Part shown: positions 1 through 64,000 of the stretch, one piece after another | How positions within the stretch are numbered: the stretch's first letter is position 1 | Layout of the letters: every line of letters begins with the position of its first letter | Origin: Minisyncoccia bacterium | GTDB taxonomy: Bacteria; Patescibacteriota; Minisyncoccia; Phycocordibacterales; UBA9973 | Reading direction: 5' to 3' | Assembly: GCA_049287305.1 (NCBI GenBank) | Contig: JBAQFO010000012.1 | Coordinates: 89,768-153,767 of the forward strand | Length of the DNA: 64,000 nucleotides | Translations under genes and position numbers: made by a program | Notes under the pieces: model-generated | Seen by the model: only the letters and a program-made list of their open reading frames with translations | Told to the model about the DNA's origin: nothing | Database searches by the model: none

Positions 1-42
1 TATCCTCTTATTCTTAAAATTGAAAAAATTCAAAAAGGGATT

Positions 43-390
43 TTGCCTAATATCTTAGAGGATATAAAAACAAATTTCGGTTTGGATTATTTTGAAGGCT
101 CCAAGGAAGAGTATATAAGTCAAATCAAACGCAGACTGGAAATTATAAAAGAAGCTCGTTCACTAAAGCAGGTAACTGCACATGATTTAGAGTACCGAAT
201 CAACAACACCTTAAGAATTTTGGACAAAAAAAGTTTAGGCAAAATTAATGATCCTCTTGCTCATTACCTAAAAGACGACAGGGCTAGGTCATATGTTTAT
301 CAGTTGTTTACAAAGATACAGTTGTTAAAACCTTTCAAAATAGACCCTTATCTCGTGTATGATGCAGGTCATAGAAGTAAAGTGAGGTAG
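43..390 (+). CDS. hypothetical protein; frame is open upstream to nt 1, so this may be the 3' part of a longer gene
   Basis: ORF track 43..390 with a TTG start. The same frame has no stop back to the window edge. Codon usage is AT-rich like the rest of the window, and I see no recognisable motif. Confidence 0.3.
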   Translation: MPNILEDIKTNFGLDYFEGSKEEYISQIKRRLEIIKEARSLKQVTAHDLEYRINNTLRILDKKSLGKINDPLAHYLKDDRARSYVYQLFTKIQLLKPFKIDPYLVYDAGHRSKVR

Positions 391-652
391 ACCTAGGCGG
401 GTTAGGGTCTGAGACTAGAATTTTGGTATAATTCGGAGTATGAAAACTAAGATTCGGGGGGTGATGCAATTACAAGCTTTGATGGTAAAGATTTAACTTG
501 GTTTTTTGCTGGGTTATGTTCTCTTGTTTCAATTGGATATTTTATTTTTCAATATATTAAGAACAAAAACAATCCACTTTAGTTAAGTAAAGTGGAGAAG
601 TCGGGGGTGGTGGTTAGAGGTTGCAGGGGGAAGAGAAAACAAGCAAAACAGG

Positions 653-682
653 TACGTAATGTATTACGTAATACATTACGTA
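653..682. repeat. perfect 30-bp palindrome TACGTAATGTATTAC|GTAATACATTACGTA
   Basis: Read directly from the sequence: the second 15-mer is the exact reverse complement of the first. It is followed by an A-run and then AAGTTATGCAC. Confidence 0.85.
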
Positions 683-969
683 AACAAAAAAGTTATGCAC
701 CTTGGGCATGGCGCTTCGGACGTTTAAGCGTATAGTGGTGTTGAATAGGGGGGAAGCGTGGACATTACCTGTGACAACTGCACGAATAGCAAAATCGGCG
801 ACTTGCTGGTTTGGATCAACAATCTGTGGGGATTCTCTTGCTCTCTTTGTGTGGCAAGATACGAGGAGCAGGAGCGGGAGAAGGAAATCTACCGCAGAAA
901 GTTCGAGGTAAGAGTGAGATAACACCCCGACCAGTTCAGAGAAGGAGGAAGATGAATAGTGAACCCCGT

Positions 970-1011
970 GCGGGCGCGCTCGAAGTTGAGTGCGCCCGCT
1001 TTTCTATTTTT
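970..1011 (+). terminator. intrinsic terminator: GCGGGCGCGC stem, 12-nt loop, GCGCCCGC, then a TTTTCTATTTTT tract
   Basis: A perfect 8-bp GC stem (970-979 pairing 992-999) is followed by a T-rich tract. Only the + strand has the U-run. Confidence 0.7.
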
Positions 1012-1099
1012 AAGTTATGCACTTTTAGAAAGGGCGTGGGGAATTTTTGAGCGTATACTATTGGAGAAACACAGTTCTCTTCGGGAAGGAGGAAGACAA

Positions 1100-1342
1100 G
1101 TGTTAGAGTCTGTTATTGAAGTTTCCGGCTCTTCTTGCTCCTCCTGTCATAGGAGCTTGGAGATTGGAAAGATGGAATGGATTCCCAACGTGGGAGTCAT
1201 GTGTGATGGGTGTGTGAAGCATTACTGGGAGTGGCACAAGGAGTGGGCAGAAGTTCAACGACAGAGGATGATGGAAGATGAAGAATGGTCAGCAGAAGAA
1301 GTTGAAGTTGCTTCGCTTGAAGAGATGGCACTCGTCTCTTGA
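1100..1342 (+). CDS. small GC-rich protein with CSSC...CDGC (CxxC-x22-CxxC), putative zinc ribbon; hypothetical
   Basis: GTG at 1100 is in frame with ORF 959..1342 and is preceded by the SD GGAAGGAGG 8 nt upstream. GC content and GC3 are far above the window background. There is no homology call. Confidence 0.3.
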   Translation: MLESVIEVSGSSCSSCHRSLEIGKMEWIPNVGVMCDGCVKHYWEWHKEWAEVQRQRMMEDEEWSAEEVEVASLEEMALVS

Positions 1343-1699
1343 ACCGAAGGTCAGCCTCTCCATCCACGGCAGTCATGTGTCCATGCGGCAGGAGGCCGCT
1401 CTTTACTTGAGGCCGAGTTGGTAGTCACCCTGTGTTCGCCGAAAGCAGTTCTGCGCGGCGCCCTGGCTGACACGGGGAGAATGTGCGGGGGGATAGAAGA
1501 ATGAGATTACGGTTCGACATTTATTACCATTGTAGCCTCGGCAAGCCGTTGGCGACCATGGAGAAGATACGTCGATACTGTTCCGTCATTGAATGCCCGA
1601 ACCTCGGGCAACGCAAACGAAAGAAGGTGAAGGAAAACCATCGCAGTCTCGCCCGAGAGTAAAGTCTCGCGCCCCGCGAAGCGTGTCAAGCGTGTCCGC

Positions 1700-1728
1700 C
1701 TTTATTTCTGATTGGCATGTGGTATACT
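1700..1728 (+). promoter_or_regulatory. extended -10 promoter TGgTATACT for the ileS leader
   Basis: TGGTATACT at 1720-1728; the -35 is weak. Confidence 0.35.
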
Positions 1729-1734
1729 ACTTTT

Positions 1735-1954
1735 ACAGGCGTTCGAGGGGAGATCACCCCTTCGCCCCGCGAAGCGGGGCAGGCTTCGGGAAGAATTAAG
1801 TAGAACCCGACGGGCAAGCCCGTTATAGCCGTAATGAGAAACCCCGCTCGAAGCGGGTAAAAACAAAGGTGGTACCACGAGCAAAGAAACTCGTCCTTGT
1901 TCAGCAATTCAGTCAGTCTTTTGAATTGTTGTCCGAGGACGAGTTTTTTATTTT
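1735..1954 (+). promoter_or_regulatory. T-box riboswitch-like leader with intrinsic terminator, upstream of ileS
   Basis: AAAGGTGGTACCACGAG at 1865-1881 matches the T-box consensus AGGGTGGNACCGCG at 12 of 14 positions, including the UGGU bulge that pairs with tRNA ACCA. A terminator immediately downstream has arms AAACTCGTCC (1887-1896) and GGACGAGTTT (1937-1946), an inner helix CAATTC/GAATTG and a TTTTTTATTTT tract. GATCA in an upstream hairpin would give an AUC specifier followed by A. Confidence 0.5.
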
Positions 1955-2035
1955 GACAAGAGAGGAGCATATATAAAGTTATTTATATAATATCCGAACG
2001 GTGTCAAAATATTATACCCAGTTATATTTACGAAA

Positions 2036-2296
2036 ATGGACAAAAAAGAAAAAACCATAAAGTTTCTTGGAACGCTTGGCACAACCATAGCTATACTTAT
2101 GTTCGTTTCGCTTCTTGAAATCGCCCGAGCAAACATAAGAGGCGAGAGTCATATATTCATACAGCCGATTATGGTTACAATAAATTGTTTTACTTGGTCA
2201 TTGTATGCTTATCTTAAAAAAGAAAAGTTCGTATTTTGGGCAAATTTCCCAGGAGTCCTACTTGGAATTATTACAATAATAACAGCTTTTATATAA
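2036..2296 (+). CDS. small three-helix membrane protein with SemiSWEET-like topology
   Basis: 86 aa with three hydrophobic segments and Trp and Asn at SemiSWEET-like positions (FTWSLYAY, FWANFPG), but no PQ motif. The stop lies 2 nt before the ileS ATG. Confidence 0.35.
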   Translation: MDKKEKTIKFLGTLGTTIAILMFVSLLEIARANIRGESHIFIQPIMVTINCFTWSLYAYLKKEKFVFWANFPGVLLGIITIITAFI

Positions 2297-2298
2297 AT

Positions 2299-5200
2299 AT
2301 GAGTGAAGAAACAAAAAAAATCATAGAAAAATCTGACGCAGCCTTCCGCGAAGAGAAGGTTTTGGAATTTTGGAAAGATAATAAAATTTTCAACAAGACG
2401 CTGGAAGCAAGTGCCGGCAAGAAAGAATTTATTTTTTACGACGGTCCGCCTACTGCTAACGGCATGCCGGGGATTCACCACCTGATTCCGCAATCTTTTA
2501 AGGATGCTATTCCGCGATATAAAACAATGCGCGAGTTCCATGTCCGCAGAAAGGGGGGCTGGGATACTCACGGCCTTCCCGTTGAACTCTTGGTGGAAAA
2601 AGAACTGGGATTGAAATCAAAAAAAGAAATTGAGAGTTACGGTATTGCCGCCTTCAACCAAAAATGCAAAGAAAGTGTCTGGAAGCACGTGGATGTCTGG
2701 TATAAATACCGCGACCGAGTCGGATACTGGGTGGACAAGGATAATCCATACGTTACTTACCACAACGAATTCATTGAGTCGCTGTGGAGTGTGGTGAAAA
2801 AAATAAACGAACGCGGACTACTTTATAAAGATTATAAAGTAGTGCCATGGTGTCCGAGGTGCGGGACGGCGCTGTCTTCACATGAGCTTGCCCAAGGATA
2901 TGAGGACGTAAAAGATTTATCGGTGACGGCAAAATTCAAAGTTGTCGGACAAAACAATACTTATATCCTGGCATGGACGACGACTCCATGGACGCTTCCA
3001 GGGAATGTGGCACTCGCTGTTGGAGAAAATATTGATTATGTAAAGGTGAAAGTAGGAGCCGAGCTTTATATTTTAGCCAAAGCCCGACTTTCTATAATAA
3101 CCGAATCTTACGAGATAGTGGAAGAGATAAAAGGCGGAGGGCTGATTGGCTTGGAATATGAACCGCTGTTCCCATATTTCAAAAATACGATTTCCGAAAA
3201 TGAAAAACCAAAACTGGAAAAAGCCTTCCGGGTGCATAAAGCAAACTTTGTAACCACGGAAGACGGCACGGGGGTAGTGCATACCGCCGTAATGTATGGA
3301 CAGGACGACTTTGTGCTCGGGAACGAAGTCGGCTTGCCGAAACATCATATGGTAGGGCTGGATGGAAAATTCCTTCCCGGGACTGGCATATTTGAAAGGC
3401 GCTTTGTAAAAGACGAGGAAGTTGCCGTAGATATAATCAAAGATTTGGCTGGACGAGGGCTTCTTTTTAAAAAAGAAAAATACGAACACTCGTATCCGCA
3501 TTGCTGGCGATGCAAAACTCCGCTCATATACTACGCGAGAGATTCTTGGTATATCAAAATGTCTGACCCGAAAATAAAAGCCGAACTCATCAGCCAAAAC
3601 AAAGAAATAAATTGGGAGCCGGCGCATACCCGCGACGGACGTTTCGGCGAATGGCTTCGGGAGATAAAAGATTGGGCAATATCACGTGAGCGATATTGGG
3701 GAACACCGCTTCCGGTGTGGTCTTGCGAAACTTGCAAGAAAACCGAAGTGCTCGGGAGCATAGAAGATATAAAATCTAAAGCAAAAAAATCCGGAAATAA
3801 ATATTTGGTAATGCGGCACGGCGGAACTAATGCCAACAAGAAAGGACTTGTAAGCTATAAAAATGAGGCAAGCGACCACCTGACGGAAGAAGGGAAAAGG
3901 CAAGTCACGGCAAGCGCGGAGAAACTAAGTAGCCAAAAAATAGATTTAATTGTGGCGTCTCCCTTTGTTCGCACTAAAGAAACAGCATTAATAGTTAAAG
4001 ACAAATTTGGCCTCGGCGAAGACCAGGTTGTTTTTGACTCGCGCTTGGCGGAATTTGACCCTGGGGATTTTGACGGCAAAGAATGGAAAGATTATCACAG
4101 ATATATTGCTAGCTCAGGGTCTGGATGGTTCAATCAAACAATCCCGGGCGGAGAATCCCTCAAGGATGTGGGGGAGAGGACGGCGTCCCTCTTATATGAG
4201 ATTGAAAATAAGTTCAGTGGAAAAAATATTCTCATTGTTACCCATGGCGGACCGGCATGGCTTTTGTTCGTTAATTCTGGGTTGTTTATACCAGGAGGCG
4301 AGGCTTATAGGATTCCAAACGGAGAATCTTTCGTAAAAGAATTTCAACAGCTAAGGAATGCCGAGGTTAGAGAGTTACCGTTCGCGCCGTTGCCCCATAA
4401 TGAAAAATACGAATTGGATTTGCACAAACCTTATATTGATGAAGTAAAAATGGTTTGTTCCTGCGGAGGAGAACTTATCCGCACCAAAGAAGTCATGGAC
4501 GTGTGGTTTGACTCTGGTGCAATGCCTTTTGCTCAGGACCACTATCCGTTTGAAAATAAAAAATGGGTGGAAGGGCCCGGGTTCCCTGCGGATTTTATCG
4601 CGGAGGCCATAGACCAGACGCGCGGATGGTTCTATACGCTACATGCCGTCGGAATTTTGATGGGGCGAGGCAAGGCATATAAAAACGTGATTTGCTTAGG
4701 TCATTTACTAGACGCCAAAGGAAAGAAAATGTCCAAGTCTCTCGGCAACGTAGTGAATCCGTGGGAAGTAATGGATAAATATGGAGTGGACACATTACGC
4801 CTGTGGATGTATTCCATAAACCAGCCAGGGGAGTCAAAGAATTTTGACGAGAAAACGGTGGCGCTTCTCTCTCAGCAAGTTTTCGGACTGCTTTACAATG
4901 TGCTGGCCTTTTACGAACTTTACCGAGACAAAAGCTACGAAGATAACTCCAGACCAAGCTCTAAAAATATTTTGGACAAATGGATTCTCACCCGTCTTTT
5001 TGAATTAAGGAATGATGTAACAGCCAACATGGATAGTTATAAATTGTTGGAACCTGTGCGAGGAATGAGAGATTTCATCGGAGACCTTTCTACTTGGTAT
5101 TTAAGGCGGTCCCGAGAAAGAATAAAGGAAGGCGACTCGGAAGCGAAGGCCACTTTATATTTTGTGTTGAAGAGTCTAGCCAAGCTGATGGCTCCGTTCG

Positions 5201-5808
5201 CCCCTTTCGCTGCGGAAGACATCTGGTTAAAACTTAGAACAGACAAAGATAAAGAAAGTGTGCATTTGGAAAATTGGCCGACCGAATCCAATATTTTAGG
5301 CATTCTAATGCGACTACCCGGACAAATGCGCACCCTGGTCTACATGGATGAAGTAAGGAAAATAGTAACCCTGGGACTTGAGGCTAGGCAGAAAACCGGG
5401 ATAAAAGTCCGCCAGCCACTTGCCTCCATCAAGGTAAAGTTCGGGAAGCTTGGAGCGGAATACTTGGAATTAATAAAAGAAGAACTGAACGTGAAAGAAA
5501 TAATCTTTGATGATTCAATTTCAGAGGAAGTATTGCTGGATATAAGAATAGACGAAGAACTGAAAGCGGAAGGAAGCTATCGCGAACTTGTGCGGGCTCT
5601 TCAGGATATGAGGAAAAAATCAGGACTTACGCCGAGCGATGTCATAGCGCTTACCATTGCAACAAACGAAGACGGGAAAGCGTTGATTGAGAAATTCCAG
5701 GCGGACATGAAGAAAACAGTTCTTGTCTCAAATATAGAATTTGCTGAAAATGACGGGGAGAAAATAGTAGTTGATGAGTTGGTTTTCAGGGTTAAGATTG
5801 AGAAATAA
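2299..5808 (+). CDS. ileS: isoleucyl-tRNA synthetase (type-2, Thermus/eukaryote-like) carrying an inserted histidine-phosphatase domain
   Basis: The HIGH-class motif PTANGMPGIHH and the KMSKS motif are both present. The CP1 editing region (TTTPWTLPGN), WGTPLP and DVWFDSG are also there. The start is ATG 2299 (MSEETKK); the track ORF from 2236 is an upstream extension. Confidence 0.93.
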   Translation: MSEETKKIIEKSDAAFREEKVLEFWKDNKIFNKTLEASAGKKEFIFYDGPPTANGMPGIHHLIPQSFKDAIPRYKTMREFHVRRKGGWDTHGLPVELLVEKELGLKSKKEIESYGIAAFNQKCKESVWKHVDVWYKYRDRVGYWVDKDNPYVTYHNEFIESLWSVVKKINERGLLYKDYKVVPWCPRCGTALSSHELAQGYEDVKDLSVTAKFKVVGQNNTYILAWTTTPWTLPGNVALAVGENIDYVKVKVGAELYILAKARLSIITESYEIVEEIKGGGLIGLEYEPLFPYFKNTISENEKPKLEKAFRVHKANFVTTEDGTGVVHTAVMYGQDDFVLGNEVGLPKHHMVGLDGKFLPGTGIFERRFVKDEEVAVDIIKDLAGRGLLFKKEKYEHSYPHCWRCKTPLIYYARDSWYIKMSDPKIKAELISQNKEINWEPAHTRDGRFGEWLREIKDWAISRERYWGTPLPVWSCETCKKTEVLGSIEDIKSKAKKSGNKYLVMRHGGTNANKKGLVSYKNEASDHLTEEGKRQVTASAEKLSSQKIDLIVASPFVRTKETALIVKDKFGLGEDQVVFDSRLAEFDPGDFDGKEWKDYHRYIASSGSGWFNQTIPGGESLKDVGERTASLLYEIENKFSGKNILIVTHGGPAWLLFVNSGLFIPGGEAYRIPNGESFVKEFQQLRNAEVRELPFAPLPHNEKYELDLHKPYIDEVKMVCSCGGELIRTKEVMDVWFDSGAMPFAQDHYPFENKKWVEGPGFPADFIAEAIDQTRGWFYTLHAVGILMGRGKAYKNVICLGHLLDAKGKKMSKSLGNVVNPWEVMDKYGVDTLRLWMYSINQPGESKNFDEKTVALLSQQVFGLLYNVLAFYELYRDKSYEDNSRPSSKNILDKWILTRLFELRNDVTANMDSYKLLEPVRGMRDFIGDLSTWYLRRSRERIKEGDSEAKATLYFVLKSLAKLMAPFAPFAAEDIWLKLRTDKDKESVHLENWPTESNILGILMRLPGQMRTLVYMDEVRKIVTLGLEARQKTGIKVRQPLASIKVKFGKLGAEYLELIKEELNVKEIIFDDSISEEVLLDIRIDEELKAEGSYRELVRALQDMRKKSGLTPSDVIALTIATNEDGKALIEKFQADMKKTVLVSNIEFAENDGEKIVVDELVFRVKIEK
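3796..4410 (+). other. in-frame histidine phosphatase (PGAM/SixA-like) domain inserted in IleRS between the WGTPLPVW...KAKKSG and LDLHKPYIDEV segments
   Basis: The catalytic RHG is at 3814-3822 (LVMRHGGTNAN). Further PGAM-type segments are LTEEGKRQ, IVASPFVRTKETA, RLAEFDPGDFDG, PGGESLKDVGER and a second His motif ILIVTHGG (His near 4243). A Thermus-type IleRS has only about 40 aa between these flanking motifs. Confidence 0.7.
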
Positions 5809-5838
5809 AATTCTCGTTCTTGTCTTTAAAAAGAATAG

Positions 5839-5847
5839 TGGTATAAC
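5839..5847 (+). promoter_or_regulatory. extended -10 TGgTATAAC for the small GC-rich gene
   Basis: Read from the sequence. It is followed by GGAGG at 5854-5858 and ATG at 5866. Confidence 0.4.
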
Positions 5848-5865
5848 AAGACTGGAGGCCTAAGC

Positions 5866-6063
5866 ATGGTCAATTGCGAGAGCTGTCAGATGCGGTCGCT
5901 CAAGGAATGTGAACGGTGTGCAACCAATTTCCTCATGGAAAACAAGTGCACACCGGAAGGGGCTCCTGTTCAGGTGGAGCCCTTCGACGCACGCAACCGC
6001 CTTCGGTTCGACCCGAACATGTTCGTGTCGAACCGGAAGCGTCGCCAGCTCAATCCGTCCTAA
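5866..6063 (+). CDS. small GC-rich Cys-motif protein (CESC-x9-CERC), hypothetical
   Basis: The SD GGAGG sits 7 nt before the ATG and a terminator lies downstream. Codons are strongly GC-rich compared with ileS. The region also holds a 12-bp inverted repeat, CTTCGGTTCGAC...GTCGAACCGGAAG. Confidence 0.35.
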   Translation: MVNCESCQMRSLKECERCATNFLMENKCTPEGAPVQVEPFDARNRLRFDPNMFVSNRKRRQLNPS

Positions 6064-6086
6064 GTCCAGCATCCTCTGCTGGCAGA

Positions 6087-6132
6087 ATCCGTCGGGAGCG
6101 CACCTTCGTTGCGCCCGACGGATTTTAATTTT
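6087..6132 (+). terminator. intrinsic terminator: ATCCGTCGGG ... CCCGACGGAT with inner GCGCA/TGCGC, then TTTAATTTT
   Basis: A perfect 10-bp outer stem plus a 5-bp inner stem, followed by a T tract. Confidence 0.7.
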
Positions 6133-6148
6133 ATGGTAAAATATAGTT

Positions 6149-6790
6149 ATGAAGATCAAGAAACTTGGACACTCCTGCCTAGTAATTAATATTAACGGGG
6201 CTAAGATAATGTTGGACCCCGGCAAGTATTCTCTGTCTCAGGTTGAAGAAAGGGATATTGACATAATTCTAATCACGCACGAGCATAGTGATCATTGCCA
6301 CTTAGAATCTATTAAAAAGATATTGGAGAATAACCCACAAGCAGAAATAATTACCAACTTTTCGGTAGGGAAAATTCTGGAGAAAGAAAGTATTAACTAT
6401 GCAATGATTGAAGATGGGCAGAAGGTTGTAAGTCATGGTGTTACTATTATTGGTGTGGGGAAATTACACATAGAAGCACATCGTAGAATTCCTGTGGTTC
6501 CAAATACTGGTTTTATAATAAATGACAAGTTTTTTTACCCCGGGGATGCGTTGCACATACCAAAACATAAGGTAGAAGTTGTTGCCTTTCCTGTTGGCGG
6601 AGGATTTCTTAAAATCAGCGAAGTTGTTGAGTGGCTCGAAACACTTAAACCCAAAGTGGCTATTCCTGTGCATGATGGCCTACTAAACGAAGACGGTAAA
6701 AAAACTTTCTATAAAAATTACCAAAATATCCTTACAGGCACCGGAATTGAATTTAAGGCATTAGAAGTAAATAAAGAAGAAGAATTTTGA
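6149..6790 (+). CDS. MBL-fold metallo-hydrolase
   Basis: ITHEHSDH (the HxHxDH motif) and further His and Asp ligands downstream. Confidence 0.8.
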   Translation: MKIKKLGHSCLVININGAKIMLDPGKYSLSQVEERDIDIILITHEHSDHCHLESIKKILENNPQAEIITNFSVGKILEKESINYAMIEDGQKVVSHGVTIIGVGKLHIEAHRRIPVVPNTGFIINDKFFYPGDALHIPKHKVEVVAFPVGGGFLKISEVVEWLETLKPKVAIPVHDGLLNEDGKKTFYKNYQNILTGTGIEFKALEVNKEEEF

Positions 6791-6791
6791 T

Positions 6792-7238
6792 ATGCCCAAG
6801 GAAGTGATTAATTTTATTAATAGCCAATTTCTATCAGTCCTTTCCGTGGAGATGATGGATGGCTCTCCGCATGCGGCAACGGTGCACTTCGCGCTGTCGG
6901 AAGAGCCATTCATGTTTTTGTTTGAGACATATCGCCCATACAGGAAATGCGAGGCGCTTTTCGGACGCGAAATATCGCGGGCTTCGGTTGTCATAGGGTT
7001 TGACGAAAGCAACAGGAAAACTTTGCAAATGGACGGGGAAGTTAAGCTTTTAACCACGGACACGGAGATGATGCTTTTTAATAAAGTATATTTTAAAAAA
7101 TTCCCAAATAAAAAGGAAAAATCCAAGGACCCGAAATTTGTTTTCTTTGCGTTTGTTCCGAAATGGTGGCGGTATACCGACTGGGACCATTCGTCCGGGA
7201 AAATAATTCTTAGTTCTGAAGACGGACAGAAACAATAA
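6792..7238 (+). CDS. pyridoxamine 5'-phosphate oxidase-like FMN-binding split-barrel protein
   Basis: Size and residue pattern fit small PNPOx-like family proteins. The similarity is weak. Confidence 0.4.
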   Translation: MPKEVINFINSQFLSVLSVEMMDGSPHAATVHFALSEEPFMFLFETYRPYRKCEALFGREISRASVVIGFDESNRKTLQMDGEVKLLTTDTEMMLFNKVYFKKFPNKKEKSKDPKFVFFAFVPKWWRYTDWDHSSGKIILSSEDGQKQ

Positions 7239-7239
7239 A

Positions 7240-7821
7240 ATGCATCACATTTACCACACCGAGGGAATAATACTGGGAAGCAGGGCTCACGGAGAATCCG
7301 GGAAGTATTATTATATTTTCACCCGAGACTTGGGAATGGTATACGCTTCGGCGCAAGGAGTCCGCAAGATTTCTTCCAGACTTCGGTTTATTCTCCAGGA
7401 TTTTGCTTATTTAAAAATTGACCTGGTGCAAGGCAAGGATTTGTGGCGATTAACAAGTGCCCAGAAGACAAACATGCTGGAAAAAGTATCCAAAAACCCC
7501 GAAACATTCAGAGTATTTTTTAACATAGCTCGTCTTTTGAAAAGACTGCTGGCCGGAGTGGAGCCCAATATTCCTTTATTTTCAGACCTAATAAGCGGGC
7601 TTTCGGTTTTGGAAAAAACTACCAAACTCGAAGATTTACGGAATATTGAAGCTGTCATAGTTTTACGGGTGCTTCACAACTTAGGCTACATCGGGGACGA
7701 TAAATTACTGGGGAATCTCGTGCAGTCTCCGTTTGAGGAAGAATTAATTTATAAAGTTTCAAAAAACAGGCCCGAAGTGCTGGAACAGATAAATAAAGCG
7801 CTAAAAGAAACTCATCTGTAA
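7240..7821 (+). CDS. recO: DNA repair protein RecO (short form)
   Basis: The N-terminal OB-fold pattern EGIILGSRAHGESGKYYYIFTRDLGMVYASAQGVRK matches RecO. Confidence 0.65.
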   Translation: MHHIYHTEGIILGSRAHGESGKYYYIFTRDLGMVYASAQGVRKISSRLRFILQDFAYLKIDLVQGKDLWRLTSAQKTNMLEKVSKNPETFRVFFNIARLLKRLLAGVEPNIPLFSDLISGLSVLEKTTKLEDLRNIEAVIVLRVLHNLGYIGDDKLLGNLVQSPFEEELIYKVSKNRPEVLEQINKALKETHL

Positions 7822-7848
7822 AGCGTAAAGTATGGTATAATTCCCTTT

Positions 7849-9780
7849 ATGCCGCTAGATGACAAAAATAAGCTAAATAGGATTGAAGAATTAAAAGGTA
7901 AGCTCTTCCGAAAAAATTATCACACGAAATTGGAACACAGAGATGGTTTCACCGCCCAAGGGAGTCGTGGAGTCGTGGATTCTTGGAACACTAAAGAGAA
8001 AACCGCATCGGACTTTAAGAAAGAGTTTTTCATGAAAACATCAATGTTTAAAAAACTTTTTATTTTTTCTGTCGCGTTTTTTGCTTTAACCCTCCTGTAC
8101 GCGGGATATGTTTTTTTTGCCGGGAGCAACACTGTTTCCAGCGACAACATTGAAATATCGGTTTTAGGCAACAATTTTACCGCCGGGGGAGAGGAGCTGG
8201 ATTTGATAGTGGGAATTACGAACAGAAATAGCGCATCTCTTGATTTGGTGGACTTGGTTGTGGAATATCCGAAGGGCGGAGCGGTGGATTTATCCACTGA
8301 TACCGACCGCATGCGTGTGTCACTTGGGTCTATTCCAGCCGGAGCGGTGCGGAATGAAACTTTGAAGCTTGTGCTGTATGGACAGCAGGGCAGTGTTCGC
8401 CCCATAAGAATTACGCTGGAATACAGAGTAGTTGGCTCAAACTCCATATTCGTTAAAGAAAAACTTTTTGAAGTAAATATTAACTCAACGCCTATTAATC
8501 TTTCCGTGGAAGCGCCGTCGTCCGTAAGCCCGAATCAAAACATTAATTTAGTAGTCAAAACATCATTAAACGCCACCAAGCCGGCTGAAAAAATGCTTAT
8601 AAAACTTGATTACCCCTTGGGGTTTCAGTTTATAAGCGCAACCCCGGCGCCATCCTTTAGTAATAATATTTGGGACCTGGGAGACCTAGCTCCCGGAGCG
8701 GAGCATAGTATTTCCATATCTGGGAAAATGGTGGATGTATTTGACGGCGAAGAAAAAACTTTCAATATTTCCAGTGGTTCGCAGTCGTCATCAAGCAAAT
8801 CCGTAATCGGAGTTGTTTTTAATTCCATCAGGCACACGGTGATGGTAAGCAGGCCTTTTATTGAAGCCAACCTGTTCGTGAACGGTGTCTCCGAGAAAGA
8901 ATACGCGGTAGACGCCCGGACAGCTCTTAACGTGGAAGTGCGTTACGTTAACCACCTGGACACAAGGGTTGATAATTTGAAAATAAACGCGAAAATTTCG
9001 GGGAATGCTTATAACCGCACTACGGTAAGGCCCCAGCTCGGATTTTATAATTCTTCCACCAACACGATAACGTGGGACAGAAATTCTAACAACAAGCTTC
9101 GGGAAGTGGACCCGGGGGAATCCGATTCGGTGGTGTTTTCTGTTTCTCCACTGCCACTTTTTTCAGCAGAAGGGGGAGTTCTTACCGACCCAGTTATAAA
9201 TATTGAAGTCAGCGTAGAGGGACAGCAAGCCATAGAGGGATTTGAAAATAAGGAATTACAAAATTCTTCTTCCGCGCTGGTGAGAATAATTTCCGACGTT
9301 GGGTTTACGCCGAAGGCCTACTACTACTCCGGACCGATTAAAAATTCGGGACCAATCCCTCCTAAGGCCGAACAAGTAACCACCTACACTATTTTATGGA
9401 CACTGACCAATACATCCAACAGCATCTCGGGCGCGCAGGTAAACGCCACTCTTCCTCCATGGATGAATTTTGAAGGCTCAATTTCACCTGCCGGACAAGA
9501 CGTGACATATGATGCCGCCGCTCGGGCAATAAAATGGAATGCGGGCAGAATTCCTAAAGGCGCCGGAATTTCAGCCGCTTCTCCGACTGTTGCATTTAAG
9601 GTTTCTTTCAAGCCTTCGGTTTCGCAAGTCGGTTCTACTCCGAACATTATAAATTCCTCTATTTTGACTGGGCGTGACGATTTTGCTAAGGTGGACGTGA
9701 GGGTAAACAAGGGGCCACTCACCACGAAAATGGAAGGCGACGCGGCGTTCCCCCAAAATGGAGGCATCGTAGCTCCGTAA
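7849..9780 (+). CDS. membrane-anchored hypothetical protein with a large beta-rich ectodomain
   Basis: A single TM helix (LFIFSVAFFALTLLYAGYVFF) follows a roughly 60-aa cytoplasmic N-terminus. I see no catalytic motifs. Confidence 0.5.
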   Translation: MPLDDKNKLNRIEELKGKLFRKNYHTKLEHRDGFTAQGSRGVVDSWNTKEKTASDFKKEFFMKTSMFKKLFIFSVAFFALTLLYAGYVFFAGSNTVSSDNIEISVLGNNFTAGGEELDLIVGITNRNSASLDLVDLVVEYPKGGAVDLSTDTDRMRVSLGSIPAGAVRNETLKLVLYGQQGSVRPIRITLEYRVVGSNSIFVKEKLFEVNINSTPINLSVEAPSSVSPNQNINLVVKTSLNATKPAEKMLIKLDYPLGFQFISATPAPSFSNNIWDLGDLAPGAEHSISISGKMVDVFDGEEKTFNISSGSQSSSSKSVIGVVFNSIRHTVMVSRPFIEANLFVNGVSEKEYAVDARTALNVEVRYVNHLDTRVDNLKINAKISGNAYNRTTVRPQLGFYNSSTNTITWDRNSNNKLREVDPGESDSVVFSVSPLPLFSAEGGVLTDPVINIEVSVEGQQAIEGFENKELQNSSSALVRIISDVGFTPKAYYYSGPIKNSGPIPPKAEQVTTYTILWTLTNTSNSISGAQVNATLPPWMNFEGSISPAGQDVTYDAAARAIKWNAGRIPKGAGISAASPTVAFKVSFKPSVSQVGSTPNIINSSILTGRDDFAKVDVRVNKGPLTTKMEGDAAFPQNGGIVAP

Positions 9781-9786
9781 CACACA

Positions 9787-11187
9787 ATGAAAAACCAAGA
9801 AAAAAATGAAAATGATTTAATGGAAAAAATAGTTTCACTCTGCAAAAGACGCGGATTTATTTTTCAAGGTTCGGAAATATACGGCGGGATGGCTGGAATG
9901 TATGATTTTGGTCCTTATGGTGTTGAGCTTTTAAATAATATTAAATCAGCTTGGTGGAAAGAACATGTCCAGAAACGAGACAATTATTTTGGTCTTGATT
10001 CAGCTATGTTTAAAGATCCGCGAGTTTGGGATGCGTCAGGGCATACCAGCGGTTTTTCGGATCCGTTAGCAGAATGTAAAAAATGTAATACTCGTATCCG
10101 AGTCGATAAAGAATTGGAGAAAGTTGGAGTCACTGCAGATGAAAAAATGTCTGAAATTGAACTCAATACTTTATTTACTGAACACAAAACAAAAATTAAA
10201 TGTCCTAAGTGTGGGGCAAGCGATTTTACGCCAGTGCGCGCGTTTAATTTATTAGTCAAGACCAATATGGGTGATTTTACGGGCAAGAATGAAACCCCAG
10301 TATATTTACCAGGGGAAGCATGTCAGGGGATATATCTCAATTTTAAAAATGTAGTTGATACCACTCGCGCCAAAATACCTTTTGGTATTGCTCAGATAGG
10401 TAAGGCATTTCGTAACGAAATATCTCCACGTAATTTTCTTTTCCGAACTCGTGAACTCGAACAGGCTGATACTCAATATTTTGTGCGTCCACATGAAAAC
10501 AAAGAAGCATACGAAAAAATAAAACAAGATCGTTTCAGTTGGTATATAAAAATGGGAATAAAACCAGAAAATCTTCGTTTCAAACAGCACGAGAATCTAG
10601 TATTTTATGCTGCGGATGCGTGGGACATTGAATACAATTTTCCAGCAAATGGTTTTGATGAGCTTGAAGGTATCCACGACAGAACAGATTACGATCTGAC
10701 TCAGCATATGAAATTTTCTGGGACAGATTTGAATTATACTGATCCGAATACTAACGAAAAATATATTCCTTGGATTTTAGAAACTTCCGTAGGTCTTGGT
10801 CGCATGTTTCTGGCTTTTATTTCTGAAGCTTATACTGAAGAAGATTTTGATGGTGAGCTTCGCACTGTTCTTAAGCTTGCATACCGACTTGCTCCAATCA
10901 AAGCTGCTGTTTTTCCATTGTTAAAAAACAAACCTGAACTTGTGGCAAAGGCGCGTGAAGTCTATGAAATGCTCCGAGAAGATGTGCGGACTGAATGGGA
11001 TGACAATGGCAACGTCGGCAAGCGATATCGTCGTCAGGATGAAATTGGAACGCCATTTTGTATAACTATAGATTTCGAAACGATTGAACAGGATGTGGGA
11101 GTGACTGTGCGAGATCGTGATACAGGGAAACAAGAGAGAGTAAGAATTGAGGACTTGAAAGATTATATAAAAGAAAGAATAAGCTAA
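9787..11187 (+). CDS. glyQS: glycyl-tRNA synthetase (alpha2 type)
   Basis: GSEIYGGMAGMYDFGPYG plus class II motifs. Confidence 0.9.
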   Translation: MKNQEKNENDLMEKIVSLCKRRGFIFQGSEIYGGMAGMYDFGPYGVELLNNIKSAWWKEHVQKRDNYFGLDSAMFKDPRVWDASGHTSGFSDPLAECKKCNTRIRVDKELEKVGVTADEKMSEIELNTLFTEHKTKIKCPKCGASDFTPVRAFNLLVKTNMGDFTGKNETPVYLPGEACQGIYLNFKNVVDTTRAKIPFGIAQIGKAFRNEISPRNFLFRTRELEQADTQYFVRPHENKEAYEKIKQDRFSWYIKMGIKPENLRFKQHENLVFYAADAWDIEYNFPANGFDELEGIHDRTDYDLTQHMKFSGTDLNYTDPNTNEKYIPWILETSVGLGRMFLAFISEAYTEEDFDGELRTVLKLAYRLAPIKAAVFPLLKNKPELVAKAREVYEMLREDVRTEWDDNGNVGKRYRRQDEIGTPFCITIDFETIEQDVGVTVRDRDTGKQERVRIEDLKDYIKERIS

Positions 11188-12455
11188 TGAAATTTTCAAA
11201 GAAAACACTTAAAAACGGATTAAGGGTTATTACTGTCCCGATGAAAGACAATCCTACGGCAACAGTGCTCGTGCTTGTGGAAGCAGGCTCAAAATATGAA
11301 GATAAAAAAGTGAACGGGATATCTCATTTTTTGGAGCATATGTGCTTCAAGGGAACGGAGAAAAGACCGAAAGGCATAGATATCTCCAAGGAGTTGGACG
11401 CGCTCGGAAGCCAATACAACGCTTTTACCGGGCAGGAATACACGGGATATTATGCCAAATCCGACGCCCGACACTTCGGTAAAATTTTTGATATTGTGTC
11501 CGATATTTACCTGAACTCCACTTTCCCCGAAGCGGAAATGCAGAAAGAAAAAGGGGTGATAATAGAAGAAATAAATATGTATGAAGACATGCCGAACAAG
11601 CATGTGCAGGATTTGATGATGAAGCTGCTCTACGGGGATACTCCCGCGGGCTGGAACATAGCGGGGGAGAAAAGCAACATTCTTTCCATGAAACGGGACG
11701 ATTTTGTTAAATACAAAAAGGCGCAATATCTGCCCGAGGCGACTGTCCTTATTGTGGCGGGCCGTGTGACCGAAAAAGAAGTAATGAAGGAAGCCAATAG
11801 GATTTTCGGCGCGATTCCGCGGGGAAATAAAAAAGGAAAAATAAAAGTCAGAGAAAAACAGTCTAAACCCGAAGTTTTGGTGAAGTTTAAAAAAACAGAT
11901 CAGACCCATTTCGTGTTGGGTGTGCGAACCTTCGACTTGTTCAACAAAAAAAATACAGTGCTTTCTGTCTTAAGCGGAGTTTTGGGCGGGGGTATGAGCT
12001 CCCGACTTTTCCAAAAGCTTCGCGAAGAGATGGGGGTGGGGTATTATGTCCGAGCTTACAACGATGTCTATACCGACCACGGATTTTTTCAAATTTCAGC
12101 GGGCGTGGATAATAAAAGAATCCATGAAGTCATAGAGGCTGTTTTGGAAGAATGCCGAAAGCTCAAAAAAGAAAAAGTAATCCCGGAAGAGCTCAACAAA
12201 GTGAAGGAATGCCTGATAGGCAACATGAAACTTTCTCTGGAATCCAGCGACGACATCGCGAATTTTTATGGTTCGCAAGAACTTTTAAAACGGGAAATAA
12301 AAAATGCGGAAGATAAGACTAAGGAGGTAAGGAAGGTTACGGCGGAGCAAATACAAGAAATGGCGAATAAGATTTTCAAGGATAATTCTCTCAATTTGGC
12401 GTTAATCGGTCCGTTTAAAGAGAAGGCTCCTTTTTCCAAAAACCTCAAATTCTAA
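11187..12455 (+). CDS. M16 family zinc peptidase
   Basis: HFLEHMCFKGT, the inverted zincin HxxEH motif. Confidence 0.85.
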   Translation: MKFSKKTLKNGLRVITVPMKDNPTATVLVLVEAGSKYEDKKVNGISHFLEHMCFKGTEKRPKGIDISKELDALGSQYNAFTGQEYTGYYAKSDARHFGKIFDIVSDIYLNSTFPEAEMQKEKGVIIEEINMYEDMPNKHVQDLMMKLLYGDTPAGWNIAGEKSNILSMKRDDFVKYKKAQYLPEATVLIVAGRVTEKEVMKEANRIFGAIPRGNKKGKIKVREKQSKPEVLVKFKKTDQTHFVLGVRTFDLFNKKNTVLSVLSGVLGGGMSSRLFQKLREEMGVGYYVRAYNDVYTDHGFFQISAGVDNKRIHEVIEAVLEECRKLKKEKVIPEELNKVKECLIGNMKLSLESSDDIANFYGSQELLKREIKNAEDKTKEVRKVTAEQIQEMANKIFKDNSLNLALIGPFKEKAPFSKNLKF

Positions 12456-12492
12456 CTTTTTTATTTGCAGTTTTCTGTGCTATCATATTTCT

Positions 12493-13566
12493 ATGACTTC
12501 TCCTGAGCAACCCACAACCTTCGCTATTAATACCGGCACAATGATTCGGGCGGTTATGGTGGGGCTCGCGGTATTCTTGATTTGGTTTTTGCGGGATTTA
12601 GTGCTAGTCGTCCTTACATCCATTGTTATTGCTTCTTTTATAGAATCGGCTATTCCGCACTTTAGGAAAATAGGAATTAACCGAATCTTGGCTATCGTGG
12701 CGATGTATGCGATATCACTACTTACCCTCGCAGGACTCTTTTACTTGTTTGCTCCGCTTCTTATTACGGAAATTTACAATCTTTCAAGTTTCTTCTCTTC
12801 TTTTATCCCGGGAGTTTATTGGCTGGACTTTTTCCAAAGTGAAGCTTTTTCCGGCGCCAAAGACATAGTTGGGTCTTTGTCGGGAGATTTCTCCGTGGGT
12901 GGGTTGTTGTCTATATCCAGAGCGTTTATCTTAAATCTCTCCGGAGGTTTCTTTACTACTATCTCCGTAGCCTTCGACGGTATTTTCAACTTCGTGCTGA
13001 TTATAGTTATTTCTTTTTATCTTTCAATTCAAGAGAAAGGAATAGAAAATTTCCTTAGAGTTGTGGTGCCTATCAAGTACGAGAATTACGCCGTAGACCT
13101 CTGGAGCCGTTCCAGCCGCAAAATTGCGCTTTGGATGAAAGGTCAGGTAGTGCTGGCTGTTGTGATAGCGGTGCTTATTTACTTGGTTCTGTCGCTTCTC
13201 GGTATTGAATATGCTCTGCTTCTGGCTATTATTGCGGGAGTTATGGAACTCGTGCCGTATGGCATGATAGTTGCCTTGATTCCTGCTTTCTCTTTTTCTT
13301 ATATTTCCGGTGGCTGGTCTAGCGCATTCATGGTGCTGGGAGCGTATCTTATCATCCACCAATTTGAGGTCTTCCTTTTTGCTCCGCTAATTATAGAAAA
13401 AGTAGTAGGGCTTTCTCCTGTAGTAATAATTTTATCGGCATTGATAGGGTTTGAACTCGGAGGTGTATGGGGCATATTGCTTGCTATCCCGGTGGCTGTG
13501 GTTGTGATGGAATTCATGAACGACGTTGAAAAGGATAAAATTTTAGCCCGAAGCAGCAATAAATAA
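12493..13566 (+). CDS. AI-2E family transporter / PerM-like permease
   Basis: Multi-TM protein whose C-terminal pattern GFELGGVWGILLAIPVAVVV is typical of AI-2E (UPF0118). Confidence 0.65.
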   Translation: MTSPEQPTTFAINTGTMIRAVMVGLAVFLIWFLRDLVLVVLTSIVIASFIESAIPHFRKIGINRILAIVAMYAISLLTLAGLFYLFAPLLITEIYNLSSFFSSFIPGVYWLDFFQSEAFSGAKDIVGSLSGDFSVGGLLSISRAFILNLSGGFFTTISVAFDGIFNFVLIIVISFYLSIQEKGIENFLRVVVPIKYENYAVDLWSRSSRKIALWMKGQVVLAVVIAVLIYLVLSLLGIEYALLLAIIAGVMELVPYGMIVALIPAFSFSYISGGWSSAFMVLGAYLIIHQFEVFLFAPLIIEKVVGLSPVVIILSALIGFELGGVWGILLAIPVAVVVMEFMNDVEKDKILARSSNK

Positions 13567-13567
13567 T

Positions 13568-15016
13568 ATGAGCGGTAAAAAAAGTTTCTATATAACTACA
13601 ACCCTCCCGTATGTGAATGCCGACCTTCATATGGGGCATGCGCTTGAGTTCGTGCGGGCGGACATTATTGCCCGGGCCAAGAAGCTCCAGGGCTTTGATG
13701 TGTTCTTTAATACGGGCACCGACGAGCATGGAATGAAGATATACGAGAAAGCCGACTCTCTAGGGAAAGCTCCGCAAGAATTTGTAGATGAAAGCTTTTT
13801 GCGATTCAAGGATTCGGTAAAAATTTTCGGAATGGACGAAGAAATTCTTCATTTCGTTCGCACGACCGACCAGCATCACGTGGAGGCAGCCCAGGAATTT
13901 TGGAAAAGAGTAAGTGATAATGGGTATATCTATAAGAAATTTTATGAAGCGAAATATTGCGTGGGCTGTGAAGAAAATAAAAGCGATTCCGAGCTTGTAA
14001 ATGGCGAGTGCCCAATTCATCCCGGGAAAAAGGTAGAAACTATTCAGGAAGAAAATTACTTTTTCAAATACAGTGCATTCGGAGACAAGCTTTCAAAATT
14101 TTACGAAGAAAATCTAAACTTTGTTATTCCCGATTTTCGCTTCAACGAAATAAAAGCTTTTGTGGGGCGCGGGTTGCAGGACTTTTCAATTTCCCGTCTA
14201 AAAAGCAAAATGCCATGGGGGATTCCTGTGCCGAGGGATGATGACCACGTGATGTATGTGTGGTTTGACGCCCTGACGAACTATATTTCTACCTTGGGCT
14301 GGCCCGACCAGACAGAAAACTTTGAAAAATATTGGGTAAATGGAAATCCTACCCAGTATTGCGGGAAGGACAATACTCGTTTTCAGTCTGCTGTGTGGCA
14401 GGCGATGCTTATGGCAGCGGGGGTGAAAAATTCTCATCAGATAGTGGTGGACGGGTTCATAACTGCCGACCAAGGTTTGAAAATGTCTAAAACTCTCGGC
14501 AATGTAGTAAATCCGAAAGATGTCGTCGCAGAATTCGGCACGGACGCCCTCCGATTTTTCTTAGCGAAAGAAATTTCAAACTTTGAGGATAGTCCTTTCA
14601 CCATAGAAAGATTCAAGGAGGCCTACAATTCCGGGCTGGCAAACGGCTTGGGGAACTTATCTTCTCGCATACTCACTCTCTCGGAAAAATATTTGGAAAA
14701 GTGTCCAGAAATCCCGGAAGAATCAATCCCAAAAGAATTTTTTGAAATTCTTGGAACATTTGATATCAAAAAAGCTGCTGATTCCGTTTGGGATAGAATT
14801 CAAGCGTTAGATAAAAAAATTCAAAACACAGAGCCTTTCAAAGTTGTAAAAATTGATGAAACAAAAGGAAAAGAATTAATTACCGAAATGGTTTTAGAGC
14901 TTTATGCCATAGCCAGAATGTTAAATCCGTTACTTCCCGCAACCAACGAAAAATTAAAAAAATTAATTAGAGAAAATAAAAAGCCTGAACAGCCTTTATT
15001 CCCCCGTAAAGATTGA
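13568..15016 (+). CDS. metG: methionyl-tRNA synthetase
   Basis: TTTLPYVNADLHMGHA (HMGH) and KMSKTLGN motifs. Confidence 0.92.
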   Translation: MSGKKSFYITTTLPYVNADLHMGHALEFVRADIIARAKKLQGFDVFFNTGTDEHGMKIYEKADSLGKAPQEFVDESFLRFKDSVKIFGMDEEILHFVRTTDQHHVEAAQEFWKRVSDNGYIYKKFYEAKYCVGCEENKSDSELVNGECPIHPGKKVETIQEENYFFKYSAFGDKLSKFYEENLNFVIPDFRFNEIKAFVGRGLQDFSISRLKSKMPWGIPVPRDDDHVMYVWFDALTNYISTLGWPDQTENFEKYWVNGNPTQYCGKDNTRFQSAVWQAMLMAAGVKNSHQIVVDGFITADQGLKMSKTLGNVVNPKDVVAEFGTDALRFFLAKEISNFEDSPFTIERFKEAYNSGLANGLGNLSSRILTLSEKYLEKCPEIPEESIPKEFFEILGTFDIKKAADSVWDRIQALDKKIQNTEPFKVVKIDETKGKELITEMVLELYAIARMLNPLLPATNEKLKKLIRENKKPEQPLFPRKD

Positions 15017-15441
15017 TTATGAAACTAAAAGACCCATTTTCAATTTATTCCCACATTTTTTTCCTTATCCCTTTGTATTTTGCCATTATTGTCGGAGCAA
15101 AAATTCACGCAATCATTATCACCGCCCTTTTCCTTGTTTCAATTTTATTCCACGGCTCAAAACCTAAAGGCCCGGTATGGTGGCATAAAACCGGAGAATT
15201 AAATATTTACCAAAAAGTTTTTCTCTGGACAGACACTTTCGTCGGCATGTCTTTAATAGTGCTAAACCTCTTTGTGTTTTGGCAAAAAGGTTTTCCGGAT
15301 GCATTTTGGTGGGCGATGATATTTGCTGTTATTGCGCTTTTTATCCTGTTTTTTAAAACCAAAGAACAAGAATATGATTTTTATCACGGCACCTGGCATA
15401 TTCTAGCAAGTCTTATAACATTACTTGCGGTAGTATCCTGA
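15013..15441 (+). CDS. hypothetical membrane protein
   Basis: Four predicted TM helices; overlaps the metG stop by 4 nt. Confidence 0.4.
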   Translation: MIMKLKDPFSIYSHIFFLIPLYFAIIVGAKIHAIIITALFLVSILFHGSKPKGPVWWHKTGELNIYQKVFLWTDTFVGMSLIVLNLFVFWQKGFPDAFWWAMIFAVIALFILFFKTKEQEYDFYHGTWHILASLITLLAVVS

Positions 15442-15527
15442 TATACAAGTGCTATAATAATCTTTCAGAAAGAAAAACCTTATTTGATTATAAATAAATT
15501 GCCCAGCCTAACCTTATGTTGAATTAA

Positions 15528-16367
15528 ATGACTCCGAAATACATAGATATACATAGTCATGTGAATTTTTCCGCCTTTGATGCCGACAGGGACGAGGTGA
15601 TGAAACGTGCTTTGGAGAATGACACCTTGGTAATAAATGTGGGAACCCAGATAGATACTTCACGCAAAGCAGTAGATATGGCTCATCAATACGAAGGCGC
15701 ATTCGCTATTATTGGGCTTCATCCCATCCACACTGGTGCGTCCTATCACGACGTGAAGGAATTGGGGGAGGGTGGAAAAGAATTTACTTCGCGAGGGGAA
15801 ACAATAAACAAAGACGCTTACAGAGAACTTTTGAAAGATTCGAAGGTCCTGGGAATTGGGGAATGCGGGCTGGATTATTATAGGTGCGATGAAGACTCTG
15901 TAGCAAAACAAAAAGAGGCGTTTATAGCGCAGATAGAACTTGCGAACGAAGTTAACAAGCCGCTCATGCTCCACATTCGCAACAATCCGGAAGACAAAAC
16001 TAGAAATGCTTATTTTGATTCTCTGGTTCTCCTTAAAGAACACGCCAAGGTAAGGGGGGATGTCCACTTTTTCGCGGGGAACTGGGAGGAAGCGAAGGCG
16101 TTTTTAGATTTCGGCTTTACGCTTTCTTTCACGGGAGTTGTTACTTTCACCCATGATTATGATGATGTTATAAAAAACACTCCAATGGACATGATAATGA
16201 CGGAAACAGATTCTCCCTACGTGACGCCGGCGCCTCACAGGGGCAAGCGGAACGAGCCTTCTTATGTGAGAGAAGTGGTAAAAAAAATCGCTGAAATCAA
16301 AAATTTGTCAGAAGAAGAAACAGCGGAAGCAATTATCGCTAACGCCAAGCGAGTTTTCGGCATATAA
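15528..16367 (+). CDS. tatD: TatD family metal-dependent hydrolase
   Basis: IDIHSHVNF at the N-terminus and conserved TatD His and Asp positions. Confidence 0.8.
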   Translation: MTPKYIDIHSHVNFSAFDADRDEVMKRALENDTLVINVGTQIDTSRKAVDMAHQYEGAFAIIGLHPIHTGASYHDVKELGEGGKEFTSRGETINKDAYRELLKDSKVLGIGECGLDYYRCDEDSVAKQKEAFIAQIELANEVNKPLMLHIRNNPEDKTRNAYFDSLVLLKEHAKVRGDVHFFAGNWEEAKAFLDFGFTLSFTGVVTFTHDYDDVIKNTPMDMIMTETDSPYVTPAPHRGKRNEPSYVREVVKKIAEIKNLSEEETAEAIIANAKRVFGI

Positions 16368-16416
16368 AATATAATAAAATCGGGAGGGGTTTACTTTTTC
16401 AGGGCTTTTTGCTAGT

Positions 16417-16941
16417 ATGAACTTCATGCAAGATAGCGATACAAACGTGGAAATGAATGATAAAAACGAGGCGGAAGGAAGCGCAACCGAGCGAGTATAC
16501 GAACTCGGCTATTTGTTGGTTCCTACTCTTTCTGAAGAAGAAGTGCCAGGAGCATACGGAAACTTGAAAGACCTTATCTCCACATTGGGCGGAGCACATG
16601 TTGCCGACGAAATGCCAAAGATGATACCCCTTGCTTACCAAATGGTTAAAGTAATTTCAAACATTCGGAACAAGTTTAATACCGGGTATTTCGGATGGAT
16701 TAAATTCACCATGGAGGCGGACAAGGTTTTGGAATTGAAGAAGAAGCTTGACCTTGATACCACTATAATCAGATTTTTGATACTAAAAACAGTTAAAGAA
16801 AACACTATCGCCGCCAAGAGGTTCGTGCGAAGCGATATGCACAGGAAGCCAAAGACCACTAAAGCAGAAGGGGATGCCGAAGCTGCTCCTATCAATAAAG
16901 AAGAAATAGATAAAGAAATAGACGCCATGGTTGCGGTGTAG
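16417..16941 (+). CDS. rpsF: 30S ribosomal protein S6 with N- and C-terminal extensions
   Basis: YELGYLLVPTLSEEEV...LAYQM pattern; gene order rpsF-ssb-rpsR. Confidence 0.8.
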   Translation: MNFMQDSDTNVEMNDKNEAEGSATERVYELGYLLVPTLSEEEVPGAYGNLKDLISTLGGAHVADEMPKMIPLAYQMVKVISNIRNKFNTGYFGWIKFTMEADKVLELKKKLDLDTTIIRFLILKTVKENTIAAKRFVRSDMHRKPKTTKAEGDAEAAPINKEEIDKEIDAMVAV

Positions 16942-16964
16942 ATTATTCATAAAATTGTAAAATC

Positions 16965-17414
16965 ATGTATTTAAACAAAGCAATTGTGATAGGAAATCTT
17001 ACACGCGACCCAGAACTGCGTTCTTTGCCTTCAGGCATAAAGGTCTGCACGTTCTCATTGGCCACCAACAGAGTATGGAAGGACAAGAATGGCGCTAGAC
17101 AGGAATCAACCGACTATCACAATGTTGTGGTCTTCGGAAGACAAGCTGAAACAGTAGCTCAATACATGAAGAAAGGAAGTTCAATATTAGTAGAAGGCAG
17201 GATGCAGACCAGGAGTTGGGACGACAAGAATAGCGGGGAAAAGAAATACCGCACCGAAATCGTCGCCGACCGCACTCAGTTTGGTCCGAAGGGGGCGGGA
17301 AGTAGCAGTGAGGGAACAACCAGCGCAGGCTCCAAAGCTCCAGCTGCCGAAGGAGAAGTTGACGCTATAGAATATCCCGAAGAAGATATTAACCCAGAAG
17401 ACATCCCATTTTAA
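16965..17414 (+). CDS. ssb: single-stranded DNA-binding protein
   Basis: OB fold with a C-terminal acidic tail ending in DIPF. Confidence 0.93.
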   Translation: MYLNKAIVIGNLTRDPELRSLPSGIKVCTFSLATNRVWKDKNGARQESTDYHNVVVFGRQAETVAQYMKKGSSILVEGRMQTRSWDDKNSGEKKYRTEIVADRTQFGPKGAGSSSEGTTSAGSKAPAAEGEVDAIEYPEEDINPEDIPF

Positions 17415-17433
17415 TTAAAAAATAAGCAACATT

Positions 17434-17634
17434 ATGAAACAAGATTACTTTTCAGCAAACAATATAAAATTCATAGATTACAAGGATATAGAAATCCTCA
17501 AGAAATTTTTGAATCCTAACGGAAAGATAGTTAGTCACAAGAGAACAGGGGTAACTTCCAAGAATCAGCGGGCGTTGGCTATGGCCGTGAAGCACGCTAG
17601 ATTTATGGGACTCCTTCCATTCGTAGTTAAATAA
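17434..17634 (+). CDS. rpsR: 30S ribosomal protein S18
   Basis: Matches the S18 family and sits third in the rpsF-ssb-rpsR operon. Confidence 0.9.
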   Translation: MKQDYFSANNIKFIDYKDIEILKKFLNPNGKIVSHKRTGVTSKNQRALAMAVKHARFMGLLPFVVK

Positions 17635-17644
17635 AAACCTAAAC

Positions 17645-17674
17645 AAAAATCCCCCATATGGGGGATTTTTGTTT
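17645..17674 (+). terminator. intrinsic terminator: AAAAATCCCCC ATAT GGGGGATTTTT
   Basis: Perfect hairpin followed by a T-run after rpsR. Confidence 0.85.
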
Positions 17675-17814
17675 ATAGGTAAGGAATTTTTTTCTAAACT
17701 CTTTCTAGGCATACTTTTTATAATGCAATCTGTCTGGCGGTGCTCCGCCAGCGAACTGCTCGGCGCGACCGCCTGCGCAAGGCATTCTAAAAAGTAAGCC
17801 TACGACGAGTTTCG

Positions 17815-18393
17815 CTATACTCTTTCTACGTATTCTCCGGTTTCGGTATTTACGTTTACTCGATCGCCCTCCTTGATGAACATGGGGGCGTTTAGAGTTG
17901 CGCCGTTCTCAAGGGTGATGATTTTGTTTCCTCCTTTGGAGGTATCGCCTCGGACAGCGGGAGGGGCTTCTTTTACCAGGAATTCCATCTTGATAGGCAA
18001 GGTAACTTTTATTATTTTTTCTTCATCATCGTCATCCCAGACGAGGGCGACGGCATTTCCGTTCTGCTTCAAAAATTTTGAAGTATCTCCGATAAGCGCT
18101 CCGTCGAGCTTGAACCTCTTGCTCTTGTCTTCAGGGTCGCAAAACCAGAACTCTCCTTTGCTTTCGTATAAAAAAGTAATGTCCTTCTTGTTGATGTCTG
18201 CCTCATGAGCTGATTCAGAAACGTGGAAAGTGGCAGGGAAGACCTTGCCCGATATCAAGCTTTTGAGTTTGACTTGGTTCTGAGGTTTCCTTTGCTGGGT
18301 GCGGGCTACGTGGCTCTCTACGACTTCACAAGGCTCGTCGTTGTGGATAATTATTTTCTTTTCGCGAATTTCGCTGTAATCTAATTGTGACAT
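17815..18393 (-). CDS. efp: elongation factor P
   Basis: The C-terminus reads NTETGEYVERV and the KOW-like N-terminus matches EF-P. I place the start at MSQLDY, because the track ORF extends further upstream. Confidence 0.85.
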   Translation of the reverse strand: MSQLDYSEIREKKIIIHNDEPCEVVESHVARTQQRKPQNQVKLKSLISGKVFPATFHVSESAHEADINKKDITFLYESKGEFWFCDPEDKSKRFKLDGALIGDTSKFLKQNGNAVALVWDDDDEEKIIKVTLPIKMEFLVKEAPPAVRGDTSKGGNKIITLENGATLNAPMFIKEGDRVNVNTETGEYVERV

Positions 18394-18440
18394 AGGCATT
18401 ATACTATCAGAATAAACTGCATTCCGCAATAAACACCTTT

Positions 18441-18469
18441 TTGACAATTAGCACTTTTTCGTGTTAAAT
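18441..18469 (+). promoter_or_regulatory. sigma70-type promoter TTGACA-17-TTAAAT
   Basis: Read from the sequence. GAAGGAGG follows at 18477-18484 and ATG at 18490. Confidence 0.55.
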
Positions 18470-18489
18470 GCTTTTTGAAGGAGGTAGGT

Positions 18490-18777
18490 ATGACATACCT
18501 ACGGGGCGTTGAGACCTACGGGGTCGAGGATGGGAAGTACTTCAGACAGTGGAGTTTCCTCGACAAGGAGGAGAGGACGCAAGTCTTCCTCCTCGCCGCT
18601 GAGATGGAGGACGTCCACAAGCGTCAGGACGTCGTCGAGATGAACCTGCGAGAAGTCTCGGAGGTCGTTTCCGAGGGGACCCTCCAGGGGATGGTCGACG
18701 GTCTGTTCGAGAGGATGGAGCCCATTCTCAAGGCCACAGACGTCGTGCGCATCGCTGTCGGAGAAGGTCTGAAGTAG
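18490..18777 (+). CDS. small acidic protein with compositionally foreign (high GC3) coding sequence; hypothetical
   Basis: Canonical promoter, SD and ATG. Codons are almost all G/C-ending (gag, gac, gtc, ctc), unlike neighbouring efp and recA. A mirror ORF on the antisense strand is typical of GC-rich coding DNA. Confidence 0.45.
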   Translation: MTYLRGVETYGVEDGKYFRQWSFLDKEERTQVFLLAAEMEDVHKRQDVVEMNLREVSEVVSEGTLQGMVDGLFERMEPILKATDVVRIAVGEGLK

Positions 18778-18858
18778 GGGAGAAGTCACAATCGGTTGAG
18801 CTGGTGTGGACAGGGAGCTGTCGCACTAGCTCTTTGTTCTTTTACTCCAATTTTTATT

Positions 18859-19899
18859 TTAAGCTTCCTCTGCAAACTTTTTCTTTATAACTTTCATTAT
18901 TTCTCCTGAGATTTTTTTATCTCCTTTTAGAAATGTGCGGGTAGCGTCATATCCGACTCCGAGCTTTACCTTTTCACTACCTTCGGGTGCGTAGAAATAC
19001 GAGTTTCCGCTTTTTTCTATAATTTTAAATTTTTCTCCGAGCGCCATGATTTCTCCCTCTCTGGAAATACCTTCGTTGTAGATGATATCAAATTCCGTCT
19101 GCTTGAACGGAGCGGCGACTTTATTCTTCACTATTTTCACGCGGGTGCGGGAACCGACGACATCTTCCCCTTTTTTGATTTGAGCGATTTTTCGGATATC
19201 AAGCCGGACAGAAGTATAGAATTTCAGAGCTTTTCCTCCCGGGGTTGTTTCCGGGTTGCCGAACATTACTCCTATCTGCATTCTGATTTGGTTTATGAAA
19301 ATAACCGATGTTTTAGAGCGGGCGACAATAGCAGTCAGCTTCCTTAACGCTTGAGACATAAGGCGAGCCTGCTTGCCGACGTGGTATGCTCCCATGTCTC
19401 CTTCAATTTCATCCTTCGGCGTGAGGGCGGCAACAGAGTCAATGACGATAACATCAATTTTCCCGGTTCGCACCAAAGACTCCACGATTTCAAGTGCCTG
19501 TTCTCCGTTGTCGGGCTGAGAGATAAGAAGGTCGTTTATATTTACTCCGAGTTTCTTGGTGTAGTCGGGGTCCATGGCGTGTTCGGCGTCTATGTATGCG
19601 CATATACCGCCCAATTTTTGAGCTTCAGCCACAATGTGAAGCGAGAGAGTGGTTTTCCCCGAAGATTCAGGTCCGAATATTTCAATAATTCTTCCGCGGG
19701 GGATTCCGCCTACTCCGAGAGCCATATCAAGTCCGATGGAGCCCGTGGGGATGACGTTTATATCCACCTTTGGCGAATCTCCGAATTTCATTATGGAACC
19801 TTCTCCGAATTTGGTTTGGATGGCTTTCAGCGTGTCATTTAGAACTTCGCTTCCGCCTCCTATAGTCTTATCTTCCCTTTTTTCTTTTTTCTTTGCCAT
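18859..19899 (-). CDS. recA: recombinase RecA
   Basis: Walker [11 protein letters not shown] and RecA loop motifs. Confidence 0.95.
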
Positions 19900-19929
19900 A
19901 TCTATTTTAAATTCAAATAAAAGAAATAT

Positions 19930-20283
19930 TTACTGAATTTTGTAAGTTAATTTATAATTTTCTTCATCCACATAGCCGAACTTATCTTCTGCGCGGATGC
20001 TCACTATATTATACCCCGAAAGGAGAGCGATAGTTTCTTCAAAGTCTCCCGCCTGGTTTATTGATATTTCACGTCCGTTTAGCGTCAGGTGAATGGCGTT
20101 TCGGGCGTTTCCCGTTATTTTTTGGACATTCTCCGTGTAGGTTACGCCGTCCTCCAGACTGATACCTTTTATTTTTACCCCAAAGAGCAAGTCTTTAGAC
20201 ACAAAAACAGCGTAACCTACCATCAAGATGAAAAAAATAAACACCCCTCCCATTTTCGCTATTTTTTTTACATCTCTGGTCAT
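19930..20283 (-). CDS. hypothetical N-terminally anchored small protein
   Basis: A single N-terminal TM segment and no recognisable motifs. Confidence 0.4.
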   Translation of the reverse strand: MTRDVKKIAKMGGVFIFFILMVGYAVFVSKDLLFGVKIKGISLEDGVTYTENVQKITGNARNAIHLTLNGREISINQAGDFEETIALLSGYNIVSIRAEDKFGYVDEENYKLTYKIQ

Positions 20284-20298
20284 TTTTTATTTTTCTAA

Positions 20299-20366
20299 GC
20301 AGGGAGTTACTTTTACGAATGGTCTCTAGATTTGTTCCGAGGACCTGAGTAAAAGAAACTCCCTGC
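20299..20366. repeat. long inverted repeat with 18-bp arms and one mismatch (GCAGGGAGTTACTTTTAC ... GTAAAAGAAACTCCCTGC)
   Basis: Read from the sequence; it lies between the ftsK stop and the next gene's start, with no U-run on either strand. Confidence 0.6.
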
Positions 20367-20374
20367 GGCAGATT

Positions 20375-22591
20375 TTAAATTACGGTGTCTCCTTCGTCTG
20401 TTCGCTCTATTTTCTCAAGCACCTCTCTCGGCTTGGCGCCGTCGCCCGGTCCTATGACTCCTCGTTCTTCCAGCTTATCCATTAGTCGGGCAGCGCGAGC
20501 GTAACCAAGTTTCAATTTTCTTTGCAGGTAGGAGGTGGAAGCTTTTCCCGCTTCCATGACGCATGCCCTGGCTTCTTCATACATTTCGTCATCATCTTCC
20601 ATGCCGTCTTCTTCCAGGGAGGCTTCAAATATACTCTTATCAGCCGATATGGACCCTACCGATAGAGAAATTTCTTCGGAGATTTCGTCTTTATAAGCGT
20701 CGGCAAGATATTTTACAACTTTCTTTACTTCCGCTTCGGAGATGAAGGCGCTCTGCAGTCTTTCGGGCTGAGCTTCCCCAGAAGAGTAAAGCATGTCTCC
20801 CGCTCCGAGGAGCTTCTCGGCTCCGCCCGCATCCAGGATTGTTCGGGAATCTATTTGGGAAGAAACTTTAAGCGCTACACGAGCAGGAATGTTTGCCTTG
20901 ATAAGACCTGTAATAACGTTGACTTCGGGTCTCTGGGTAGAAAGTATTAAATGTATTCCCACTGCGCGGGACATTTGAGCTAAGCGAACAATTGCTGATT
21001 CTAATTCTCGGGGGTAAGTGCTCATTATGTCGGCGAGCTCGTCTATTATAATGACTATGTAAGGCATTCGGTCAGCGTTTATTTCCTCTTCCACTCCTTC
21101 GCTGTTGGTCTTCAGCTTCTTCGGCGACTTATTGAAGACGTTGTTGTGGTAAGACTCAATGTCCCGCACGGATTCCGCTTCCAATATGTCATATCGACGG
21201 TCCATTTCTTTTGCCGCCCATTTGAGGGCAAGGATTGTTTTCTTCGCTTCGGTAATAACAGGGGTGAGAAGGTGGGGGATGTTGTTATATAGAGTAAGCT
21301 CCACCCGTTTTGGGTCTATGAGGATAAGCTTGAGGTCATCGGGGCCGTTCCTATATAGAAGGGAAGTAATCATGGAATGGATAGTCACGGATTTCCCGGA
21401 GCCTGTTGTTCCTGCCACCAAGGCATGAGGCATTTTTGCCAAGTTCCCAAATACTGCCTTGCCGGAAATAGCGCGTCCCAGAGCCGTCGTCAGAGGCTTT
21501 GAAGAATTTACGAATTTATCGTCGGCTAGGAGAGTCGCAAGCCCGACGATGGACTTGGACTTGTTCGGAATTTCAATACCCACGAGAGATTTCCCCGGAA
21601 TAGGTGCTTCTATTCTAATAGGATGCGCTGCTAGAGAAAGGGCGAGGTCATTCTGAAGTCCCACGATGCGTGAGAGTTTCACTCCTTCGGCAGGCTTGAG
21701 GGCGTATCTGGTTACGGTAGGTCCGACGGTGATTTCATCCATTTCTACTTCAATGCCGAAGTTTGCGAGAGTGCGTTTTATTATATTCGCGTTTGCCTTG
21801 ATGTCTCCCGTGTTTGGTTTGCCCTTATCTTCTTCCAAGAGCGACAGTGGGGGAGGGATGTAGGTAGACACGAGTCCGCTTCTCATCTTCCTGATTGGCA
21901 TTTCTTCTTCTTCCGGCTTTTCTTCTTTCTTCTTGCCTACCCCGAGAGCGCTTTTGATTTTCGCTCCGGCGCTTTCTTTCGGTTCTTCATCTTCTTCCAC
22001 CGGTATAGCTTTCAGAACTTCTTTTGCTTCGTCTTCGTTAAGAGACACTTCCTCCAACTTTTCTTTTTTAGAGAACAACGCCATAATTTTGCGACCGATA
22101 GGGGCGAGGCTGAACTTGGCATCAAACATTATTGAAATTGAGATTATCAGAATAGCGAAAAGGAACACCAGGCTGGCGTATTTTTCAAAAAGCGCCAAGA
22201 ACGGCTTTGCCAATATTTCTCCGAAAAATCCTCCAGCGTGAGTGGCGGATGTTATGTCTATGATGCCCAAGCCTGAGAGCAGAAACATTGTTCCGCTTAC
22301 CATACGAGTCCAGCCGATATCAGGAGCTTCGGACTTCATAAAAGAGCTTGCGAGCAAGAAAAAAAGTATCGGCACCAAATAGTAACCGATGCCGAGAAGG
22401 TAGAAGAGTTTTTCATATACGAATGCTCCCGCCACTCCCGCCGCGCCGAACGCTGACATTAAAAAGAAGAAGGCGAAGACAAGGCATATCACCGCGATGA
22501 TTCCATGTTTGGTCTGAGTTTTTAATCCGTTTCCCGACTTGCTCTCATTCTTGTTATTTTTCCTATCAGTCCTTTTTTTATTTTGTTTCAT
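20375..22591 (-). CDS. ftsK: DNA translocase FtsK/SpoIIIE
   Basis: N-terminal TM region, Walker A GTTGSGKSV and a C-terminal winged-helix gamma domain. Confidence 0.9.
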   Translation of the reverse strand: MKQNKKRTDRKNNKNESKSGNGLKTQTKHGIIAVICLVFAFFFLMSAFGAAGVAGAFVYEKLFYLLGIGYYLVPILFFLLASSFMKSEAPDIGWTRMVSGTMFLLSGLGIIDITSATHAGGFFGEILAKPFLALFEKYASLVFLFAILIISISIMFDAKFSLAPIGRKIMALFSKKEKLEEVSLNEDEAKEVLKAIPVEEDEEPKESAGAKIKSALGVGKKKEEKPEEEEMPIRKMRSGLVSTYIPPPLSLLEEDKGKPNTGDIKANANIIKRTLANFGIEVEMDEITVGPTVTRYALKPAEGVKLSRIVGLQNDLALSLAAHPIRIEAPIPGKSLVGIEIPNKSKSIVGLATLLADDKFVNSSKPLTTALGRAISGKAVFGNLAKMPHALVAGTTGSGKSVTIHSMITSLLYRNGPDDLKLILIDPKRVELTLYNNIPHLLTPVITEAKKTILALKWAAKEMDRRYDILEAESVRDIESYHNNVFNKSPKKLKTNSEGVEEEINADRMPYIVIIIDELADIMSTYPRELESAIVRLAQMSRAVGIHLILSTQRPEVNVITGLIKANIPARVALKVSSQIDSRTILDAGGAEKLLGAGDMLYSSGEAQPERLQSAFISEAEVKKVVKYLADAYKDEISEEISLSVGSISADKSIFEASLEEDGMEDDDEMYEEARACVMEAGKASTSYLQRKLKLGYARAARLMDKLEERGVIGPGDGAKPREVLEKIERTDEGDTVI

Positions 22592-22605
22592 AATTTTTCA
22601 TTTTT

Positions 22606-22637
22606 CCCGCCCGTACCGAACGGTACGTTCGGGCGGG
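22606..22637. repeat. GC-rich hairpin CCCGCCCGTACCG AA CGGTACG(TT)CGGGCGGG just upstream of ftsK
   Basis: Read from the sequence. No T-tract follows on the ftsK strand, so it is not a terminator. Confidence 0.5.
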
Positions 22638-22747
22638 TGCCATATGGGTGTATTTTATCACATTTTATTTTTTCCCGCAGACCACTCAAAACACAGAATT
22701 GGTGCAAAACTTGGCTGAATATTTTTCTTGAAGTAAAGTTTTTCATT

Positions 22748-22850
22748 GGCGGGGTTGGTGTTAAATATAGTCCGAATATTTTTCTGCTAAAAAATTTCTC
22801 AAGACTCGCGCCGCCGCGCTCCGTAGCCTATATTTAACACCAACCCCGCC
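22748..22850 (+). repeat. hairpin element copy A: 23-bp perfect inverted arms GGCGGGGTTGGTGTTAAATATAG flanking a conserved loop (..TGCTAAAAAATTTCTCAAGACTCGCGCCGCCGCGCTCCGTAGC)
   Basis: Left arm 22748-22770, right arm 22828-22850. The loop is homologous to copies C and B. Confidence 0.6.
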
Positions 22851-22858
22851 ACCTCTTA

Positions 22859-22963
22859 AAAACAAGATATAGTTTTAAAATGACTACGGAGGCCGACGGG
22901 CCGAGTCCTGAGCAAAAATTCAGAAGAATTTTATGCGTGCATTTTAAAACTATATCTTGTTTT
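22859..22963 (-). repeat. hairpin element copy C: 24-bp perfect inverted arms AAAACAAGATATAGTTTTAAAATG with the conserved loop in opposite orientation
   Basis: Arms 22859-22882 and 22940-22963. The reverse complement of the loop (..TGCTCAGGACTCGGCCCGTCGGCCTCCGTAGT) aligns with the loop of copy A. Confidence 0.6.
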
Positions 22964-23007
22964 CTCTCCCTTAAAGGACTTGCAATCAAGGCGGAGGAGT
23001 ATATAAT

Positions 23008-23869
23008 GGACAGCATGTTTAGAGACAAGAAAGACATTCAGGAAAATCTCAAAGACTCCTCCGGGGACATGGGTCTCGCCATAAAGGACAGCCCAAATTC
23101 TATTTCATACACAAAGACCGATAAGCTAGTAACTGCTTTGTATATGGTCACGGACATCATAGACAAAGACGAACCTCTAAGGAACAAATTAAGGACATTG
23201 GGCACAAACATAATATCGGACATAAACGACGTTCCCGCGGGAGCTTGCGCCAGGATATCCGAAGTCATGTCCTTTTTAGACATCGCATTTGCCATGAATA
23301 TCATCTCTCAGATGAACTGCAATATTTTAAGAAAAGAATTCTCGGAACTTGACCAAGCTATCAGGGAGTCCGGAGACAATGGGGCAATACTGGCAAGGGG
23401 AGAAAGAAAGATAAACCTTTCAGAATTTTTCACGGAAGACGAATCGGAAGATTCCCACCCTTCTCTCCTGAAAGAAAATTTTTCTTCGCATCATGGACGC
23501 GCCCCCCGCAGCCTCGGAGTTCAAAAAGGAGGAACCCTCCTCAAGGCCTTGAAGGGGATAGAAGGAGGTGTCCATGTGTCCGATAAAACTTCACATATGT
23601 CCGATAGAGTTCACGAACATCACACTGCCGAGCACTTTGATGTCCTAAAGAAACAACGCCGTGAAGATATATTAAATGTAATAAAGATTATGGGTGGAAG
23701 CGCTACCATAACGGACATAAAGGACAAGGCCAAGACCTTGCCAGCCGGAATAGGTTCGCTATCCTCTTGCGGAGAAAAAACGCTCCAGAGAGAGCTTCTG
23801 TCTATGCTCAAAGACGGTGTCCTTAAGAAAACCGGAGAAAAAAGATGGAGCCGATATTTCGTGAAATAA
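23008..23869 (+). CDS. hypothetical protein with a C-terminal winged-helix-like segment
   Basis: The SD GGAGGAG precedes ATG 23008 (MDSMFRD). The track start at 22880 lies inside hairpin element C. The C-terminus has the pattern ILNVIKIMGG..TITDI...LQRELLSMLKDGVLKKTGEKRWSRY. Confidence 0.45.
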
Positions 23870-24338
23870 CTCTACACGCTTAAGTGTTGCATTTGATAAA
23901 AAAGTATGATAATATAAGGCTGAGATGACTTGTCTTTGCGACAGGTTATCCACATAATATATTGCCTTATTTTTTGGCTATATATTATAATGTAATTGTA
24001 TTCGCATGTTGCACGTCATGTGTAATGTGCGGACGCAAATTGTATTTATTTTCCCCTAACCATCTCTTTGGATTTCGTCGAAAAAATCCAAAAAAAGATG
24101 AAGAGGAAAGTAAGGAAAGGTCATTGAAAATTAAATACTCACCCGAGTGCCGAATTAAAACTTTGGCAGGAGGGGGAAGATTTGTTTTCAGTGTGTTAGT
24201 TCGTCTTTATTCGTTGTTTCGTATCCGCTGCATTATTAAAATTTATAAATTATAAGCGGAGAGGGGATGACGATAAGAAAAAAATACGCTTTTAGTTTTG
24301 TCGAAACTTATTAATGGCGTAGAAAATTAGAAAATTAT

Positions 24339-26321
24339 ATGAGTAAATTATTTAAATCAAAATTCCTTCTTGGAGTTATGGTTGTAGCCGTATTGGTTGT
24401 AGGCGGAGTTGCATTTGGTGCAAGCGACGCTTCAGCTGATTGTACAATCGTGAATACCTTGAGGGTTGGTTCTGTAGGCGATGAAGTAAAGTGTTTACAG
24501 GGCAAAGTTGGAGCAACCGCTGACGGCAAGTTCGGTCCTATGACTGCAACTTCTGTTAAGGCTTTCCAAGCTTCCAAAGGATTGTCCCCTGACGGTGTCG
24601 TAGGTCCTATGACCCGCGCAGCTTTGATGGGAGCTCCTACAGGAAACTTCCCAGCAGGTTGTACTTCAGCTTCTGGATTTAGTTCTACAACTGGTCTTCC
24701 ATGTAACAGTGGTCCATCAGCAGGACTTCCAGCAGGTTGTTCTTCAACTGCAGGGTTCTCTCCTCTAACTGGCACAAAGTGTGATAGTTCAGCAGCCCCA
24801 ACACCTGATGGTGATCTAGCAGGAACAGCAGGAACTGTTACATATACCCAGTTGTCACAATACACTAATGAAAAGGTGGGAGCTGGCGTAACTGATACAA
24901 AAATTGCTGGATTTGAACTTGAGGCATCAGACGGAGATGTATCACTTAGGTCATTCAAACTAACCTTTAGTTCCACTGGAAATGCAGCAGCAGATTCAGA
25001 TCGTCTTATTGATTACCTTGATTCAGTATCAATCTGGCAAGGTGAAGAAGAAATCGGTTCTGCTGACACAGTAGACTTCACGAGAGACAGCGCTGGTGTT
25101 TATTCAAAGGTTGTGACTGTTTCTGACGCTATCGTTAGAGATGGTGATACGGAGAAATTCTACATCGCCGTTAACGCAGCAAACAACATAGACTCAGCAG
25201 ATATTGACTCAGATTCTTGGGGTGTTGATCCTATTAACGTAAGATATGAGGATGGAGGTGGTGTAGTGTCAACAGATACTATCACACAGGCTGAAATCCC
25301 ACTTAACTTCGTTACTTCCGCATCAGCAACTGATACTGAACTTAAGCTAACAGTTGATTCAACATTGAAGGCTGGTGTTCAGACTGCGAATGTAACTTCT
25401 GACACAAATGATGTTCTTATCTTAAAGGGTACTTTGGAAATAGAAGGTTCATCTGATGTTTGGTTGGATGAAGTTCCATTCTTGTTTACTACAAACGCTA
25501 CAAACGCGGATGCTGTATCAAACACTGTATACTTTACTATTGACGGAACAGAATTCTCAGAATCTATGGGTTCTGCAGTAGGAACTACAGAAGTTATTAC
25601 CTTTAACGAGCTTGATAAGACTCTTGCTCCTGGTAAATACACATTTACTGTTACAGCAGATGTGAATGATATTGAGGACAGCACATTTGACGAAGGAGAC
25701 TACTTGTTAGCAGAATTGGATGCTACTCGTCGTGCTTCTATCGTTGCTCTTAACACAGAGGGTGGCGATCAGTTGACTGACGCTACAGAAATGACTGGTG
25801 TTGCCGCAGGTACCATCCAGTACTTCTATTCAAAGTCACCAACGGTTACAGTAGAATCAAAGTCTATCGTAGCTAACGATAACGGTTCAAGCGCTCCATC
25901 TTCTGCAACTGCTAAGATGAGACTAAAGATTGTAGCTAACGGCGGAACCATCTACCTTAACGGTGATGATGAAACCACACAAGCTGAAGAGTTCTTTGGT
26001 ATAGCTGTTGATGGAGGGGATGCAAGTTCTTCAATCAGCGCTACGGGATATACATTTACACCATCAGGCACTTATACTGTTACAAACAGTGGTGCTGATA
26101 ATGAATACTTCACTATGAATGAAGGTGACATAATGTATATTGACATTGAAGCTACAGTCGTAGAAGCTACCGGTTCAGCTGCTATACTAGTAGGTATGAA
26201 GGGAGACGAAATTTCCTTCGGTACTGATAGTACATCTGGAGCTACTCGTTCAGCTAACGACTTGAGCTTCACAGCGTTAACTGATCTCTTGAAGACAGGA
26301 AAGGTAACATTGGATAGCTAA
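24339..26321 (+). CDS. secreted or cell-wall-associated protein with a PG_binding_1-like domain, two Cys-bracketed repeats and a large beta-rich region
   Basis: N-terminal signal or anchor. CLQGKVGATADGKFGPMTATSVKAFQ resembles a peptidoglycan-binding domain. The repeats are GCTSASGFSSTTGLPC and GCSSTAGFSPLTGTKC. Confidence 0.6.
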   Translation: MSKLFKSKFLLGVMVVAVLVVGGVAFGASDASADCTIVNTLRVGSVGDEVKCLQGKVGATADGKFGPMTATSVKAFQASKGLSPDGVVGPMTRAALMGAPTGNFPAGCTSASGFSSTTGLPCNSGPSAGLPAGCSSTAGFSPLTGTKCDSSAAPTPDGDLAGTAGTVTYTQLSQYTNEKVGAGVTDTKIAGFELEASDGDVSLRSFKLTFSSTGNAAADSDRLIDYLDSVSIWQGEEEIGSADTVDFTRDSAGVYSKVVTVSDAIVRDGDTEKFYIAVNAANNIDSADIDSDSWGVDPINVRYEDGGGVVSTDTITQAEIPLNFVTSASATDTELKLTVDSTLKAGVQTANVTSDTNDVLILKGTLEIEGSSDVWLDEVPFLFTTNATNADAVSNTVYFTIDGTEFSESMGSAVGTTEVITFNELDKTLAPGKYTFTVTADVNDIEDSTFDEGDYLLAELDATRRASIVALNTEGGDQLTDATEMTGVAAGTIQYFYSKSPTVTVESKSIVANDNGSSAPSSATAKMRLKIVANGGTIYLNGDDETTQAEEFFGIAVDGGDASSSISATGYTFTPSGTYTVTNSGADNEYFTMNEGDIMYIDIEATVVEATGSAAILVGMKGDEISFGTDSTSGATRSANDLSFTALTDLLKTGKVTLDS

Positions 26322-26380
26322 TCCGATTAACCTGACTTCTTTAAACTCTGGTTAATACGCCTTAAAAAGTATTACAAAAC

Positions 26381-26420
26381 AACCCCCGCCTCTTACGAGA
26401 GGCCGGGGTTTTTTGTTGTT
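26381..26420 (+). terminator. intrinsic terminator: CCCCCGCCTCT TACG AGAGGCCGGGG then TTTTTTGTTGTT
   Basis: Near-perfect hairpin followed by a T tract. Confidence 0.7.
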
Positions 26421-26609
26421 CTTTTTTGTTGTATAATTAGACTATATGAATCCCGTTAGAAGCCCCCGCCCGCTTTCGCCAGAGCAAAGCGATGGCGGGT
26501 GGGGCGATCGCAATGTAAAAACAAATAAAAATATGAAGTTAAATATTGTAAGAATTAATAACTTAACATATCAGATACGCGAGATGATCGCGATCTGCTT
26601 CTAAACGGG

Positions 26610-28544
26610 ATGAATTCAATCATCAGAAAAATAATCTTGGTTTTCATTTTTATATTGCCTTTTATAATTTTCCCATATACACCATATTCAATGGTGTTTT
26701 CAAAATCTCTTTTTTTAGAGGGTGTTACTCTCGTTATTGGTGTTCTTTGGATAATGGGCAAATTATTTAAAACAGAAACAGAAACAGAAAAAATTTCTAG
26801 AAATATCACCCTCTTTGTATTTGGAGTTTATGTTTTTTCTCTTTTAATTTCTGCTCTTAGTAGTTTTGTTCCCGGACTTTCATTTTGGGGAACCTTGGAC
26901 CATGGGACCGGAGCTGTTTTTATGCTGTGTTTATTCCTTTTTTCTGTCATTACCAGTTCGGTGTTTAAAAAGATAGAAGATTGGTACACACTTTTTACAA
27001 CTTTTGTGATTTCAGGAATTATTTTCACCTCGGGAACTTTTTTATCAGAAATGGGGATGAATTTTTTTCCCACTATAACGATCAATGCTTCAGGAGGTTT
27101 TCTTGTTGGCAACTCATCTTGGGCGGGAATTTATCTTGCTTTTGTTTTTTTTATAAGCCTAGGACTTACATTTTCACCACAAAACAAAAGTCATAGAGTT
27201 ATTGGTTTTTTGGGTTTAATCTTTACATTTTTTAACCCAATTATTACTGGCTTTATAATTCCGGCCCCTGATCAGTCTTTTCGGCTCATTGGTTTAGCTC
27301 GAGCATCATTATACTCTATTTTTGCTGGTACTAGTTTTTTTGTTCTTTATTTGTTTTTTAGAAAAATAACATCTATAAAGTGGAGAAAGATATGTATAGG
27401 AAGTTTTATTACGATTTTGGTTGCAGTATCTTTGTTTGTAGTAATCAGCCCAGGTGTGTTTCGTCAGGGCATATCTGAAACAGCCGGTCCAAATAGATTG
27501 ATCTTTTGGGATATTGCAGTTTCTAGTTTCAAAGAACATCCAGTTCTGGGGTGGGGTGGTGATACTTATCAGTTTGCATATGCGAAATATTTTAACCCAA
27601 TTATTACTTCTCCAGGTTATTCTCCAGAATATTGGGCAGATCGTGCACATAGTATATATTTTGACGAACTTCACGCTGGAGGTTTTATTGGTTTTATTTT
27701 ACTTATGTTTTTGTATGGAATAATTTTATTTGGTCTTTTACGTAATGGAATAAAACAAAATGATGAAAATAATATTTTGTTTATGGCTTTGGCGGCTGGG
27801 TTAATCTCTTTTTTGATACAAGGGCTGTTGTTGTTTCAGACTATTGTTGGTTGGGTGGTTGTGTCTATAGTTATTGCTTTTGTTGCTAATTTTTGTTTTA
27901 TGGATAGAAATGTAATTGATACTAAGATTGAGAAGAATAAAAAAAGAAATAAAGACAGTGATAATACTTTTCGTAATTTGTTTTCAGTAGTTGTTATAGT
28001 GATTTTTGGATTTTTATTTTACTATGTAATAATTGTGCCTTATCGTGTTGCTAATATGTTGGCTAGATTTCCGACTGAGTCTTATAGTAAAAGGTTAGAG
28101 CTTTATAAAGAAATAGATAATGCTTATATAGGAAATACCACAGATTTAGGAAATATTTTTTTACCATATCATATTAGACTTAGGCAAATATTGAAAAAAG
28201 GACTCAAGGATGAAGAAAAAAAATTAATGATAAACGAAGCCAAAGAAATTATTAGAATTTTGGATAATGGTTTAAAAAAGCAAGATTACAAAGAGCTGAA
28301 AATTTTGATGGGACAAGCAGGATTTTACTCAGTAGTTATAGCGTTAACTGACGGACAGGAAAGACAAGCTTATTATGATCAAAGTCTGTTTTATGTGGAA
28401 AAAATGAAGCTAGCTTCTCCTCAAAGCCCGACACCAGAAATAGCCAAAGCCCTGCTAGACATTTCCCTCAAATATGGCGAAGAAGGTCTGGATCTTTTAA
28501 ATTTGGATAAAGAAAAAGCTATAAAAGAAAGTAATAATAATTAA
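26610..28544 (+). CDS. O-antigen ligase/polymerase family (Wzy_C-like) membrane protein with a soluble C-terminal extension
   Basis: More than ten TM helices and a central periplasmic loop pattern (WGGDTYQF...YWADRAHSIYFDELHAGGFIG). Confidence 0.5.
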   Translation: MNSIIRKIILVFIFILPFIIFPYTPYSMVFSKSLFLEGVTLVIGVLWIMGKLFKTETETEKISRNITLFVFGVYVFSLLISALSSFVPGLSFWGTLDHGTGAVFMLCLFLFSVITSSVFKKIEDWYTLFTTFVISGIIFTSGTFLSEMGMNFFPTITINASGGFLVGNSSWAGIYLAFVFFISLGLTFSPQNKSHRVIGFLGLIFTFFNPIITGFIIPAPDQSFRLIGLARASLYSIFAGTSFFVLYLFFRKITSIKWRKICIGSFITILVAVSLFVVISPGVFRQGISETAGPNRLIFWDIAVSSFKEHPVLGWGGDTYQFAYAKYFNPIITSPGYSPEYWADRAHSIYFDELHAGGFIGFILLMFLYGIILFGLLRNGIKQNDENNILFMALAAGLISFLIQGLLLFQTIVGWVVVSIVIAFVANFCFMDRNVIDTKIEKNKKRNKDSDNTFRNLFSVVVIVIFGFLFYYVIIVPYRVANMLARFPTESYSKRLELYKEIDNAYIGNTTDLGNIFLPYHIRLRQILKKGLKDEEKKLMINEAKEIIRILDNGLKKQDYKELKILMGQAGFYSVVIALTDGQERQAYYDQSLFYVEKMKLASPQSPTPEIAKALLDISLKYGEEGLDLLNLDKEKAIKESNNN

Positions 28545-28547
28545 TTT

Positions 28548-29450
28548 ATGGAAAAAATAATTGTAACAGGTGGAGCGGGGTTTATAGGTTCACATATTGT
28601 AGATGCTCTTATTGAGGAAGGATACGAAGTGCATGTCGTAGACAATATGTCAGCTGGGAGAAAAGAAAATATAAACCCAAAAGCAGTTTTACATATAGTA
28701 GATATAAGAGAAAAAGAAAAGCTGATCCCGATATTTACAAATGCAAAATATGTATTTCATGAAGCAGCATTTCCGCAAGTTCAGTATTCCATAGAGAATC
28801 CCGTTGAAACTAACGCGATTAACGTAGAAGGTACTTTAAATATTTTAGAGGTTTCTAGGATAAATAAGGTTAAGAGGGTAATTTTTGCTTCTTCTTCTGC
28901 TGTATATGGTGACCAAGATATATTACCCATAACCGAAAGCATGGAAGCGAGTCCACTTTCTCCATATGGCGCACAGAAATACATAGGTGAAGTTTATATG
29001 AAACTTTATGCGCAGATTTATGGAGTAGAGACTATCTCTCTTCGGTATTTTAATGTGTATGGACCTAGGCAGAGCGCAAGTGGTGCCTACGCGTCGGCGA
29101 TTCCTAAATTTATAGAATTTCGGCAGAAGAACGAACCACTTTCTATCACCGGAGACGGCGAACAGACTAGAGATTTTGTAAATGTTAAAGATATAGTTTC
29201 TGCCAACATTTTGGCCATGAAAGGGGATAAGGTAGGAAAAGGGGAAGTGTTAAATATCGGAGGAAATAATCAATACTCTATCAATTACATTGCAAAACTG
29301 GTGGGAGGAGAAGTTTCTTATATTCCTCCTCGAATAGAACCTAGAAATACCCAAGCAGGAATATCAAAGGCTAAGGAGTTCTTAAATTGGGAACCACGTG
29401 TTGTCCTGGAGGAAGGCATAGAAGAATTAAAGAAGTATAACAATATTTAA
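28548..29450 (+). CDS. NAD-dependent sugar epimerase/dehydratase (UDP-hexose 4-epimerase-like)
   Basis: VTGGAGFIGSH Rossmann motif and extended SDR features. Confidence 0.8.
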   Translation: MEKIIVTGGAGFIGSHIVDALIEEGYEVHVVDNMSAGRKENINPKAVLHIVDIREKEKLIPIFTNAKYVFHEAAFPQVQYSIENPVETNAINVEGTLNILEVSRINKVKRVIFASSSAVYGDQDILPITESMEASPLSPYGAQKYIGEVYMKLYAQIYGVETISLRYFNVYGPRQSASGAYASAIPKFIEFRQKNEPLSITGDGEQTRDFVNVKDIVSANILAMKGDKVGKGEVLNIGGNNQYSINYIAKLVGGEVSYIPPRIEPRNTQAGISKAKEFLNWEPRVVLEEGIEELKKYNNI

Positions 29451-29456
29451 CATGTC

Positions 29457-29734
29457 TCCCGTTAGAGATCACTTATGTTTTATTACACATATACTTTAAA
29501 AAGTAAGAAAGATGGCAAAATTTATACAGGATATACGCAAGACCTACGGAAGCGCCCGAGTGAGCATAATAAAGGTTTATCTACATATACTAAAGGACGA
29601 GGCCCATTTATTTTGATATACTACGAAGGGTGCTTATTAAAAGATAAAGCTAGGTCGAGAGAATTATATTTAAAATCAGGAATGGGCAAGCGTTATCTAA
29701 AAAATAGATTAGGCGCTTCCTACCTCTAACGGGA
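29457..29734. repeat. perfect 11-bp inverted repeats TCCCGTTAGAG (29457-29467) and CTCTAACGGGA (29724-29734) bracketing GIY-YIG copy 1
   Basis: Read from the sequence. The right repeat overlaps the GIY-YIG stop and the gmd ATG. Confidence 0.7.
29475..29729 (+). CDS. small stand-alone GIY-YIG nuclease-superfamily protein (YhbQ/UPF0213-like), copy 1
   Basis: [28 protein letters not shown]...ELYLK, with GIY-YIG-like YTGYT and a conserved Arg and Glu. About 85 aa. Paralogous to copies 2 and 3. Confidence 0.75.
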
Positions 29735-30795
29735 TGAAAGATAAAAAAAGGGCTTTAATTATAGGTATTACAGGGCAGGATGGGTCATATTTGGCTGAAT
29801 TTTTGCTAGAAAAAGGCTACGAGGTTCATGGAATGATAAGGCGTTCTTCCAGCTTCAACACCGAAAGATTGGACAAAATATATGAAGATCCGCACGTGGA
29901 CAATCGTCATCTAGTTCTTCATTATGGAGATCTGTCTGATTCCAACAGTATAAATAATATGGTTAATAAAAGTAAACCGGACGAGATTTATAACTTGGGT
30001 GCGCAGAGTCACGTAAGAGTAAGTTTTGATATTCCCGAATATACTGCTGACATAGATGCGCTTGGAACATTACGATTGCTAGATGTTATAAAGGAACAAA
30101 GTTATCCAATAAAATTTTATCAAGCGGGGTCAAGTGAAATGTTTGGGAAAGTTTTAGAGACTCCGCAAAAAGAAACAACGCCATTCAACCCCCAGAGTCC
30201 CTATGGTTGTGCCAAAGTATTTTCGCATATGATTTGCGTGAATTATCGCGAGGCTTATAATATGTTTATTTGCAATGGTATACTTTTTAACCATGAATCT
30301 CCGAGGAGGGGGCGGACTTTTGTTACTAAAAAGGTGGTGGAAGGTCTCGCAGATATAAAACTAGGGAAAAAAGAAAAAATATTTTTGGGAAACCTAGATG
30401 CCAAACGGGATTGGGGTTATGCCAAGGACTATGTGCGGGCTATGTGGCTGATGCTCCAGCAAGATACTCCTGATGATTACGTGATAGCAACAGGAGAGAC
30501 ACATTCCGTCCGTGAGTTCGTGGAATATGCGGCATCTTTGGTTGGTTATAAAATTGTTTGGCAAGGGTCAGGATTGGAAGAAGTTGGTATAGATGAAAAA
30601 TCAGGAAAAGTCCTCATCAGTATAGATGAAAATTATTACAGGCCGTCGGAAGTAGATGTATTGTTGGGAGACAATACAAAAGCAAAAGAGAAATTAAACT
30701 GGGATACCAATGTAAAATTTAAAGACCTTATAGATTTAATGGTAAAAGAAGAATTTGAAGAGCGGGGACTTCCCAGTAAAGATTATATAAAATAA
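29734..30795 (+). CDS. gmd: GDP-mannose 4,6-dehydratase
   Basis: [27 protein letters not shown] and Gmd-specific motifs. Confidence 0.92.
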
Positions 30796-30797
30796 TT

Positions 30798-31730
30798 ATG
30801 AACAAAGATGCAAAAATATATATTGCGGGGCATAATGGGCTAGTTGGTTCTGCTATTGTGCGGGAATTGCAAAAGAACGGCTACTCAAATCTTTTAACAA
30901 GAACTCGCGTGGAACTGGACCTGACTAGGCAAGATCTAGTAGAAGGGTTTTTTAACAAAGAGAAACCGGATTATGTTTTTCTGGCTGCGGCAAAAGTCGG
31001 GGGAATCCTAGCCAACGATACACATCCAGCAGATTTTATCAGAGATAACTTGATGATAGAAACGAATATTATAGACTCTGCTTATAAAAACAAAGTTAAG
31101 AAACTTTTATTTCTGGGGAGTTCTTGTATATATCCTAGAAATGCTCCTCAGCCGATGAAAGAAGAATACCTACTAACAGGCGAGCTTGAACCTACCAACA
31201 AGGCTTATGCTACAGGGAAAATAGCTGGTATAGTCATGTGTCAGGCTTACAACAAGCAGTATGGGGCAAATTTTATAAGTGTAATGCCGACCAATCTGTA
31301 TGGCGAGGGTGACAATTTTGACTTGGATAATTCGCATGTACTTCCGGCAATGATAAGAAAGTTCAATGATGCTAAGAAAAATAATGCACCGGAAGTAACT
31401 TTATGGGGGAGTGGTAGCCCGAAAAGAGAATTTCTATATGTAGATGATTTAGCCAATGCTTGCGTATATCTCATGAATAATTATAATAATTCTGAAATAT
31501 TAAACATCGGCACCGGAGAAGATTTATCCATTCTAGAATTAGCTAATTTAGTAAAAGAAGTTGTAGGATATGAAGGGAGTATTGTGTGGGATTCATCAAA
31601 GCCGGACGGCACCCCTCGCAAGTTGCTTGATGTGTCTAAAATACGCTCTTTAGGCTGGAAACACAGCACTAGCCTGAAAGAGGGTATAAAACACACTTAC
31701 GAGTGGTATAAAGCTAACCAAAGCCTATAA
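30798..31730 (+). CDS. fcl: GDP-L-fucose synthase (GDP-4-keto-6-deoxymannose 3,5-epimerase/4-reductase)
   Basis: [14 protein letters not shown] pattern; adjacent to gmd. Confidence 0.9.
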
Positions 31731-31731
31731 A

Positions 31732-32577
31732 ATGATAACTGTAAGATTAAAAGGGGGTTTGGGTAATCAGATGTTTCAATATGCCTTAGGGCGTGCTTTG
31801 TCTATTAAAAATAACACAACTCTCGGACTAGATATCGGTTTTTATGATATGAATCTAAACCCTAAGAGGCAATACGACCTGGAGGTGTTTAATATTGCCG
31901 GAAAAGTTCTGGAGCAGAAAGAAATTCCTTTTTTATACAGATTTTGTCATAAAAGCAAAATTTTGGATAAAATTACAAGATATGGATTTAAAGAAAAATC
32001 TTTTGATTTTGATCCGCAGATTTTTTGTCGTGGATCAAGCTTATACATAGATGGATACTGGCAAAGTCCGAAATACTTTGAAGATTTTGAGGATGAAATT
32101 AGAAAAGATTTTACTTTAAAAAACCCACCAGTTCAAAACATAGAAGACCTTGCGAAAGAAATAGAGCATATAAATTCGGTGTGCGTTCATGTGCGCAGAG
32201 GGGATTATGTAGGAAATAAAAATCATGAAATTGTAGATAATGAATATTATATAAAAGGCATTGAGTATATAAAAAATCATGCGTCAGTAGATAAAATATA
32301 TGTTTTTTCTGATGACATAGAATGGTGTAAAAATAGTTTAAAATTTGAATTTTCTACGGTATTTGTGGATAGCGTATACGCAGGAGAAAAAGGAGAAGGG
32401 CATATGTTTTTAATGAGTAAGTGTAAAAATTTTATAATTGCGAACAGCTCCTTTTCTTGGTGGGCTGCTTGGCTTTCTAACAATAAAGAGAAAATTGTAA
32501 TTTGTCCCAAACAATGGTTTCCTGATAAATCTATATACACAAACGATTTAATACCAAAAGAGTGGGTAAGAATATGA
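31732..32577 (+). CDS. alpha-1,2-fucosyltransferase (GT11 family)
   Basis: GT11 motifs GGLGNQMFQYA, HVRRGDY and ANSSFSWWAAW. Confidence 0.8.
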   Translation: MITVRLKGGLGNQMFQYALGRALSIKNNTTLGLDIGFYDMNLNPKRQYDLEVFNIAGKVLEQKEIPFLYRFCHKSKILDKITRYGFKEKSFDFDPQIFCRGSSLYIDGYWQSPKYFEDFEDEIRKDFTLKNPPVQNIEDLAKEIEHINSVCVHVRRGDYVGNKNHEIVDNEYYIKGIEYIKNHASVDKIYVFSDDIEWCKNSLKFEFSTVFVDSVYAGEKGEGHMFLMSKCKNFIIANSSFSWWAAWLSNNKEKIVICPKQWFPDKSIYTNDLIPKEWVRI

Positions 32578-32604
32578 ATCCCGTAGTAGATTTTTAATTA
32601 GATT

Positions 32605-32877
32605 ATGTTCTACACATATATATTACAAAGTCAGAAAAATAAAGAACTATATATTGGTTATACTTCAGATTTAAAAAGAAGAGTCGAAGAACATAATCAA
32701 GGGTTAAATTTTTCTACAAAAAGATATATTCCATGGAATATCATATACTACGAAGCGTGTATAGAAGAAAGTGATGCTAAGCGCAGAGAGAAATATCTGA
32801 AAACAACACAAGGGAATAGATTAATAAAGAGAAGGATAAAAGATTATATTTATAAGTTGAAAAATTTAACAAATTAA
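32605..32877 (+). CDS. small stand-alone GIY-YIG nuclease-superfamily protein, copy 2
   Basis: MFYTYILQSQKNKELYIGYTSDLKRRVEEHN. It is bracketed by the imperfect inverted repeat TCCCGTAGTAG (32579-32589) and CACTACAGG (32883-32891). Confidence 0.75.
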   Translation: MFYTYILQSQKNKELYIGYTSDLKRRVEEHNQGLNFSTKRYIPWNIIYYEACIEESDAKRREKYLKTTQGNRLIKRRIKDYIYKLKNLTN

Positions 32878-32891
32878 AAATTCACTACAGG

Positions 32892-34232
32892 ATGATAAAT
32901 ATAATCAATAAAATTAAAAGTTTAACACTCGAGCAGATAAACAAAAACCTAGTTTTTTTGGCTATTATCGCCTTAATTTACCGAAAAGGTAATTTTTACA
33001 ATACTTTTGTTCCAAAGCCATTTGAAATAATTCTCGTACTGATTATCATTCTTACATTTGTGCATTTACTAATCAATAAGAAATTTAAAGCTTTTTTCTC
33101 TTCAATTGATAAAAAAATTTGGATAGCATTGTCGTGCCTCCTGGTATCTGTTTTTGTGGGCTGGGCTGTAGCTGTATTTTTTAAGAATGTGCCGATAAAT
33201 TTCAATGTTATTTTAGAGTTTGGGAATTTTGTAATTTCTTTGGTGATATTTGTATTGGTTTTATTTTACACAAAAAATGATAAAATATTTGCCCAAAAAT
33301 ATTTATACGCATTACTTTTGCCGGCTGTATATACGATTTTTGTGTTATTCACCGAAGGGGCTAATTACTTTAACTTGGAAAACAACGGCACATTTCTTGG
33401 GCTTACAATCAATCCGAATATAATTTCTAAAATATTGCTTATTCCTGCGTTATTCTTTATAACGCATTCTTTGTTTAAACTTCAAAACAGGTGGCTGAGA
33501 ATTGGATATATTGCTATTTCTTGCGCTATGGTTGCTTTATTGTTTTGGGTTGCATCCAGGGGAGGATTGGTTTCTTTGGCGATTTCAATGATGTTCGTGT
33601 GGCTTGTTTTTTCTTTACATCATTTTAATTGGAAAAAACTATTTTATAGTGGTGGACTTCTCTTCATTATATTTTTAATTGGATTTCTTATAACTCCGCA
33701 AACTGGGAAGCAGAGGGTTATCCTTCGAGCTTTATACCCAAGTGGATCTGATTATTCTAGTTATGTCGAAGTTATAAATAAACCGGTTGACGATATTGTA
33801 TCTAAATTTATTACTGATAAGTCAGATAAGCATGTTTTTATTTATGCTAATGGAGAAAATCGTTTTAAAATTTGGCCATTTTATTTAAAGTACATATTGA
33901 TGAACCCACTTGGTATAGGGCCAAATACTCACTTGAGCTTTAGCTTAAAGGATAATGTTGGAGAATATATAAATTCAGGTCCACATAATACTTTCCTACA
34001 AATTTGGCTATGGGGAGGACTGCTAGGGATACTGAGTTTCTTATATATCTTTATCAATGCATTTAAAAACCTAAGATTACAATTAAAATCAGAATTTAAT
34101 CCTACTGCCTTGGCATTGCTTGGAGTTCTATTTGCTGTTAGTATTTCTGTCATGTTTGATGACAGCTTATCATTTTTTTGGTTTTTTATAATTTTAGCTT
34201 TGACATTGAGATATGAAAATACCAGTAGTTAG
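32892..34232 (+). CDS. O-antigen polymerase/ligase-like (Wzy family) membrane protein
   Basis: About 11 TM helices; the WVASRGGLVSLAISMMF pattern is typical of the Wzy_C region. Confidence 0.45.
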   Translation: MINIINKIKSLTLEQINKNLVFLAIIALIYRKGNFYNTFVPKPFEIILVLIIILTFVHLLINKKFKAFFSSIDKKIWIALSCLLVSVFVGWAVAVFFKNVPINFNVILEFGNFVISLVIFVLVLFYTKNDKIFAQKYLYALLLPAVYTIFVLFTEGANYFNLENNGTFLGLTINPNIISKILLIPALFFITHSLFKLQNRWLRIGYIAISCAMVALLFWVASRGGLVSLAISMMFVWLVFSLHHFNWKKLFYSGGLLFIIFLIGFLITPQTGKQRVILRALYPSGSDYSSYVEVINKPVDDIVSKFITDKSDKHVFIYANGENRFKIWPFYLKYILMNPLGIGPNTHLSFSLKDNVGEYINSGPHNTFLQIWLWGGLLGILSFLYIFINAFKNLRLQLKSEFNPTALALLGVLFAVSISVMFDDSLSFFWFFIILALTLRYENTSS

Positions 34233-35046
34233 CATAATTTTGCCTGTTTATAATGGTGCAGATCGCCTGAAAGAGACTGTAGCTAGTGTTATAAGCCAAT
34301 CTTACGCAGGCTGGGAGATGCTTGTCATAGATGACGGCTCTGCTGACAATACAAATGAGGCTGTTGGCGATTTTGTAAAAAAAGATTCCAGAGTAAAGTA
34401 CATAAGAAATGAAGTAAATTTGGGTATACAAAAAACCTTGAATAAAGGATTAAGAGAAGCAAAAGGTGAATATATTGCGCGCATAGACGATGACGATATC
34501 TGGATAGATAAAGATAAATTGAAAAGACAAGTAGAGTTTTTGGAAGATAACAAAGACTATGTTTTGTTGGGTACGGGTGCGGTAATTTTAGATGAAGAGG
34601 GGAAAGAGCTGACAAGATTTTTAATGCCCAAGAAGGATAGTGAAATAAGAAGTAAAATTTTGGGGCAAAATTGTTTTTTGCATTCTAGCGTAATGTTTAG
34701 AAAAAGTTTTGCCTTTAGGGTCGGAGGATATAATGAAACTGTTAATACGCTCCACATAGAAGATTATGATTTATGGCTGAAATTGGGGACAGTGGGTCAA
34801 TTTGCTAATCTTGATATTTATTCAGTCTCTTTAGCTCAGCGGAGAAGTACGATTTCGAATCGCCATAGAATAGCCCAAGCACGAAAATCTATTTTTGAAG
34901 TTTTAAGATTTAAAAACAAATACCCTAATTTTTTTAGGGGTTTTCTTGTAAGTATAATCAGGGGGTGCTTTTTCGTGGTTCAAAAAATCATTTCGCTAGA
35001 CGGAGTATTTGTATATAAAATTAAAAGAATATATAAAAATTTTTAG
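34213..35046 (+). CDS. family 2 glycosyltransferase
   Basis: VSIILPVYNGADRL...LVIDDGSADNT and a DDD motif. Confidence 0.88.
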   Translation: MKIPVVSIILPVYNGADRLKETVASVISQSYAGWEMLVIDDGSADNTNEAVGDFVKKDSRVKYIRNEVNLGIQKTLNKGLREAKGEYIARIDDDDIWIDKDKLKRQVEFLEDNKDYVLLGTGAVILDEEGKELTRFLMPKKDSEIRSKILGQNCFLHSSVMFRKSFAFRVGGYNETVNTLHIEDYDLWLKLGTVGQFANLDIYSVSLAQRRSTISNRHRIAQARKSIFEVLRFKNKYPNFFRGFLVSIIRGCFFVVQKIISLDGVFVYKIKRIYKNF

Positions 35047-35056
35047 ATAATCTTAT

Positions 35057-35878
35057 CTATTTACCTTCCAAGATTGATTTTTCTTCTTGGGAAAGTGGTT
35101 GATCATATAGAGATTTTTCTTGATGTGAAACCTGGATACTGTTCAATAATTTTCGTGGCCAATAAAATAATCGTGTTTGTTCATACCACCCGAAGTAAGG
35201 TCCGACGGATCCACCAAAATATACAGTAAACGTATTGATGCATACATCAGAAGGCATAAGGTTGTTGTAGCGTTTTTTTATACTAGAAGAAAATTGCTTA
35301 AGTGGTTCCTCAATATTATTAAAATGTTCTAAGATAAATTTTTTTCTCATAATAAAACCATCACCAAACGCGCGCATGTCATCGTATTTTGAATATACAA
35401 TTTTATTTTTTCTAAAAAAGTTTTTCAACCTTCGCTTGAGTCGTCCTCTCCAGTATCCTTCACCACCATTTAAATCGTATTTAAGATTTGTGATTGGTTT
35501 AAATACATGCACGTCATCCGCCAAGAGGATAATATAATCTTCTTTTATTTTTTGCGCAGCCTCATATATTCTTTTGACATATAGCTTTACTCCTGCTTCG
35601 TCAGAAAAATACACGCTGTGATTACTATTTGATTGAAAGCTGTGAGTGTAATTGCAATTAAAAAATCGGGCTACGTTCTCCATATTATCTCCATTATTAG
35701 AAACCAGCACCACTGTACTATTCGGGTATATTTTACGAAAATGTTGCAAAGCGTGAATAAGAGCCTTCGGTTGTTTGTAGCACTGATAAAAAGCACCAAT
35801 TGTAGGATTTTCTTTCTTTCTGATGGTTAGCATGTTCTGAATAAAATTCATTTTATTTGATTTTATCACACCTTGCAT
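35057..35878 (-). CDS. hypothetical protein (possible glycan-modifying enzyme); divergently oriented paralog of 35932..36801
   Basis: Shares AFYQC(Y/F)xQPK..., FNC(N/K)Y, (V/L)YFGG(S/T)(V/I)GPY and a C-terminal LSxEExxI(L/F)(E/L)GK with the neighbouring gene. Confidence 0.45.
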   Translation of the reverse strand: MQGVIKSNKMNFIQNMLTIRKKENPTIGAFYQCYKQPKALIHALQHFRKIYPNSTVVLVSNNGDNMENVARFFNCNYTHSFQSNSNHSVYFSDEAGVKLYVKRIYEAAQKIKEDYIILLADDVHVFKPITNLKYDLNGGEGYWRGRLKRRLKNFFRKNKIVYSKYDDMRAFGDGFIMRKKFILEHFNNIEEPLKQFSSSIKKRYNNLMPSDVCINTFTVYFGGSVGPYFGWYEQTRLFYWPRKLLNSIQVSHQEKSLYDQPLSQEEKSILEGK

Positions 35879-35931
35879 GGTATTGTAAATGTATGATTTT
35901 CTTAAGAAGAGCCTTTGGTAGGTTAAAGTTC

Positions 35932-36801
35932 ATGGGCAGATGTTATTTTTTAAGTTTTTTTGCTATTGTGGATTATTTTAAATCAAATCGGGTTTATAAC
36001 GAACCTTCTGTCTGCGCTTTCTATCAATGCTTTAATCAGCCCAAATGTGTTATTGCTACCATTAAATCATTTCGAGAATTTTATCCCAATAGTTCAGTTT
36101 ATTTGTTTAGCAACAAGGGACTTGATATGAGTCATATCGCCTCTCATTTCAATTGTAAGTATGAATATCTTTATAGTGGCAATGATTCCGGTTTCTGGTT
36201 CTTATCTAAAGAAGAAGTATTATCGTGGGTGAAAAGATTGTTGTTTGTCGCACAGAACTCCACAGAGGATTTCGTGATGATATTAGAAGACGACGCTAGG
36301 ATGTATGGAAAAATTAAAAAATTAAAATTTGATTTTAATGGTATCAAACCATGCGAACAACTCAGAGAAAAAATCACCGCCTTCTTAAAGCTTCAGAATA
36401 AATCTATTCCAAATTATATCAATAATATATATTATGGTGGTTGTGGAGGGACTCTAATTAATCGCAATTTTATAGTTAACAATTTTTCAAATCAAGAAAA
36501 ATTAAGCTCGGCTTTAGACGCAGTTCTTCCGTATGCACAAGAACATTTCGGAACACTACCGGCTGATGCCTTGATAACTATGCTTGTTCTGTATTTTGGC
36601 GGTACTATTGGGCCATATGCAGGTTTTGCAGAAGTTGGCAGTTCTGGTTTTATGGGCTTTATTGATAATTTCGTTGAAATGTCACATTGGAAGTACTACT
36701 TTAGTCCCTTTTTAGGTAGAATTGAGGTTGTTCATAACGACAAAAGTTTCTACAATGTTCTGTTATCCGAGGAAGAGAATAAAATATTTTTGGGAAAATA
36801 A
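35932..36801 (+). CDS. hypothetical protein; paralog of 35057..35878 (start placed at MGRCYFL to avoid head-to-head overlap)
   Basis: Same conserved blocks as its divergent neighbour. The track ORF from 35857 would overlap the divergent gene start. Confidence 0.45.
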   Translation: MGRCYFLSFFAIVDYFKSNRVYNEPSVCAFYQCFNQPKCVIATIKSFREFYPNSSVYLFSNKGLDMSHIASHFNCKYEYLYSGNDSGFWFLSKEEVLSWVKRLLFVAQNSTEDFVMILEDDARMYGKIKKLKFDFNGIKPCEQLREKITAFLKLQNKSIPNYINNIYYGGCGGTLINRNFIVNNFSNQEKLSSALDAVLPYAQEHFGTLPADALITMLVLYFGGTIGPYAGFAEVGSSGFMGFIDNFVEMSHWKYYFSPFLGRIEVVHNDKSFYNVLLSEEENKIFLGK

Positions 36802-36805
36802 AGTT

Positions 36806-37861
36806 TTATTGCATAAACAATGTGCTATATTTTTCTCTGTTGTCTAGAATATATTTCGGTAGTTCTGATTCATCTTTCCAAAATTTAATATGTCTTCCGC
36901 GAATATCCTTATTTCCCAAGATTGTTGCTTCTATTTTTAGTTTTATGTCTTTGGTATTAATTTCTTGATGACTGTATGATTCAAGTTTTTGTTTAACCAT
37001 ATTAGATCCACCCTGAAATGAAAAATGCCATCCACCATCTCTAAGCATCGTGAATCTGTTTTTATTTGGAGTTCTGATGTGATTGATTGAATTATTTTTA
37101 ATATTTTTATATTTTGTAGCTATGGTCCCCACCCATCCTCTCCAATTTTCATTTGAGCGATTATTGAGATGATATATGTATGCAGTTTGTTTTAATTTAA
37201 AAATATCATTTCTGGAATAATCTATTGTTATCTCTGGATTCCAGATTTCATCCAAATCTGATATAAAACAAATATCATCATCTTTTAATCCTGTCAGCAC
37301 TCTTTGCATAGTTTCTTTTTGATAAAACTCCCTTAACCACTGTAATTGTTTTTTGTCCGGGACATTATCGGTCGATAAAGTAAAGTTTAGTATTTCTTTA
37401 TCTGTAGTGCTTAAATTTTTATTTAAAAGTCGATTTCGGATATCGGCCTCATTTTTAGGTGTATCCCTTACTGCATAGTGAATTATTTTATGTTCCCATT
37501 TTTTAAAAAGGTGCTTGTTTTCTTCAAAATATAATTGTTTAGGTAAGCCAGTAAATGTTTCTGTGGCTTCAACAATCACAAAATAATCTACGTATTGATC
37601 TAGAATATTCAATCGTATTTCTAAAAGCTCCAATTCGTTAAAAAAAAGAAAAACATCATAAATTTTTATATTTTTTCTATAAATCTTTATATCTTCTTTG
37701 GATAACCACAGTTTCTCTCTTCTAGACTCTTCTAGAATAAGGAATGGCTCTTTTAGATAATCAATAAAATTTCTTAGATCATTGAGAAAAAATTTGGCTA
37801 TATTTTTTAGTGATAAGGGAATACGTTTTTTTATTTTTGTTACAATTCTTTCAAAAATCAT
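36806..37861 (-). CDS. putative glycosyltransferase (GT17-like, MGAT3-type fold); low confidence
   Basis: DVFLFFNELELLEIRLNILDQYVDYFVIVEATETFTG resembles the N-terminal signature of the Glyco_transf_17 family. Confidence 0.4.
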   Translation of the reverse strand: MIFERIVTKIKKRIPLSLKNIAKFFLNDLRNFIDYLKEPFLILEESRREKLWLSKEDIKIYRKNIKIYDVFLFFNELELLEIRLNILDQYVDYFVIVEATETFTGLPKQLYFEENKHLFKKWEHKIIHYAVRDTPKNEADIRNRLLNKNLSTTDKEILNFTLSTDNVPDKKQLQWLREFYQKETMQRVLTGLKDDDICFISDLDEIWNPEITIDYSRNDIFKLKQTAYIYHLNNRSNENWRGWVGTIATKYKNIKNNSINHIRTPNKNRFTMLRDGGWHFSFQGGSNMVKQKLESYSHQEINTKDIKLKIEATILGNKDIRGRHIKFWKDESELPKYILDNREKYSTLFMQ

Positions 37862-37864
37862 AAG

Positions 37865-38890
37865 CTAGTTTTGAGACAAAAAATTTTTAATTCTATTGGG
37901 TATCAGTCTAGATATTTTTTTATATAGCAATCTCGGAATATTTCTGTTAGTTTTGTATGATTTCAATAAATATATATTTTCCTTATCATGGGAAGATAAA
38001 AAATAATTTTTATGACTTGTCTTGTATTCATTAAATTCTTTTAGGCACATTGGATAATCACTTAGTTTTCCATTTCTATCCTGATACATCCAATTCGCTG
38101 TGATATTGTATCCACAGCTCCAATAACCATCTGATACATTGTGACGAGCCCAGTATTTCGGGGCTATGCAGTATTTAAGGTTTTCTGAAAGCCAAGCCGG
38201 GAACCAGGCGAAACTAGAGTTAGATAGAATTAAATAATGTGCATTTTTTATAACCACGTAGTCCTTAGCAATACTAAAATGAAAAACGTCATAATTGGGG
38301 AAGAATTTCTTTGCTTCAAACGTGTCGTCAGTAATAACGACAAATTTAAAGTTTTGGTTTACTTGGAGCATATTGTTCACAGCATCTTCCCAGTATTTCT
38401 TGCTTAAGTATATATCTTTATGTCGTGCATATTCTCCACCCCTAAAATTAATGACACAAGTATTATCATTAGCATAATCATTACATTCATATTCTGTTTT
38501 AACCTTTAGCCATTCTTTTATTTCGTTTTTCCTATGTTCAAAATATTTTTCATCCTGCATCATACCGTCAATCTTGGTGTTCGGATAAACACTTACTAGA
38601 TCTTTATCATAAAGTCTTATATCGGAACCATTAACCGGGTGATTAATTTCTTTTTCTTGATAGTAGTATTCAATACCCTCTGGTAATTTTGTAGGAGGGC
38701 CACCTTCAGGACCAGAGCCACCTATAACCCTTTTTCCATAATCTAAATTTAAAAAATCAGCACCCTTAAATTTTTCTGGATGCATTATTCCAAAATCATA
38801 TCCTAAGTCTTTCGCTATGACCCTAGTGGCGACATAGCAGGCGAGTTGATTGCCCAATCCCTGTCCTTTATAAAATTCTGTTATAATCAT
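37865..38890 (-). CDS. second GT11-type fucosyltransferase
   Basis: GQGLGNQLACY, FRGGEYARH and ILSNSSFAWFPAW parallel the three GT11 motifs of 31732..32577. Confidence 0.65.
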   Translation of the reverse strand: MIITEFYKGQGLGNQLACYVATRVIAKDLGYDFGIMHPEKFKGADFLNLDYGKRVIGGSGPEGGPPTKLPEGIEYYYQEKEINHPVNGSDIRLYDKDLVSVYPNTKIDGMMQDEKYFEHRKNEIKEWLKVKTEYECNDYANDNTCVINFRGGEYARHKDIYLSKKYWEDAVNNMLQVNQNFKFVVITDDTFEAKKFFPNYDVFHFSIAKDYVVIKNAHYLILSNSSFAWFPAWLSENLKYCIAPKYWARHNVSDGYWSCGYNITANWMYQDRNGKLSDYPMCLKEFNEYKTSHKNYFLSSHDKENIYLLKSYKTNRNIPRLLYKKISRLIPNRIKNFLSQN

Positions 38891-38899
38891 ATTTTCTTT

Positions 38900-39652
38900 T
38901 TACCACCATTTAAATAGTTTCGATATAATATTTTTGTGGTCCTGATTTGTTGCGTATTTATTTTTAACGTATTTATATTCTGTTCTTTTAATGAAGCGAT
39001 TTAAATGATTGGTTGTTTGGTATTTTCCTATACCTATGACAACATTTATTTTGTTTAAAATTGTTGGTTCACCATATTTTTCATAAAGTCTTCTATAATA
39101 GTCGCAATCTAGTAACCAAGTAAGATTTTCATCAAAGAAGATAAGGTCTTCGTTTTTAATTGTAAGTACTGACGGTGATCCTATTGTATTTTTACCCATA
39201 TAGATTTTATCATTATAAGTAGGGAAATGGAGGTTTATTATCTTTCCGTCACCCTCATCATGCCCGCACCCAGTAACCAGCCAGTTCCCTTTGAAGTTGT
39301 CTACGATATCCTGCAGAGAGTTTTCACTAGCTAAATAATCATCCAAGTATAATATCTTTATTAATTCACCACTTGCTTTCTTGACGGCCTCGTTTGTATT
39401 TTGCGATATTCCCTTTTTTACGGTTTTGTTGTTCTTGGTATATTTAATATCCAAAGATCTATATTTTTCATTTTCACAAATATTTTTTATTACATCATCC
39501 TCGGAATTATCCGTTATGACAACTTCAAAGTCTTTAAATGTTTGTCCAAGAAGTACATTGAGATTATTGGGTAGAAAACTACTAGCCATACCATGCATTT
39601 CGTAGGTGGGGATACAGATACTAACTTTTTTTGTTTTATTGTTTGTATTCAC
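38900..39652 (-). CDS. family 2 glycosyltransferase
   Basis: VSICIPTYEM...VVITDNSED and a DD motif. Confidence 0.8.
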   Translation of the reverse strand: MNTNNKTKKVSICIPTYEMHGMASSFLPNNLNVLLGQTFKDFEVVITDNSEDDVIKNICENEKYRSLDIKYTKNNKTVKKGISQNTNEAVKKASGELIKILYLDDYLASENSLQDIVDNFKGNWLVTGCGHDEGDGKIINLHFPTYNDKIYMGKNTIGSPSVLTIKNEDLIFFDENLTWLLDCDYYRRLYEKYGEPTILNKINVVIGIGKYQTTNHLNRFIKRTEYKYVKNKYATNQDHKNIISKLFKWW

Positions 39653-39653
39653 G

Positions 39654-40538
39654 CTACTTATAGGTTTTTTTAATTCCTTCTTCTAAAGTAATACTTGGTT
39701 TCCATCCTGGGATTACCTTTCCATTGTTCCAAGGATTCATGTTTTCACGTTCTCTGTATGTTTTTTTGCCCCAGCGGATGTTTAATGTTCTACCTGTTAT
39801 TTTTTCAAAAAGGTGAGCAAGCTTTTTTAACGACATTCTTTTGGGTGATTTTACAACATAAGATTTTCCCGAAAACTTTCTTTGCTTATCTGTTGATAAC
39901 AACATAATCATTTGTAAAAAAGCGCTAACCACGTTTTCTACATGAGTTATATCAAGGATCTGTTTACCAGGAGACATGTCCAGGACTTCACCAGATCTAC
40001 TTATTTTATCCCAAACATTCAAGAGCTTTGGTCTTGAATCGTTTGGGCCAAAAGTATCATTCAATTTTATGGTTACAAAATTTATATTTGAACTTTCTGC
40101 GTAATATTTTGCTATATCTTCAAAGGCTTGTTTGGTGGCACTATATAGGTTGATCGGGGAGTAATCTTTGCCTCGGTAATGTTGCCAGAAAGTACCAGTA
40201 TTTATGAACCATTTTACGTTACCTCTGACCGAAGCTTCTAAGACCAAAGAACCAAGATAGACGTTTGAGTCAATTAAATTTTTTACGTCTTCTGGGTTGT
40301 GTTGTGTCAAAAACAAAGAAGCCAAATGGATAACCCCATCGATTTTTTCGTTTTGCATAAACGAAATAAAATTTTCAATATTTTTGTCTAAAACGTGATA
40401 TTTTATATTTTCCTTGATTAAAAAGTCTTTGTTGGTAGATGGTCTTACTAAGGCGTATAAAATATAACCTCTTTTTTTAGCTTTCTTGATCAAATTTTTT
40501 CCTACAAATCCTGTTGCTCCTGTTATGAGTATTTTCAT
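39654..40538 (-). CDS. NAD(P)-dependent sugar-nucleotide reductase/epimerase (RfbJ/RmlD-like 4-reductase)
   Basis: MKILITGATGFVGKNL. About 290 aa, adjacent to the CDP-sugar genes. Confidence 0.6.
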   Translation of the reverse strand: MKILITGATGFVGKNLIKKAKKRGYILYALVRPSTNKDFLIKENIKYHVLDKNIENFISFMQNEKIDGVIHLASLFLTQHNPEDVKNLIDSNVYLGSLVLEASVRGNVKWFINTGTFWQHYRGKDYSPINLYSATKQAFEDIAKYYAESSNINFVTIKLNDTFGPNDSRPKLLNVWDKISRSGEVLDMSPGKQILDITHVENVVSAFLQMIMLLSTDKQRKFSGKSYVVKSPKRMSLKKLAHLFEKITGRTLNIRWGKKTYRERENMNPWNNGKVIPGWKPSITLEEGIKKTYK

Positions 40539-40544
40539 AGTATA

Positions 40545-41111
40545 TTATTTACTTTCATTAAGCATAAAAGGGGAGTCAAACTCACTTAAATTTTGTAGCT
40601 CTTGATCTCGTTTTGAAACTATTGGATTTGCAACTCGCCAGTCCATACCGAAAGAATTAAAGTGGATGCCGTCTTCATTTTTTTCTGATCTTGCTTTTTC
40701 TTGTAGATATATGACACAAGAATTGTCTTCTAGGGACAGAAATCCATGCGCGCACCCCTTGGGCATGTAAATTATTTTGTGATTTTTTTTGGACAATTCT
40801 AAGGAAGAACATTGACCATATGTCGGAGAATTTTTTCGCAGATCTATTACTACGTCTAAGATAGATCCATGAGTGACATATACAAGCTTGGCATGATCTG
40901 ATTCATTTTTCTGGAAGTGCATGCCCCTAATTACGTTCTTGTTTGATATAGAATAATAATTCTCTTCAAAGCTTGAAATCAGTCCATTTTTTATAAAAAA
41001 ATCTTTATTGAAAGATTTTACAAGAGAACCTCGATCATCTTCAAAGGTGTCGGGTTCTATGATATATACTCCGGATAATTTTGTGTCTACGATTTTCATA
41101 TTTTTGTCCAA
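40545..41111 (-). CDS. NDP-4-keto-6-deoxyhexose 3,5-epimerase (RmlC-like cupin)
   Basis: RmlC fold motifs (IIEPDTFEDDRGSLVKSF, HGFL). Confidence 0.75.
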   Translation of the reverse strand: MDKNMKIVDTKLSGVYIIEPDTFEDDRGSLVKSFNKDFFIKNGLISSFEENYYSISNKNVIRGMHFQKNESDHAKLVYVTHGSILDVVIDLRKNSPTYGQCSSLELSKKNHKIIYMPKGCAHGFLSLEDNSCVIYLQEKARSEKNEDGIHFNSFGMDWRVANPIVSKRDQELQNLSEFDSPFMLNESK

Positions 41112-42196
41112 TCAATATTTAACCTCTTTGCATTTTCTATGTAATCTTTCAAATCTTTTTCGCTTAAAACAATATTATTTTCATAATAACTTTTATACCA
41201 ATTAATTGTTTTTGATATTGTGTCTTCGTATTCCCATACACTCTGCCATTTTAATAACGAACGTGCTTTTGAGGAATCTAATTTTAAAATATTTGCTTCA
41301 TGTAAATTATCAGCATTTGTTTTTAAATCAATTTTTATTGCACCCCAGTATTTTTGAGCATGTTCAATGATTTTTTTTACTGATAGTATAGATTCTTCCT
41401 TGGGTCCAAAGTTCCAATTGTCAGCATATTCTTTTTCCCCATTCAATAGTTTTGCTCCGAGAGATAAATACCCACTAATCGGTTCTAGAACGTGTTGCCA
41501 TGGGCGTACTGAGTCAGGATTTCGAATCACGGACCCATTACCTGCTACTGTTGATTTTATTATATCTGGGATGAGTCTATCTTGCGCCCAGTCTCCGCCA
41601 CCTATAACATTACCTGCTCGCACATTAGCTAGAAGGGTAGTGTGAGTCTTGCCATATTCGTCTAGAGAAAAGAATGATTTTCTGTATGAATTTGAAACTA
41701 TTTCAGCTGCACCCTTGGAAGCACTATAAGGATCATTTCCCCCCATCGGGTCGCCTTCAGTGTATGGCTTCCCGTCTTCTTTATTCTCATAACACTTATC
41801 GCTAGTAATATTTACTATAACTTTTACAGTTTTTAATTTCCTACAACTTTCTAAGATATTTATCGTTCCAAGTATGTTTGTCTCAAATGTTTCTGCAGGA
41901 ATGGTATAAGATCTTCTGACTAGTGCTTGAGCGGCCATATGAAAAATTATTTCGGGATTGTGCTCTTTGATTATTTCAAAAAGTTTATTTTTGTCTAATA
42001 CATCCCCTTTTACGGAAGTCATTTTCAAGTTTAATAATTCAAAATGATTAGGCTCTGAGGGGATATCTATCGAATAACCTATAACCTCTGCTCCAAGCTT
42101 AGTAAGCCAGAGAGCGAGCCAAGAACCTTTAAACCCAGTATGCCCGGTTATTAAAACTTTCTTTCCTTTGTAAATATTATTAAAGAGATTATCCAT
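41096..42196 (-). CDS. rfbG: CDP-glucose 4,6-dehydratase
   Basis: KKVLITGHTGFKGSWLALWL and YSASK active-site residues. Confidence 0.85.
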   Translation of the reverse strand: MDNLFNNIYKGKKVLITGHTGFKGSWLALWLTKLGAEVIGYSIDIPSEPNHFELLNLKMTSVKGDVLDKNKLFEIIKEHNPEIIFHMAAQALVRRSYTIPAETFETNILGTINILESCRKLKTVKVIVNITSDKCYENKEDGKPYTEGDPMGGNDPYSASKGAAEIVSNSYRKSFFSLDEYGKTHTTLLANVRAGNVIGGGDWAQDRLIPDIIKSTVAGNGSVIRNPDSVRPWQHVLEPISGYLSLGAKLLNGEKEYADNWNFGPKEESILSVKKIIEHAQKYWGAIKIDLKTNADNLHEANILKLDSSKARSLLKWQSVWEYEDTISKTINWYKSYYENNIVLSEKDLKDYIENAKRLNIDWTKI

Positions 42197-42914
42197 TTTT
42201 TTTATCCCCCAAATTTTTCCAGAAAGCCTTACCTTCTGCCCATATTTTATTTAAATGTTTTAGATCTCTTTCTGTGTCCACACATTCCCAATCACCTAAA
42301 TGTTTGTAAACCATAATTTGTCCTTGTTCCGCCAATTTATCAAAAGCCCCGTACTCTAAATCGCAATTTTCGTCTTCCGTTAGGTGTTCTAACAGTTTCT
42401 TATTAAATACAATAAAACCTCCCGAGATAAGTCCGGAAGAAGCTTGTGGTTTTTCTTTAAATGAAAGCAGTTTACCATCTTTTTCAATTAATTCTCCAAA
42501 TCGAGATGGTGGGCGAACTCCAGTTATTGTTAACATATTTCCGTGAGCTTTATGGAATTTCACAAGTTCATGTATGTTAATATTCGCTACTCCGTCTCCG
42601 TAGGTCAACATGTGAGTATCATCATCCTGCAAATATTTTTCTAGTCTTTTTAATCTACCCCCCTTTAGGGTGTTTAGCCCTGTATCAACTAAGGTAACAT
42701 TCCAGCCATGACTAGTATCTTTGAAATGTTCTTCAATGACCCCTTTTTTATATCCAAGTGCTAGGATAAAATCTTTGTATCCATGATCTGCATATATTTT
42801 CATGATATGTTTTATGATTGGTTCATCGCCAATACGTACCATGGGTTTTGGCATATCACTAGTAATACTTCCCAAACGCGTACCATATCCTCCAGCTAAA
42901 ATAATGACTTTCAT
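42189..42914 (-). CDS. rfbF: glucose-1-phosphate cytidylyltransferase
   Basis: MKVIILAGGYGTRLGSITSDMPKPMV. Confidence 0.85.
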   Translation of the reverse strand: MKVIILAGGYGTRLGSITSDMPKPMVRIGDEPIIKHIMKIYADHGYKDFILALGYKKGVIEEHFKDTSHGWNVTLVDTGLNTLKGGRLKRLEKYLQDDDTHMLTYGDGVANINIHELVKFHKAHGNMLTITGVRPPSRFGELIEKDGKLLSFKEKPQASSGLISGGFIVFNKKLLEHLTEDENCDLEYGAFDKLAEQGQIMVYKHLGDWECVDTERDLKHLNKIWAEGKAFWKNLGDKKNG

Positions 42915-42924
42915 GCGAATATAT

Positions 42925-44142
42925 TTATTTATATTTTGATAAAAATTCTACAAATTTTTCTTTTAAGTATTTTAACTGTTCTTTTTTTAGGCCATGATGT
43001 GAGGCAACCACGAAAGCATTTGCCATTATATTTTCTGTATTTGGATATGTTTTTTGAGCTAAACGGTGTGGGATTTTTTCATATCCTGGTTGTTTTAAAA
43101 TATTGCCAGTGAATACTGGACGAGTTTGTATGTTGTTGTTTTCTAGAAAAGTTATTAATTCTAGGCGAGTAAATGGTGCATCTTTATTGATTATGAAAGG
43201 GAAGGCCAGCCAGATGGTTTCTGTATTTGGAGTTTGATTAGATAGAGTGAAATATTTGGTGTGTTGGCTGAAAAATTTATATAAATCAGCGAAATTTTCT
43301 TTGCGAGCCTTGGCAAATTTTGGAAGTTTTTTTAGTTGCTCTAAAGCGAAAGCAGAGGAGAGCTCGAGTGGCAAGAAATTGTATCCAATTTCACTAAATA
43401 TAAATTTGTTATCATAAGGTATTCCGGAAAGTTTACTTTTAAATCTATTTGTTAAAAGTTCTGAATTTGCTTTTTCTCCAAATAGAGATGACTGTCTTCC
43501 CCAGCCACGCAAAACTACTAATTGATCAACCCATTTTTTGTCATTTACACAGACCATTCCGCCACCTCCGGCGCCATTGATAATATGCGAGCCGTAAAAG
43601 CTGGTAGTGGTGATGTGGGAATATTTTCCTGTTGGATTGTTTTTATATTTACCTCCAAGAGTATCACAAGAATCTTCGATGAAATATAAATTATGTTTCT
43701 TGGCAATTTTGGCTAATCTTTCTAGGTCTGGAATATTGCCCATCAGTGAGGGAATCATCAAGGCTTTTGTTTTCTTTGTTATTGATTTTTCTAATTGATA
43801 AATATTAATCAAAAATGTGTTTGGATCTACATCTATAAAAACAGGAACTAAACCTTTTTGAACTATTGGAGCTACTGTCGTTGCAAATGTAAGTATCGGG
43901 GTGATGACCTCGCTCCCTTTGGGTAAATTTAAAATTTCAAAAGCAAGGAGATTTGCAGAAGATCCAGAATTTACCATAACTCCATATTTTTTACCAAAAA
44001 GTTTTGCTATTTTTGATTCGAATTCCTTTGTTTTATCACCTAAGGCGGTGTTACCCTCTAGAATTTTTACAACCGCATTGATCTCTTCTTTTCCATGAAC
44101 AGAAAATCCATAGGGAACTCGGATATTATTTTTTTTCATCAA
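42925..44142 (-). CDS. rfbH: DegT/DnrJ/EryC1-family enzyme, CDP-4-keto-6-deoxyglucose 3-dehydrase (E1)-like
   Basis: The SFYGSHII segment has His where aminotransferases carry the PLP-binding Lys, as in E1 dehydrases. Confidence 0.65.
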   Translation of the reverse strand: MMKKNNIRVPYGFSVHGKEEINAVVKILEGNTALGDKTKEFESKIAKLFGKKYGVMVNSGSSANLLAFEILNLPKGSEVITPILTFATTVAPIVQKGLVPVFIDVDPNTFLINIYQLEKSITKKTKALMIPSLMGNIPDLERLAKIAKKHNLYFIEDSCDTLGGKYKNNPTGKYSHITTTSFYGSHIINGAGGGGMVCVNDKKWVDQLVVLRGWGRQSSLFGEKANSELLTNRFKSKLSGIPYDNKFIFSEIGYNFLPLELSSAFALEQLKKLPKFAKARKENFADLYKFFSQHTKYFTLSNQTPNTETIWLAFPFIINKDAPFTRLELITFLENNNIQTRPVFTGNILKQPGYEKIPHRLAQKTYPNTENIMANAFVVASHHGLKKEQLKYLKEKFVEFLSKYK

Positions 44143-44355
44143 AATTTATAGGCTTTAATATTATTAAAAAATTACTTTACTTGAGATAAATTTAACATAA
44201 ATTAAGTCAATAATCAATGACATAAAAAGTGTCTTATAAGTAAGTGTAAATGGACCGATCAGCTTAGAAGCTGGCTCGGTCCATTTTAGGCGTCCTCACT
44301 AGCGTAGTGGACATCACGGCTGGATTATCCTCTCGTCTTGATTTTCTAGCTAATG

Positions 44356-45360
44356 TTACTTTTCGTGTTTATTGCAATCTAAGTATTTTTTTGAAATGAT
44401 TTTCTGCCACCAAGGCTTGTTTTCTTCATACCATTTAATGGTCTTTTGTATTCCTTCTTCAAAAGATACAGAAGGGCTCCATCCTAATTCTCGGGTAATT
44501 TTTGAATGATCCATGGCATAACGCATATCGTGCCCCCTACGATCTTCTACGAAAGTTTGTAAACTTTTCGGTTTATTTAGCAGGTTCAATATGGTATCAG
44601 TAATTTCAAGTCCATTTTTCTCTGAATCTCCCCCGATGCAATACGTCTCTCCTATTTTGCCTTTGTGGATTATTAAATCAAGAGCTTCACAATGATCTAT
44701 GACATACAAATAGTCTCGCACAGCTTTACCTTTACCATAAACAGGCAAAGGTTTGTTTTCAAAAGCATTAGTTATAAAAAGTGGGATTATTTTTTCCGGA
44801 AACTGGAACGGGCCATAGTTATTTGTACAGTTTGAAATTGTGGCAGGGAAATTGTATGTTTCAATGAAAGCCCTGACTAGGTGATCTGAGCCAGCCTTTG
44901 ATGCGGAGTAAGGGGACCTAGGAGAATACGGAGTATTCTCCTTAAATTTTTCTCCCGGTTTGTCGAGCGACAAGGTGCCGAAAACTTCGTCGGTGGATAC
45001 GTGGTGAAATCTTTTTAAATTAAACTTTCTTGCAGTTTCTAACAACACCAGTGTGCCTTTGACATTGGTTTCGACAAAATCTTCTGGGTTCTCAATTGAC
45101 CTATCCACGTGGGACTCGGCGGCAAAATGAACCACCAAATCACATCCCGTCATTGCTTGCATAACTATTTTTCTATCGCAAATGTCGCCGTGAATAAATG
45201 TATAATTTGGGTTATTCTCTATGCTTTTTAAATTGTCTAAATTTCCAGCATAGGTTAGTTTGTCTAGGTTTACTACCTCGTAGGTAGGGTATTTATTCAT
45301 CATATAGATGATAAAGTTTGAACCTATGAATCCAGCTCCACCCGTGACTAGAATTTTCAT
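44356..45360 (-). CDS. rfbB: dTDP-glucose 4,6-dehydratase
   Basis: MKILVTGGAGFIGSNF and YSASK. The start ATG at 45358-45360 overlaps the stop of GIY-YIG copy 3. The longer track ORF to 45465 is that upstream gene read in another frame. Confidence 0.9.
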   Translation of the reverse strand: MKILVTGGAGFIGSNFIIYMMNKYPTYEVVNLDKLTYAGNLDNLKSIENNPNYTFIHGDICDRKIVMQAMTGCDLVVHFAAESHVDRSIENPEDFVETNVKGTLVLLETARKFNLKRFHHVSTDEVFGTLSLDKPGEKFKENTPYSPRSPYSASKAGSDHLVRAFIETYNFPATISNCTNNYGPFQFPEKIIPLFITNAFENKPLPVYGKGKAVRDYLYVIDHCEALDLIIHKGKIGETYCIGGDSEKNGLEITDTILNLLNKPKSLQTFVEDRRGHDMRYAMDHSKITRELGWSPSVSFEEGIQKTIKWYEENKPWWQKIISKKYLDCNKHEK

Positions 45361-45629
45361 CACGTATGAAATAGGAATCGTTTTAAACGAGAATTTAAAT
45401 ATCTTCTCCCCATTCCTGTTTTTAAATATAATTCTCTCGACCGAGCATCGTCTGCGTTTAGACATGCCTCATAGTACATAATCTTATATGGTCCACGTCC
45501 TTTTGTATATGTTGACTTACCTTCATTGTGCTGTTTAAAACGCTTCCGTAATTCACTCGTATATCCAATATACCACTTATTATTCTTTTGACTTTGTAAA
45601 ACGTAAGTATAGAACATATTAGATTTCAT
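45360..45629 (-). CDS. small stand-alone GIY-YIG nuclease-superfamily protein, copy 3 (probable start at MFYTY, 45617)
   Basis: MFYTYVLQSQKNNKWYIGYTSELRKRFKQHN; STYTKGRGP and ARSRELYLK are shared with copy 1. The direct repeat CGTGACTA occurs at 45343-45350 and 45631-45638. Confidence 0.75.
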   Translation of the reverse strand: MKSNMFYTYVLQSQKNNKWYIGYTSELRKRFKQHNEGKSTYTKGRGPYKIMYYEACLNADDARSRELYLKTGMGRRYLNSRLKRFLFHT

Positions 45630-45635
45630 ACGTGA

Positions 45636-46181
45636 CTAAAAGTTAATATCGCAATCTTTTAGAAAGGGAGCGTCTTTGTCTCTATCTATTAATAGGGGAT
45701 TCATGTCTCCCCAATCTATGCCAATATCTGGATCGTCAAAACGGATACTTCTTTCGGATTGCTTATCGTAATCATTGTCAACCTTGTATATGAATTCGGT
45801 ATTGTCTACCAAAGTTAAAAAACCATGAGCAAAACCACGAGGTATATAAAGCTGTTTTTTATTTTCTTCGGTTAATTCTATAGAATACCACTCTTTATAT
45901 GTGGGGGAATTTTTTCTTAAATCCACGGCTACATCTAGGACGGCTCCTCGCGTACAGCTGACTAGTTTGGCTTGAGAGAAAGGAGCATTCTGTAAATGAA
46001 GCCCCCTGAGGGTTCCCTTCATTTTACTAAAAGAACGATTGTCTTGGATAAAGGCAGAACTTATTCCAGCTTCCGCTAGCCTCTTCTGATTGTAAGATTC
46101 AAAAAACCACCCACGGGTGTCTTCAAATATATCCGGTTCAATCACTAAAACATCTTTTATTTTTGTTGGAGCAATTTTCAT
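45636..46181 (-). CDS. rfbC: dTDP-4-dehydrorhamnose 3,5-epimerase
   Basis: RmlC motifs (VLVIEPDIFEDTRGWFFE, HGFL). Confidence 0.9.
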   Translation of the reverse strand: MKIAPTKIKDVLVIEPDIFEDTRGWFFESYNQKRLAEAGISSAFIQDNRSFSKMKGTLRGLHLQNAPFSQAKLVSCTRGAVLDVAVDLRKNSPTYKEWYSIELTEENKKQLYIPRGFAHGFLTLVDNTEFIYKVDNDYDKQSERSIRFDDPDIGIDWGDMNPLLIDRDKDAPFLKDCDINF

Positions 46182-46191
46182 GAAATTTAAT

Positions 46192-47091
46192 TTAAAATAT
46201 CTTTTTAGGATTATTTTCTTGAGCTACTCTCATAAGGTGTTGTCCGTATTGTGATTTTTTATATTGCTTGGCTACTTTAAGTAAATCATTTCTGGTAATC
46301 CAACCGTTTCTGAAAGCTATTTCTTCTAGGGCAGCGATTTTAGTATTTTGCCTTTCCTCTATTATTTTGACAAAATCATTGGCATCCATCAGGGAACTAA
46401 TCGTGCCAGTATCCAGCCAAGCAAATCCACGACCCAGCAATTCAACATCTAAATCTCCAGCATTTAAGTATAGCTGGTTAATATCTGTTATCTCCAATTC
46501 TCCGCGGCCGCTTGGTTTGATTTTTTTAGCAAAATTTATAACTCTATTATCATAAAAATAAAGCCCAGTCACGGCGTAGTTGGACTTGGGATTTTTCGGC
46601 TTCTCTTCTATGGAAGAAACTTTACCATTTTTATCAAATCCGACGACACCGAATCTCTCTGGATCATTTACATAATATCCGAAAACAGTTGCTCGATTTT
46701 TATTCTCTACGGCTTCTTTTAAGGTTTTCACTAAGCCATTTCCATAAAAAATATTATCACCTAGTATCATGGCGACGTTACTCTTGCCAATAAATTTTTC
46801 TCCGATGATAAAGGCTTGCGCTAGGCCGTCGGGGGAAGGCTGTTCGGCGTAGGATAGTTTTAATCCAAAACTTTCACCGGTGCCTAGAAGTTTCTTGAAA
46901 TTTGGCAAGTCGCTCGGAGTTGAAATAATTAAAATTTCTCTAATACCAGCGAGCATCAGAATAGAAAGTGGGTAGAAAATCATCGGCTTATCGTATACAG
47001 GCAAAAGCTGTTTACTCATGGCTATCGTCAATGGATATAGCCTGGCGCCACTCCCGCCTGCTAATATTATGCCTTTTGTGTTGTTTTTCAT
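46192..47091 (-). CDS. rfbA: glucose-1-phosphate thymidylyltransferase
   Basis: [17 protein letters not shown]. Confidence 0.9.
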
Positions 47092-47150
47092 TGAGATATA
47101 TACTTTAATTTTCCTATTATAATACAGATTTATAAAAATTTCTACTCATA

Positions 47151-48602
47151 TTAACTCTTGACCATTTCTCTTAAATCTTTAAAAATTGACTCTTTCAGTA
47201 ATAAAAGAGTAGCGAAATATATTACTGCTGATACTAAAATATTGAACATAACACCAACTTCCAAATACTTAAGAATAAAAATAAAACATACCATAACCAA
47301 AGTTGCCAAAATGGATTTTTTCAAATTTCGTAGGACCGTAAAGTCGTTTATTTTCTTTAATTTTACCCAAATAAAAATAGTAATGGTTCCAGTGGAGACG
47401 AGGGTGGCTACGGCGGAGCCGACCGCTCCAAATTTTGGGATGAGGAGTAGGTTGAACAAAGCATTCGCCAGGATTCCGAGCGTGTATGCTGGAGCAAGAT
47501 TGCGCTGTTTGTTGTGAGCAAAAATTGCATTAGATAATAGCACGAGAGGGAAAGAGATTAATAACATCAACATAAGTACACGGAATATCGGTATGGCGCC
47601 TACATAACCCTGACCAAAAACTTTTAAAATTATCTGGTCGGCGAGAAATATTCCACCGAGGGCTATAGGAATTCCTATTAGGAAAATCATAGAAAGGGTT
47701 TTTTCTAAAAGTACTCTAAATTGTTGTTTGTCTACATTCACTAAGCGGGACATCAAAGGGAATACGGCAACGGCAATAGTGGAAGGTATAATTATAATAA
47801 ATTGTTGAATTCTCTGGACCGAAGCGTAGAGACCGATTTCTTCTGCATTTTTCCAAATACCAAGCATATATATGTCTATGTTTCCCATTATTACTCCTAT
47901 CAAAGTAATGAATACAAATGGCCAAGTCGTTTTTATGATTACTTTAAATATTCTTAAGTCTACTTTTGCAAGTAAAACCTTGAGTTCTTTTCTGATAAGG
48001 ATTGCTATAGCAATGAACCCAATGGCGCTTCCGATAGCGTAAGCTAAAGCGATTGATTCTGGAGCCAATTTTATTTTTAACAACATTACACCTAAGAAAA
48101 AAATGGCAGCATTGGTAGTTACTTTTACCACCATATCTCGTTCCATTTTTTCTGAAGCTCTGTTTATAGAAAGGCCGAGCTCTCGCATGGAGTCAAAGAA
48201 TAAAATAAGTGCTACTAAGAAGAAAAGAGAATTTGCTTGTGGAATATGCGATATAAACGGACTTGCGAAAATTACTAAAAAAGTACTGATCACGAGGACT
48301 ATTATCTTCAGCAATAATGCCGTGGAGATGAAAGTCTGATGTCCTTCTTTTTTTTGCGTTATTTCTCTAATCATAAGCTCACTTATTCCTATGTCTCCAA
48401 ACATAGTTAACAAAGAAGCTACAGATATAGCATAAGAGAACAGACCCCAGCCGCTCGCGCCCAAGACTCTAGCGGCGTAGACTATCAATCCCATTTTTAA
48501 TAAACGGCCGGAGGTTTCACTCAAAAAAAGCCAAAAAGTATTTTTTACTATAGTTTGCTTAGTGTTTGTATTTTGAAAGAAGAAAGCTTTTAACTTTTCC
48601 AT
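47151..48602 (-). CDS. wzx: polysaccharide flippase (Wzx/PST family)
   Basis: About 14 TM helices and PST-family architecture. Confidence 0.7.
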   Translation of the reverse strand: MEKLKAFFFQNTNTKQTIVKNTFWLFLSETSGRLLKMGLIVYAARVLGASGWGLFSYAISVASLLTMFGDIGISELMIREITQKKEGHQTFISTALLLKIIVLVISTFLVIFASPFISHIPQANSLFFLVALILFFDSMRELGLSINRASEKMERDMVVKVTTNAAIFFLGVMLLKIKLAPESIALAYAIGSAIGFIAIAILIRKELKVLLAKVDLRIFKVIIKTTWPFVFITLIGVIMGNIDIYMLGIWKNAEEIGLYASVQRIQQFIIIIPSTIAVAVFPLMSRLVNVDKQQFRVLLEKTLSMIFLIGIPIALGGIFLADQIILKVFGQGYVGAIPIFRVLMLMLLISFPLVLLSNAIFAHNKQRNLAPAYTLGILANALFNLLLIPKFGAVGSAVATLVSTGTITIFIWVKLKKINDFTVLRNLKKSILATLVMVCFIFILKYLEVGVMFNILVSAVIYFATLLLLKESIFKDLREMVKS

Positions 48603-48604
48603 AT

Positions 48605-49909
48605 TTAATAGGTGAACACCTTCGCAATTGTTTTAAGAACAATCAAGATATCAAAAAAGATGGTTCTGTTTTTTATATAATAAAAATCATATCTTAATTT
48701 TTCCCTAGCATCTTCTACGGAAGACCCGTATTTGTAATTTACCTGAGCCCAGCCCGTCAATCCTGCTTTCACGGAATGTCTTAAATCATAATATAAGATA
48801 TCTTTTTTTAATACATTTATAAATTCTGGTCTTTCGGGACGAGGGCCAACAAAAGAAATATCACCCCTTAGAATATTTACTAATTGCGGAATTTCATCTA
48901 TGTGTGTTTCTCTCATAAATCGTCCAATCGGTGTTATCCTAGGATCCCTTCTGTTGTTTTCTGTCCAAACAGCGCCATTCTTTTCTGCATCAACATACAT
49001 AGATCTAAATTTATAAATAGTAAACTCTGTGTCATTCAGACTAATTCTCTTGTGTTTAAATAATACTGGCCCCCTTGATGTTATTTTAATTAGAATAGGA
49101 ATAATTATAAAAAGAGGTAAGAAAACAATCATTAATACGAAAGATAGACTCGCATCCAAAGCTCTTTTTGTAAAGTTGAAAATAGCTCTATTTTTGCTTA
49201 AATAATCCACAATTTCTTCCTTTTCTATTTTTTCAGTTGGAACTTTTTGAAATATTTCTGCATAAAAATTATTTATTGTGTATGCGAAAATTCCTCTCTT
49301 GATAAGAGTATAAATCTTATCAAATTCTTTTTCTGAAATTGAATTTATGACGACTAGGTCTGGATTTAGATTTATTATTTCATTTAAATCAAAATTGTTT
49401 GTTTCTTTTATAATTTCATAACCAATATTTTGATTTTGTTTTAACTCTGAGACCAAACTATTTTCTCCCTCGCTTATAATAATTATTTTCCTGTTAACCC
49501 CTTTTTTTACGAAATATCTCTTAATCAGGATTCTTAAATAAAAATCACTGATTCCAAAGATTGCTGTGAATAAAACCAAATTTGTTTTCGGAGTTAATTT
49601 AAAAAAATCTCCAAACATATAAAAGATCAAAGCAGAGAGAGCGAATGACACAGCCAAGCTTTTTATAAAAGAGTTGGTGAATTCAGCTGTGTTTTTGTTA
49701 AATCTAAAAGAGTATAAATTGAATATATAAAAAATAAGTAAAAACAAAAGGATGATAATAGAAAAGGGAAGAGCGTGGGCAGTTATTTGAGAATAAAGAT
49801 CACTCCCTCCATACCTTATAAAAAGCATCAAAAAAAGAGCACCAAAAGCGACAATTAAATCAACAATAAAAATAAGAAACATCTTAAATTGTATAAGTAA
49901 ACCCTTCAT
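48605..49909 (-). CDS. undecaprenyl-phosphate sugar phosphotransferase (WbaP/bacterial sugar transferase family)
   Basis: N-terminal TM helices and the conserved C-terminal sugar transferase domain (PRPERPEF-like region, ending DILIVLKTI). Confidence 0.8.
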   Translation of the reverse strand: MKGLLIQFKMFLIFIVDLIVAFGALFLMLFIRYGGSDLYSQITAHALPFSIIILLFLLIFYIFNLYSFRFNKNTAEFTNSFIKSLAVSFALSALIFYMFGDFFKLTPKTNLVLFTAIFGISDFYLRILIKRYFVKKGVNRKIIIISEGENSLVSELKQNQNIGYEIIKETNNFDLNEIINLNPDLVVINSISEKEFDKIYTLIKRGIFAYTINNFYAEIFQKVPTEKIEKEEIVDYLSKNRAIFNFTKRALDASLSFVLMIVFLPLFIIIPILIKITSRGPVLFKHKRISLNDTEFTIYKFRSMYVDAEKNGAVWTENNRRDPRITPIGRFMRETHIDEIPQLVNILRGDISFVGPRPERPEFINVLKKDILYYDLRHSVKAGLTGWAQVNYKYGSSVEDAREKLRYDFYYIKNRTIFFDILIVLKTIAKVFTY

Positions 49910-50021
49910 TTTTTTATTGCCTCAAAAGCATGCCCTGTTGATATATACTATATCAGGTAATGTAGCATAAAAGTGGATTTTTTACAGCTTTATTGTGGAA
50001 TTTAATAGATTGCTAAGTAAT

Positions 50022-50049
50022 TTGTGTTCTTGAAAGAAAGAGGTATAAT
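50022..50049 (+). promoter_or_regulatory. promoter TTGTGT-16-TATAAT placed 6 nt before ATG (leaderless-type)
   Basis: TATAAT at 50044-50049 and ATG at 50056. Confidence 0.4.
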
Positions 50050-50055
50050 TTTCTC

Positions 50056-50475
50056 ATGATAAGAGGATTTACTTGTGGAGCTATGGACTTGTTGCATGCG
50101 GGACATATTTTGATGTTAAAAGAATGTAAAACTCAATGTGATTTTCTTGTAGTGGGGCTACAAACTGATCCAACCATAGATAGACCAGAAAAAAATAAAC
50201 CCATAGAAACGTTAGAGGAGAGATTGATACGTCTAGAAGGATGTAAATACGTGGATGGGGTGGTAACGTATGACACAGAAGAAGATCTTTATCAGCTTCT
50301 TCTAAAACTAAAACCCGACCTTCGTTTTATGGGAGCGGACTGGAAGAGTAAGAAGAATTATTCCAGAGACAAACTTCCTTCTATGCAAGTTATTTACAAC
50401 AGTCGAGACCATGGATACTCTAGTAGTGACTTAAGGAAAAGGATTATGAACAGCCAGAAACCCCACGGGATTTAA
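50056..50475 (+). CDS. cytidylyltransferase-like nucleotidyltransferase (TagD/RfaE-II type)
   Basis: CGAMDLLHAGH (HxGH motif), 139 aa. Confidence 0.75.
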   Translation: MIRGFTCGAMDLLHAGHILMLKECKTQCDFLVVGLQTDPTIDRPEKNKPIETLEERLIRLEGCKYVDGVVTYDTEEDLYQLLLKLKPDLRFMGADWKSKKNYSRDKLPSMQVIYNSRDHGYSSSDLRKRIMNSQKPHGI

Positions 50476-50573
50476 ATCAAAAAGTCTTTTTTGCTCATTA
50501 TAGTTTTTATAAGTGTTTTAGCTAAGTGGTAGTTTGGTTTGCCTAAAATAGTAATTTTCTATACAATAAGAAG

Positions 50574-50882
50574 ATGGAAAATGATTCAATCAACGAAAAT
50601 ATCCCTGAAGAAGACAAAGCTCCGACTCGACTTGAGATAATTCAAAGCAAAAAGAATCTAATAATGCTGATAGTTGGAGTCTTGGTTTTGGCGACCTTGG
50701 CTATTTTCGGAGCTTCAAAATATTTGAAACCCGTGAGACTTGAAACCATAGAAGATGGTTGCCGTTCGGGCGACAGATTTAGTCAGACGACAGGCAAGCC
50801 GTGTCAGGGAGGAGAATTGCCTCCGACTTGCCTAGAAGGAGACCTCTTCAATCATGAAACGGGTGAACCGTGTCTGGAATAA
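50574..50882 (+). CDS. small membrane-anchored protein with two Cys-bracketed repeats
   Basis: A TM helix followed by CRSGDRFSQTTGKPC and CLEGDLFNHETGEPC. Confidence 0.5.
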   Translation: MENDSINENIPEEDKAPTRLEIIQSKKNLIMLIVGVLVLATLAIFGASKYLKPVRLETIEDGCRSGDRFSQTTGKPCQGGELPPTCLEGDLFNHETGEPCLE

Positions 50883-50903
50883 AACATTTTTAATTTTGGA
50901 GCA

Positions 50904-50932
50904 AGCCGCCCGAAGGGCGGCTTTGTGTTTTT
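50904..50932 (+). terminator. intrinsic terminator: AGCCGCCC GAA GGGCGGCT then TTGTGTTTTT
   Basis: Perfect 8-bp stem followed by a T tract. Confidence 0.8.
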
Positions 50933-50958
50933 CCTCAATATTGATACAATTGGCGCAT

Positions 50959-51153
50959 ATGATGGATATTGTTTTAAAACTTCTCTTCTTCCTGTTCATC
51001 CTTCCTTATTTGATAATTGAGGAGGGGATTGAAATGCTAAATGGCTACAGGGTAAAGCACGGCAAGCCAAAAATAAAAATGGACTGGATGACCTTCACTC
51101 TTGTCGCTCTCGTAATTGTTGTCATAATTTTATGGCTCAATGGTTTCCGTTAA
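50959..51153 (+). CDS. small two-helix membrane protein, hypothetical
   Basis: The start is placed at MMDIVLK, after the terminator hairpin that the track ORF would otherwise include. Confidence 0.3.
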   Translation: MMDIVLKLLFFLFILPYLIIEEGIEMLNGYRVKHGKPKIKMDWMTFTLVALVIVVIILWLNGFR

Positions 51154-51217
51154 TCCTAGAACTATAAGCTGTGGGTGCAATTTGCTTCCTTTGTTTTAGT
51201 TGATATAATCAGCTCAT

Positions 51218-51376
51218 ATGATTACGAAACACTTTTTCAAACGCTTGGCTGTATTTTTATTCATGATAGCCCTCGGAATGGCGGGTGTTCTTCTCCTTGG
51301 CAACATAAAATTTAACGATAAAGAAGCCGAAACAGTCCAAACTGCATCCGAGCCTTGCGTTGGCGACGAGTGCTAG
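51218..51376 (+). CDS. 52-aa signal-anchored peptide ending CVGDEC, hypothetical
   Basis: TTGATA/TATAAT lies 8 nt before the ATG. It is not in the ORF track because it is under 60 aa. A hydrophobic core follows a basic N-terminus. Confidence 0.25.
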   Translation: MITKHFFKRLAVFLFMIALGMAGVLLLGNIKFNDKEAETVQTASEPCVGDEC

Positions 51377-51471
51377 CCGAGTAACTTTTGCCCCGATGCC
51401 CCACAGGCCAAAGTCACGCGGGGTTTTTATTTTGACTAATATATGTATACTTAAGGCGAAAGGAGACGCCC

Positions 51472-51714
51472 ATGCTCTTGTGTGAACTTATCGTTCGGTG
51501 TGAGAAGTGCCCTCGCGGTGAAGATGGGGATCTTCAAATATGCCACCTTATACAGGTGTGGACGGGCGGCGTTGGTGTGTCCGTGGCAATCGCAACCTGT
51601 GAAAGGTGTGGCTACCAAGAGGAGTGTGATATCTCCTATCCCGCACTCGTCGCAGAGCACGAGGAACGAAGCAGTCGGGTTGTCCCGAATCCCGAATCTT
51701 CGTTCGTCATGTAG
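51472..51714 (+). CDS. small GC-rich Cys-rich protein (CEKC...C..CERCGYQEEC), hypothetical
   Basis: AGGAG 6 nt before the ATG; a downstream hairpin AGGGGC...GCCCCT is followed by a T tract. GC content is well above the window background. Confidence 0.4.
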   Translation: MLLCELIVRCEKCPRGEDGDLQICHLIQVWTGGVGVSVAIATCERCGYQEECDISYPALVAEHEERSSRVVPNPESSFVM

Positions 51715-51926
51715 TGAGGGGACAATGAAGAATCATCAGAGCCTGAGTTGTTCAGGAAAGGGGCAAAACGCAAGTTAGCCCCTTTATCATTTCCAGGCTT
51801 GCGGTTTGGACGAATTGTGATATATTACATATACCGCAGAGAAAGTAGGCACAGATAGTTTATCTGGTTAAGTCCTATTTAGTGGGTCGATATTCCTTTT
51901 GCCTATATGGTGGAATGGAAGAAAAA

Positions 51927-51950
51927 CTTGCGGCGGAAGCCGTTTTTTTG
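51927..51950 (+). promoter_or_regulatory. attenuator-like hairpin (CGGC GGAA GCCG then TTTTTTT) in the rplJ leader
   Basis: A GNRA-capped stem plus a U-run about 30 nt upstream of the rplJ ATG. Many bacteria have a regulated rplJ leader. Confidence 0.45.
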
Positions 51951-51975
51951 TTGAAAAAAATTAAATCAAAAAATT

Positions 51976-52455
51976 ATGTTACAAAAATCAAAAAAGGAGG
52001 AAATGATAAAAGACCTGGAAGGAGCCATTAAAGGTTCCGAATCTTTGGTTTTTGTTAATTTCCATGGCTTGAAAGTAGCCGACGAAACCAAGTTAAGGAG
52101 AGCTTTGCGAGACAACGGAGTAAACTACAAAGTGTCTCGAAAGACTCTTTTGAAACGCGCTCTTGAAGGCAAGGCGGAAGGAGAATTGCCTGAACTTGCC
52201 GGAGAAGTAGCGATAGCGTATTCCAAGGACGGCACCGCGTCTCCTCGCGAAGTTTACAACTTCCAGAAAGCGAATAAAGGTCTTCTAAACATTATCGGAG
52301 GCATATTCAATGGAAAATTTGTGGATGGAGCATATATGATGGAGATTGCGACAATCCCTTCCAAGGAAGTTTTGCTTTCAAAGTTCGCATTCTTGCTGAA
52401 GAGCCCAATGCAGAGATTTGCCTTGGCCTTGAGCGAAGTGTCAAAGAAAAAATAA
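51976..52455 (+). CDS. rplJ: 50S ribosomal protein L10
   Basis: Matches the L10 family; followed by rplL. Confidence 0.9.
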   Translation: MLQKSKKEEMIKDLEGAIKGSESLVFVNFHGLKVADETKLRRALRDNGVNYKVSRKTLLKRALEGKAEGELPELAGEVAIAYSKDGTASPREVYNFQKANKGLLNIIGGIFNGKFVDGAYMMEIATIPSKEVLLSKFAFLLKSPMQRFALALSEVSKKK

Positions 52456-52480
52456 ATTTATTATTTAATTATTAAAAAAT

Positions 52481-52852
52481 ATGAACAAAGATACATTATT
52501 GGAATGGTTAGACAAAGCAACAACCCTTGAACTAAATGAAGTTGTGAAAGCTATTGAAGAAAAATTCGGAGTATCCGCTCAAGCTGTCGCTGTAGCAGGA
52601 GGCGGAGGAGCCGCAGCCGGCGCCGAAGCAGCCGAAGAGAAAGACGCCTTTACTGTTGTTCTAGCATCAGCCGGAGAACAGAAAATCGCCGTGATGAAAG
52701 TTGTGAAAGAAGCTCTAGGACTAGGACTTAAAGACGCAAAGGATTTGGTTGACGCCGCTCCTTCTACCTTGAAAGAAGGAATGAAGAAAGCCGAAGCTGA
52801 AGACTTGAAGAAGAAAGTTGAGGAAGCTGGAGGAAAGGTTGAACTTAAATAG
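52481..52852 (+). CDS. rplL: 50S ribosomal protein L7/L12
   Basis: Ala/Gly-rich hinge and the conserved C-terminal domain [16 protein letters not shown]...[12 protein letters not shown]. Confidence 0.95.
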
Positions 52853-52874
52853 TTCAACCTTCGGCAACTTATTA

Positions 52875-52950
52875 TTTTAGACTGCACGGATATTTTTTTG
52901 CTAAAAAATTCCTCGTGCTCGAGCCGTCGCTCTCGCAAGTCAGCCTAAAA
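52875..52950 (+). repeat. hairpin element copy B (imperfect arms TTTTAGACTGCAC / GTCAGCCTAAAA; conserved loop ..TGCTAAAAAATTCCTCGTGCTCGAGCCGTCGCTCTCGCAAG)
   Basis: The loop aligns with copies A and C. It sits in the rplL 3' region upstream of the purH terminator. Confidence 0.5.
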
Positions 52951-53021
52951 CAACAAGTTACCTCCGTTGTAGCCCTTACAAAATACAAATTGCTTTCCTT
53001 GCCTAGAAATACTAAAATTAA

Positions 53022-53049
53022 AACACCCGTAAAGGGTGTTTTAATTTTT
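53022..53049 (+). terminator. intrinsic terminator: CACCC GTAAA GGGTG then TTTTAATTTTT
   Basis: Perfect 5-bp stem and T tract immediately before the purH ATG. Confidence 0.7.
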
Positions 53050-54657
53050 ATGAAACAAAAAACTGCCCTAATATCTGTATATAACAAAGAAGGCATAGTG
53101 GAATTTGCCAAAGAACTCGTAAACCTAGACTGGAAGATAGTTTCTTCGGGAGGCACAGCCAAGCACTTGGTGGAAGCTGGGGTGGCTGTCACGGACGTAG
53201 AAGAGATAACGGGCATGCCCGCTATTTTATCCCACAGAGTAGTGACACTTCATCCGAAAATCCACGGAGGGCTTCTAGCTCTGAATACTCCTGAACATTT
53301 AGCAGAATTGGAAAAATATGGAATTCCTTGGATAGATATGGTCTGCGTGGACCTTTATCCGTTGGAAGAAGAAACCAAAAGTCCAAACGCAACCCTAGAG
53401 TCGGTCATAGAAAAAACAGATATAGGCGGACCCACAATGATTCGCTCGGGAGCGAAAGGTGGACGTATCGTTGTTTGTGACCCCGCCGACCGGGCAAAAG
53501 TAATTGATTGGCTAAAAAACGGCGAAGCGGAGAGAGAAGAATTTTTAAATAATTTGTCCGCAAAAGCGGAAGCGGTAATAGCCAGGTATTGTTCTATGTC
53601 CGGAGAATATAGAAGTGGGGGAGAGTCAAAAGGAATCTTCGGAAACAAACAATTGGAATGCGCTTATGGTGAAAACGCCTACCAAAAACCCGCCAGCCTG
53701 TATGGAAATTTAAATACAAAAGAAGACGCGCTTGCGATTCATAATTGGCAGCTTGTGGCGGGTAGCCCCTTGAGCTACAACAATATTTGCGACTTGGATA
53801 GAATGATGCAAACGATGACCCACATCGGTGCGGGATTTGAGAAAAATTTTGCAAAAGAAAATAAAGGAGTTCCATTCGTGGCTATCGGAGCCAAGCACGG
53901 CAATGCCTGCGGAGCGGGTATCGGTGAAAATGAAATTGAGGCAATCGGGAAGATGCTTCAGGGGGATTTGCGCGCTATTTTCGGCGGTTCGGTTATGCTT
54001 AATTTCCCGGTGGATGAAAATATTGCGGAAGAACTTATTCACAAATACGCGGGAGAAGGAAGACGGCTTTTGGATATCGTCGCTGCTCCATCTTTCAGCC
54101 TCGAAGCGGTAGAAATTCTTTCCCGCAAAAAGGGAAAATGCAGACTGCTTGCCAACCTCGCTATTTCCAAGGCGGGACTTGCGACGCTTGATGTTGCAAT
54201 GAGGTTTCGCTATGTTCGGGGAGGTTTTATGGAACAGCCCAATTATACTTTTGTGCCCGATATAAATAACAAAGATATTATCCTGGCATGGGCAGTGGGA
54301 AGCACTTCTAATAGTAACACCATAACCCTAGTTAAAGACGGAAGGCTTTACGGGAACGGCGTGGGTCAGCAAGACCGGGTAGGGGCGGCCAAGCTTGCGA
54401 TTTTCCGAGCGGATGACGCGGCCAAATTTTCTGATGCTACGCTGGAGATGGCGGACCTGGAGAACGCGACAGCTTACAGCGACAGCTTCTTTCCTTTTCC
54501 TGATGCTCCGGAAACCCTAATAAATCGGGGGATCAAAACTATTTTCTCAACAAGCGGTTCGGTCAATGACGAGAAAATAATAGAGTTGTGTAAGGCTAAA
54601 AATGTAAATCTTGTATTAATTCCCGACACGGAAGCAAGGGGATTTTATCAACACTAG
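53050..54657 (+). CDS. purH: bifunctional AICAR transformylase / IMP cyclohydrolase
   Basis: MKQKTALISVYNKEGIVEFAKEL...TGGTAKHL. The true start is ATG 53050; the track ORF from 52915 is an upstream extension. Confidence 0.85.
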   Translation: MKQKTALISVYNKEGIVEFAKELVNLDWKIVSSGGTAKHLVEAGVAVTDVEEITGMPAILSHRVVTLHPKIHGGLLALNTPEHLAELEKYGIPWIDMVCVDLYPLEEETKSPNATLESVIEKTDIGGPTMIRSGAKGGRIVVCDPADRAKVIDWLKNGEAEREEFLNNLSAKAEAVIARYCSMSGEYRSGGESKGIFGNKQLECAYGENAYQKPASLYGNLNTKEDALAIHNWQLVAGSPLSYNNICDLDRMMQTMTHIGAGFEKNFAKENKGVPFVAIGAKHGNACGAGIGENEIEAIGKMLQGDLRAIFGGSVMLNFPVDENIAEELIHKYAGEGRRLLDIVAAPSFSLEAVEILSRKKGKCRLLANLAISKAGLATLDVAMRFRYVRGGFMEQPNYTFVPDINNKDIILAWAVGSTSNSNTITLVKDGRLYGNGVGQQDRVGAAKLAIFRADDAAKFSDATLEMADLENATAYSDSFFPFPDAPETLINRGIKTIFSTSGSVNDEKIIELCKAKNVNLVLIPDTEARGFYQH

Positions 54658-54664
54658 CACTGTG

Positions 54665-54693
54665 TTGGTTTAAATTTAAGGTAAGTGTATAAT
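54665..54693 (+). promoter_or_regulatory. promoter TTGGTT-17-TATAAT placed 6 nt before ATG 54700 (leaderless-type)
   Basis: Read from the sequence. Confidence 0.45.
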
Positions 54694-54699
54694 TAACGT

Positions 54700-57048
54700 A
54701 TGAAAAAATACATCTCAGCATTTTTTATAGTTGCTATTGTTTTTGGTCTTTTTAGTTTTAATATTAAACCAACTCTTGCTAAAACAAGAAGCGTTTCTTC
54801 GGGTGCTGAGTGTCCTAGTGTACTGGATGATTTTTCCGACAACGCTCCGCCGAGGCTTGCTTATGTGAACAAACATGCTTTGAATTTATATGTTGGAGAA
54901 GACTATAGTAATCACGGCGGTAGAGACTATGGAGCTATTGGAACAAGAATGACGAATTTGTTGTCAGGCAATTTAAAGCCTATAGTGGTAACAGCGCTTG
55001 ATCCTCTTCCATCCGGATTGACCAGCATAAAACAAGACGAGATAACTTACGGGAGAGAAATCACGACCTATGTAAATGGTGTTCTTGTGTCCAGCAAGGG
55101 CCCTTGGCTCAGACTTTTTATTCCAGGTAGTCCGAAACAAGTCGGAGATACTTTAGTAAGGATTAAAGCCGAATTTATGTCCGAAGGAGTTCCTTGTGTT
55201 GAAACAGGTTTTATTAATTTTCACATTACAAAGAAAAAAGACAAATCTACTCCTCCGCCTCCGCCGCCCATAGATACAACTCCAAGCGCTGGAGGTAAAA
55301 TAAGGTTTATTAAAGAAGCCGTAAAACCTATTCAAAGAGATCCCAACGGGAGCGTAACCCTTGAAGAAATACTAGCAATAAAGGACAAGTTTGTGATTTC
55401 CGGCGAATGTGGCAGCAGGTTCACCAATCTATGGGTAATTAAAGAAGACGGCTCTGTCGTTTCAGAAAGAAATGCCTGCGTGGATGCGATGCACGGCACC
55501 GGTTGGGCCGATTTATACGGACATGGGCATATTTCTTCGCAGTTATTATTAAATTGGGGCAACGACGAGGGTGCTTTTGTGCACGGGATAGTAGCTACCG
55601 GCAATATGTGGATATGTTTACTCCGAGGTCCGAGCGGTGAGCCGGGAGATTGTGAACCGGAAAATGTTTATCCCGGCGGATTCAATCGCGCCGTTTATTA
55701 TGGGATGGATGAAACAGGCAGGATAGAACCAGTTTCCGTTTCTCCGGACCCAGGCGGACCAATAACATACAACTATGGTTTGACTGTATTAAAGGATCGG
55801 CTTCTTACAAGAGAGGGAAAATTACTTGGCCTGCCAGACTGGAACAGTCAGGGGGCTAGTGGTGCTATAGATGAAAACAGCAGTATCGGATTTGGCGATT
55901 TCCTTATCCAGCGGTATGGCAATAACAGCAATGGAGGCTGGAAAGTATATAAAGTTTCCGCAAATGGCGCAAAAACATACCTAGAGACCTTGCCCGTAAA
56001 ATACAATGCCTTATATAATTTTGATAACTCTACCTGGCCGCCCAAACTGACATTTTTGGAGTATGTTAATGGCTCGGGATACCCTACACCAAGTCCAGTA
56101 AGAATTTATGCTTATAAAGCTACAGCCAGTGGCATTACATTAGATAAAACGATTAATTTGCCTGCAACCTTTTCTCATTTGCCGGTGGCTGCTTATGGAA
56201 CAAAGTTTGCAGTATGGGGGGACTACGTGGCTGTTATCTCCAGCGGTAAAACTGGTGCTCAATACAAAAGTGCGGGGGGAGCTATGGTAGATCTTTATAA
56301 CACCAGAATAGAACTCTGGAAAAATGGCACCAAAATAGACGAGTTGGTAGCGATTCCCGATCCATATGGCGGGAGTCTAAGCATGGCTACGATTTCCAAA
56401 AATGGATATTTAGCAGTAAGGGAAAGTAAAAACAACGCGATTCGTATTTATAAACTTGAGATGGGTCCGTCTACGGACCTTCCCATTACCCCCATAGCTA
56501 CCGGCTGCGCCTCTGGCGAAAAATTTAGCAGCAGCACCGGTGTTCCTTGCACCTGCGTTCTTAATCCGCCATTCCCACTTGGGACAAGAGGAGAGGCCGT
56601 CAGAGTGTTACAGCAAAAACTAAAAGACGCTGGATTCTTTGGTAGTAATAAAGTTGACGGAGTATACGGACCCGCGACTGCGGCAGCTGCCATGGCTCAC
56701 TGTGCGAGCGTAGAGAATCCTAGATACAAAGTAACTCCACCAACCTCTTCTACCGCTCCTGTAATAAAAGCAATAAGCGGACCGACGTCCCTAAAAGTAA
56801 ATGAACAAGGAACCTGGACAGCCACAGCCACTGATGCCAATAATGATGACCTCTCTTGGAGTGTAAACTGGGGAGAAGGAAAGTCCACCGAAACATGTAA
56901 AGTAAATCCACCAGTGGGAACTTCTCAAAACTGGAGCTATACCGTTTCAAACGGCTGGACAAAGGCCGGAAGCTACACGGTTAAAATCTACGTAAACGAT
57001 TGCAAAGGAGGAACAACAAGCAAGTCTTTCACTGTGAAAGTAAACTAA
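54700..57048 (+). CDS. secreted surface protein: signal peptide, large beta-rich region, Cys-bracketed repeat, PG_binding_1-like domain and a C-terminal PKD-like domain
   Basis: MKKYISAFFIVAIVFGLF signal peptide, CASGEKFSSSTGVPC, RGEAVRVLQQKLKDAGFFGSNKVDGVYGPATAAAAM, and WSVNWGEG...GSYTVKIYVND (PKD-like). Confidence 0.65.
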   Translation: MKKYISAFFIVAIVFGLFSFNIKPTLAKTRSVSSGAECPSVLDDFSDNAPPRLAYVNKHALNLYVGEDYSNHGGRDYGAIGTRMTNLLSGNLKPIVVTALDPLPSGLTSIKQDEITYGREITTYVNGVLVSSKGPWLRLFIPGSPKQVGDTLVRIKAEFMSEGVPCVETGFINFHITKKKDKSTPPPPPPIDTTPSAGGKIRFIKEAVKPIQRDPNGSVTLEEILAIKDKFVISGECGSRFTNLWVIKEDGSVVSERNACVDAMHGTGWADLYGHGHISSQLLLNWGNDEGAFVHGIVATGNMWICLLRGPSGEPGDCEPENVYPGGFNRAVYYGMDETGRIEPVSVSPDPGGPITYNYGLTVLKDRLLTREGKLLGLPDWNSQGASGAIDENSSIGFGDFLIQRYGNNSNGGWKVYKVSANGAKTYLETLPVKYNALYNFDNSTWPPKLTFLEYVNGSGYPTPSPVRIYAYKATASGITLDKTINLPATFSHLPVAAYGTKFAVWGDYVAVISSGKTGAQYKSAGGAMVDLYNTRIELWKNGTKIDELVAIPDPYGGSLSMATISKNGYLAVRESKNNAIRIYKLEMGPSTDLPITPIATGCASGEKFSSSTGVPCTCVLNPPFPLGTRGEAVRVLQQKLKDAGFFGSNKVDGVYGPATAAAAMAHCASVENPRYKVTPPTSSTAPVIKAISGPTSLKVNEQGTWTATATDANNDDLSWSVNWGEGKSTETCKVNPPVGTSQNWSYTVSNGWTKAGSYTVKIYVNDCKGGTTSKSFTVKVN

Positions 57049-57095
57049 CTCTGTTCGCAAATTGCGAAACATACAAGGGGGTGTATAATTGGGGT

Positions 57096-59729
57096 ATGAA
57101 AAAACTTTTCTTGAGCGTTTCATTTTTAGCATTAGCTTTTTACTTTACTAGCGGTATTGAAGTTTCCGCTCAAGTTGCTCCCCAAGCTTATCCCTTCGGC
57201 AAGACAGTACAGGGCAATCTACGTGTTAATAATCCTATAACCGTAGCTGACGGAGAGGATTACTGGTTTCAGATCACCAATGCTCCTTTGAATGCTCAAG
57301 TAAAGCTCTGGGTGGACAATGGTGACAGTAAGGGCTTCCAAGATTTTGGGGTTATAGGAAAAACTGCGCAAAGCAATACCGCGTATGTACAAGTGGGAGA
57401 TTTTAATTTGCAGAAGGTTTTGGATTGTTCTAAATACGAATATTTAGAGCCTGGCAAGAGTTTGTCAGTGGGCAACCGGGACTTGTTTCAGAGATTCTAT
57501 GTGGAATTTGTAGGTTTAAATAAAGTCTCTAATATTGACTCGGCCGTGCGGGACTGTTCTCAGACAGGAGACCCGGTATCTACCGGCAATATAATTTTCC
57601 CTTATACATTAGAAAGTATTTACGGCAGAAATAATATCGTCAAGCCTTTTCCCGACAGCTACCCCTCCGGAATACCTGCGTCGCTGAAATTTGCCGGAAG
57701 ATACTTTGACGGACGCGACAGAGGCGGCACAAACACAGGCCTAGGCTTTGAATGGTATGAACCGTATGGAGTTTCAACTAATGTTGAGGGGGGCAATAAT
57801 CCGAGAATTGTGGGAAACAAGATTTATCTTGCTATCGGAGGCACCATAGCTACATATAACAAAGATACATTTCTCAGTCGAATTGCCAATAAAGCAAATG
57901 ATTCCCTAGCTGTTTTCGCTGGAACTCAGGAACATAATACCCATGATTTAAAATTTCAATATGATCACTCTGCTGTGCCCTGGGATGCCTACATATATCC
58001 AGAACATCCAGACAACGCATGGATGCGTGAATTTTGTGACTGCCATACGGGTGTCACGTGGTTCGAAGCAGATGACCGCGGATATGTGTATTTCAGTGAT
58101 TCCTTCGGTTTCGGTATTGCCCGAGATAGTGGTTCGAGTTTACGGATAATTACACAAGTACGAGACACAGAAAGTATATATAATACAGACGGGTCAATAC
58201 ATGCTTCGCCCTGGCTTCGAACCGGTAAAAACGGGACAGTGAGGTTAACCGATATGGATGGCTATGGAAAGCCAAATGGAGACAGTAGTCATATAACGGT
58301 AGTCAAAACCGGAGGTAAATATTATGCAGTATTTACCGGACTATCTGCAAGTGGGGCAGGAGGCACGAAAATAATAGATGTTACTGATCCAAACAATCCT
58401 GCCTATGTGCGATCTGATCCAAAAGAGGCTATCCGCAAATTAGTTCAGGCCGGTGAAACTGTCGCAGTAACTACCGGAATTTCTCATGGCGGATTTGCGC
58501 AAACAAATTCTGAGATTAAGATTTACAATGCAGCAGATTTTATCAACGGTGGTGCACCGCTGAAAACTTTTGTTGCCGGACCTGTAATGCAGGATAAACA
58601 TGCAACAGCAGCTTATACTGGCTTAGCAATAGATAAAGTTAGTAAGAAAATTTACTCCGTGGTGTACTCTTCCAATCCAAGGCCAAAGTCCAGCATACCG
58701 GCATACATATTGCCGACTGCCTCTGTCGCTGTATTTACTCCGAGCGGGAGTATTTATACCGAACAAAGATATGTAATCAGTCCGGAAACAATGGGAGGAA
58801 GGGCTGGAAATCCTGGTTGGAACGGGTATCAGTATATTTACACAATAAAAGATCTGGATTATCAAAGTGGTTACCTGGTTGCAAGAGGTCAAGCTCCGGA
58901 TTTATACAGCGACGTTAAGATATGGAAACTTGCGACTGGCGCACCACAAGAACTAGATACCAAAGATTTTTTGCACGAATATTATAAAGGGTTAGGTGAA
59001 ATATATCAGGTGAGCGTCCAGGTAATAGGAGAAAAAGCTTTTCTATTTGTCGGCACTTTTTATACAGCCGATGTCTATGAACTTACAGGTGCAGTTTCAG
59101 TTACTCCCACGGACCCAGTTGTGGATAACGGCTGTGCTGCAGGAAATGTTTACAGCACGACCACTGGCAACCCCTGCGTCTGCGTCCTTAATCCACCGTT
59201 TCCGCTCGGAACAAGAGGAGAAGAAGTCAAAGTGCTTCAACGAAAACTGAAAGCTGCGGGGTTCTTTGGTAGCAATAAAATAGATGGAATTTTCGGACCA
59301 ATGACAGCAGCAGCCGCCTTGGCTTATTGTTCCAGCGTGGAGCATCCGAGATATACTCCAACCCCTACACCAACGTCAACAGCGCCAACAATAAACACGA
59401 TAGATGGTCCTACCTCCATAAGTGTAAATACGCTAGGGACTTGGACCGCCAGAGCGACAGATGCGAACGGCGACGACCTTACTTGGTCAGTAAACTGGGG
59501 AGGAGGACGCTCAACACATACTTGCCCTATAAATGCACCAAAAGGAACTTCGCAAGGCTGGAATTACACAACATCTAACTCATGGTCCCAGACGGGGACA
59601 TACACGGTTACAATGTATGCTTCAGATTGCAGGGGGGGCACGGTCAGTAAAACAACTTCAGTTACCGTAACGGGCGGCGGAGGGGGAGGGGGCGGACAGC
59701 CAATAGACCCGGCTCAGAACGTATTTTAG
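57096..59729 (+). CDS. secreted surface protein paralog with the same C-terminal module (Cys repeat, PG_binding_1-like, PKD-like) plus a poly-Gly tail
   Basis: Start at ATG 57096 (MKKLFLSVSFLALAFYF), preceded by TATAAT 6 nt upstream. The C-terminal roughly 180 aa align closely with the previous gene. Confidence 0.65.
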   Translation: MKKLFLSVSFLALAFYFTSGIEVSAQVAPQAYPFGKTVQGNLRVNNPITVADGEDYWFQITNAPLNAQVKLWVDNGDSKGFQDFGVIGKTAQSNTAYVQVGDFNLQKVLDCSKYEYLEPGKSLSVGNRDLFQRFYVEFVGLNKVSNIDSAVRDCSQTGDPVSTGNIIFPYTLESIYGRNNIVKPFPDSYPSGIPASLKFAGRYFDGRDRGGTNTGLGFEWYEPYGVSTNVEGGNNPRIVGNKIYLAIGGTIATYNKDTFLSRIANKANDSLAVFAGTQEHNTHDLKFQYDHSAVPWDAYIYPEHPDNAWMREFCDCHTGVTWFEADDRGYVYFSDSFGFGIARDSGSSLRIITQVRDTESIYNTDGSIHASPWLRTGKNGTVRLTDMDGYGKPNGDSSHITVVKTGGKYYAVFTGLSASGAGGTKIIDVTDPNNPAYVRSDPKEAIRKLVQAGETVAVTTGISHGGFAQTNSEIKIYNAADFINGGAPLKTFVAGPVMQDKHATAAYTGLAIDKVSKKIYSVVYSSNPRPKSSIPAYILPTASVAVFTPSGSIYTEQRYVISPETMGGRAGNPGWNGYQYIYTIKDLDYQSGYLVARGQAPDLYSDVKIWKLATGAPQELDTKDFLHEYYKGLGEIYQVSVQVIGEKAFLFVGTFYTADVYELTGAVSVTPTDPVVDNGCAAGNVYSTTTGNPCVCVLNPPFPLGTRGEEVKVLQRKLKAAGFFGSNKIDGIFGPMTAAAALAYCSSVEHPRYTPTPTPTSTAPTINTIDGPTSISVNTLGTWTARATDANGDDLTWSVNWGGGRSTHTCPINAPKGTSQGWNYTTSNSWSQTGTYTVTMYASDCRGGTVSKTTSVTVTGGGGGGGGQPIDPAQNVF

Positions 59730-59757
59730 TTGATAAATTATCTATTGGTAGTATACT
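59730..59757 (+). promoter_or_regulatory. promoter TTGATA-16-TATACT placed 6 nt before ATG 59764 (leaderless-type)
   Basis: Read from the sequence. Confidence 0.45.
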
Positions 59758-59763
59758 TTGGGT

Positions 59764-62358
59764 ATGAAAAAATACATGCGAGTGTTTCTCGTTCTAGTCT
59801 TTGTTTTCAGCCTATTTAGCATTAATGTCTACAACGCAAGCGCAACTACCCCTGCTTCCGAGGAGGGGTGTAGTGGAGGCGCGATATATAATTATTTAAC
59901 CGGGGAAAGATGTGTGGCTTCCCACCCCCAGGATGGATGCCAGCCCGGATTTAAATACAGCCCTCTTACCGGAGCCAGGTGTTCCGATGATGAAGATGAA
60001 GTTCCTATTTTTCCTCCGGGGTGCACTAGTAGTGCAGGGTATAGCTACTTAACAGGACAGCGCTGCTTCCCATACCCTGTCCCTGTTCCATTTCCTACAC
60101 CTCCTTCTGCGGTAAATTTCTCATATCTTCAAATCTCCGGAGTCCCATCCAAATATCAATTTTCCGTCAGCTCTCCAAAACTTTTTGATAAAGTAGTCAT
60201 AACTCCGGATTGCAGTGAAAGCGGAAAAATAGAAATAGTTGGACCTGTTGGTAAAGAAAGATGCAGAGCCTTCAGTGCGTCTCTCCGTCCGACAAACGGC
60301 ATTTCATATTCTGTTTACCTTACTTCAAAAGATGCGAATGTTCACTACGCAGATGTTCGTGCGGATATTTATTACAAAGGTTCTTTCGTGGGAACCAATA
60401 CGATTGAAGTCGCGGTTTATCCTTCCGTCAGCAATTCAGGTGGTCCTGTTATCAACGGAGTAAGCGGACCACAGACTTTAAATGTGAACCAACTAGGAAC
60501 TTGGAAAGTTTCAGCTTATAACAAAAATGGCGGGAATCTTTCTTATTCCGTTGTTTGGGGAGATGAGTATTCATACGGATACGGCGCAAATTCAAATGCA
60601 GTTAAAGCGGCGAATATTTCTCAACAGTCCGCAACCTTTACTCATATTTATTCTCAAGCGGGGACATATTCACCCACTTTCACGGTTACAAGTCCAAATA
60701 CAATCAGATGTGTTCAAGCTCCATGCCCTTCGAACGGAGGGAGTGCGCAAACTAGTTTGAGTGTAAACGTAGGGAATTCAAAAAACTCAGGATATTTATA
60801 TATTTCCCCTTCAAGTATTTCACTTGGCGTCGGTGAAAATAAAAGCGTAAAAGCATACTATCAGCCACCTATGCCCCCATGTCCTACTCTCACAGTGTGC
60901 GCGCAAGTAATGCCTGCGCCTAGTGATGTTACTGCTTATACAGATTGGTCATCAAGCAACTCCAATGTAGCCAAAGTGGAATACATAGCTCCTACTTGTA
61001 TAGGCTGCAAGTCTTATCCAATGGTGCGAGGAGTGTCTCCAGGAACTGCTAAAATTACTGCAATCTATGGTGAAGTTGTTGCAACAAATGTTGTATTTGT
61101 GGTGGGAAAAGAGGTATCTTCTATTACAGTTCTTTCTCCGAATGGCGGAGAAACATTTATACAAGGTCAGGAAAATAAAATTTCTTGGTCAGGCGGAAAT
61201 AATAGCGTAGATCTCGGGCTAGTTCTTGAGGGCGCCACTCAGAACACAAACATCGCTGGAAATCCTTATCAGATAGTGGGATGGATAAGAACTAATCTAA
61301 AGGCAAATTCTCCGGGGTATATTATGTGGGATGCCAAAAAAGTATGCGGGGGCGGAAATGTTTGTTGGAATGTGTCACCTGGCAGCTATAAAATAATAGC
61401 CATCACTGAAGATAAAGTTGGTAATAAACTCATATGGGATTCTATCGCTAATAAGCAAGGAGCGTGGGATTTAAGTGATAGTTATTTCAAAATTACAAGC
61501 GATACCCCAACTTCAACTAACTTAATAAAAATTCGTCCAGCAAATAAGCAAAAAAACTATGAACCGGGACAGATAGATGTCACCCTCGCTGAGTTCAATT
61601 TTACAGCGCTTGATTCTGGCACGAAGGCAACGTTTAGCGACCTTGGTTTTTGGGGGTTTATGGCTGATTCTCAAGGAAATTACTATACATCCAGTCCTAC
61701 ATACCCAACACATTTTAAAAATTTCACATTGTGGGTAAATGGAATAAAACACTCTTACGCTGAAGCATCTAGTATGGGCGATATAAGTTTTTCTGGAAAA
61801 AGTGAATTCTTGGTTTCTTACGGATCTCCTGTAAAAGTGTCGCTGAAAGCCAATGTAGCTGCTGGGATGTCTGCGGCGACCTACAGATTTGCTTTAACTG
61901 GCTATGGCACTGACGGCATTTACGATATTGATTATCTTGATTCTTCAGGTATGGTTTTTACGGGTGCGGATTCTGAGATTAAAATAAAGGGATCTACTTC
62001 CAATTGTTCGTCTTCAGGATATGATACTCAAACTGGCTTTCGTTGTGGGTGCACCTCAACTTCAGGATATAGCGCCACAAATGGCATGTCTTGCAAAATC
62101 AGCGACGATGGGAACGGGCGAAATCAGGTTTTTGGAGCCGAAACCTTTGCTTTCACGGAACGATTACAGCGAGGCTCGGAAGGAAATGAAGTTATAGAAT
62201 TGCAAAAATTTCTTGTTGAGGCGGGATATGACGTGGGTAGTGTTGACGGAAAATTTGGACTAAAAACACAAGCCGCTGTTTCTCAATTGCAGACAAAAAA
62301 TAATTTAAAAGTTGACGGAATTGTAGGAACCGAAGTCAGATTATTGCTTAATAGATAA
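59764..62358 (+). CDS. secreted surface protein with five Cys-bracketed repeats, a Big_2-like Ig domain and a C-terminal PG_binding_1-like domain
   Basis: Signal peptide MKKYMRVFLVLVFVFSLF. Repeats GCSGGAIYNYLTGERC, GCQPGFKYSPLTGARC, GCTSSAGYSYLTGQRC, CSSSGYDTQTGFRC and CTSTSGYSATNGMSC. Big_2-like segment (VSPGTAKITAIYGEVVATNV). C-terminal RGSEGNEVIELQKFLVEAGYDVGSVDGKFGLKTQAAVSQLQ. Confidence 0.65.
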   Translation: MKKYMRVFLVLVFVFSLFSINVYNASATTPASEEGCSGGAIYNYLTGERCVASHPQDGCQPGFKYSPLTGARCSDDEDEVPIFPPGCTSSAGYSYLTGQRCFPYPVPVPFPTPPSAVNFSYLQISGVPSKYQFSVSSPKLFDKVVITPDCSESGKIEIVGPVGKERCRAFSASLRPTNGISYSVYLTSKDANVHYADVRADIYYKGSFVGTNTIEVAVYPSVSNSGGPVINGVSGPQTLNVNQLGTWKVSAYNKNGGNLSYSVVWGDEYSYGYGANSNAVKAANISQQSATFTHIYSQAGTYSPTFTVTSPNTIRCVQAPCPSNGGSAQTSLSVNVGNSKNSGYLYISPSSISLGVGENKSVKAYYQPPMPPCPTLTVCAQVMPAPSDVTAYTDWSSSNSNVAKVEYIAPTCIGCKSYPMVRGVSPGTAKITAIYGEVVATNVVFVVGKEVSSITVLSPNGGETFIQGQENKISWSGGNNSVDLGLVLEGATQNTNIAGNPYQIVGWIRTNLKANSPGYIMWDAKKVCGGGNVCWNVSPGSYKIIAITEDKVGNKLIWDSIANKQGAWDLSDSYFKITSDTPTSTNLIKIRPANKQKNYEPGQIDVTLAEFNFTALDSGTKATFSDLGFWGFMADSQGNYYTSSPTYPTHFKNFTLWVNGIKHSYAEASSMGDISFSGKSEFLVSYGSPVKVSLKANVAAGMSAATYRFALTGYGTDGIYDIDYLDSSGMVFTGADSEIKIKGSTSNCSSSGYDTQTGFRCGCTSTSGYSATNGMSCKISDDGNGRNQVFGAETFAFTERLQRGSEGNEVIELQKFLVEAGYDVGSVDGKFGLKTQAAVSQLQTKNNLKVDGIVGTEVRLLLNR

Positions 62359-62452
62359 GCCTTTGGCGCAAATTGTTTCTTGCGGGGAAAGTCGTATACC
62401 CGGTAGTGAGTTTTGGTAAAGCACAAAGTGCGCTCCGACCTTGTTCGGAGCA

Positions 62453-62480
62453 TTGCCAAAATCTACTAACCGGGTATAAT
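62453..62480 (+). promoter_or_regulatory. promoter TTGCCA-16-TATAAT placed 6 nt before ATG 62487 (leaderless-type)
   Basis: Read from the sequence. Confidence 0.45.
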
Positions 62481-62486
62481 ACACAA

Positions 62487-63068
62487 ATGGAAATTCTAGG
62501 TAAAATATTGGGCAACTCTGCGCGGGTAAAAATAATGCGCCTCTTCCTCATTAATAGAGGTAAAACTTTTGCGGCCAAAGACGTGGCGAAAAGAAGCAGA
62601 GTAGCAGCTCCCATGGTGCGTCGGGAACTTCGCCTTTTGGCATCAGTTGGATTCATAAAGAAACGAGGGGCGAATTGGTCTTTTGATGCTCAGTTCCAAT
62701 ACGGTTCGGAGTTTGAAGACCTCCTTTTAGGAGGAGACACTTTAAGCAAAGAATCAATCCTGGGGAACTTCAAGAAAGTCGGACGCATTAAGCTGTTTGT
62801 CGTTTCCGGCATTTTCATTAAAAGCCACGAAAGCAGAGTGGACTTGCTTATTGTTGGAGACAAAATGAAACGGGGGAGGATAGAGGAAGGGGTAAAAAAA
62901 ATGGAAGCCGAAATGGGCGGAGAATTGTCCTACGCCGTCTTTGAAACTAAAGAATTCCTTTACAGACTAAATATGTATGACAAGCTGGTTCGGGACATCT
63001 TAGACTATCCTCACGAGGTAATTCTTCAGGCGAAGGAGTTATCCACACAAACCCTTAAAAAGGCTTAA
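62487..63068 (+). CDS. putative transcriptional regulator: N-terminal winged-helix (ArsR/MarR-like) plus an uncharacterised C-terminal domain
   Basis: The start is placed at MEILGK. The wHTH pattern is ARVKIMRLFLINRGKTFAAKDVAKRSRVAAPMVRRELRLLASVGFI. Confidence 0.4.
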   Translation: MEILGKILGNSARVKIMRLFLINRGKTFAAKDVAKRSRVAAPMVRRELRLLASVGFIKKRGANWSFDAQFQYGSEFEDLLLGGDTLSKESILGNFKKVGRIKLFVVSGIFIKSHESRVDLLIVGDKMKRGRIEEGVKKMEAEMGGELSYAVFETKEFLYRLNMYDKLVRDILDYPHEVILQAKELSTQTLKKA

Positions 63069-63146
63069 AATTTGGTATAATAATTCTAGAACTTTAATAA
63101 GGTCGAAACTTAAAAAAGTGCTTTTATTATTAATTAATTATTTATT

Positions 63147-63839
63147 ATGGATAATAATCTTTGGCTTGCGTGGAGCGACGTGTTTACTCAGTCGCTTCAA
63201 ACTCTTTGGTGGAATTTCGTTCAATTTACACCGAGATTGGTTATAGCTATCGTTTTCTTTGTTGTGGGTTGGTTGCTGGGTTCCCTTATTGCGCGAGCAA
63301 TAGAGCAAGTATTTAACAGCTTGAAAATAGATGGGCTGTTTTCATCTATTGGTGCTGATAATTTCTTGAGAAAGGCCGGAATGAATCTCAATACGGGATA
63401 TTTTGTCGGACAAGTTGTTCGATGGTTTATCATAATCGTATTCCTTCTTCCTTCTCTTAATATCGTAGGGCTTTACGATGTCGCCTCTTTCTTGAAAGAC
63501 GATGTGCTTGGATATTTGCCGCAAGTTATCATCGCCGCGTTTGTGCTTATCATCGCCGCGCTTGTTTCTGAAGCTCTGTCCAAGACAGTCTTGGCTACCA
63601 GCAAAGCTATGAACCTACGAGCAGCTAACATGCTTGCGACAGTAGCTAAATACGCTGTCTGGGTGTTTGCTTTCATAATCGCTCTGGGCAAACTCGGACT
63701 TAACGACTACATGAGCATTCTATTCTCAGGAATCATCGCCATGCTTGCCCTCGGAGGCGCTCTCGCTTTCGGCTTGGGTGGCAAGGAGCACGCTTCTCGC
63801 CTCATTTCCCGTCTCGGGGAAGAGGTTTCCGAAAGATAA
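63147..63839 (+). CDS. conserved membrane protein with duplicated TM-helix repeat (MscS-N-terminal/PF05552-like), hypothetical
   Basis: Two similar halves, each a TM helix followed by a short amphipathic segment. Confidence 0.4.
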   Translation: MDNNLWLAWSDVFTQSLQTLWWNFVQFTPRLVIAIVFFVVGWLLGSLIARAIEQVFNSLKIDGLFSSIGADNFLRKAGMNLNTGYFVGQVVRWFIIIVFLLPSLNIVGLYDVASFLKDDVLGYLPQVIIAAFVLIIAALVSEALSKTVLATSKAMNLRAANMLATVAKYAVWVFAFIIALGKLGLNDYMSILFSGIIAMLALGGALAFGLGGKEHASRLISRLGEEVSER

Positions 63840-63871
63840 AAAACCGAAGTAAAAACACGACTTTAACCCAA

Positions 63872-63910
63872 AAAAGATGTCCCCAGTTTCTACTGGTTGA
63901 CATCTTTTTT
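63872..63910 (+). terminator. intrinsic terminator: AAGATGTC ... GACATCTT then TTTT
   Basis: Perfect 8-bp outer stem with an inner CCAG/CTGG pair, followed by a T-run. Confidence 0.7.
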
Positions 63911-64000
63911 GATTCTAATACAATAAGTAGTATAGATATGAAAGTAAAATATAGTAAATCTTTTATAACAACAACTTCATCTACCAGCCTTCCCCATAGA

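Follow-up and report, generated by a model that had tools for sequence, protein, structure and literature searches.

The minus strand of the window, i.e. the whole 64-kb stretch of DNA that was analysed, carries between rmlC and rmlB a cassette of 276 bp (45360..45635) that begins with TCACGT at its 5' terminus and ends with ACGTGA at its 3' terminus (Table 1). The cassette encodes a GIY-YIG nuclease. An in-frame ATG further upstream at 45629 gives the 89-aa version of the ORF finder; the 85-aa start agrees with the two other copies of the cassette in the window and with the NCBI gene call. All three copies are located within one glycan biosynthesis cluster. The stop codon TGA of the nuclease gene (45362..45360) and the ATG of rmlB (45360..45358) have one A in common, such that the junction reads TGATG. 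An earlier note on this DNA had reported this overlap and called the two genes translationally fused. The overlap is there and is of the kind that would couple translation; a fusion of the two proteins it is not.

Table 1. Coordinates of the cassette features, the adjoining codons, the 8-bp repeat and the other copies in the window.
Feature	Position	Strand	Sequence	Remark
GIY-YIG nuclease ORF	45360..45617	-	MFYTYVLQ...FLFHT* (protein)	85 aa; sole gene of the cassette
P1 5' strand (5' terminal inverted-repeat arm)	45623..45635	-	TCACGTATGAAAT	perfect 13-nt complement of 45360-45372
P1 3' strand (3' terminal inverted-repeat arm)	45360..45372	-	ATTTCATACGTGA	
P2 5' strand	45533..45547	-	GGAAGCGTTTTAAAC	ORF nt 70-84, codons R-K-R-F-K
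P2 3' strand	45374..45388	-	GTTTAAAACGATTCC	ends 1 nt before the P1 3' arm
rmlB start codon	45358..45360	-	ATG	its A also closes the cassette and the GIY-YIG TGA
rmlC stop codon	45636..45638	-	TAG	flush with the cassette; compacted left junction
8-bp repeat, upstream copy on the gene strand	45631..45638	+	CGTGACTA	rmlC stop TAG (45638..45636) plus the first 5 nt of the cassette, TCACG
8-bp repeat, downstream copy on the gene strand	45343..45350	+	CGTGACTA	native rmlB codons 4-6 (C-TAG-TCA-CG; Leu-Val-Thr), 9 nt beyond the cassette end
Cassette copy 1	29457..29734	+	arms TCCCGTTAGAG/CTCTAACGGGA	P2 at 29548-29556/29712-29720; terminal A doubles as first base of the gmd ATG
Cassette copy 2	32578..32893	+	arms ATCCCGTAGTAGATTTTTAATT/AATTAAAAATTCACTACAGGAT	adjoins the ATG of the next gene (32892)

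The three proteins of the window matched Pfam PF01541 with E = 3.7e-15, 2e-15 and 3.7e-18. At a length of 84-90 aa this one Pfam domain spans nearly the whole protein. Invariant in the three copies are Y3/Y5, Y16/G18/Y19, R26, H30, N31 and E62, of which Y5, Y16, R26, H30 and E62 are the expected catalytic positions of the GIY-YIG superfamily. Comparison with the ORF of a cassette at another locus, between gmd and fcl (L001, 85.5% identical), provided a dN/dS of 0.11, indicative of purifying selection. Judging from this ratio and the conserved catalytic positions, the encoded protein is probably functional. Within the cassette we found neither a recognised transposase (DDE, HUH, Ser or Tyr recombinase), the GIY-YIG domain being the only ORF, nor a DNA-binding domain joined to the nuclease, whose 85 aa make up the catalytic domain only. 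The nearest annotated or solved relatives belong to UPF0213/YazA-YhbQ (1ZG2, E = 1.8e-10; B. subtilis YazA, 43% identity, E = 1e-14). These relatives of SLX1 (PDB 1ZG2, 1YWL) match the cassette protein in size and likewise consist of this single domain; B. subtilis yazA differs from the cassette in that its ends overlap the neighbours trmNF and rsmI and a bracketing inverted repeat is missing. We know of no mobility of yazA. A tblastn search of a plasmid collection provided only Firmicutes yazA-like genes, and IMG/VR contained no cassette relatives in phage vectors.

That the cassette was inserted between rmlC and rmlB, as the earlier note had proposed, was borne out by its relatives. Seven contigs with wzx-rmlA-rmlC-rmlB synteny and an RmlB 84-87% identical to that of the window have no GIY-YIG gene, and their rmlC-rmlB gap amounts to 3-23 nt. 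The stretch 45360..45635 is missing from the relatives L082-L089, among them L082 with a decayed cassette remnant and L089 with an empty site composed of TAG, a 16-nt spacer and ATG. The empty-site sequence is TTATATGAAAATATT. The L089 spacer may resemble the 5' end of the cassette, but the similarity was too weak for use. Eight further contigs (L091-98) carry sister insertions at the same junction, with the same protein in all eight and an ORF 94.5% identical to the window copy (measured for L092/L093). The ends of the window cassette were set by homology with L001 at its different locus: the unit starts at TCACGT and stops at ACGTGATG / ACGTGA(TG). The units of L091-L103 measure 275-276 bp.

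Cassettes of this type occupy unrelated loci, at rmlB, fcl, the gene after rplL, murG, topA, ruvC and others. Proteins with 95% identity are found at the rmlC-rmlB junction (L091-98) and at the gmd-fcl junction (L099-101), and an 87% relative is located after rplL (L102/L103). Two copies at different loci of one MAG (L008 and L009) are 97% identical over ~304 nt; this stretch starts a few nt before the 5' arm and reaches ~12 nt beyond the stop codon, and the flanks are otherwise unrelated. The cassette ORF has a dS of 0.23-0.29 versus 1.3-2.8 for the flanking rmlA/C/B, i.e. 5-10 times lower. Because the dS of the ORF is far below that of its flanks and 97-95% identical copies exist at other loci, the cassette must have been mobile recently. 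Copies at different loci with unrelated flanks were thus found together with empty sites, and, as read from these alignments, the cassette is a discrete arm-to-arm unit that recently moved between loci and genomes. A metagenome pattern scan for more insertions of the TCACGT type returned two contigs only, one of which was already known.

The ends of the unit are inverted repeats. The perfect 13-bp arms, which we term P1, coincide with the ends of the homology to L001 and are hence terminal inverted repeats located exactly at the ends of the mobile unit. The 3' arm codes at the same time for the last residues (F)HT and the stop codon, and its final A provides the A of the rmlB ATG. Throughout the family the arms are 13-14-bp terminal inverted repeats with conserved tips TCNCG...CGNGA. 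Shuffling gave p = 0.0005, 0.0095 and 0.0005 for the arms of the three window copies, and an exact bracketing pair of at least 8 nt was present in 57 of 80 related ORFs. In the family alignment 97.7% of the P1 cells were Watson-Crick paired, with double-sided changes in 11 of the 13 pairs. This level of pairing was reached by none of 500 shuffles, and controls slid along the sequence gave ~44%. A second helix, P2, is formed between 45533-45547 and 45374-45388 with 14 of 15 positions paired, and it is part of the minimum free energy (MFE) structure of both the RNA and the DNA fold. It was significant, conserved and covarying in 43 of 49 cassettes and was retained across frameshifted C-terminal tails. 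RNAalifold independently recovered P1 and the core of P2. Both helices covary over dozens of genomes, mostly from Patescibacteria; the conserved two-helix fold constrains even the coding sequence of the cassette. As a single strand the whole unit could fold into a 'panhandle' of ~28 bp with the gene in the loop.

Away from the cassettes no arm sequences were present within the 64-kb window; a few miniatures composed only of arm, loop and arm, without an ORF, were seen in other genomes. At the gathering threshold Rfam had no match in the window or at the cassettes of the five scanned loci, in two of which it detected one tRNA gene each elsewhere. Matches of the arms to integron attC-like core sites (GTTRRRY/RYYYAAC) were partial and inconsistent, and this candidate was dropped.

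The junctions provide an insertion rule. An exact and flush 4-nt duplication was found in 13 of 49 cassettes, compared to a mean of 2.8 and a maximum of 9 in 10,000 permutations (p < 1e-4), such that only about a quarter of the cassettes keep an exact target-site duplication (TSD). The duplication TGGA/TGGA is perfect in L102/L103, and L091-98 read ATGA...TGA, the duplicated sequence being the rmlB start, (A)TGA. Comparison of these junctions shows that the target of related copies is (A)TGRR, where the downstream gene has its start codon, and that 3-4 bp are duplicated flush with the element. It likewise shows the downstream ATG to be rebuilt from the 3'-terminal A of the element and the duplicated TG. 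In 24 of 49 cassettes the last base of the arm serves as the A of an ATG from which an ORF of at least 80 codons runs, and among the 38 cassettes with a detected downstream ATG the stop codon overlaps it or lies within a gap of at most 6 nt in 36. A stop codon that overlaps or abuts the rebuilt ATG would let the downstream gene be translated by coupling, through which we infer that the operon could tolerate the insertion. Such a rule, in which a start codon is hit and then restored, would explain a harmless colonisation of compact operons. A 'translational relay', with ribosomes passed on to the nuclease start by a mini-ORF that begins at the duplicated left ATG, turned out to be no general rule. 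A left ATG was present in only 21 of 49 cassettes with mixed outcomes, either in-frame fusions or mini-ORFs that end at -8 to +38 nt around the nuclease start.

The window copy itself is flanked by TTAG and TGAA and has no TSD; neither has L001. The left junction of the sister insertions reads ...TAA ttat ATGA directly followed by TCACGT. Relative to these, the window copy would have lost the left duplicate and the spacer after insertion, which would leave the rmlC stop codon flush with the arm.

Small stand-alone GIY-YIG proteins are among the commonest 'hypothetical nucleases' of bacterial genomes, notably of the reduced genomes of Patescibacteria, and the Ssn proteins are the only group of them with an assigned activity. 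The closest known system is Ssn/SRM (Ssn family, cd10448), in which GIY-YIG ssDNA nucleases are flanked by hairpins, the SRM/NTS repeats (Chenal et al., Nat Commun 2025, PMC11893778). SsnA is a GIY-YIG protein of 94 aa; it binds no hairpins other than those in ssDNA, its cleavage site lies a few nt to the 5' side of the stem, and a split stem or an extended loop is accepted. The authors likened the NTS-ssnA-NTS layout to an insertion sequence (PMC11893778). Both proteins are single-domain GIY-YIG nucleases of ~90 aa, well below the 150 aa that delimit Ssn proteins, and Y6/Y17/E64 of SsnA correspond to Y5/Y16/E62 of the cassette protein (PMC11893778). Both systems have inverted-repeat brackets with a C-rich 5' half (ATTCCCGCG for NTS, ATCCCGTTAG for the cassette), and in both the variants of protein and repeat covary (PMC11893778). 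The inverted-repeat DNA that covaries with the nuclease is, however, organised differently: Ssn genes have a compact hairpin on each side, whereas the cassette has split half-sites around the gene, which itself forms the loop. The cassette furthermore has the additional helix P2 inside its ORF, and its repeats are not dispersed within the 64-kb window in the way the many Ssn hairpins are. For the cassettes a discrete mobility, a TSD and the targeting of start codons are on record; none of these was found for Ssn in the parts of PMC11893778 consulted. The SRM motif HGTCWYN(0-2)YYVSBRHN(0-5)WNVSBRGN(0-2)RNCYNB, sought up to 500 bp away on either side of the gene as in PMC11893778, had 0 matches in the 64-kb window and in 0 of 82 ORFs of the related loci, while a canonical NTS used as positive control was detected.

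We consider it probable that 45360-45635 (-) is a small selfish mobile cassette, a terminal-repeat unit that inserts on start codons and is widespread in Patescibacteria but also present in other phyla. The locus and its relatives show a small stand-alone GIY-YIG gene that behaves as a separate, precisely bounded unit of recent mobility. From the Ssn ssDNA nucleases we infer, by analogy, a transposition chemistry in which the nuclease would recognise its own termini in paired form, probably within folded single-stranded DNA, and mobility would begin with a cut at the stem base; its own paired termini are the predicted substrate. GIY-YIG enzymes hydrolyse DNA and, to our knowledge, do not catalyse strand transfer, so that the joining step has no known enzyme. 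The lack of a TSD at the window copy and at L001, the retention of an exact one in only about a quarter of the cassettes, the unmatched SRM motif and UPF0213/YazA as the nearest annotated and solved relatives count against the mobile-cassette reading.

Going further, we tentatively propose a scheme that has some plausibility but is more doubtful than not. With ~276 bp and one 85-aa protein the cassettes might be the smallest autonomous DNA transposons known. The nuclease would recognise the P1+P2 panhandle in ssDNA and excise or nick the unit, host repair and ligation would reinsert it at (A)TGRR, and the ATG would be rebuilt with the terminal A; the Ssn/SRM hairpin systems could be ORF-less or domesticated descendants. 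The smallest classical IS have ~0.7 kb. The cassettes bear on the question whether hairpin repeats of the Ssn type derive from mobile elements, and they may carry or mark exchanges of gene clusters among uncultivated bacteria.

IS200/IS605 and REP/RAYT rely on HUH-Y1 transposases with covalent intermediates, carry a subterminal hairpin at each end and produce no TSD. The cassettes resemble them as very small elements with ends that would be recognised as folded single-stranded DNA and with ORF-less hairpin derivatives, but differ in their single panhandle from end to end, their TSD and their GIY-YIG hydrolase. Both systems are also discussed in PMC11893778.

An action of the inverted repeats mainly in the mRNA appears rather unlikely to us. 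The P1/P2 stem would then join the upstream stop codon with the downstream start codon or gate the translation of the nuclease, as a device of expression or insulation instead of a recognition site for mobility. That P1 and P2 could act in RNA counts against a mobile cassette, since both are present in the RNA MFE and centroid structures. Both P2 strands and the P1 3' strand are transcribed within the operon, and the stop/start overlaps point to translational coupling. Mismatches of the G.T and A.C type, which differ between RNA- and DNA-level pairing in their strand asymmetry, numbered 10 versus 4 in P2, a slight and non-significant excess of G.U, but 6 versus 5 in P1, where G.U was nearly absent (4 of 429 cells). 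The RNA fold z-score of the cassette was just -1.8. Moreover, the arm sequence CCCGTTAGAGAT itself is conserved across phyla beyond mere pairing, the arms match the boundaries of the mobile unit exactly, and both helices would be melted continuously by translating ribosomes.

The recurrent use of the rmlC-rmlB and gmd-fcl junctions could reflect homing by recombination and not transposition, which likewise counts against the preferred reading of a transposing cassette. A free-standing homing endonuclease gene like seg of phage T4 would cut cassette-free alleles and be copied in by recombinational repair. With T4 seg and I-TevI the cassette shares a selfish GIY-YIG gene between conserved genes, a presence/absence polymorphism, here at one junction among related genomes, and a tight coupling to the neighbours. 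Near-identical cassettes at the same junction in hosts with ~20% diverged rml genes would be in agreement with homing, which could use the conserved rmlC 3' and rmlB 5' ends as homology arms. An NCBIfam model of group I intron endonucleases was matched weakly, far under the cutoff (22.9 bits versus 56). Homing enzymes, however, comprise about 200-250 aa including a DNA-binding domain, have neither terminal inverted repeats nor a TSD, and spread to homologous sites only. The cassette protein consists of the catalytic domain only, terminal inverted repeats and flush duplications are neither predicted nor needed by homing, and the same cassette type resides at unrelated loci. We therefore judge homing unlikely.

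Little probability also remains for a domesticated host function that has no current mobility, in which the nuclease, together with its hairpin sites, would influence how DNA of the glycan cluster is recombined or taken up, along the lines suggested for SsnA/NTS of Neisseria. The clustering of the three window copies among glycan genes and the purifying selection on the ORF are in line with such a role, for which Ssn offers a precedent (PMC11893778). The low dS of the cassette relative to its flanking genes, the 97% identical copies at different loci of one MAG, the decayed remnant (L082), the empty sites and the lack of dispersed arm copies elsewhere in the window argue against it.

Terminal inverted repeats together with a TSD of 3-4 bp are the classic signature of DDE insertion sequences, and the cassettes share with these and with MITEs the 13-14-bp inverted repeats and the flush 3-4-bp duplication. 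The unit might accordingly be a non-autonomous, MITE-like element with a GIY-YIG passenger, moved in trans by a conventional DDE transposase with the 13-14-bp ends as its recognition sites and 4-bp duplications as its product; the ORF-less arm-loop-arm miniatures would fit. The cassette differs, however, from TIR/TSD insertion sequences by the lack of a DDE transposase, its 276 bp containing an 85-aa nuclease domain as the only ORF. This ORF always belongs to the same GIY-YIG family and is under purifying selection, the arm variants track the protein variants, through P2 the coding sequence is part of the terminal structure, and a non-exhaustive look at the window and the loci revealed no transposase with matching ends. 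A MITE-like passenger is therefore very unlikely.

The 8-mer CGTGACTA (TAGTCACG on the gene strand) does occur on both sides of the nuclease gene, as the earlier note had reported. That it is a target-site duplication made by the insertion between rmlC and rmlB, which did happen, is ruled out by unit boundaries, empty sites and sister insertions and retains next to no probability: five of the eight nt of one copy belong to the element, TCACG being common to L001 and L091-L103 at other sites; the other copy is separated from the element end by native rmlB codons 1-3; the sister insertions show ATGA and not TAG before the arm and lack TAGTCACG at the left junction; and direct repeats flanking copies 1 and 2 of the window do not exceed 5 nt. 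The earlier note had itself suggested looking for the repeat in rmlB of genomes without the cassette, and cassette-free relatives already have TAGTCAC(A/T) there; in the sister contigs rmlB carries TAGTCAC(G/A). By these comparisons the repeat is real but coincidental. The compaction of the window junction would have created it accidentally together with rmlB codons 4-6. Short flanking repeats should hence not be taken as a TSD unless empty and sister sites are compared. An exact direct repeat of at least 8 nt between the two flanks arose in 3.5% of local-shuffle trials, a figure that is at best suggestive, being weak for a post-hoc observation in a 64-kb window. A third match of CGTGACTA is located at 21382-21389 (-), such that the window holds 3 versus 0.66 expected, and at least 3 were reached in 2 of 100 shuffles.

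In the window, the GIY-YIG gene between rmlC and rmlB (copy 3) was bracketed by a perfect 13-nt inverted repeat, a feature absent from the earlier note on this DNA. The 3' arm takes in the final codons of the nuclease together with its stop, and the arm's last base is the A of the rmlB ATG. The true start of the gene is likely the second ATG (45617), which yields an 85-aa protein with the MFYTY N-terminus of the other copies, in agreement with the NCBI gene call. The two other GIY-YIG genes of the window (copies 1 and 2) were bracketed likewise but by other sequences, and neither was flanked by any direct repeat of more than 5 nt.

Table. Coordinates of the features in the window and at related loci (L handles) in other genomes
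Feature	Position	Strand	Remarks
Cassette, copy 1	29457-29734	plus	
GIY-YIG gene, copy 1	29475-29729		62% protein identity; arms TCCCGTTAGAG/CTCTAACGGGA, p = 0.0005
Cassette, copy 2	32578-32893	plus	
GIY-YIG gene, copy 2	32605-32877		51% protein identity; arms ATCCCGTAGTAGATTTTTAATT/AATTAAAAATTCACTACAGGAT, p = 0.0095
Cassette, copy 3	45360-45635	minus	276 bp
GIY-YIG ORF as listed, copy 3	45360-45629	minus	between rmlC and rmlB
Arms, copy 3	45635..45623 / 45372..45360	minus	TCACGTATGAAAT/ATTTCATACGTGA, shuffle p = 0.0005
P2 helix, copy 3	45547..45533 / 45388..45374	minus	14/15 paired
rmlA	46192-47091	minus	first in the order rmlA, rmlC, GIY-YIG ORF, rmlB
rmlC	45636-46181	minus	upstream of GIY-YIG ORF
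rmlB start ATG	45360..45358	minus	downstream of GIY-YIG ORF
8-mer CGTGACTA	45343-45350; 45631-45638	plus	either side of copy 3
8-mer, third match	21382-21389	minus	no link to any cassette
Empty junction, L089			closest flanks; ...TTTTAG tgcgtaaaatattttt ATGAAAATTCTAGTCACAGG
Empty junction, L083/84			TAA+21 nt+ATGAAAATTTTAGTCACAGG
Empty junction, L085/86			TAA+9 nt+ATGAAAATTTTAGTTACCGG
Empty junction, L087/88			TAA+cat+ATGAAAATATTGGTAACCGG
rmlC-rmlB spacer, L082	2478-2503		TAA tca CGAA|TCACGTATGAAAT aac ATGAAG...
ORF-less compact hairpins	L056:4949-4976; L058:1921-1949 and ~2955-2990; L036:101-145; L050:3249-3270		two arms + 6-30-nt loop, and arm-to-arm junction hairpin ATCTCTAACGGGGTGAACCCCGTTAGAGAT

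Hundreds of relatives turned up when one genome per species was scanned; the best 80 loci were kept, mostly from Patescibacteria MAGs and also from Omnitrophota, Desulfobacterota, Clostridia and others. Among these best 80, an exact complementary pair of at least 8 nt surrounded the gene in 57 ORFs, and the arm consensus was (A)TCCCGTTAGAGAT...ATCTCTAACGGGA(T). Variant arms were altered on both sides together: CCCGTACGAAAT/ATTTCGTACGGG, CCTGTTAGAGATA/TATCTCTAACAGG, CCCGTTAATGATA/TATCATTAACGGG, CCCTGTTAAATA/TATTTAACAGGG, TCCCGTTCCAAATT/AATTTGGAACGGGA and the window type TCACGTATGAAAT/ATTTCATACGTGA. For 33 distinct arm pairs the helix formed by the arms (P1) was Watson-Crick paired in 97.7% of its cells, with two-sided changes in 11 of 13 pairs (66 cells). 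This level of covariation was matched by none of 500 shuffles, and sliding the partner by 1-3 columns lowered the pairing to ~44%. One subgroup (L038, L056, L068, L074) had CCCCG...CGGGG tips, longer arms (TTCACCCCG.../...CGGGGTAAA) and a nuclease stop TAA overlapping or preceding the next ATG (TAAATG); no ATG-containing duplication was seen in these loci. A 78-aa GIY-YIG subfamily (L060, L065, L067, L070, L071, L073; at about position 3000 in each) was without CCCGTTAGAG-type arms, had GC-rich palindromes on its flanks and adjoined tRNA genes.

A second covarying helix (P2), significant in 43 of 49 cassettes, pairs ORF nucleotides ~70-84 (GGAARCGCTTTAATC, codons R-K-R-F-N) with the 15-nt GATTAAAGCGTTTCC, which ends 1 nt ahead of the 3' arm. 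RNAalifold recovered P1, the core of P2 and nothing else from 46 full-length cassettes, and both helices appeared in single-strand folds of the window copy with RNA and DNA parameters alike. P2 was retained across a 1-nt frameshift that converts the C-terminal peptide ...RLKRFLSLTG* into ...RLGASYL*; in the frameshift copies its 5' partner is GGAAGCGCC and codon 27 encodes Pro in place of Phe, which also holds for window copy 1. Since P2 was kept across the frameshift and codon 27 was altered with it, the constraint acts on the nucleic acid, and strongly enough to shape the protein. Carriers of this variant (e.g. L017, L022, L033, L039-L043 and window copy 1 at 29712-29734) keep the nucleotide sequence of P2 and P1 and have their stop inside the 3' arm (CTCTAAcggg).

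Insertion targets were analysed for 49 cassettes, anchored on their NCCCG...CGGGN tips. An exact 4-nt duplication lay flush with the ends in 13 of them (TGAA six times, TGAG three times, TGAC, TGGG, TGGA, and CTAA in L043), against 2.8 on average and at most 9 in 10,000 permutations of left and right flanks among loci. Within the TCACGT subtype we found a perfect TGGA/TGGA in L102/L103, TGA in L091-98, and TGGA vs TGAA in L099-101. As reconstructed from these relatives, which demonstrate both the target and its duplication, the target is A|TGRR, which holds the start codon of the gene downstream. In 24 of the 49 cassettes the 3' arm terminated in the A of an ATG opening an ORF of at least 80 codons, and the genes so opened include ones resembling rmlC, topA, ruvC, ruvX and rpiB, judged by N-terminal residues. 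The nuclease stop overlapped the downstream ATG as ATGA in 14 cases and in the TGATG manner in three (window included), and lay 4 nt before it in ten. Given the start codon as target, the terminal A at the ATG and the stop overlap, the element thus rebuilds, with its own terminal A, the start codon in which it lands, an arrangement that would let the gene downstream be translated by coupling. The earlier note had described the nuclease as translationally fused to rmlB; the overlap of TGA and ATG by one A is there, but start-codon rebuilding explains it better than a fusion.

The 8-mer CGTGACTA was indeed found on both sides of copy 3, where it had been taken for a target-site duplication. The window contains 3 matches vs 0.66 expected by chance, and shuffling both flanks produced an exact direct repeat of at least 8 nt in 3.5% of trials. 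Its gene-strand form is TAGTCACG; the copy upstream consists of TAG, the rmlC stop, and TCACG, and the downstream copy falls in rmlB codons 4-6 (C-TAG-TCA-CG, Leu-Val-Thr). The proposed insertion between rmlC and rmlB is real, as the GIY-YIG gene is missing from contigs that share the wzx-rmlA-rmlC-rmlB order and encode an 84-87% identical RmlB. These empty junctions already hold 7 of the 8 bases of the rmlB-side copy, 9 nt inside rmlB, and this copy is therefore native coding sequence, which bears out the caveat of coincidence attached to the original claim. Sister insertions in L091-L098 read ...AACTTTTAA ttat ATGA|TCACGT...ACGTGA|TGAAAATATTAGTCAC(G/A)GG: on the left they carry a duplicate of the rmlB start, and TAGTCACG does not occur at that junction. 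The window junction TTTTAG|TCACGT is therefore a compacted derivative that lost a short spacer and the duplicated ATGA, and it is because of this loss that TAG plus TCACG came to match the Leu-Val-Thr codons. An 8-bp target-site duplication was consequently rejected in favour of a chance product of secondary left-junction compaction. At the same junction a close relative, L082, carries a solo 5' arm with CGAA before it and AAC, then the rmlB ATG, after it; this looks like a decayed cassette remnant with ORF and 3' arm deleted.

Comparison of copy 3 with L001, 85.5% identical over the ORF, demonstrates the unit and its ends: homology started exactly at TCACGT and ended at ACGTGATG, with unrelated flanks. 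L001 separates gmd from fcl, two genes that are direct neighbours in the window. Two copies from one MAG, L008 and L009, shared 97% identity along ~304 nt, a stretch that begins a few nt outside the 5' arm and runs to ~12 nt beyond the stop; one lies at the start of a murG-like gene (judged by N-terminal residues) and the other at that of another unannotated gene. At rmlC|rmlB, at least 8 contigs (L091-L098) encoded proteins with 95% identity to copy 3, as did L099-L101 at gmd|fcl, and an 87% relative followed rplL in L102/L103. The genes on either side of the cassette shared 77-82% nucleotide identity between the window and L092/L093, at saturated dS (rmlA 1.70, rmlC 1.31, rmlB 2.2-2.8), whereas the cassette ORF had a dS of 0.23 and 94.5% identity; the gmd|fcl copies were equally close (dS 0.29). 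These values show that the cassette is far younger than the split between its hosts and has moved recently. A dN/dS of 0.11 against L001 indicates purifying selection on the nuclease ORF.

The proteins are GIY-YIG domains with UPF0213/YazA as best solved and annotated relatives; unlike the cassettes, B. subtilis yazA has no bracketing repeat. The closest precedent is the Ssn family, whose 94-aa GIY-YIG proteins are encoded by genes flanked by hairpin repeats. Ssn proteins bind their own hairpins in the form of ssDNA only, cleave a few nt 5' of the stem, and stay active with the stem split into two strands or the loop extended (PMC11893778). The likeness covers size, single domain, catalytic layout and repeat association; the SRM motif published there had 0 matches and, unlike Ssn repeats, those of the cassettes are not dispersed within the window. 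ORF-less arm-loop-arm and arm-to-arm junction hairpins in a few genomes resemble the solo SRM/NTS hairpins described there. Rfam gave no family match, no relatives were found in viral contigs, and literature searches gave no account of GIY-YIG cassettes that combine terminal repeats, duplications and insertion at start codons; the horizontally transferred genes listed in one Patescibacteria study include GIY-YIG genes.

We infer that the nuclease recognises its own termini, because the arm sequence is conserved across phyla beyond its pairing, arm variants track protein variants, and the arms are the boundaries of mobility. The gene itself would then be the loop of an Ssn-like hairpin made by its termini. 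GIY-YIG enzymes hydrolyse DNA, and the 4-bp duplication implies that the target is broken with a stagger and then repaired. Repeated use of the same junctions could alternatively reflect homing-like recombination via the conserved rmlC 3' and rmlB 5' ends. An RNA role for the helices is conceivable, particularly for P2; in P1, where G.U pairs are nearly absent (4 of 429 cells) and G.T and A.C mismatches are symmetric, pairing at the DNA level or end identity is a better fit than an RNA stem. The window unit is intact, has been mobile recently and belongs to a little-described class of miniature GIY-YIG cassettes; we rate it as a variant of Ssn-like nuclease/hairpin elements, with the chemistry of its transposition as a proposal. 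All three window cassettes lie at gene starts in one glycan/O-antigen-like biosynthesis cluster, upstream of gmd, an O-antigen-ligase-like gene and rmlB, and the junction types rmlC|rmlB and gmd|fcl are occupied again by related cassettes in other genomes.

Follow-up and report, generated by a model that had tools for sequence, protein, structure and literature searches.

Immediately upstream of rplJ, the window (the whole stretch of DNA analysed here, 64 kb in length, from a CPR genome of Nomurabacteria type) carries two tiny open reading frames on the plus strand, ORF C and ORF D. An earlier note had located both of them, together with a TATAAT 8 nt before the first ATG and an AGGAG Shine-Dalgarno (SD) motif in front of the second, and all of these were found again at the same positions. 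It had also described a single GC-rich islet that encodes both proteins, which is true in part: a GC peak extends over 51333-51809, but the GC content of ORF C is ordinary (0.44, comparable to 0.43 for rplJ), and the islet proper covers about 51377-51811. The features of the interval are the following:

51201-51209, plus strand: extended -10 promoter element of ORF C (TGATATAAT), read from the sequence
51218-51376, plus strand: ORF C, 52 aa, ending in CVGDEC (tblastn, alignment, public gene call)
51351-51369, plus strand: left copy of an imperfect direct repeat (AGCCTTGCGTTGGCGACGA; repeat family D2), over the last codons of ORF C
51377-51811, plus strand: lineage-specific segment with elevated GC, about 435-444 bp long, bounded by the stop codon of ORF C on one side and by the conserved promoter and leader of rplJ on the other
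51377-51434, plus strand: imperfect long hairpin (51377-51421) followed by GGUUUUUAUUUUG, a possible ORF C terminator (RNAfold)
51460-51465, plus strand: SD of ORF D, AAGGAG, 6 nt before the ATG, read from the sequence
51472-51714, plus strand: ORF D, 80 aa, a predicted C4 zinc ribbon (phmmer and profile search, invariant residues, codon pattern)
51725-51778, plus strand: possible 17-aa mini-ORF (MKNHQSLSCSGKGQNAS) of uncertain status, read from the sequence
51757-51785, plus strand: hairpin AAAGGGGCAAA / UUAGCCCCUUU followed by AUCAUUU (inverted repeat I5), a possible terminator insulating the cassette from the rplJ promoter
51795-51813, plus strand: right copy of the imperfect direct repeat (AGGCTTGCGGTTTGGACGA; D2), which holds the rplJ -35 element TTGCGG (51799-51804)
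51818-51826, plus strand: extended -10 element of rplJ (TGATATATT), context outside the islet
51818-51950, plus strand: conserved rplJ leader context including the extended -10 (nucleotide conservation in about 25 relatives)

The earlier claim that each frame is followed by a hairpin and a T tract holds insofar as both elements exist, but their loops are long or their stems imperfect, neither was called by the terminator scan, and neither is significantly more stable than shuffled sequences. The first (-14.8 kcal/mol in RNAfold, z -0.9 against shuffles) lies within the lineage-specific segment and is absent from relatives, where the rplJ -35 element adjoins or overlaps the stop codon of ORF C. 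The stem of the second is kept in the RNAfold centroid (z -1.6), while its 13-nt loop and weak U tract are non-canonical. Since the hairpins flanking ORF D are non-canonical and no good sigma-70 -35/-10 pair was found upstream of it, ORF D may be co-transcribed with ORF C. The mini-ORF starts 10 nt after ORF D and is preceded by GAGGGG at a distance of 5 nt; a short SD-preceded ORF also trails the ORF D homologues on L041, L042 and the contigs of P0004 (31 aa) and P0005 (101 aa), a likeness of position only.

ORF C and the rplJ promoter

The product of ORF C begins with MITKHFFKR, continues with a predicted transmembrane helix (residues 10-28) and ends with a 24-aa tail that closes in CVGDEC. 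The gene is present in the gene calls of the public assembly, and of the 37 relatives more than 20 gave a tblastn match at the corresponding locus (22 syntenic loci). An alignment of 19 members (A5) revealed a conserved N-terminus, MxTKHFFKxLxxFxxMIxLGLxGV, in which F6, K8, F13 and I17 are invariant and H5 is kept in at least 90% of the members; throughout the family the MxTKHFFKxL start is followed by a single hydrophobic helix, with total lengths of 41-67 aa. ORFs C, B and A and the other islet ORFs gave no above-threshold match in Pfam, NCBIfam, PHROGs, PADLOC or PDB sequences. Judged by these alignments, ORF C belongs to a conserved, unnamed Nomurabacteria family whose genes directly precede the rplJ promoter. 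As an ancestral Nomurabacteria gene it would encode a peptide of about 50 aa with a positive N-terminus (MITKHFFKR) and one transmembrane helix, the short variable tail of which is predicted to face outward.

The TATAAT at 51204-51209, preceded by TG-A, forms an extended -10 element, which is separated from the ATG at 51218 by 8 nt (51210-51217). Among 23 ORF C genes, 14, including that of the window, have a TGnTAnnnT box ending 6-10 nt 5' of the ATG, and an SD is absent from all 14. Because the extended -10 ends only 8 nt from the ATG and no SD is present, the ORF C mRNA is probably leaderless, with transcription predicted to start from a promoter element that abuts the start codon. In relatives, the last codons and the stop of ORF C serve at the same time as the -35 element of the rplJ promoter, which there reads TTGCAA or TTGCTA. 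ORF C is thereby a well-supported comparative case of a putatively leaderless small membrane-protein gene, the 3' end of which doubles as the -35 element of rplJ.

The adjacent stretch 51830-51950 resembles the L10 (rplJ) leader RNA (RF00557) in being a structured, conserved 5' leader with a UUAAG bulge-like motif and in having a terminator hairpin and U run immediately before rplJ; this terminator-like hairpin (51930-51943, followed by a T run) was called by the terminator scan. The stretch is not recognised by Rfam even at E<=10; it occurs in relatives without ORF D and lies outside the GC islet. RNAalifold was applied to the rplJ leaders of the relatives, the alignment of which was too gappy for a consensus.

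The ORF D family and its predicted zinc ribbon

An exhaustive phmmer and profile search of about 15 billion predicted proteins placed ORF D in a family of five full-length proteins, to which one distant relative can be added. The homologues P0002-P0005, which the word-indexed search had missed, have 80-82 aa and identities of 38-44% (phmmer), the match spanning residues 1-69 or more of the 80. The distant relative (L024 1735-1959, E 4.5e-5) lies beside an ORF B homologue and retains both CxxC knuckles. Every homologue lies on a contig of a metagenome or environmental assembly, two family members sit on contigs shorter than 1 kb, and where the context is known it is CPR-like, with either rplJ synteny or a Nomurabacteria-type neighbour gene. 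The family has 17 invariant columns, including all four ribbon cysteines; among the residues kept in all five members are C10, C13, P14, G19, C24, H25, W30, G35, C43, E44, C46 and G47, which yields the signature CxxCP...CH...W...CExCG, and a C-terminal FVM, VVM or AIM is common to P0002-P0005. At the DNA level, pairwise differences amount to 0.35-0.44, 0.23-0.42 and 0.48-0.68 at the first, second and third codon positions, respectively, and about half of the conserved residues (15-19 of 30-44 per pair) are encoded by different codons. Furthermore, the homologues on L041 and L042 have a GGAGG-type SD 5 nt 5' of the ATG.

On this pattern of conservation, ORF D is a genuine protein-coding gene, as the earlier note had supposed for both tiny frames: ORF C recurs in more than 20 relatives and ORF D in the family described above. 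The note had named conservation of RNA structure alone, with the frames not conserved, as the outcome that would speak against it; the reverse was observed, and no conserved RNA-only signal was found. That ORF D is instead a chance ORF or a decaying fragment in recently acquired foreign "junk" DNA would fit its atypical codon usage, the failure of the word-indexed protein search to return anything other than the query, the lack of a match in 185,579 species-representative genomes, and the fact that gene callers left it uncalled on two of three identical public contigs. We regard this as very improbable, given full-length homologues of the same size with invariant Cys, His, Trp and Gly residues and the same synteny in an independent lineage, while short frames with two CxxC pairs are expected only 0.73 times per 64 kb. 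The least probable of the readings weighed here is that 51377-51811 specifies a structured non-coding RNA (an sRNA, or a cis-regulatory rplJ leader of extended length), with ORF D as a by-product. In AT-rich genomes a GC-rich island is often an RNA gene, a T-box leader makes up part of the first islet of the window, and the whole 796-nt stretch folds better than shuffled sequences (z -3.0), but no Rfam match reached the gathering score anywhere in the window, matches at E<=10 within 50900-52100 were just noise, and the scan for tRNA and tmRNA found nothing. Moreover, the segment lacks nucleotide conservation in relatives while the true rplJ leader downstream is conserved, and the homologues are conserved as proteins, with synonymous turnover and with start, stop, length and SD kept.

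The product of ORF D is acidic (pI 4.6) and contains the cysteine pairs C10xxC13 and C43xxC46; an example of a tryptic peptide is GEDGDLQICHLIQVWTGGVGVSVAIATCER. Two conserved CxxC knuckles about 15-40 residues apart, as is characteristic of zinc ribbons, are present in the family. The AF2 model (pLDDT 58) places strands at residues 2-9, 23-32, 36-43 and 49-52, flanking the knuckles, and a helix at the C-terminus, and its best Foldseek matches are zinc ribbons (Rpb9, Pol I A12.2, TFIIS and Rpp21), all of them non-significant (best E 0.39). The predicted topology, with CxxC knuckles borne on beta-hairpins, is similar to that of the C-terminal zinc ribbons of Rpb9, TFIIS and Pol I A12.2, a likeness of a pLDDT 58 model at E >= 0.39 and TM 0.3-0.4, with no sequence relationship. 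ORF D would specify a soluble acidic C4 zinc ribbon with CxxCP and CExCG knuckles on beta-hairpins. It would also have a further Cys-His and a Trp, both conserved, as well as an acidic helix at the C-terminal side and a hydrophobic C-terminus that is kept in the family; zinc binding is predicted. No Pfam, NCBIfam, PHROG, PADLOC, PDB or Rfam family matched ORF D. The only curated family to be considered is FmdB/Zn_ribbon_8 (PF09723; TIGR02605, CxxC_CxxC_SSSS), whose members are likewise small bacterial proteins in which a Ser-rich or acidic tail follows a zinc ribbon with two CxxC pairs. P0004 matches it weakly (E 0.002-0.005), with scores far below the cut-offs (18.4 bits vs 34.4 and 16.8 vs 31.3 for PF09723/TIGR02605) and with the first knuckle of FmdB paired to the second knuckle of ORF D, and the window protein itself gave no match to either model.

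The one-domain zinc-finger micro-proteins of Haloferax volcanii are comparable by description, not by homology: they are tiny, have two CxxC-type knuckles (CEKCP and CERCG in ORF D), and their stand-alone genes mostly belong to no database family (Nagel et al., 2019, PMC6562870). These archaeal proteins have fewer than 70 aa, are mostly basic or neutral and play regulatory or adaptive rather than enzymatic roles, whereas ORF D is bacterial (CPR), 80 aa long and acidic, with a C-terminal helix and the extra conserved Cys-His (PMC6562870). Because the product is tiny, acidic and without a catalytic motif, it may be read as a zinc-stabilised protein-binding or regulatory module rather than as an enzyme or a nucleic-acid binder. 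ORF D is probably an accessory, fast-evolving C4 zinc-ribbon micro-protein that binds other proteins. The best reading of its distribution is a very small, fast-evolving, accessory family, restricted to the CPR and absent from the closest sequenced relatives. As a real gene that was called on only one of three identical public contigs, ORF D appears to found a new CPR-restricted small-protein family, and since CPR genomes are reduced and poorly understood, cataloguing such micro-proteins matters.

Origin of the segment and its place beside rplJ

From the ORF C stop to rplJ the window has 599 nt. The same distance is 105-301 nt in 20 of 22 relatives; the other two, L016 and L030, have 405 nt and 863 nt, respectively. 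Nucleotide similarity to the 37 relatives is absent from about 51380 to 51810 and resumes at about 51812. L004, the closest relative (rplJ 91% identical), lacks ORF D and has just 122 nt from the stop of ORF C to rplJ, and the segment is missing from all of L004-L007 (rplJ 87-91% identical). With respect to composition, the 243 nt of ORF D have a GC content of 0.539 against a mean of 0.398 +/- 0.066, a value that only 1.25% of stretches of this length reach, and the GC content of the segment as a whole is in the top 1.2-1.4% of the 64 kb. The comparison with genome composition suggested in the earlier note also sets ORF D apart, since its GC3 of 0.57 (GC 0.54) exceeds the maximum of 0.50 among 38 long ORFs (0.36 +/- 0.085). 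Its own amino acids combined with the codon usage of the genome would give a GC of 0.47, and half of the rise is due to amino-acid composition and half to GC-richer synonymous codons. Two homologues with available DNA have GC3 values of 0.51 and 0.55, compared with 0.38 in the sole flanking gene available (L041).

Taken together, we consider it likely that the interval comprises two independent small protein genes of different age, the ancestral membrane-anchored ORF C and the lineage-specific zinc-ribbon ORF D. The segment has the atypical composition and the absence from close relatives of a horizontally acquired islet, but donor or mobility genes were not found, and collections of phages, plasmids and viruses gave no homologue. 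Searches with tblastn against phages and blastn against plasmids matched nothing and so lend no support to an origin from either. The ORF D family also yielded no DNA loci in genome, metagenome or viral contig collections.

A more specific proposal is that the segment is a small mobile or recombining cassette and the ORF C/rplJ junction a hot spot at which direct repeats regenerate the rplJ -35 element. An imperfect direct repeat indeed lies exactly at both junctions (D2, 74% over 19 nt, spacing 444), and the two junctions align locally, gaps allowed, with a score of 28, which 47 of 2000 shuffles reach (p ~0.024); a perfect 9-nt inverted repeat (TTTTGCCCC/GGGGCAAAA, I9) lies near both ends of the segment. 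Other inserts occupy the same junction in L018 (a 290-aa gene) and L030 (a GC-rich insert with a minus-strand 147-aa ORF), and one lies nearby in L006; the distribution of ORF D is sporadic, and the GC3 of the two homologue genes is raised as well. Against this, the repeat statistics are weak, with about 0.4 such 9-mers expected by chance (an estimate), and the direct repeat is suggestive only. The segment is present in a single copy in the 64-kb window, the four GC islets are mutually dissimilar, and neither an integrase nor a transposase was found, so that the multiple copies and transposase of a MITE or IS element are both missing here. Vertical descent with repeated deletion accounts for the same data, and we regard the cassette as unlikely. 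It would be compatible with the best explanation of what ORF D encodes. More doubtful is an extended form in which the Nomurabacteria ORF C/rplJ junction gains and loses integrase-free micro-cassettes via direct repeats that rebuild the -35 element, each unit consisting of an SD, a tiny zinc-ribbon gene, a mini-ORF and a hairpin at persistently raised GC, and in which the other GC islets would belong to the same pool circulating among CPR. The position of ORF D, just upstream of rplJ-rplL in all three known contexts and in two independent lineages, could alternatively reflect a functional tie to the L10/L12 stalk operon, as a zinc ribbon that is ribosome-associated or regulates the stalk; several bacterial ribosomal proteins are small zinc ribbons. 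On the contig of P0004 (12,587 bp; that of P0005 has 2,668 bp, and both are from JGI 3300050046) the gene order is 62 aa, 50 aa, the 80-aa homologue, 31 aa, rplJ and rplL, the first two being equated with ORFs B and C by size and order only, while on that of P0005 the 80-aa homologue is followed by a 101-aa ORF, rplJ and rplL. This tie is improbable, since the product is acidic, unlike ribosomal proteins, ORF D is missing from the closest relatives, the distant L024 homologue lies 4 kb from rplJ, and a hairpin and the rplJ promoter stand between ORF D and rplJ. A permissive, recombination-prone junction is a likelier reason for its place beside rplJ than a role in the ribosome.

For the two-gene reading, the value of the interval lies in annotation; it presents no new type of system, and its function cannot be deduced from sequence alone. 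The variable junction upstream of rplJ may also serve as a marker of gene flux in these lineages.

The four GC-rich islets of the window

The four islets named in the earlier note are exactly the four strongest GC peaks of the 64 kb (1189-1948, 5815-6185, 18440-18879 and 51333-51809). Its proposal that they form a recurring class is correct with regard to composition and architecture: between the genes lie four short frames that have an SD in front and contain two CxxC pairs, against 0.73 +/- 0.82 in block shuffles, and all four have a raised GC3 (0.49-0.71). It does not extend to descent, as the ORF D family showed no homology in hhalign to either the ORF at 1100-1342 or that at 5866-6063, and blastn, whether run between the four islets or with the present islet against the 64-kb window, found no similarity and no repeats. 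The class is real in composition and architecture only, and is not a homologous or repeated element. A tandem paralogy of 1100-1342 and 749-919 had been considered and was dropped when BLASTP gave no significant match. The ORF at 18490-18777 was an orphan in the word-indexed search. A census of short dual-CxxC frames at the rplJ loci of relatives returned mostly out-of-frame noise; apart from a fragment of a zinc-type S14 gene in L022, plausible small ORFs were limited to L024 and L033. The first islet also holds the T-box leader RNA, and the cysteine-free islet ORF at 18490 has a GC3 of 0.80.

ORF C and the rplJ promoter

The locus is flanked on its 5' side by a glycan-synthesis block and followed by rplJ-rplL-purH, and four small plus-strand ORFs (A to D) lie within 50574-51975:

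48605-49909, minus strand, Bac_transf gene at the end of the glycan block
50056-50475, cytidylyltransferase-like gene at the end of the glycan block
50574-50882, plus strand, ORF A, 102 aa
50959-51153, plus strand, ORF B, 64 aa, start corrected using homologues
51218-51376, plus strand, ORF C, 52 aa
51472-51714, plus strand, ORF D, 80 aa
51725-51778, short ORF after ORF D, 17 aa

The sequence of the locus is identical in JBAQNI010000004.1 (assembly GCA_049303715.1) and in two Logan contigs. L10 of the window is 46-91% identical to that of 34 MAGs, most of which carry the label Candidatus Nomurabacteria, Paceibacterota or Patescibacteria and three of which were submitted as uncultured Saccharibacteria; the window is therefore from a CPR genome. 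ORFs A and B are also kept in the nearest relatives, and the gene order in the closest one, L004 (L10 91% identical), is A-B-C-rplJ. The product of ORF A is membrane-anchored, has no match in Pfam and carries a repeated GCxxGDxFSxxTGxPC-like Cys motif, for which tblastn returned multiple matches to further genes within the loci of the relatives, a few of them beside PG-binding-like sequences.

More than 20 relatives have a homologue of ORF C directly 5' of rplJ (tblastn and ORF listings). In an alignment of 19 members the N-terminus reads MxTKHFFKxLxxFxxMIxLGLxGV, a basic stretch followed by a single hydrophobic helix, while the tail is variable and hydrophilic and usually ends in VAK; by the positive-inside rule, this tail would face outward. 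The C-terminal CVGDEC pointed out in the earlier note is present, and such a Cys-bearing end (C.G..C) is common only to the ORF C proteins of the window, L004 and a further relative, L030. Upstream of the gene, 8 nt separate the end of TGATATAAT from the ATG. Of 23 ORF C genes, 14 have an extended -10 element (TGnTAnnnT) ending 6-10 nt short of the ATG, and all 14 lack an SD, so that the mRNA is probably leaderless. ORF C is an ancestral, conserved small membrane-protein gene, ordinary in kind but well documented.

In most relatives (L007, L013 and others; approximately window 51795-51826) the end of ORF C, GTT GCA AAA TAG (...VAK*), overlaps the TTGCAA -35 element of rplJ, and the conserved extended -10 and leader of rplJ follow within about 20 nt. 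This double role of the ORF C 3' end may be the reason for the conserved VAK ending. The nucleotide sequence of the rplJ promoter and 5' leader (51818-51950, plus strand) is conserved in about 25 relatives, around a core of TACCGCAGAGAAAGTAGGC...UUAAGUCCUAUUUAGUGGGUCGAUAUU with a terminator hairpin after it. Inspected by eye, the AAGUAGG/CCUAUUU stem shows compensatory changes from T-A to C-G in three relatives (L024, L027 and L030), and the Rfam L10_leader model did not detect the leader even at E<=10. Between the leader terminator and the start of rplJ, two relatives (L006 and L017) have in common an additional conserved block, about 100 nt long.

ORF D, a gene for a probable zinc-ribbon micro-protein

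ORF D is preceded by AAGGAG 6 nt upstream of its ATG and, in line with the CxxC-rich frame of the earlier note, encodes two CxxC pairs (C10xxC13 and C43xxC46). A word-indexed protein search returned the query itself as the sole match; an exhaustive phmmer search of 1.84 billion cluster representatives identified three homologues, and a profile search added a fourth. All four are 80-82 aa long, show 38-44% identity and can be aligned over their full length, and 17 columns of the family are invariant (C10, C13, P14, G19, C24, H25, W30, G35, C43, E44, C46, G47, E50, S55, E64, E65 and the C-terminal M). Among the three members with available DNA, divergence is 48-68% at third codon positions versus 23-44% at positions 1 and 2, and about half of the identical residues are encoded by differing codons. 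The homologues on the fetched contigs L041 and L042 have a GGAGG-type SD upstream. ORF D is a real protein gene, even though the segment holding it is specific to the lineage. Two alternative reading frames, 51482-51778 on the plus strand and 51451-51660 on the minus strand, had no matches in relatives. Of the three identical public contigs, a gene is called at ORF D on the 1.1-kb Logan contig and missed on the NCBI assembly contig and the 2.9-kb Logan contig, so that ORF D is effectively unannotated in the public record.

Searches with ORF D against Pfam, NCBIfam, PHROG, PADLOC and PDB sequences gave nothing at threshold; the best match to a curated family, FmdB/Zn_ribbon_8, was sub-threshold and seen for one homologue (P0004) only. 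The low-confidence AF2 model (pLDDT 58) flanks each CxxC knuckle with beta-strands and has a helix spanning residues 56-69, and the top Foldseek matches of this model, all non-significant, are the zinc ribbons of Rpb9, Pol I A12.2, TFIIS and Rpp21. Since the protein is acidic (pI 4.6) and has neither a TM segment nor a signal peptide, it is read here as a soluble C4 zinc-ribbon micro-protein, with a predicted role in protein binding or regulation as a Zn-stabilised module. Among described proteins, its nearest counterparts are the Haloferax micro-proteins with a one-domain zinc finger (PMC6562870), a functional analogy and no claim of homology.

The gene order is 62 aa - 50 aa - [80 aa] - 31 aa - rplJ - rplL on the contig encoding P0004 and [80 aa] - 101 aa - rplJ - rplL on that encoding a second homologue, P0005, with a spacing similar to the window. 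Including the window, all three known ORF D contexts, from two independent lineages, are thus directly upstream of rplJ. By size and order, the 62-aa and 50-aa genes would correspond to ORFs B and C. In every case an SD-preceded short ORF follows ORF D, the likeness being one of position and SD only. ORF D is an accessory gene that recurs beside rplJ and founds a new family with very few members, its type (predicted zinc-ribbon micro-proteins) being a known one.

When all fetched loci were translated in six frames and searched with the family profile, one more, distant member was identified in L024 (1735-1959, E 4.5e-5), which keeps the four ribbon cysteines and lies directly 3' of an ORF B homologue. 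It is followed there by a 223-aa ORF (2080-2751), a putative IS200/RayT-like tyrosine transposase as read from the motifs YHVYNRG...HLNP, and about 3.5 kb of other genes separate the latter from ORF C/rplJ. In another relative, L033, a 70-aa dual-CxxC ORF (5485-5697, plus strand; CPFCG...CNKCK) is located directly 5' of the ORF C homologue, in a position like that of the L024 gene; it has no significant similarity to the family of ORF D (E about 1-2).

Origin of the segment carrying ORF D

The distance between the ORF C stop and rplJ is 599 nt in the window and 105-301 nt in 20 of 22 relatives, the outliers being L016 (405 nt) and L030 (863 nt). In L004 the gap is 122 nt and ORF D is absent. 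Nucleotide similarity to 51380-51810 is absent in every relative compared and restarts sharply at about 51812. An imperfect direct repeat marks the segment edges, with copies at 51351-51369 and 51795-51813 that are identical at 14 of 19 positions. The right copy provides the rplJ -35 element, TTGCGG; a gapped alignment of both junctions scores 28, which is reached by 47 of 2000 shuffles. This repeat is compatible with either insertion with target duplication or repeat-mediated deletion in the relatives from an ancestral arrangement. The same junction holds a 290-aa gene of ordinary GC in the relative L018 (4989-5861) and a GC-rich segment (0.54-0.66) with a minus-strand 147-aa signal-peptide ORF in L030 (5190-5800). 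The junction is evidently permissive; a reading of it as a hot spot for integrase-free cassettes, situated at the rplJ promoter, is considered improbable. In L006, about 300 nt just 5' of the ORF C homologue (5150-5450) reach a GC of 0.70 (genome 0.43), with frames that are Arg-rich junk only.

The GC1/2/3 of ORF D is 0.62/0.43/0.57, and GC3 of 38 long ORFs is 0.36 ± 0.085 (maximum 0.50). Amino-acid composition and genome codon usage predict a GC of 0.47 rather than the observed 0.54, so that an abundance of Cys, Gly, Arg, Glu, Ala and Val explains about half of the excess and an atypical choice of synonymous codons the other half. GC is also above that of the flanks in the L041 and L042 homologues (GC 0.47-0.49, GC3 0.51-0.55), which points to raised GC as a family trait or to a shared GC-richer gene pool. 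A link of ORF D to phages, plasmids or viral contigs was looked for and none was found.

The GC-rich islets

All features listed in the earlier note were found where it had placed them, and its interpretation is partly supported. The four top GC peaks in the 64 kb are the four islets that it named (1100-1342, 5866-6063, 18490 and 51180-51800). Within the last, described as a GC-rich islet encoding one or two tiny proteins, ORF D is indeed GC-rich (0.539, a value reached by just 1.25% of windows; the window mean is 0.398 ± 0.066), but ORF C is ordinary (0.44). The hairpins and T tracts said to follow each gene are present but non-canonical; they were missed by a terminator scan, and their stability is not significantly above shuffles.

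The proposal of a single recurring class holds for raised GC and for an excess of cysteine frames. A census of stop-to-stop frames of 40-140 aa with two CxxC pairs across the whole window yielded four, compared with 0.73 ± 0.82 in block shuffles (maximum 3 in 100):

749-919, plus strand, dual-CxxC frame, intergenic, GC-raised
956-1339, plus strand, dual-CxxC frame, intergenic, GC-raised
5839-6060, plus strand, dual-CxxC frame, intergenic, GC-raised
51436-51711, plus strand, dual-CxxC frame, intergenic, GC-raised

The proposal fails for common descent, as neither homology among these frames nor shared DNA repeats were found. The ORF at 18490 is a Cys-free orphan (GC3 0.80). A T-box leader (1733-1901, plus strand; 49.3 bits, E 2.5e-9, under the Rfam gathering score of 93, with a clear AGGUGGUACCACG T-box sequence), located 5' of the gene for a class I (Ile-type) tRNA synthetase, makes GC-rich islet 1 partly an RNA element. 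For these reasons the islets are a mixed collection of RNA elements and of accessory micro-genes with raised GC, neither a single family nor a single mobile element.

Just 5' of the islet-1 ORF, an SD-preceded 54-aa ORF (758-922, plus strand) contains two CxxC pairs (VDITCDNCTNSK...FSCSLCVARYEE...), without significant similarity to the islet-1 ORF. The latter is separated from the T-box by about 400 nt of GC-rich sequence (1342-1733, peak 0.59) with no convincing ORF or Rfam match. The tRNA synthetase gene (2236-5808, plus strand) encodes a class I enzyme of 1190 aa (tRNA-synt_1, Anticodon_1 and DUF5915), which harbors a complete histidine-phosphatase domain (His_Phos_1, aa 524-678, E 1e-30) within its catalytic region.

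Follow-up and report, generated by a model that had tools for sequence, protein, structure and literature searches.

In monoderm bacteria, the PG_binding_1 domain (PF01471), found in surface proteins and in cell-wall hydrolases such as SleB, is the usual non-covalent peptidoglycan anchor; sortase anchors LPxTG proteins with wall-spanning regions, and Gram-positive walls are also bound through repeats of the choline-binding CW_binding_1, SLH, LysM, GW and CWB2 types. To our knowledge, it is still poorly understood what keeps envelope proteins in position in Patescibacteria, a large and almost uncultured share of bacterial diversity thought to live attached to other cells. In this work we analysed a stretch of 64,000 nucleotides (hereafter the window) from the Minisyncoccia (Patescibacteria/CPR) genome of an ultra-small bacterium of groundwater type, in which three tandem genes on the + strand encode proteins that combine a PG_binding_1 or PG_binding_1-like domain with copies of a short Cys repeat. 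The three genes are ordinary members of their class; the repeat family is uncatalogued in Pfam, NCBIfam and the PDB. The genes and the sites upstream of them are as follows.

54665..54693, + strand: promoter-like site of gene 1, TTGGTT, 17 nt spacer, TATAAT (54688-54693)
54700..57048, + strand: gene 1, ORF of 782 aa; signal peptide, N-terminal beta domain, Pro-rich linker, core, C-terminal cassette
57062..57089, + strand: promoter-like site of gene 2, TTGCGA, 16 nt spacer, TATAAT (57084-57089)
57096..59729, + strand: gene 2, 877 aa from ATG; signal peptide, beta-rich passenger, C-terminal cassette, Gly8 tail
59730..59757, + strand: promoter-like site of gene 3, TTGATA, 16 nt spacer, TATACT (59752-59757)
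59764..62358, + strand: gene 3, 864 aa; signal peptide, three Cys repeats, PKD-like and further Ig-like domains, two Cys repeats, PG_binding_1

Read by eye, all three proteins begin with a Sec-type signal peptide (MKK, a hydrophobic stretch of 15-20 residues, then TLA, VSA or ASA), and a PG_binding_1-like domain scores above the Pfam cut-off of 23 bits in each. An earlier, sequence-only reading of this DNA had taken the genes to encode secreted, modular proteins with such a domain, and their content indeed points to export and wall binding; on the same grounds an adhesin or host-attachment role is plausible. That reading had also placed a -10 box about 6 nt before each gene, and the boxes (TATAAT, TATAAT and TATACT) all end exactly 6 nt upstream of the ATG. 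The -35-like hexamers were taken from a promoter scan and by eye, that of gene 1 being unlisted by the scan because only three of its six positions match. Lack of a Shine-Dalgarno motif and a -10 hexamer that lies 6-7 nt before the start codon make up the geometry that a leaderless mRNA requires, and to judge from this consensus geometry the three mRNAs are most likely leaderless, starting at the A of the ATG. The proposal of leaderless-type promoters thus fits, but the layout does not distinguish these genes: nine first-ATG cases in the window have a box-to-ATG spacing of 6, against zero to three for any other spacing, Shine-Dalgarno-like motifs precede only 2 of 46 gene starts, and the 6-nt layout is common for transcription-unit starts genome-wide and unremarkable by itself. 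No terminators were predicted between the three genes, so read-through transcripts are possible. Leaderless mRNAs of Actinobacteria and Deinococcus-Thermus likewise have a -10 box ending 6 nt upstream, an ATG start and no Shine-Dalgarno motif; their 5' ends have been mapped, whereas here the geometry is read from sequence alone, and our literature searches found no report of leaderless transcription in Patescibacteria.

The core of the gene 1 product (about aa 196-590) is beta-propeller-like, all top Foldseek matches in the PDB being beta-propellers; its AlphaFold model is of low confidence (mean pLDDT 52.8) and was used for this fold class only. Only three homologues of this protein were found, the best of them 43% identical and from Ca. 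Paceibacterota. Genes 1 and 2 were considered as full-length paralogues, a relationship rejected because hhalign gave a probability of 0.7% for the gene 1 family against the gene 2 passenger; clear similarity is confined to the last ~180 residues. The gene 3 protein has an identical counterpart at NCBI, MFZ2150127.1, which comes from a Minisyncoccia MAG and is annotated as 'peptidoglycan-binding domain-containing protein'. The AlphaFold model of the gene 3 protein is a string of Ig-like beta-sandwich domains, which Foldseek matched to the S-layer protein SbsC as well as to titin and contactin. The gene had been described as combining Big_2-like and other beta domains with the Cys repeats and a PG-binding domain; the Ig-like domains, five repeats and PG_binding_1 are all there, but Big_2 (PF02368) reaches only 19.9 bits, below the gathering cut-off of 22.8.

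The C-terminal region common to genes 1 and 2 and the corresponding domain of gene 3 are laid out as follows.

56506..56550, + strand: gene 1 Cys repeat, CASGEKFSSSTGVPC
56554..56727, + strand: gene 1 truncated PG_binding_1-like domain, two helices, between Cys619 and Cys668
56752..57042, + strand: gene 1 PKD-like beta-sandwich; PKD_4 23.1 bits (cut-off 27), PDB 4xed E = 5.5e-4
59133..59669, + strand: gene 2 cassette; Cys repeat, truncated PG_binding_1-like domain, Thr/Pro linker, PKD-like domain
59133-59177, + strand: gene 2 Cys repeat, within the cassette
59181-59354, + strand: gene 2 truncated PG_binding_1-like domain; PF01471 28.7 bits (cut-off 23), profile positions 1-33 of 57
59379-59669, + strand: gene 2 PKD-like domain; PKD_4 14.2 bits (cut-off 27), PDB 4xed E = 1.8e-5
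62161..62355, + strand: gene 3 complete three-helix PG_binding_1; PF01471 59.2 bits, E = 4.7e-16, profile positions 2-53

The complete three-helix PG_binding_1 (positions 1-57) is present in gene 3, where the model shows the three helices with a pLDDT of 93-98 across about aa 801-864 (the seven final 10-residue blocks), and absent from genes 1 and 2. The gene 1 match to PF01471 (27.3 bits against a cut-off of 23) covers profile positions 1-33 of 57, with model helices at 632-643 and 658-672. The truncated domains of genes 1 and 2 may be unable to bind peptidoglycan. The gathering cut-off for PKD (PF00801 / PF18911) is missed in all three proteins (PKD_4 in gene 3 reaches 15.4 bits against 27). 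A PKD-like domain had been proposed for genes 1 and 2, and there the PDB PKD domain 4xed matches despite the low Pfam scores, which makes these domains PKD-like but divergent. The cassette as a whole had been described as shared, about 75% identical and recently duplicated, with gene-conversion tracts to be looked for by nucleotide alignment. It is shared, but neither so similar nor recent: identity between gene 1 (aa 602-781) and gene 2 (aa 679-858) is 66% in protein and 66% in DNA (79% for the PG-binding-like part alone), third codon positions agree in 43%, with a dS of about 2.1 and a dN of 0.26, and no run of identical DNA exceeds 13 nt. Synonymous sites are therefore saturated, and neither recent duplication nor gene conversion is supported; the cassette is real but old, and unremarkable alone. 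Nor did a metagenome scan (CVLNPPFP, KLK[DA]AGFF) support a widespread mobile module, as it returned one weak relative.

A related contig has L10, L12, PurH, 193-aa and MscS-like genes in its flanks that are 73-90% identical to those of our locus, while identity is 33-43% for the surface genes, whose number and order also change, and the cassette lies there at the N-terminus of a gene 3-like protein. Homologues of genes 1 and 3 with a named source come mostly from Paceibacterota, Nomurabacteria and other Patescibacteria MAGs. The explanation that we favour, and hold to be rather probable as a whole, is that the locus would be a fast-evolving island of three independently promoted genes, whose mRNAs would be leaderless like those of many transcription units in a genome almost devoid of Shine-Dalgarno motifs, and whose products would be exported, non-covalently wall-anchored surface proteins. 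Each would consist of a variable passenger (a beta-propeller-like core in gene 1, an unrelated beta-rich domain in gene 2, an Ig-like chain in gene 3) and an anchoring region made of PG_binding_1 and one to five 15-residue C-x5-[YFW]-S-x-T-T-G-x2-C repeats, the repeats helping in the anchoring.

About twelve copies of the Cys motif had been counted in five proteins of the window; the five proteins are correct and the copies number 11, one each in genes 1 and 2, five in gene 3 and two in each of two further proteins:

59869..60066, + strand: gene 3 N-terminal Cys repeats, three (59869-59913, 59938-59982, 60022-60066)
62005..62094, + strand: gene 3 C-terminal Cys repeats, two (62005-62046, one residue short, and 62050-62094)
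24339..26321, + strand: 24339 protein, unlinked; signal peptide, PG_binding_1, two Cys repeats (24660-24704, 24738-24782)
50574..50882, + strand: 50574 protein, 102 aa; N-terminal transmembrane helix, two Cys repeats (50760-50804, 50829-50873)

The 24339 protein also has a long acidic, Cys-free region rich in Thr, Asp and Ser; the 50574 gene has a TACAAT box 6 nt upstream of its ATG, and a relative of its product has the same layout of transmembrane helix and repeats. The fixed-length pattern, [AP]-G-C-x5-[YFW]-S-x-T-T-G-x2-C, fits 10 of the 11 copies, with 0.005 expected in shuffled windows. In the AlphaFold model of gene 3, repeats 1 and 2 have a pLDDT of about 88-90 and a beta-bridge between motif positions 7 and 14, while confidence is low for the C-terminal repeats of gene 3 and for the repeat of gene 1.

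With a profile built from the 11 window copies, 745 protein cluster representatives were matched at E <= 1e-3; at E <= 1e-10 there were 177. Fixed-length copies number 588 in the top 150 proteins and recur with a period of 24-26 aa; in these copies the glycine before Cys1 is conserved at 95%, S8 at 94%, T11 at 90% and G12 at 100%; copy number ranges from 1 to about 12 per protein. The motif had been said to belong to no named domain, and it matched nothing in Pfam-A (2025 copy), NCBIfam 20.0 or PDB sequences: excised repeat arrays found no Pfam family even at E <= 10, NCBIfam 20.0 gave no match over the repeat regions, and a three-repeat profile gave none against PDB chain sequences at E <= 10. 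A word-indexed search with two-repeat segments, in an index that requires exact 5-mers, returned eight candidates, none significant, and nothing specific to the motif was found in the literature. Its supposed restriction to one lineage also held up in a scan with a degenerate DNA pattern: among the 80 matches listed, out of at least 119, nearly all lie in MAGs labelled Patescibacteria. Matches in Mucilaginibacter and Clostridiales were discarded as chance, having no in-frame motif, and a 5-kb 'Gammaproteobacteria' MAG contig with three true repeats is probably mis-binned.

The two cysteines occupy their exact positions in 527 of 561 core matches, and the 23 apparent single-Cys losses that we examined are indel variants, the cysteine being displaced by a single residue inserted or deleted. 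We infer that each repeat folds into a small beta-hairpin loop, which its two cysteines close by a disulfide. That the cysteine pairs instead bind metal between repeats, or that the repeats are sites of thioether formation or Ser/Thr O-glycosylation, we regard as very improbable. Many Patescibacteria inhabit anoxic groundwater, where disulfides outside the cytoplasm cannot be taken for granted, and the Ser/Thr-rich repeat would suit such modifications. However, genes 1 and 2 each have a lone repeat with two cysteines, cysteine counts are biased to even numbers (12, 10, 20, 6 and 4 in the five window proteins, and even in 146 of 192 motif proteins), the proteins differ from modified-peptide precursors in having Sec signal peptides and large folded domains, and the predicted hairpin would juxtapose the strands next to both cysteines.

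The contexts of the repeat suggest what these hairpins may do. PG_binding_1 also occurs in 67 of the 93 top repeat proteins, the nearest repeat usually lying 10-40 aa from it. The repeat is nevertheless not part of that domain, since 42 motif proteins lack PG_binding_1 and repeat-only proteins exist; an identification with the APP_N-like domain of some relatives was also rejected, that domain being located elsewhere and carrying no motif. In 79 proteins the first repeat starts at residues 20-39, directly behind the signal peptide, and two proteins consist of a transmembrane helix and repeats only. Ten small database proteins have a signal peptide and 3-5 repeats placed directly before an LPxTG sorting signal, a hydrophobic stretch and a basic tail. 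With their Pro/Ser/Thr linkers of 8-12 residues, the repeat arrays would form the wall-embedded, wall-proximal part of the protein and help to retain it in the peptidoglycan layer or to pass it through that layer, with a wall glycan as the probable ligand. These same positions, directly ahead of LPxTG signals, next to PG_binding_1, or following a signal peptide or transmembrane anchor, are those that span Gram-positive walls, and together with a copy number free to vary from 1 to about 12 they also suit inert, rigid spacers, disulfide-stapled beads that would lift passengers through the wall or an S-layer and bind nothing. We find this possible but rather doubtful, because [YFW]7, S8, T10 and T11, which would be surface-exposed, are conserved at 69-100% in the 588 copies, beyond what a spacer needs, and because the small proteins made of repeats and an anchor have no passenger to lift. 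In the LPxTG proteins the anchor is covalent already and makes a wall-anchoring role of the repeats unnecessary, and a stalk or a displayed function fits that context equally well.

The repeats could also be the adhesive part, binding a glycan of the host surface, with genes 1 to 3 encoding adhesins for host attachment that diversifying selection acts on. The locus changes far more quickly than the genes on either side, its gene content differs between relatives, repeat-only proteins exist, and repeats built around aromatic and hydroxyl residues resemble carbohydrate-binding repeats in general. We nevertheless consider this unlikely: the repeat is highly conserved across many lineages while the passengers vary, which points to one shared self-ligand and not to a range of host ligands, and the repeats are proximal to the anchor, not at the distal tip. 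Returning to wall anchoring, we tentatively propose that the C-x5-[YFW]-S-x-T-T-G-x2-C hairpin may define a new, Patescibacteria-specific class of cell-wall or glycan-binding repeat, a general surface or S-layer-like anchor that might engage host walls in episymbiosis; if so, it would be the functional counterpart of SLH or choline-binding repeats in ultra-small bacteria. A repeat present in at least 745 protein clusters and tied to peptidoglycan-binding domains and sortase signals offers a testable handle on the envelope, and its profile would improve the annotation of proteins now called 'hypothetical' or merely 'peptidoglycan-binding' and provide a simple marker for surface proteins of Patescibacteria.

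Compared with known systems, the three proteins share PG_binding_1, the domain that gives gene 3 its name at NCBI, with proteins such as SleB, but genes 1 and 2 keep its first two helices only, flanked by an additional pair of cysteines, a hydrolase domain is lacking, and the uncatalogued Cys repeat is nearly always alongside. Their database relatives share a repeat-then-LPxTG layout with sortase substrates, whereas the LPxTG signal is absent from genes 1, 2 and 3, which rely on PG_binding_1. The Cys repeat has no sequence match to CW_binding_1, SLH, LysM, GW or CWB2 (PF01473, CW_binding_1, matched neither the window proteins nor the excised repeats, so that the resemblance is in layout only), closure by a cysteine pair is absent from those repeats, and the Cys repeat is found almost only in Patescibacteria, with ligand binding as our proposal. 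What it has in common with these Gram-positive wall-binding repeats is a period of ~20-25 residues, terminal tandem arrays, diverse passengers, and a unit predicted to be a beta-hairpin in which an aromatic residue and a glycine are conserved.

The sequence-only reading of this locus is largely borne out. Its three tandem genes g1, g2 and g3 encode candidate adhesins that belong to the ordinary run of Patescibacteria surface proteins anchored through PG_binding_1.

Tandem surface-protein genes and their promoter elements
54700-57048, + strand: g1, ORF of 782 aa; -10 box TATAAT 6 nt before the ATG, -35-like TTGGTT, 17 nt spacer
57096-59729, + strand: g2, ORF of 877 aa counted from the ATG; -10 box TATAAT 6 nt before the ATG, -35-like TTGCGA, 16 nt spacer
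59764-62358, + strand: g3, ORF of 864 aa; -10 box TATACT 6 nt before the ATG, -35-like TTGATA, 16 nt spacer

Their N-termini (MKK, 15-20 hydrophobic residues and a small-residue cleavage motif, TLA/K, VSA/Q or ASA/T) were read by eye as putative Sec signal peptides, and PG_binding_1 scores above the Pfam cut-off in all three proteins. The g3 protein has the same sequence as NCBI MFZ2150127.1 ('MAG: peptidoglycan-binding domain-containing protein [Minisyncoccia bacterium]'), which places the window in a Patescibacteria (CPR) genome. Its PG_binding_1 domain is complete (59.2 bits), in agreement with the three helices of the AlphaFold model at about aa 801-864 (pLDDT 93-98). In g1 and g2 the match is confined to profile positions 1-33 of 57; the g1 model has two helices in this region, as expected of a truncated domain, and an extra cysteine pair flanks the truncated domain in g1 (C619/C668) and in g2. 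The PKD-like beta domain near the C-terminus of g1 and g2 scores below the Pfam cut-offs for PKD and matches the solved PKD domain 4xed (E = 5.5e-4 and 1.8e-5, respectively). As for the variable regions, the g3 model contains a chain of Ig-like beta-sandwich domains at roughly aa 225-580 (pLDDT mostly 75-95), which Foldseek matches to titin, contactins and SbsC, an S-layer protein. The core of g1, at about aa 196-590, gives a low-confidence model (mean pLDDT 52.8) whose top PDB matches are all beta-propellers. Compared as profiles, the g2 passenger and the g1 family are not similar (hhalign probability 0.7%).

The C-terminal cassette common to g1 and g2 (Cys repeat, PG_binding_1-like domain, Thr/Pro linker, PKD-like domain) aligns without gaps, g1 aa 602-781 with g2 aa 679-858. 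Protein identity is 66% (119/180) rather than the 75% or so estimated in the sequence-only reading, the PG-binding-like part alone reaching 79% and the PKD-like part 62%. The cassette had also been called recently duplicated, which its DNA does not support: identity is 66%, falling to 43% at third codon positions, with a dN of 0.26 and a dS of about 2.1. Nucleotide alignment of the two copies, suggested as a check for gene conversion, yielded no identical run longer than 13 nt, and this, with the dS, speaks against both recent copying and gene conversion. The divergence points instead to an old duplication or shuffling event maintained by purifying selection. A metagenome scan with the most conserved peptides of the cassette returned one weak relative.

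A related Paceibacterota contig carries the order rplJ-rplL-purH-[g3-like P0158]-[g1-like P0001]-193-aa gene-MscS-like gene. Flanking proteins are 73-90% identical between this contig and the window, and surface proteins 33-43%. The order of the surface genes differs, g2 has no full-length counterpart at the related locus, and the counterpart of the g1/g2 cassette lies N-terminally in the g3-like protein. Such a pattern is that of a rapidly diversifying surface-protein island, apparently assembled by domain shuffling.

Elsewhere in the window, from about 26000 to 50000, GC falls to 0.30-0.37 from 0.42-0.47; genes there include a Wzy_C O-antigen-ligase-like gene (26610-28544), an NAD-dependent epimerase/dehydratase (28548-29450) and an ORF on the - strand (48605-49909) that is sugar-transferase-like by eye. 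This stretch probably forms an island of envelope-polysaccharide genes with a different compositional origin. At 2236-5808 (+) lies an isoleucyl-tRNA-synthetase-like ORF (tRNA-synt_1, E = 3.5e-113) with a histidine phosphatase domain inserted at aa 524-678 (His_Phos_1, E = 1.2e-30).

In g1, g2 and g3 six bases lie between the -10 hexamer and the ATG; as transcription is expected to start at just this distance from the hexamer, the A of each ATG is the likely +1. TATAAT-like boxes were counted at distances of 0-30 nt upstream of ATGs opening ORFs of at least 80 codons in the window. Spacing 6 gave nine boxes, all nine before the first ATG of the ORF (6149, 12493, 22880, 50056, 50574, 54700, 57096, 59764 and 62487), and every other spacing gave 0-3 first-ATG cases; gene 7849 has a spacing of 7. 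By a looser TAnnnT criterion such a box lies 6-7 nt before the ATG at 13 of the 46 gene starts of the whole window, and Shine-Dalgarno-like tetramers occur at -18 to -7 at 2/46. Terminator prediction found no terminator-like site between the three genes. The box-to-ATG geometry is real, non-random and a property of the genome: the leaderless-type promoters proposed for g1, g2 and g3 stand as to the -10 boxes exactly 6 nt before the ATG, and lose their special status, since nine spacing-6 cases occur window-wide. For the ORF at 62373-63068 (+), listed from a TTG at 62373, ATG 62487 is the more probable start: it follows a near-consensus promoter (TTGCCA-16-TATAAT) at a distance of 6 nt and gives 193 aa, and the counterpart in the related contig is likewise of 193 aa and 73% identical. 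The 193-aa protein matches no Pfam family.

The Cys repeat was borne out in five proteins of the window, with 11 copies against about twelve claimed: one each in g1 and g2, five in g3, and two each in the proteins starting at 24339 and 50574. A fixed-length pattern fits 10 of the 11, against 0.005 expected in shuffled windows. When a HMMER profile of the 11 copies was run over 1.84 billion cluster representatives, 745 proteins matched at E <= 1e-3, of which 177 reached E <= 1e-10. In the top 150 proteins the unit occurs in 588 copies, strictly fixed in length and recurring every 24-26 residues: [AP] then G (95%) before Cys1, [YFW] at position 7, S at 8 (94%), T at 10 (69%) and 11 (90%), G at 12 (100%) and Cys at 15. 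Gly occupies position 6 in one sub-type (458 copies) and position 4 in the other (169 copies), to which the g1, g2 and 50574 repeats belong. Where the core [YFW]-S-x-[TVIL]-T-G occurs, both cysteines are in place in 527/561 cases, and the 23 apparent single-cysteine losses examined prove to be indel variants of one residue. All five window proteins have an even number of cysteines, as do 146/192 motif proteins, and AlphaFold joins motif positions 7 and 14 by a beta-bridge in g3 repeats 1 and 2 (pLDDT about 88-90). Together, the paired cysteines, even counts and predicted bridge speak for a small hairpin with a putative Cys1-Cys15 disulfide as its closure. The g3 relative P0225 combines PG_binding_1 and PKD with DsbA-type/thioredoxin-like domains (PF01323, PF13462; precomputed Pfam list), which may reflect disulfide chemistry outside the cytoplasm in proteins of this class.

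Among the 93 top repeat proteins, 67 also carry PG_binding_1, usually 10-40 residues from the nearest repeat on either side; other partners are Kre9_KNH (13) and PKD_4 (11). The first repeat begins at residues 20-39, immediately past the signal peptide, in 79 proteins. Ten small proteins (176-256 aa; P0031, P0037, P0039, P0061, P0094, P0097, P0101, P0113, P0127 and P0144) comprise nothing beyond a signal peptide, 3-5 repeats and an LPxTG/hydrophobic/basic sortase-type sorting signal, and the 50574 protein and the database protein P0137 have a transmembrane helix plus 2-3 repeats. Since it adjoins PG_binding_1, signal peptide, LPxTG or transmembrane helix, the repeat is always anchor-proximal, whatever the anchor, and mainly on this basis we propose that it forms the stretch of a surface protein that is embedded in the wall. 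Its presence in LPxTG proteins means that anchoring cannot be its sole role, and the strong conservation of residues necessarily exposed in so small a loop makes binding a likelier function than mere spacing. The 24339 protein (24339-26321, +) carries, besides a signal peptide and PG_binding_1, two Cys repeats and about 500 acidic, Cys-free, Thr/Asp/Ser-rich residues; its N-terminal MSKLFKSKFLLGVM is near-identical in several database proteins, e.g. P0070 and P0150, and the protein may be a major envelope or S-layer-like component. Separately from the Cys repeat, APP_N, the N-terminal heparin-binding domain of animal amyloid precursor protein, is found in the g3-related surface proteins P0222 (aa 59-121), P0233 (aa 426-519) and P0234 (aa 66-145), at 27-34 bits against a gathering cut-off of 22.1.

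Scanning one genome per GTDB species with a degenerate DNA pattern of the repeat gave at least 119 stretches. Among the 80 matches listed, nearly all are in MAGs labelled Patescibacteria, with labels including Nomurabacteria, Paceibacterota, Minisyncoccia, Lloydbacteria, Gribaldobacteria and 'Saccharibacteria', and four loci bear other labels. The Mucilaginibacter and Clostridiales loci lack the motif in frame, the DNA pattern having matched there by chance; a MAG contig of 5 kb labelled 'Gammaproteobacteria', with three true repeats, is probably mis-binned, and one of 3.6 kb labelled 'Bathyarchaeia' has a single, ambiguous in-frame match. That the motif could be assigned to no named domain in the sequence-only reading agrees with all database comparisons: excised repeat arrays had no Pfam match even at E <= 10, NCBIfam gave nothing on the repeat regions, a three-repeat profile had no match among PDB sequences at E <= 10, and a literature search found no description of the repeat. 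NCBI names the proteins that bear it by their PG_binding_1 domain only. The Cys repeat is a large, lineage-restricted, uncatalogued family and the valuable part of the locus; it offers a clear structural hypothesis and a testable envelope role.
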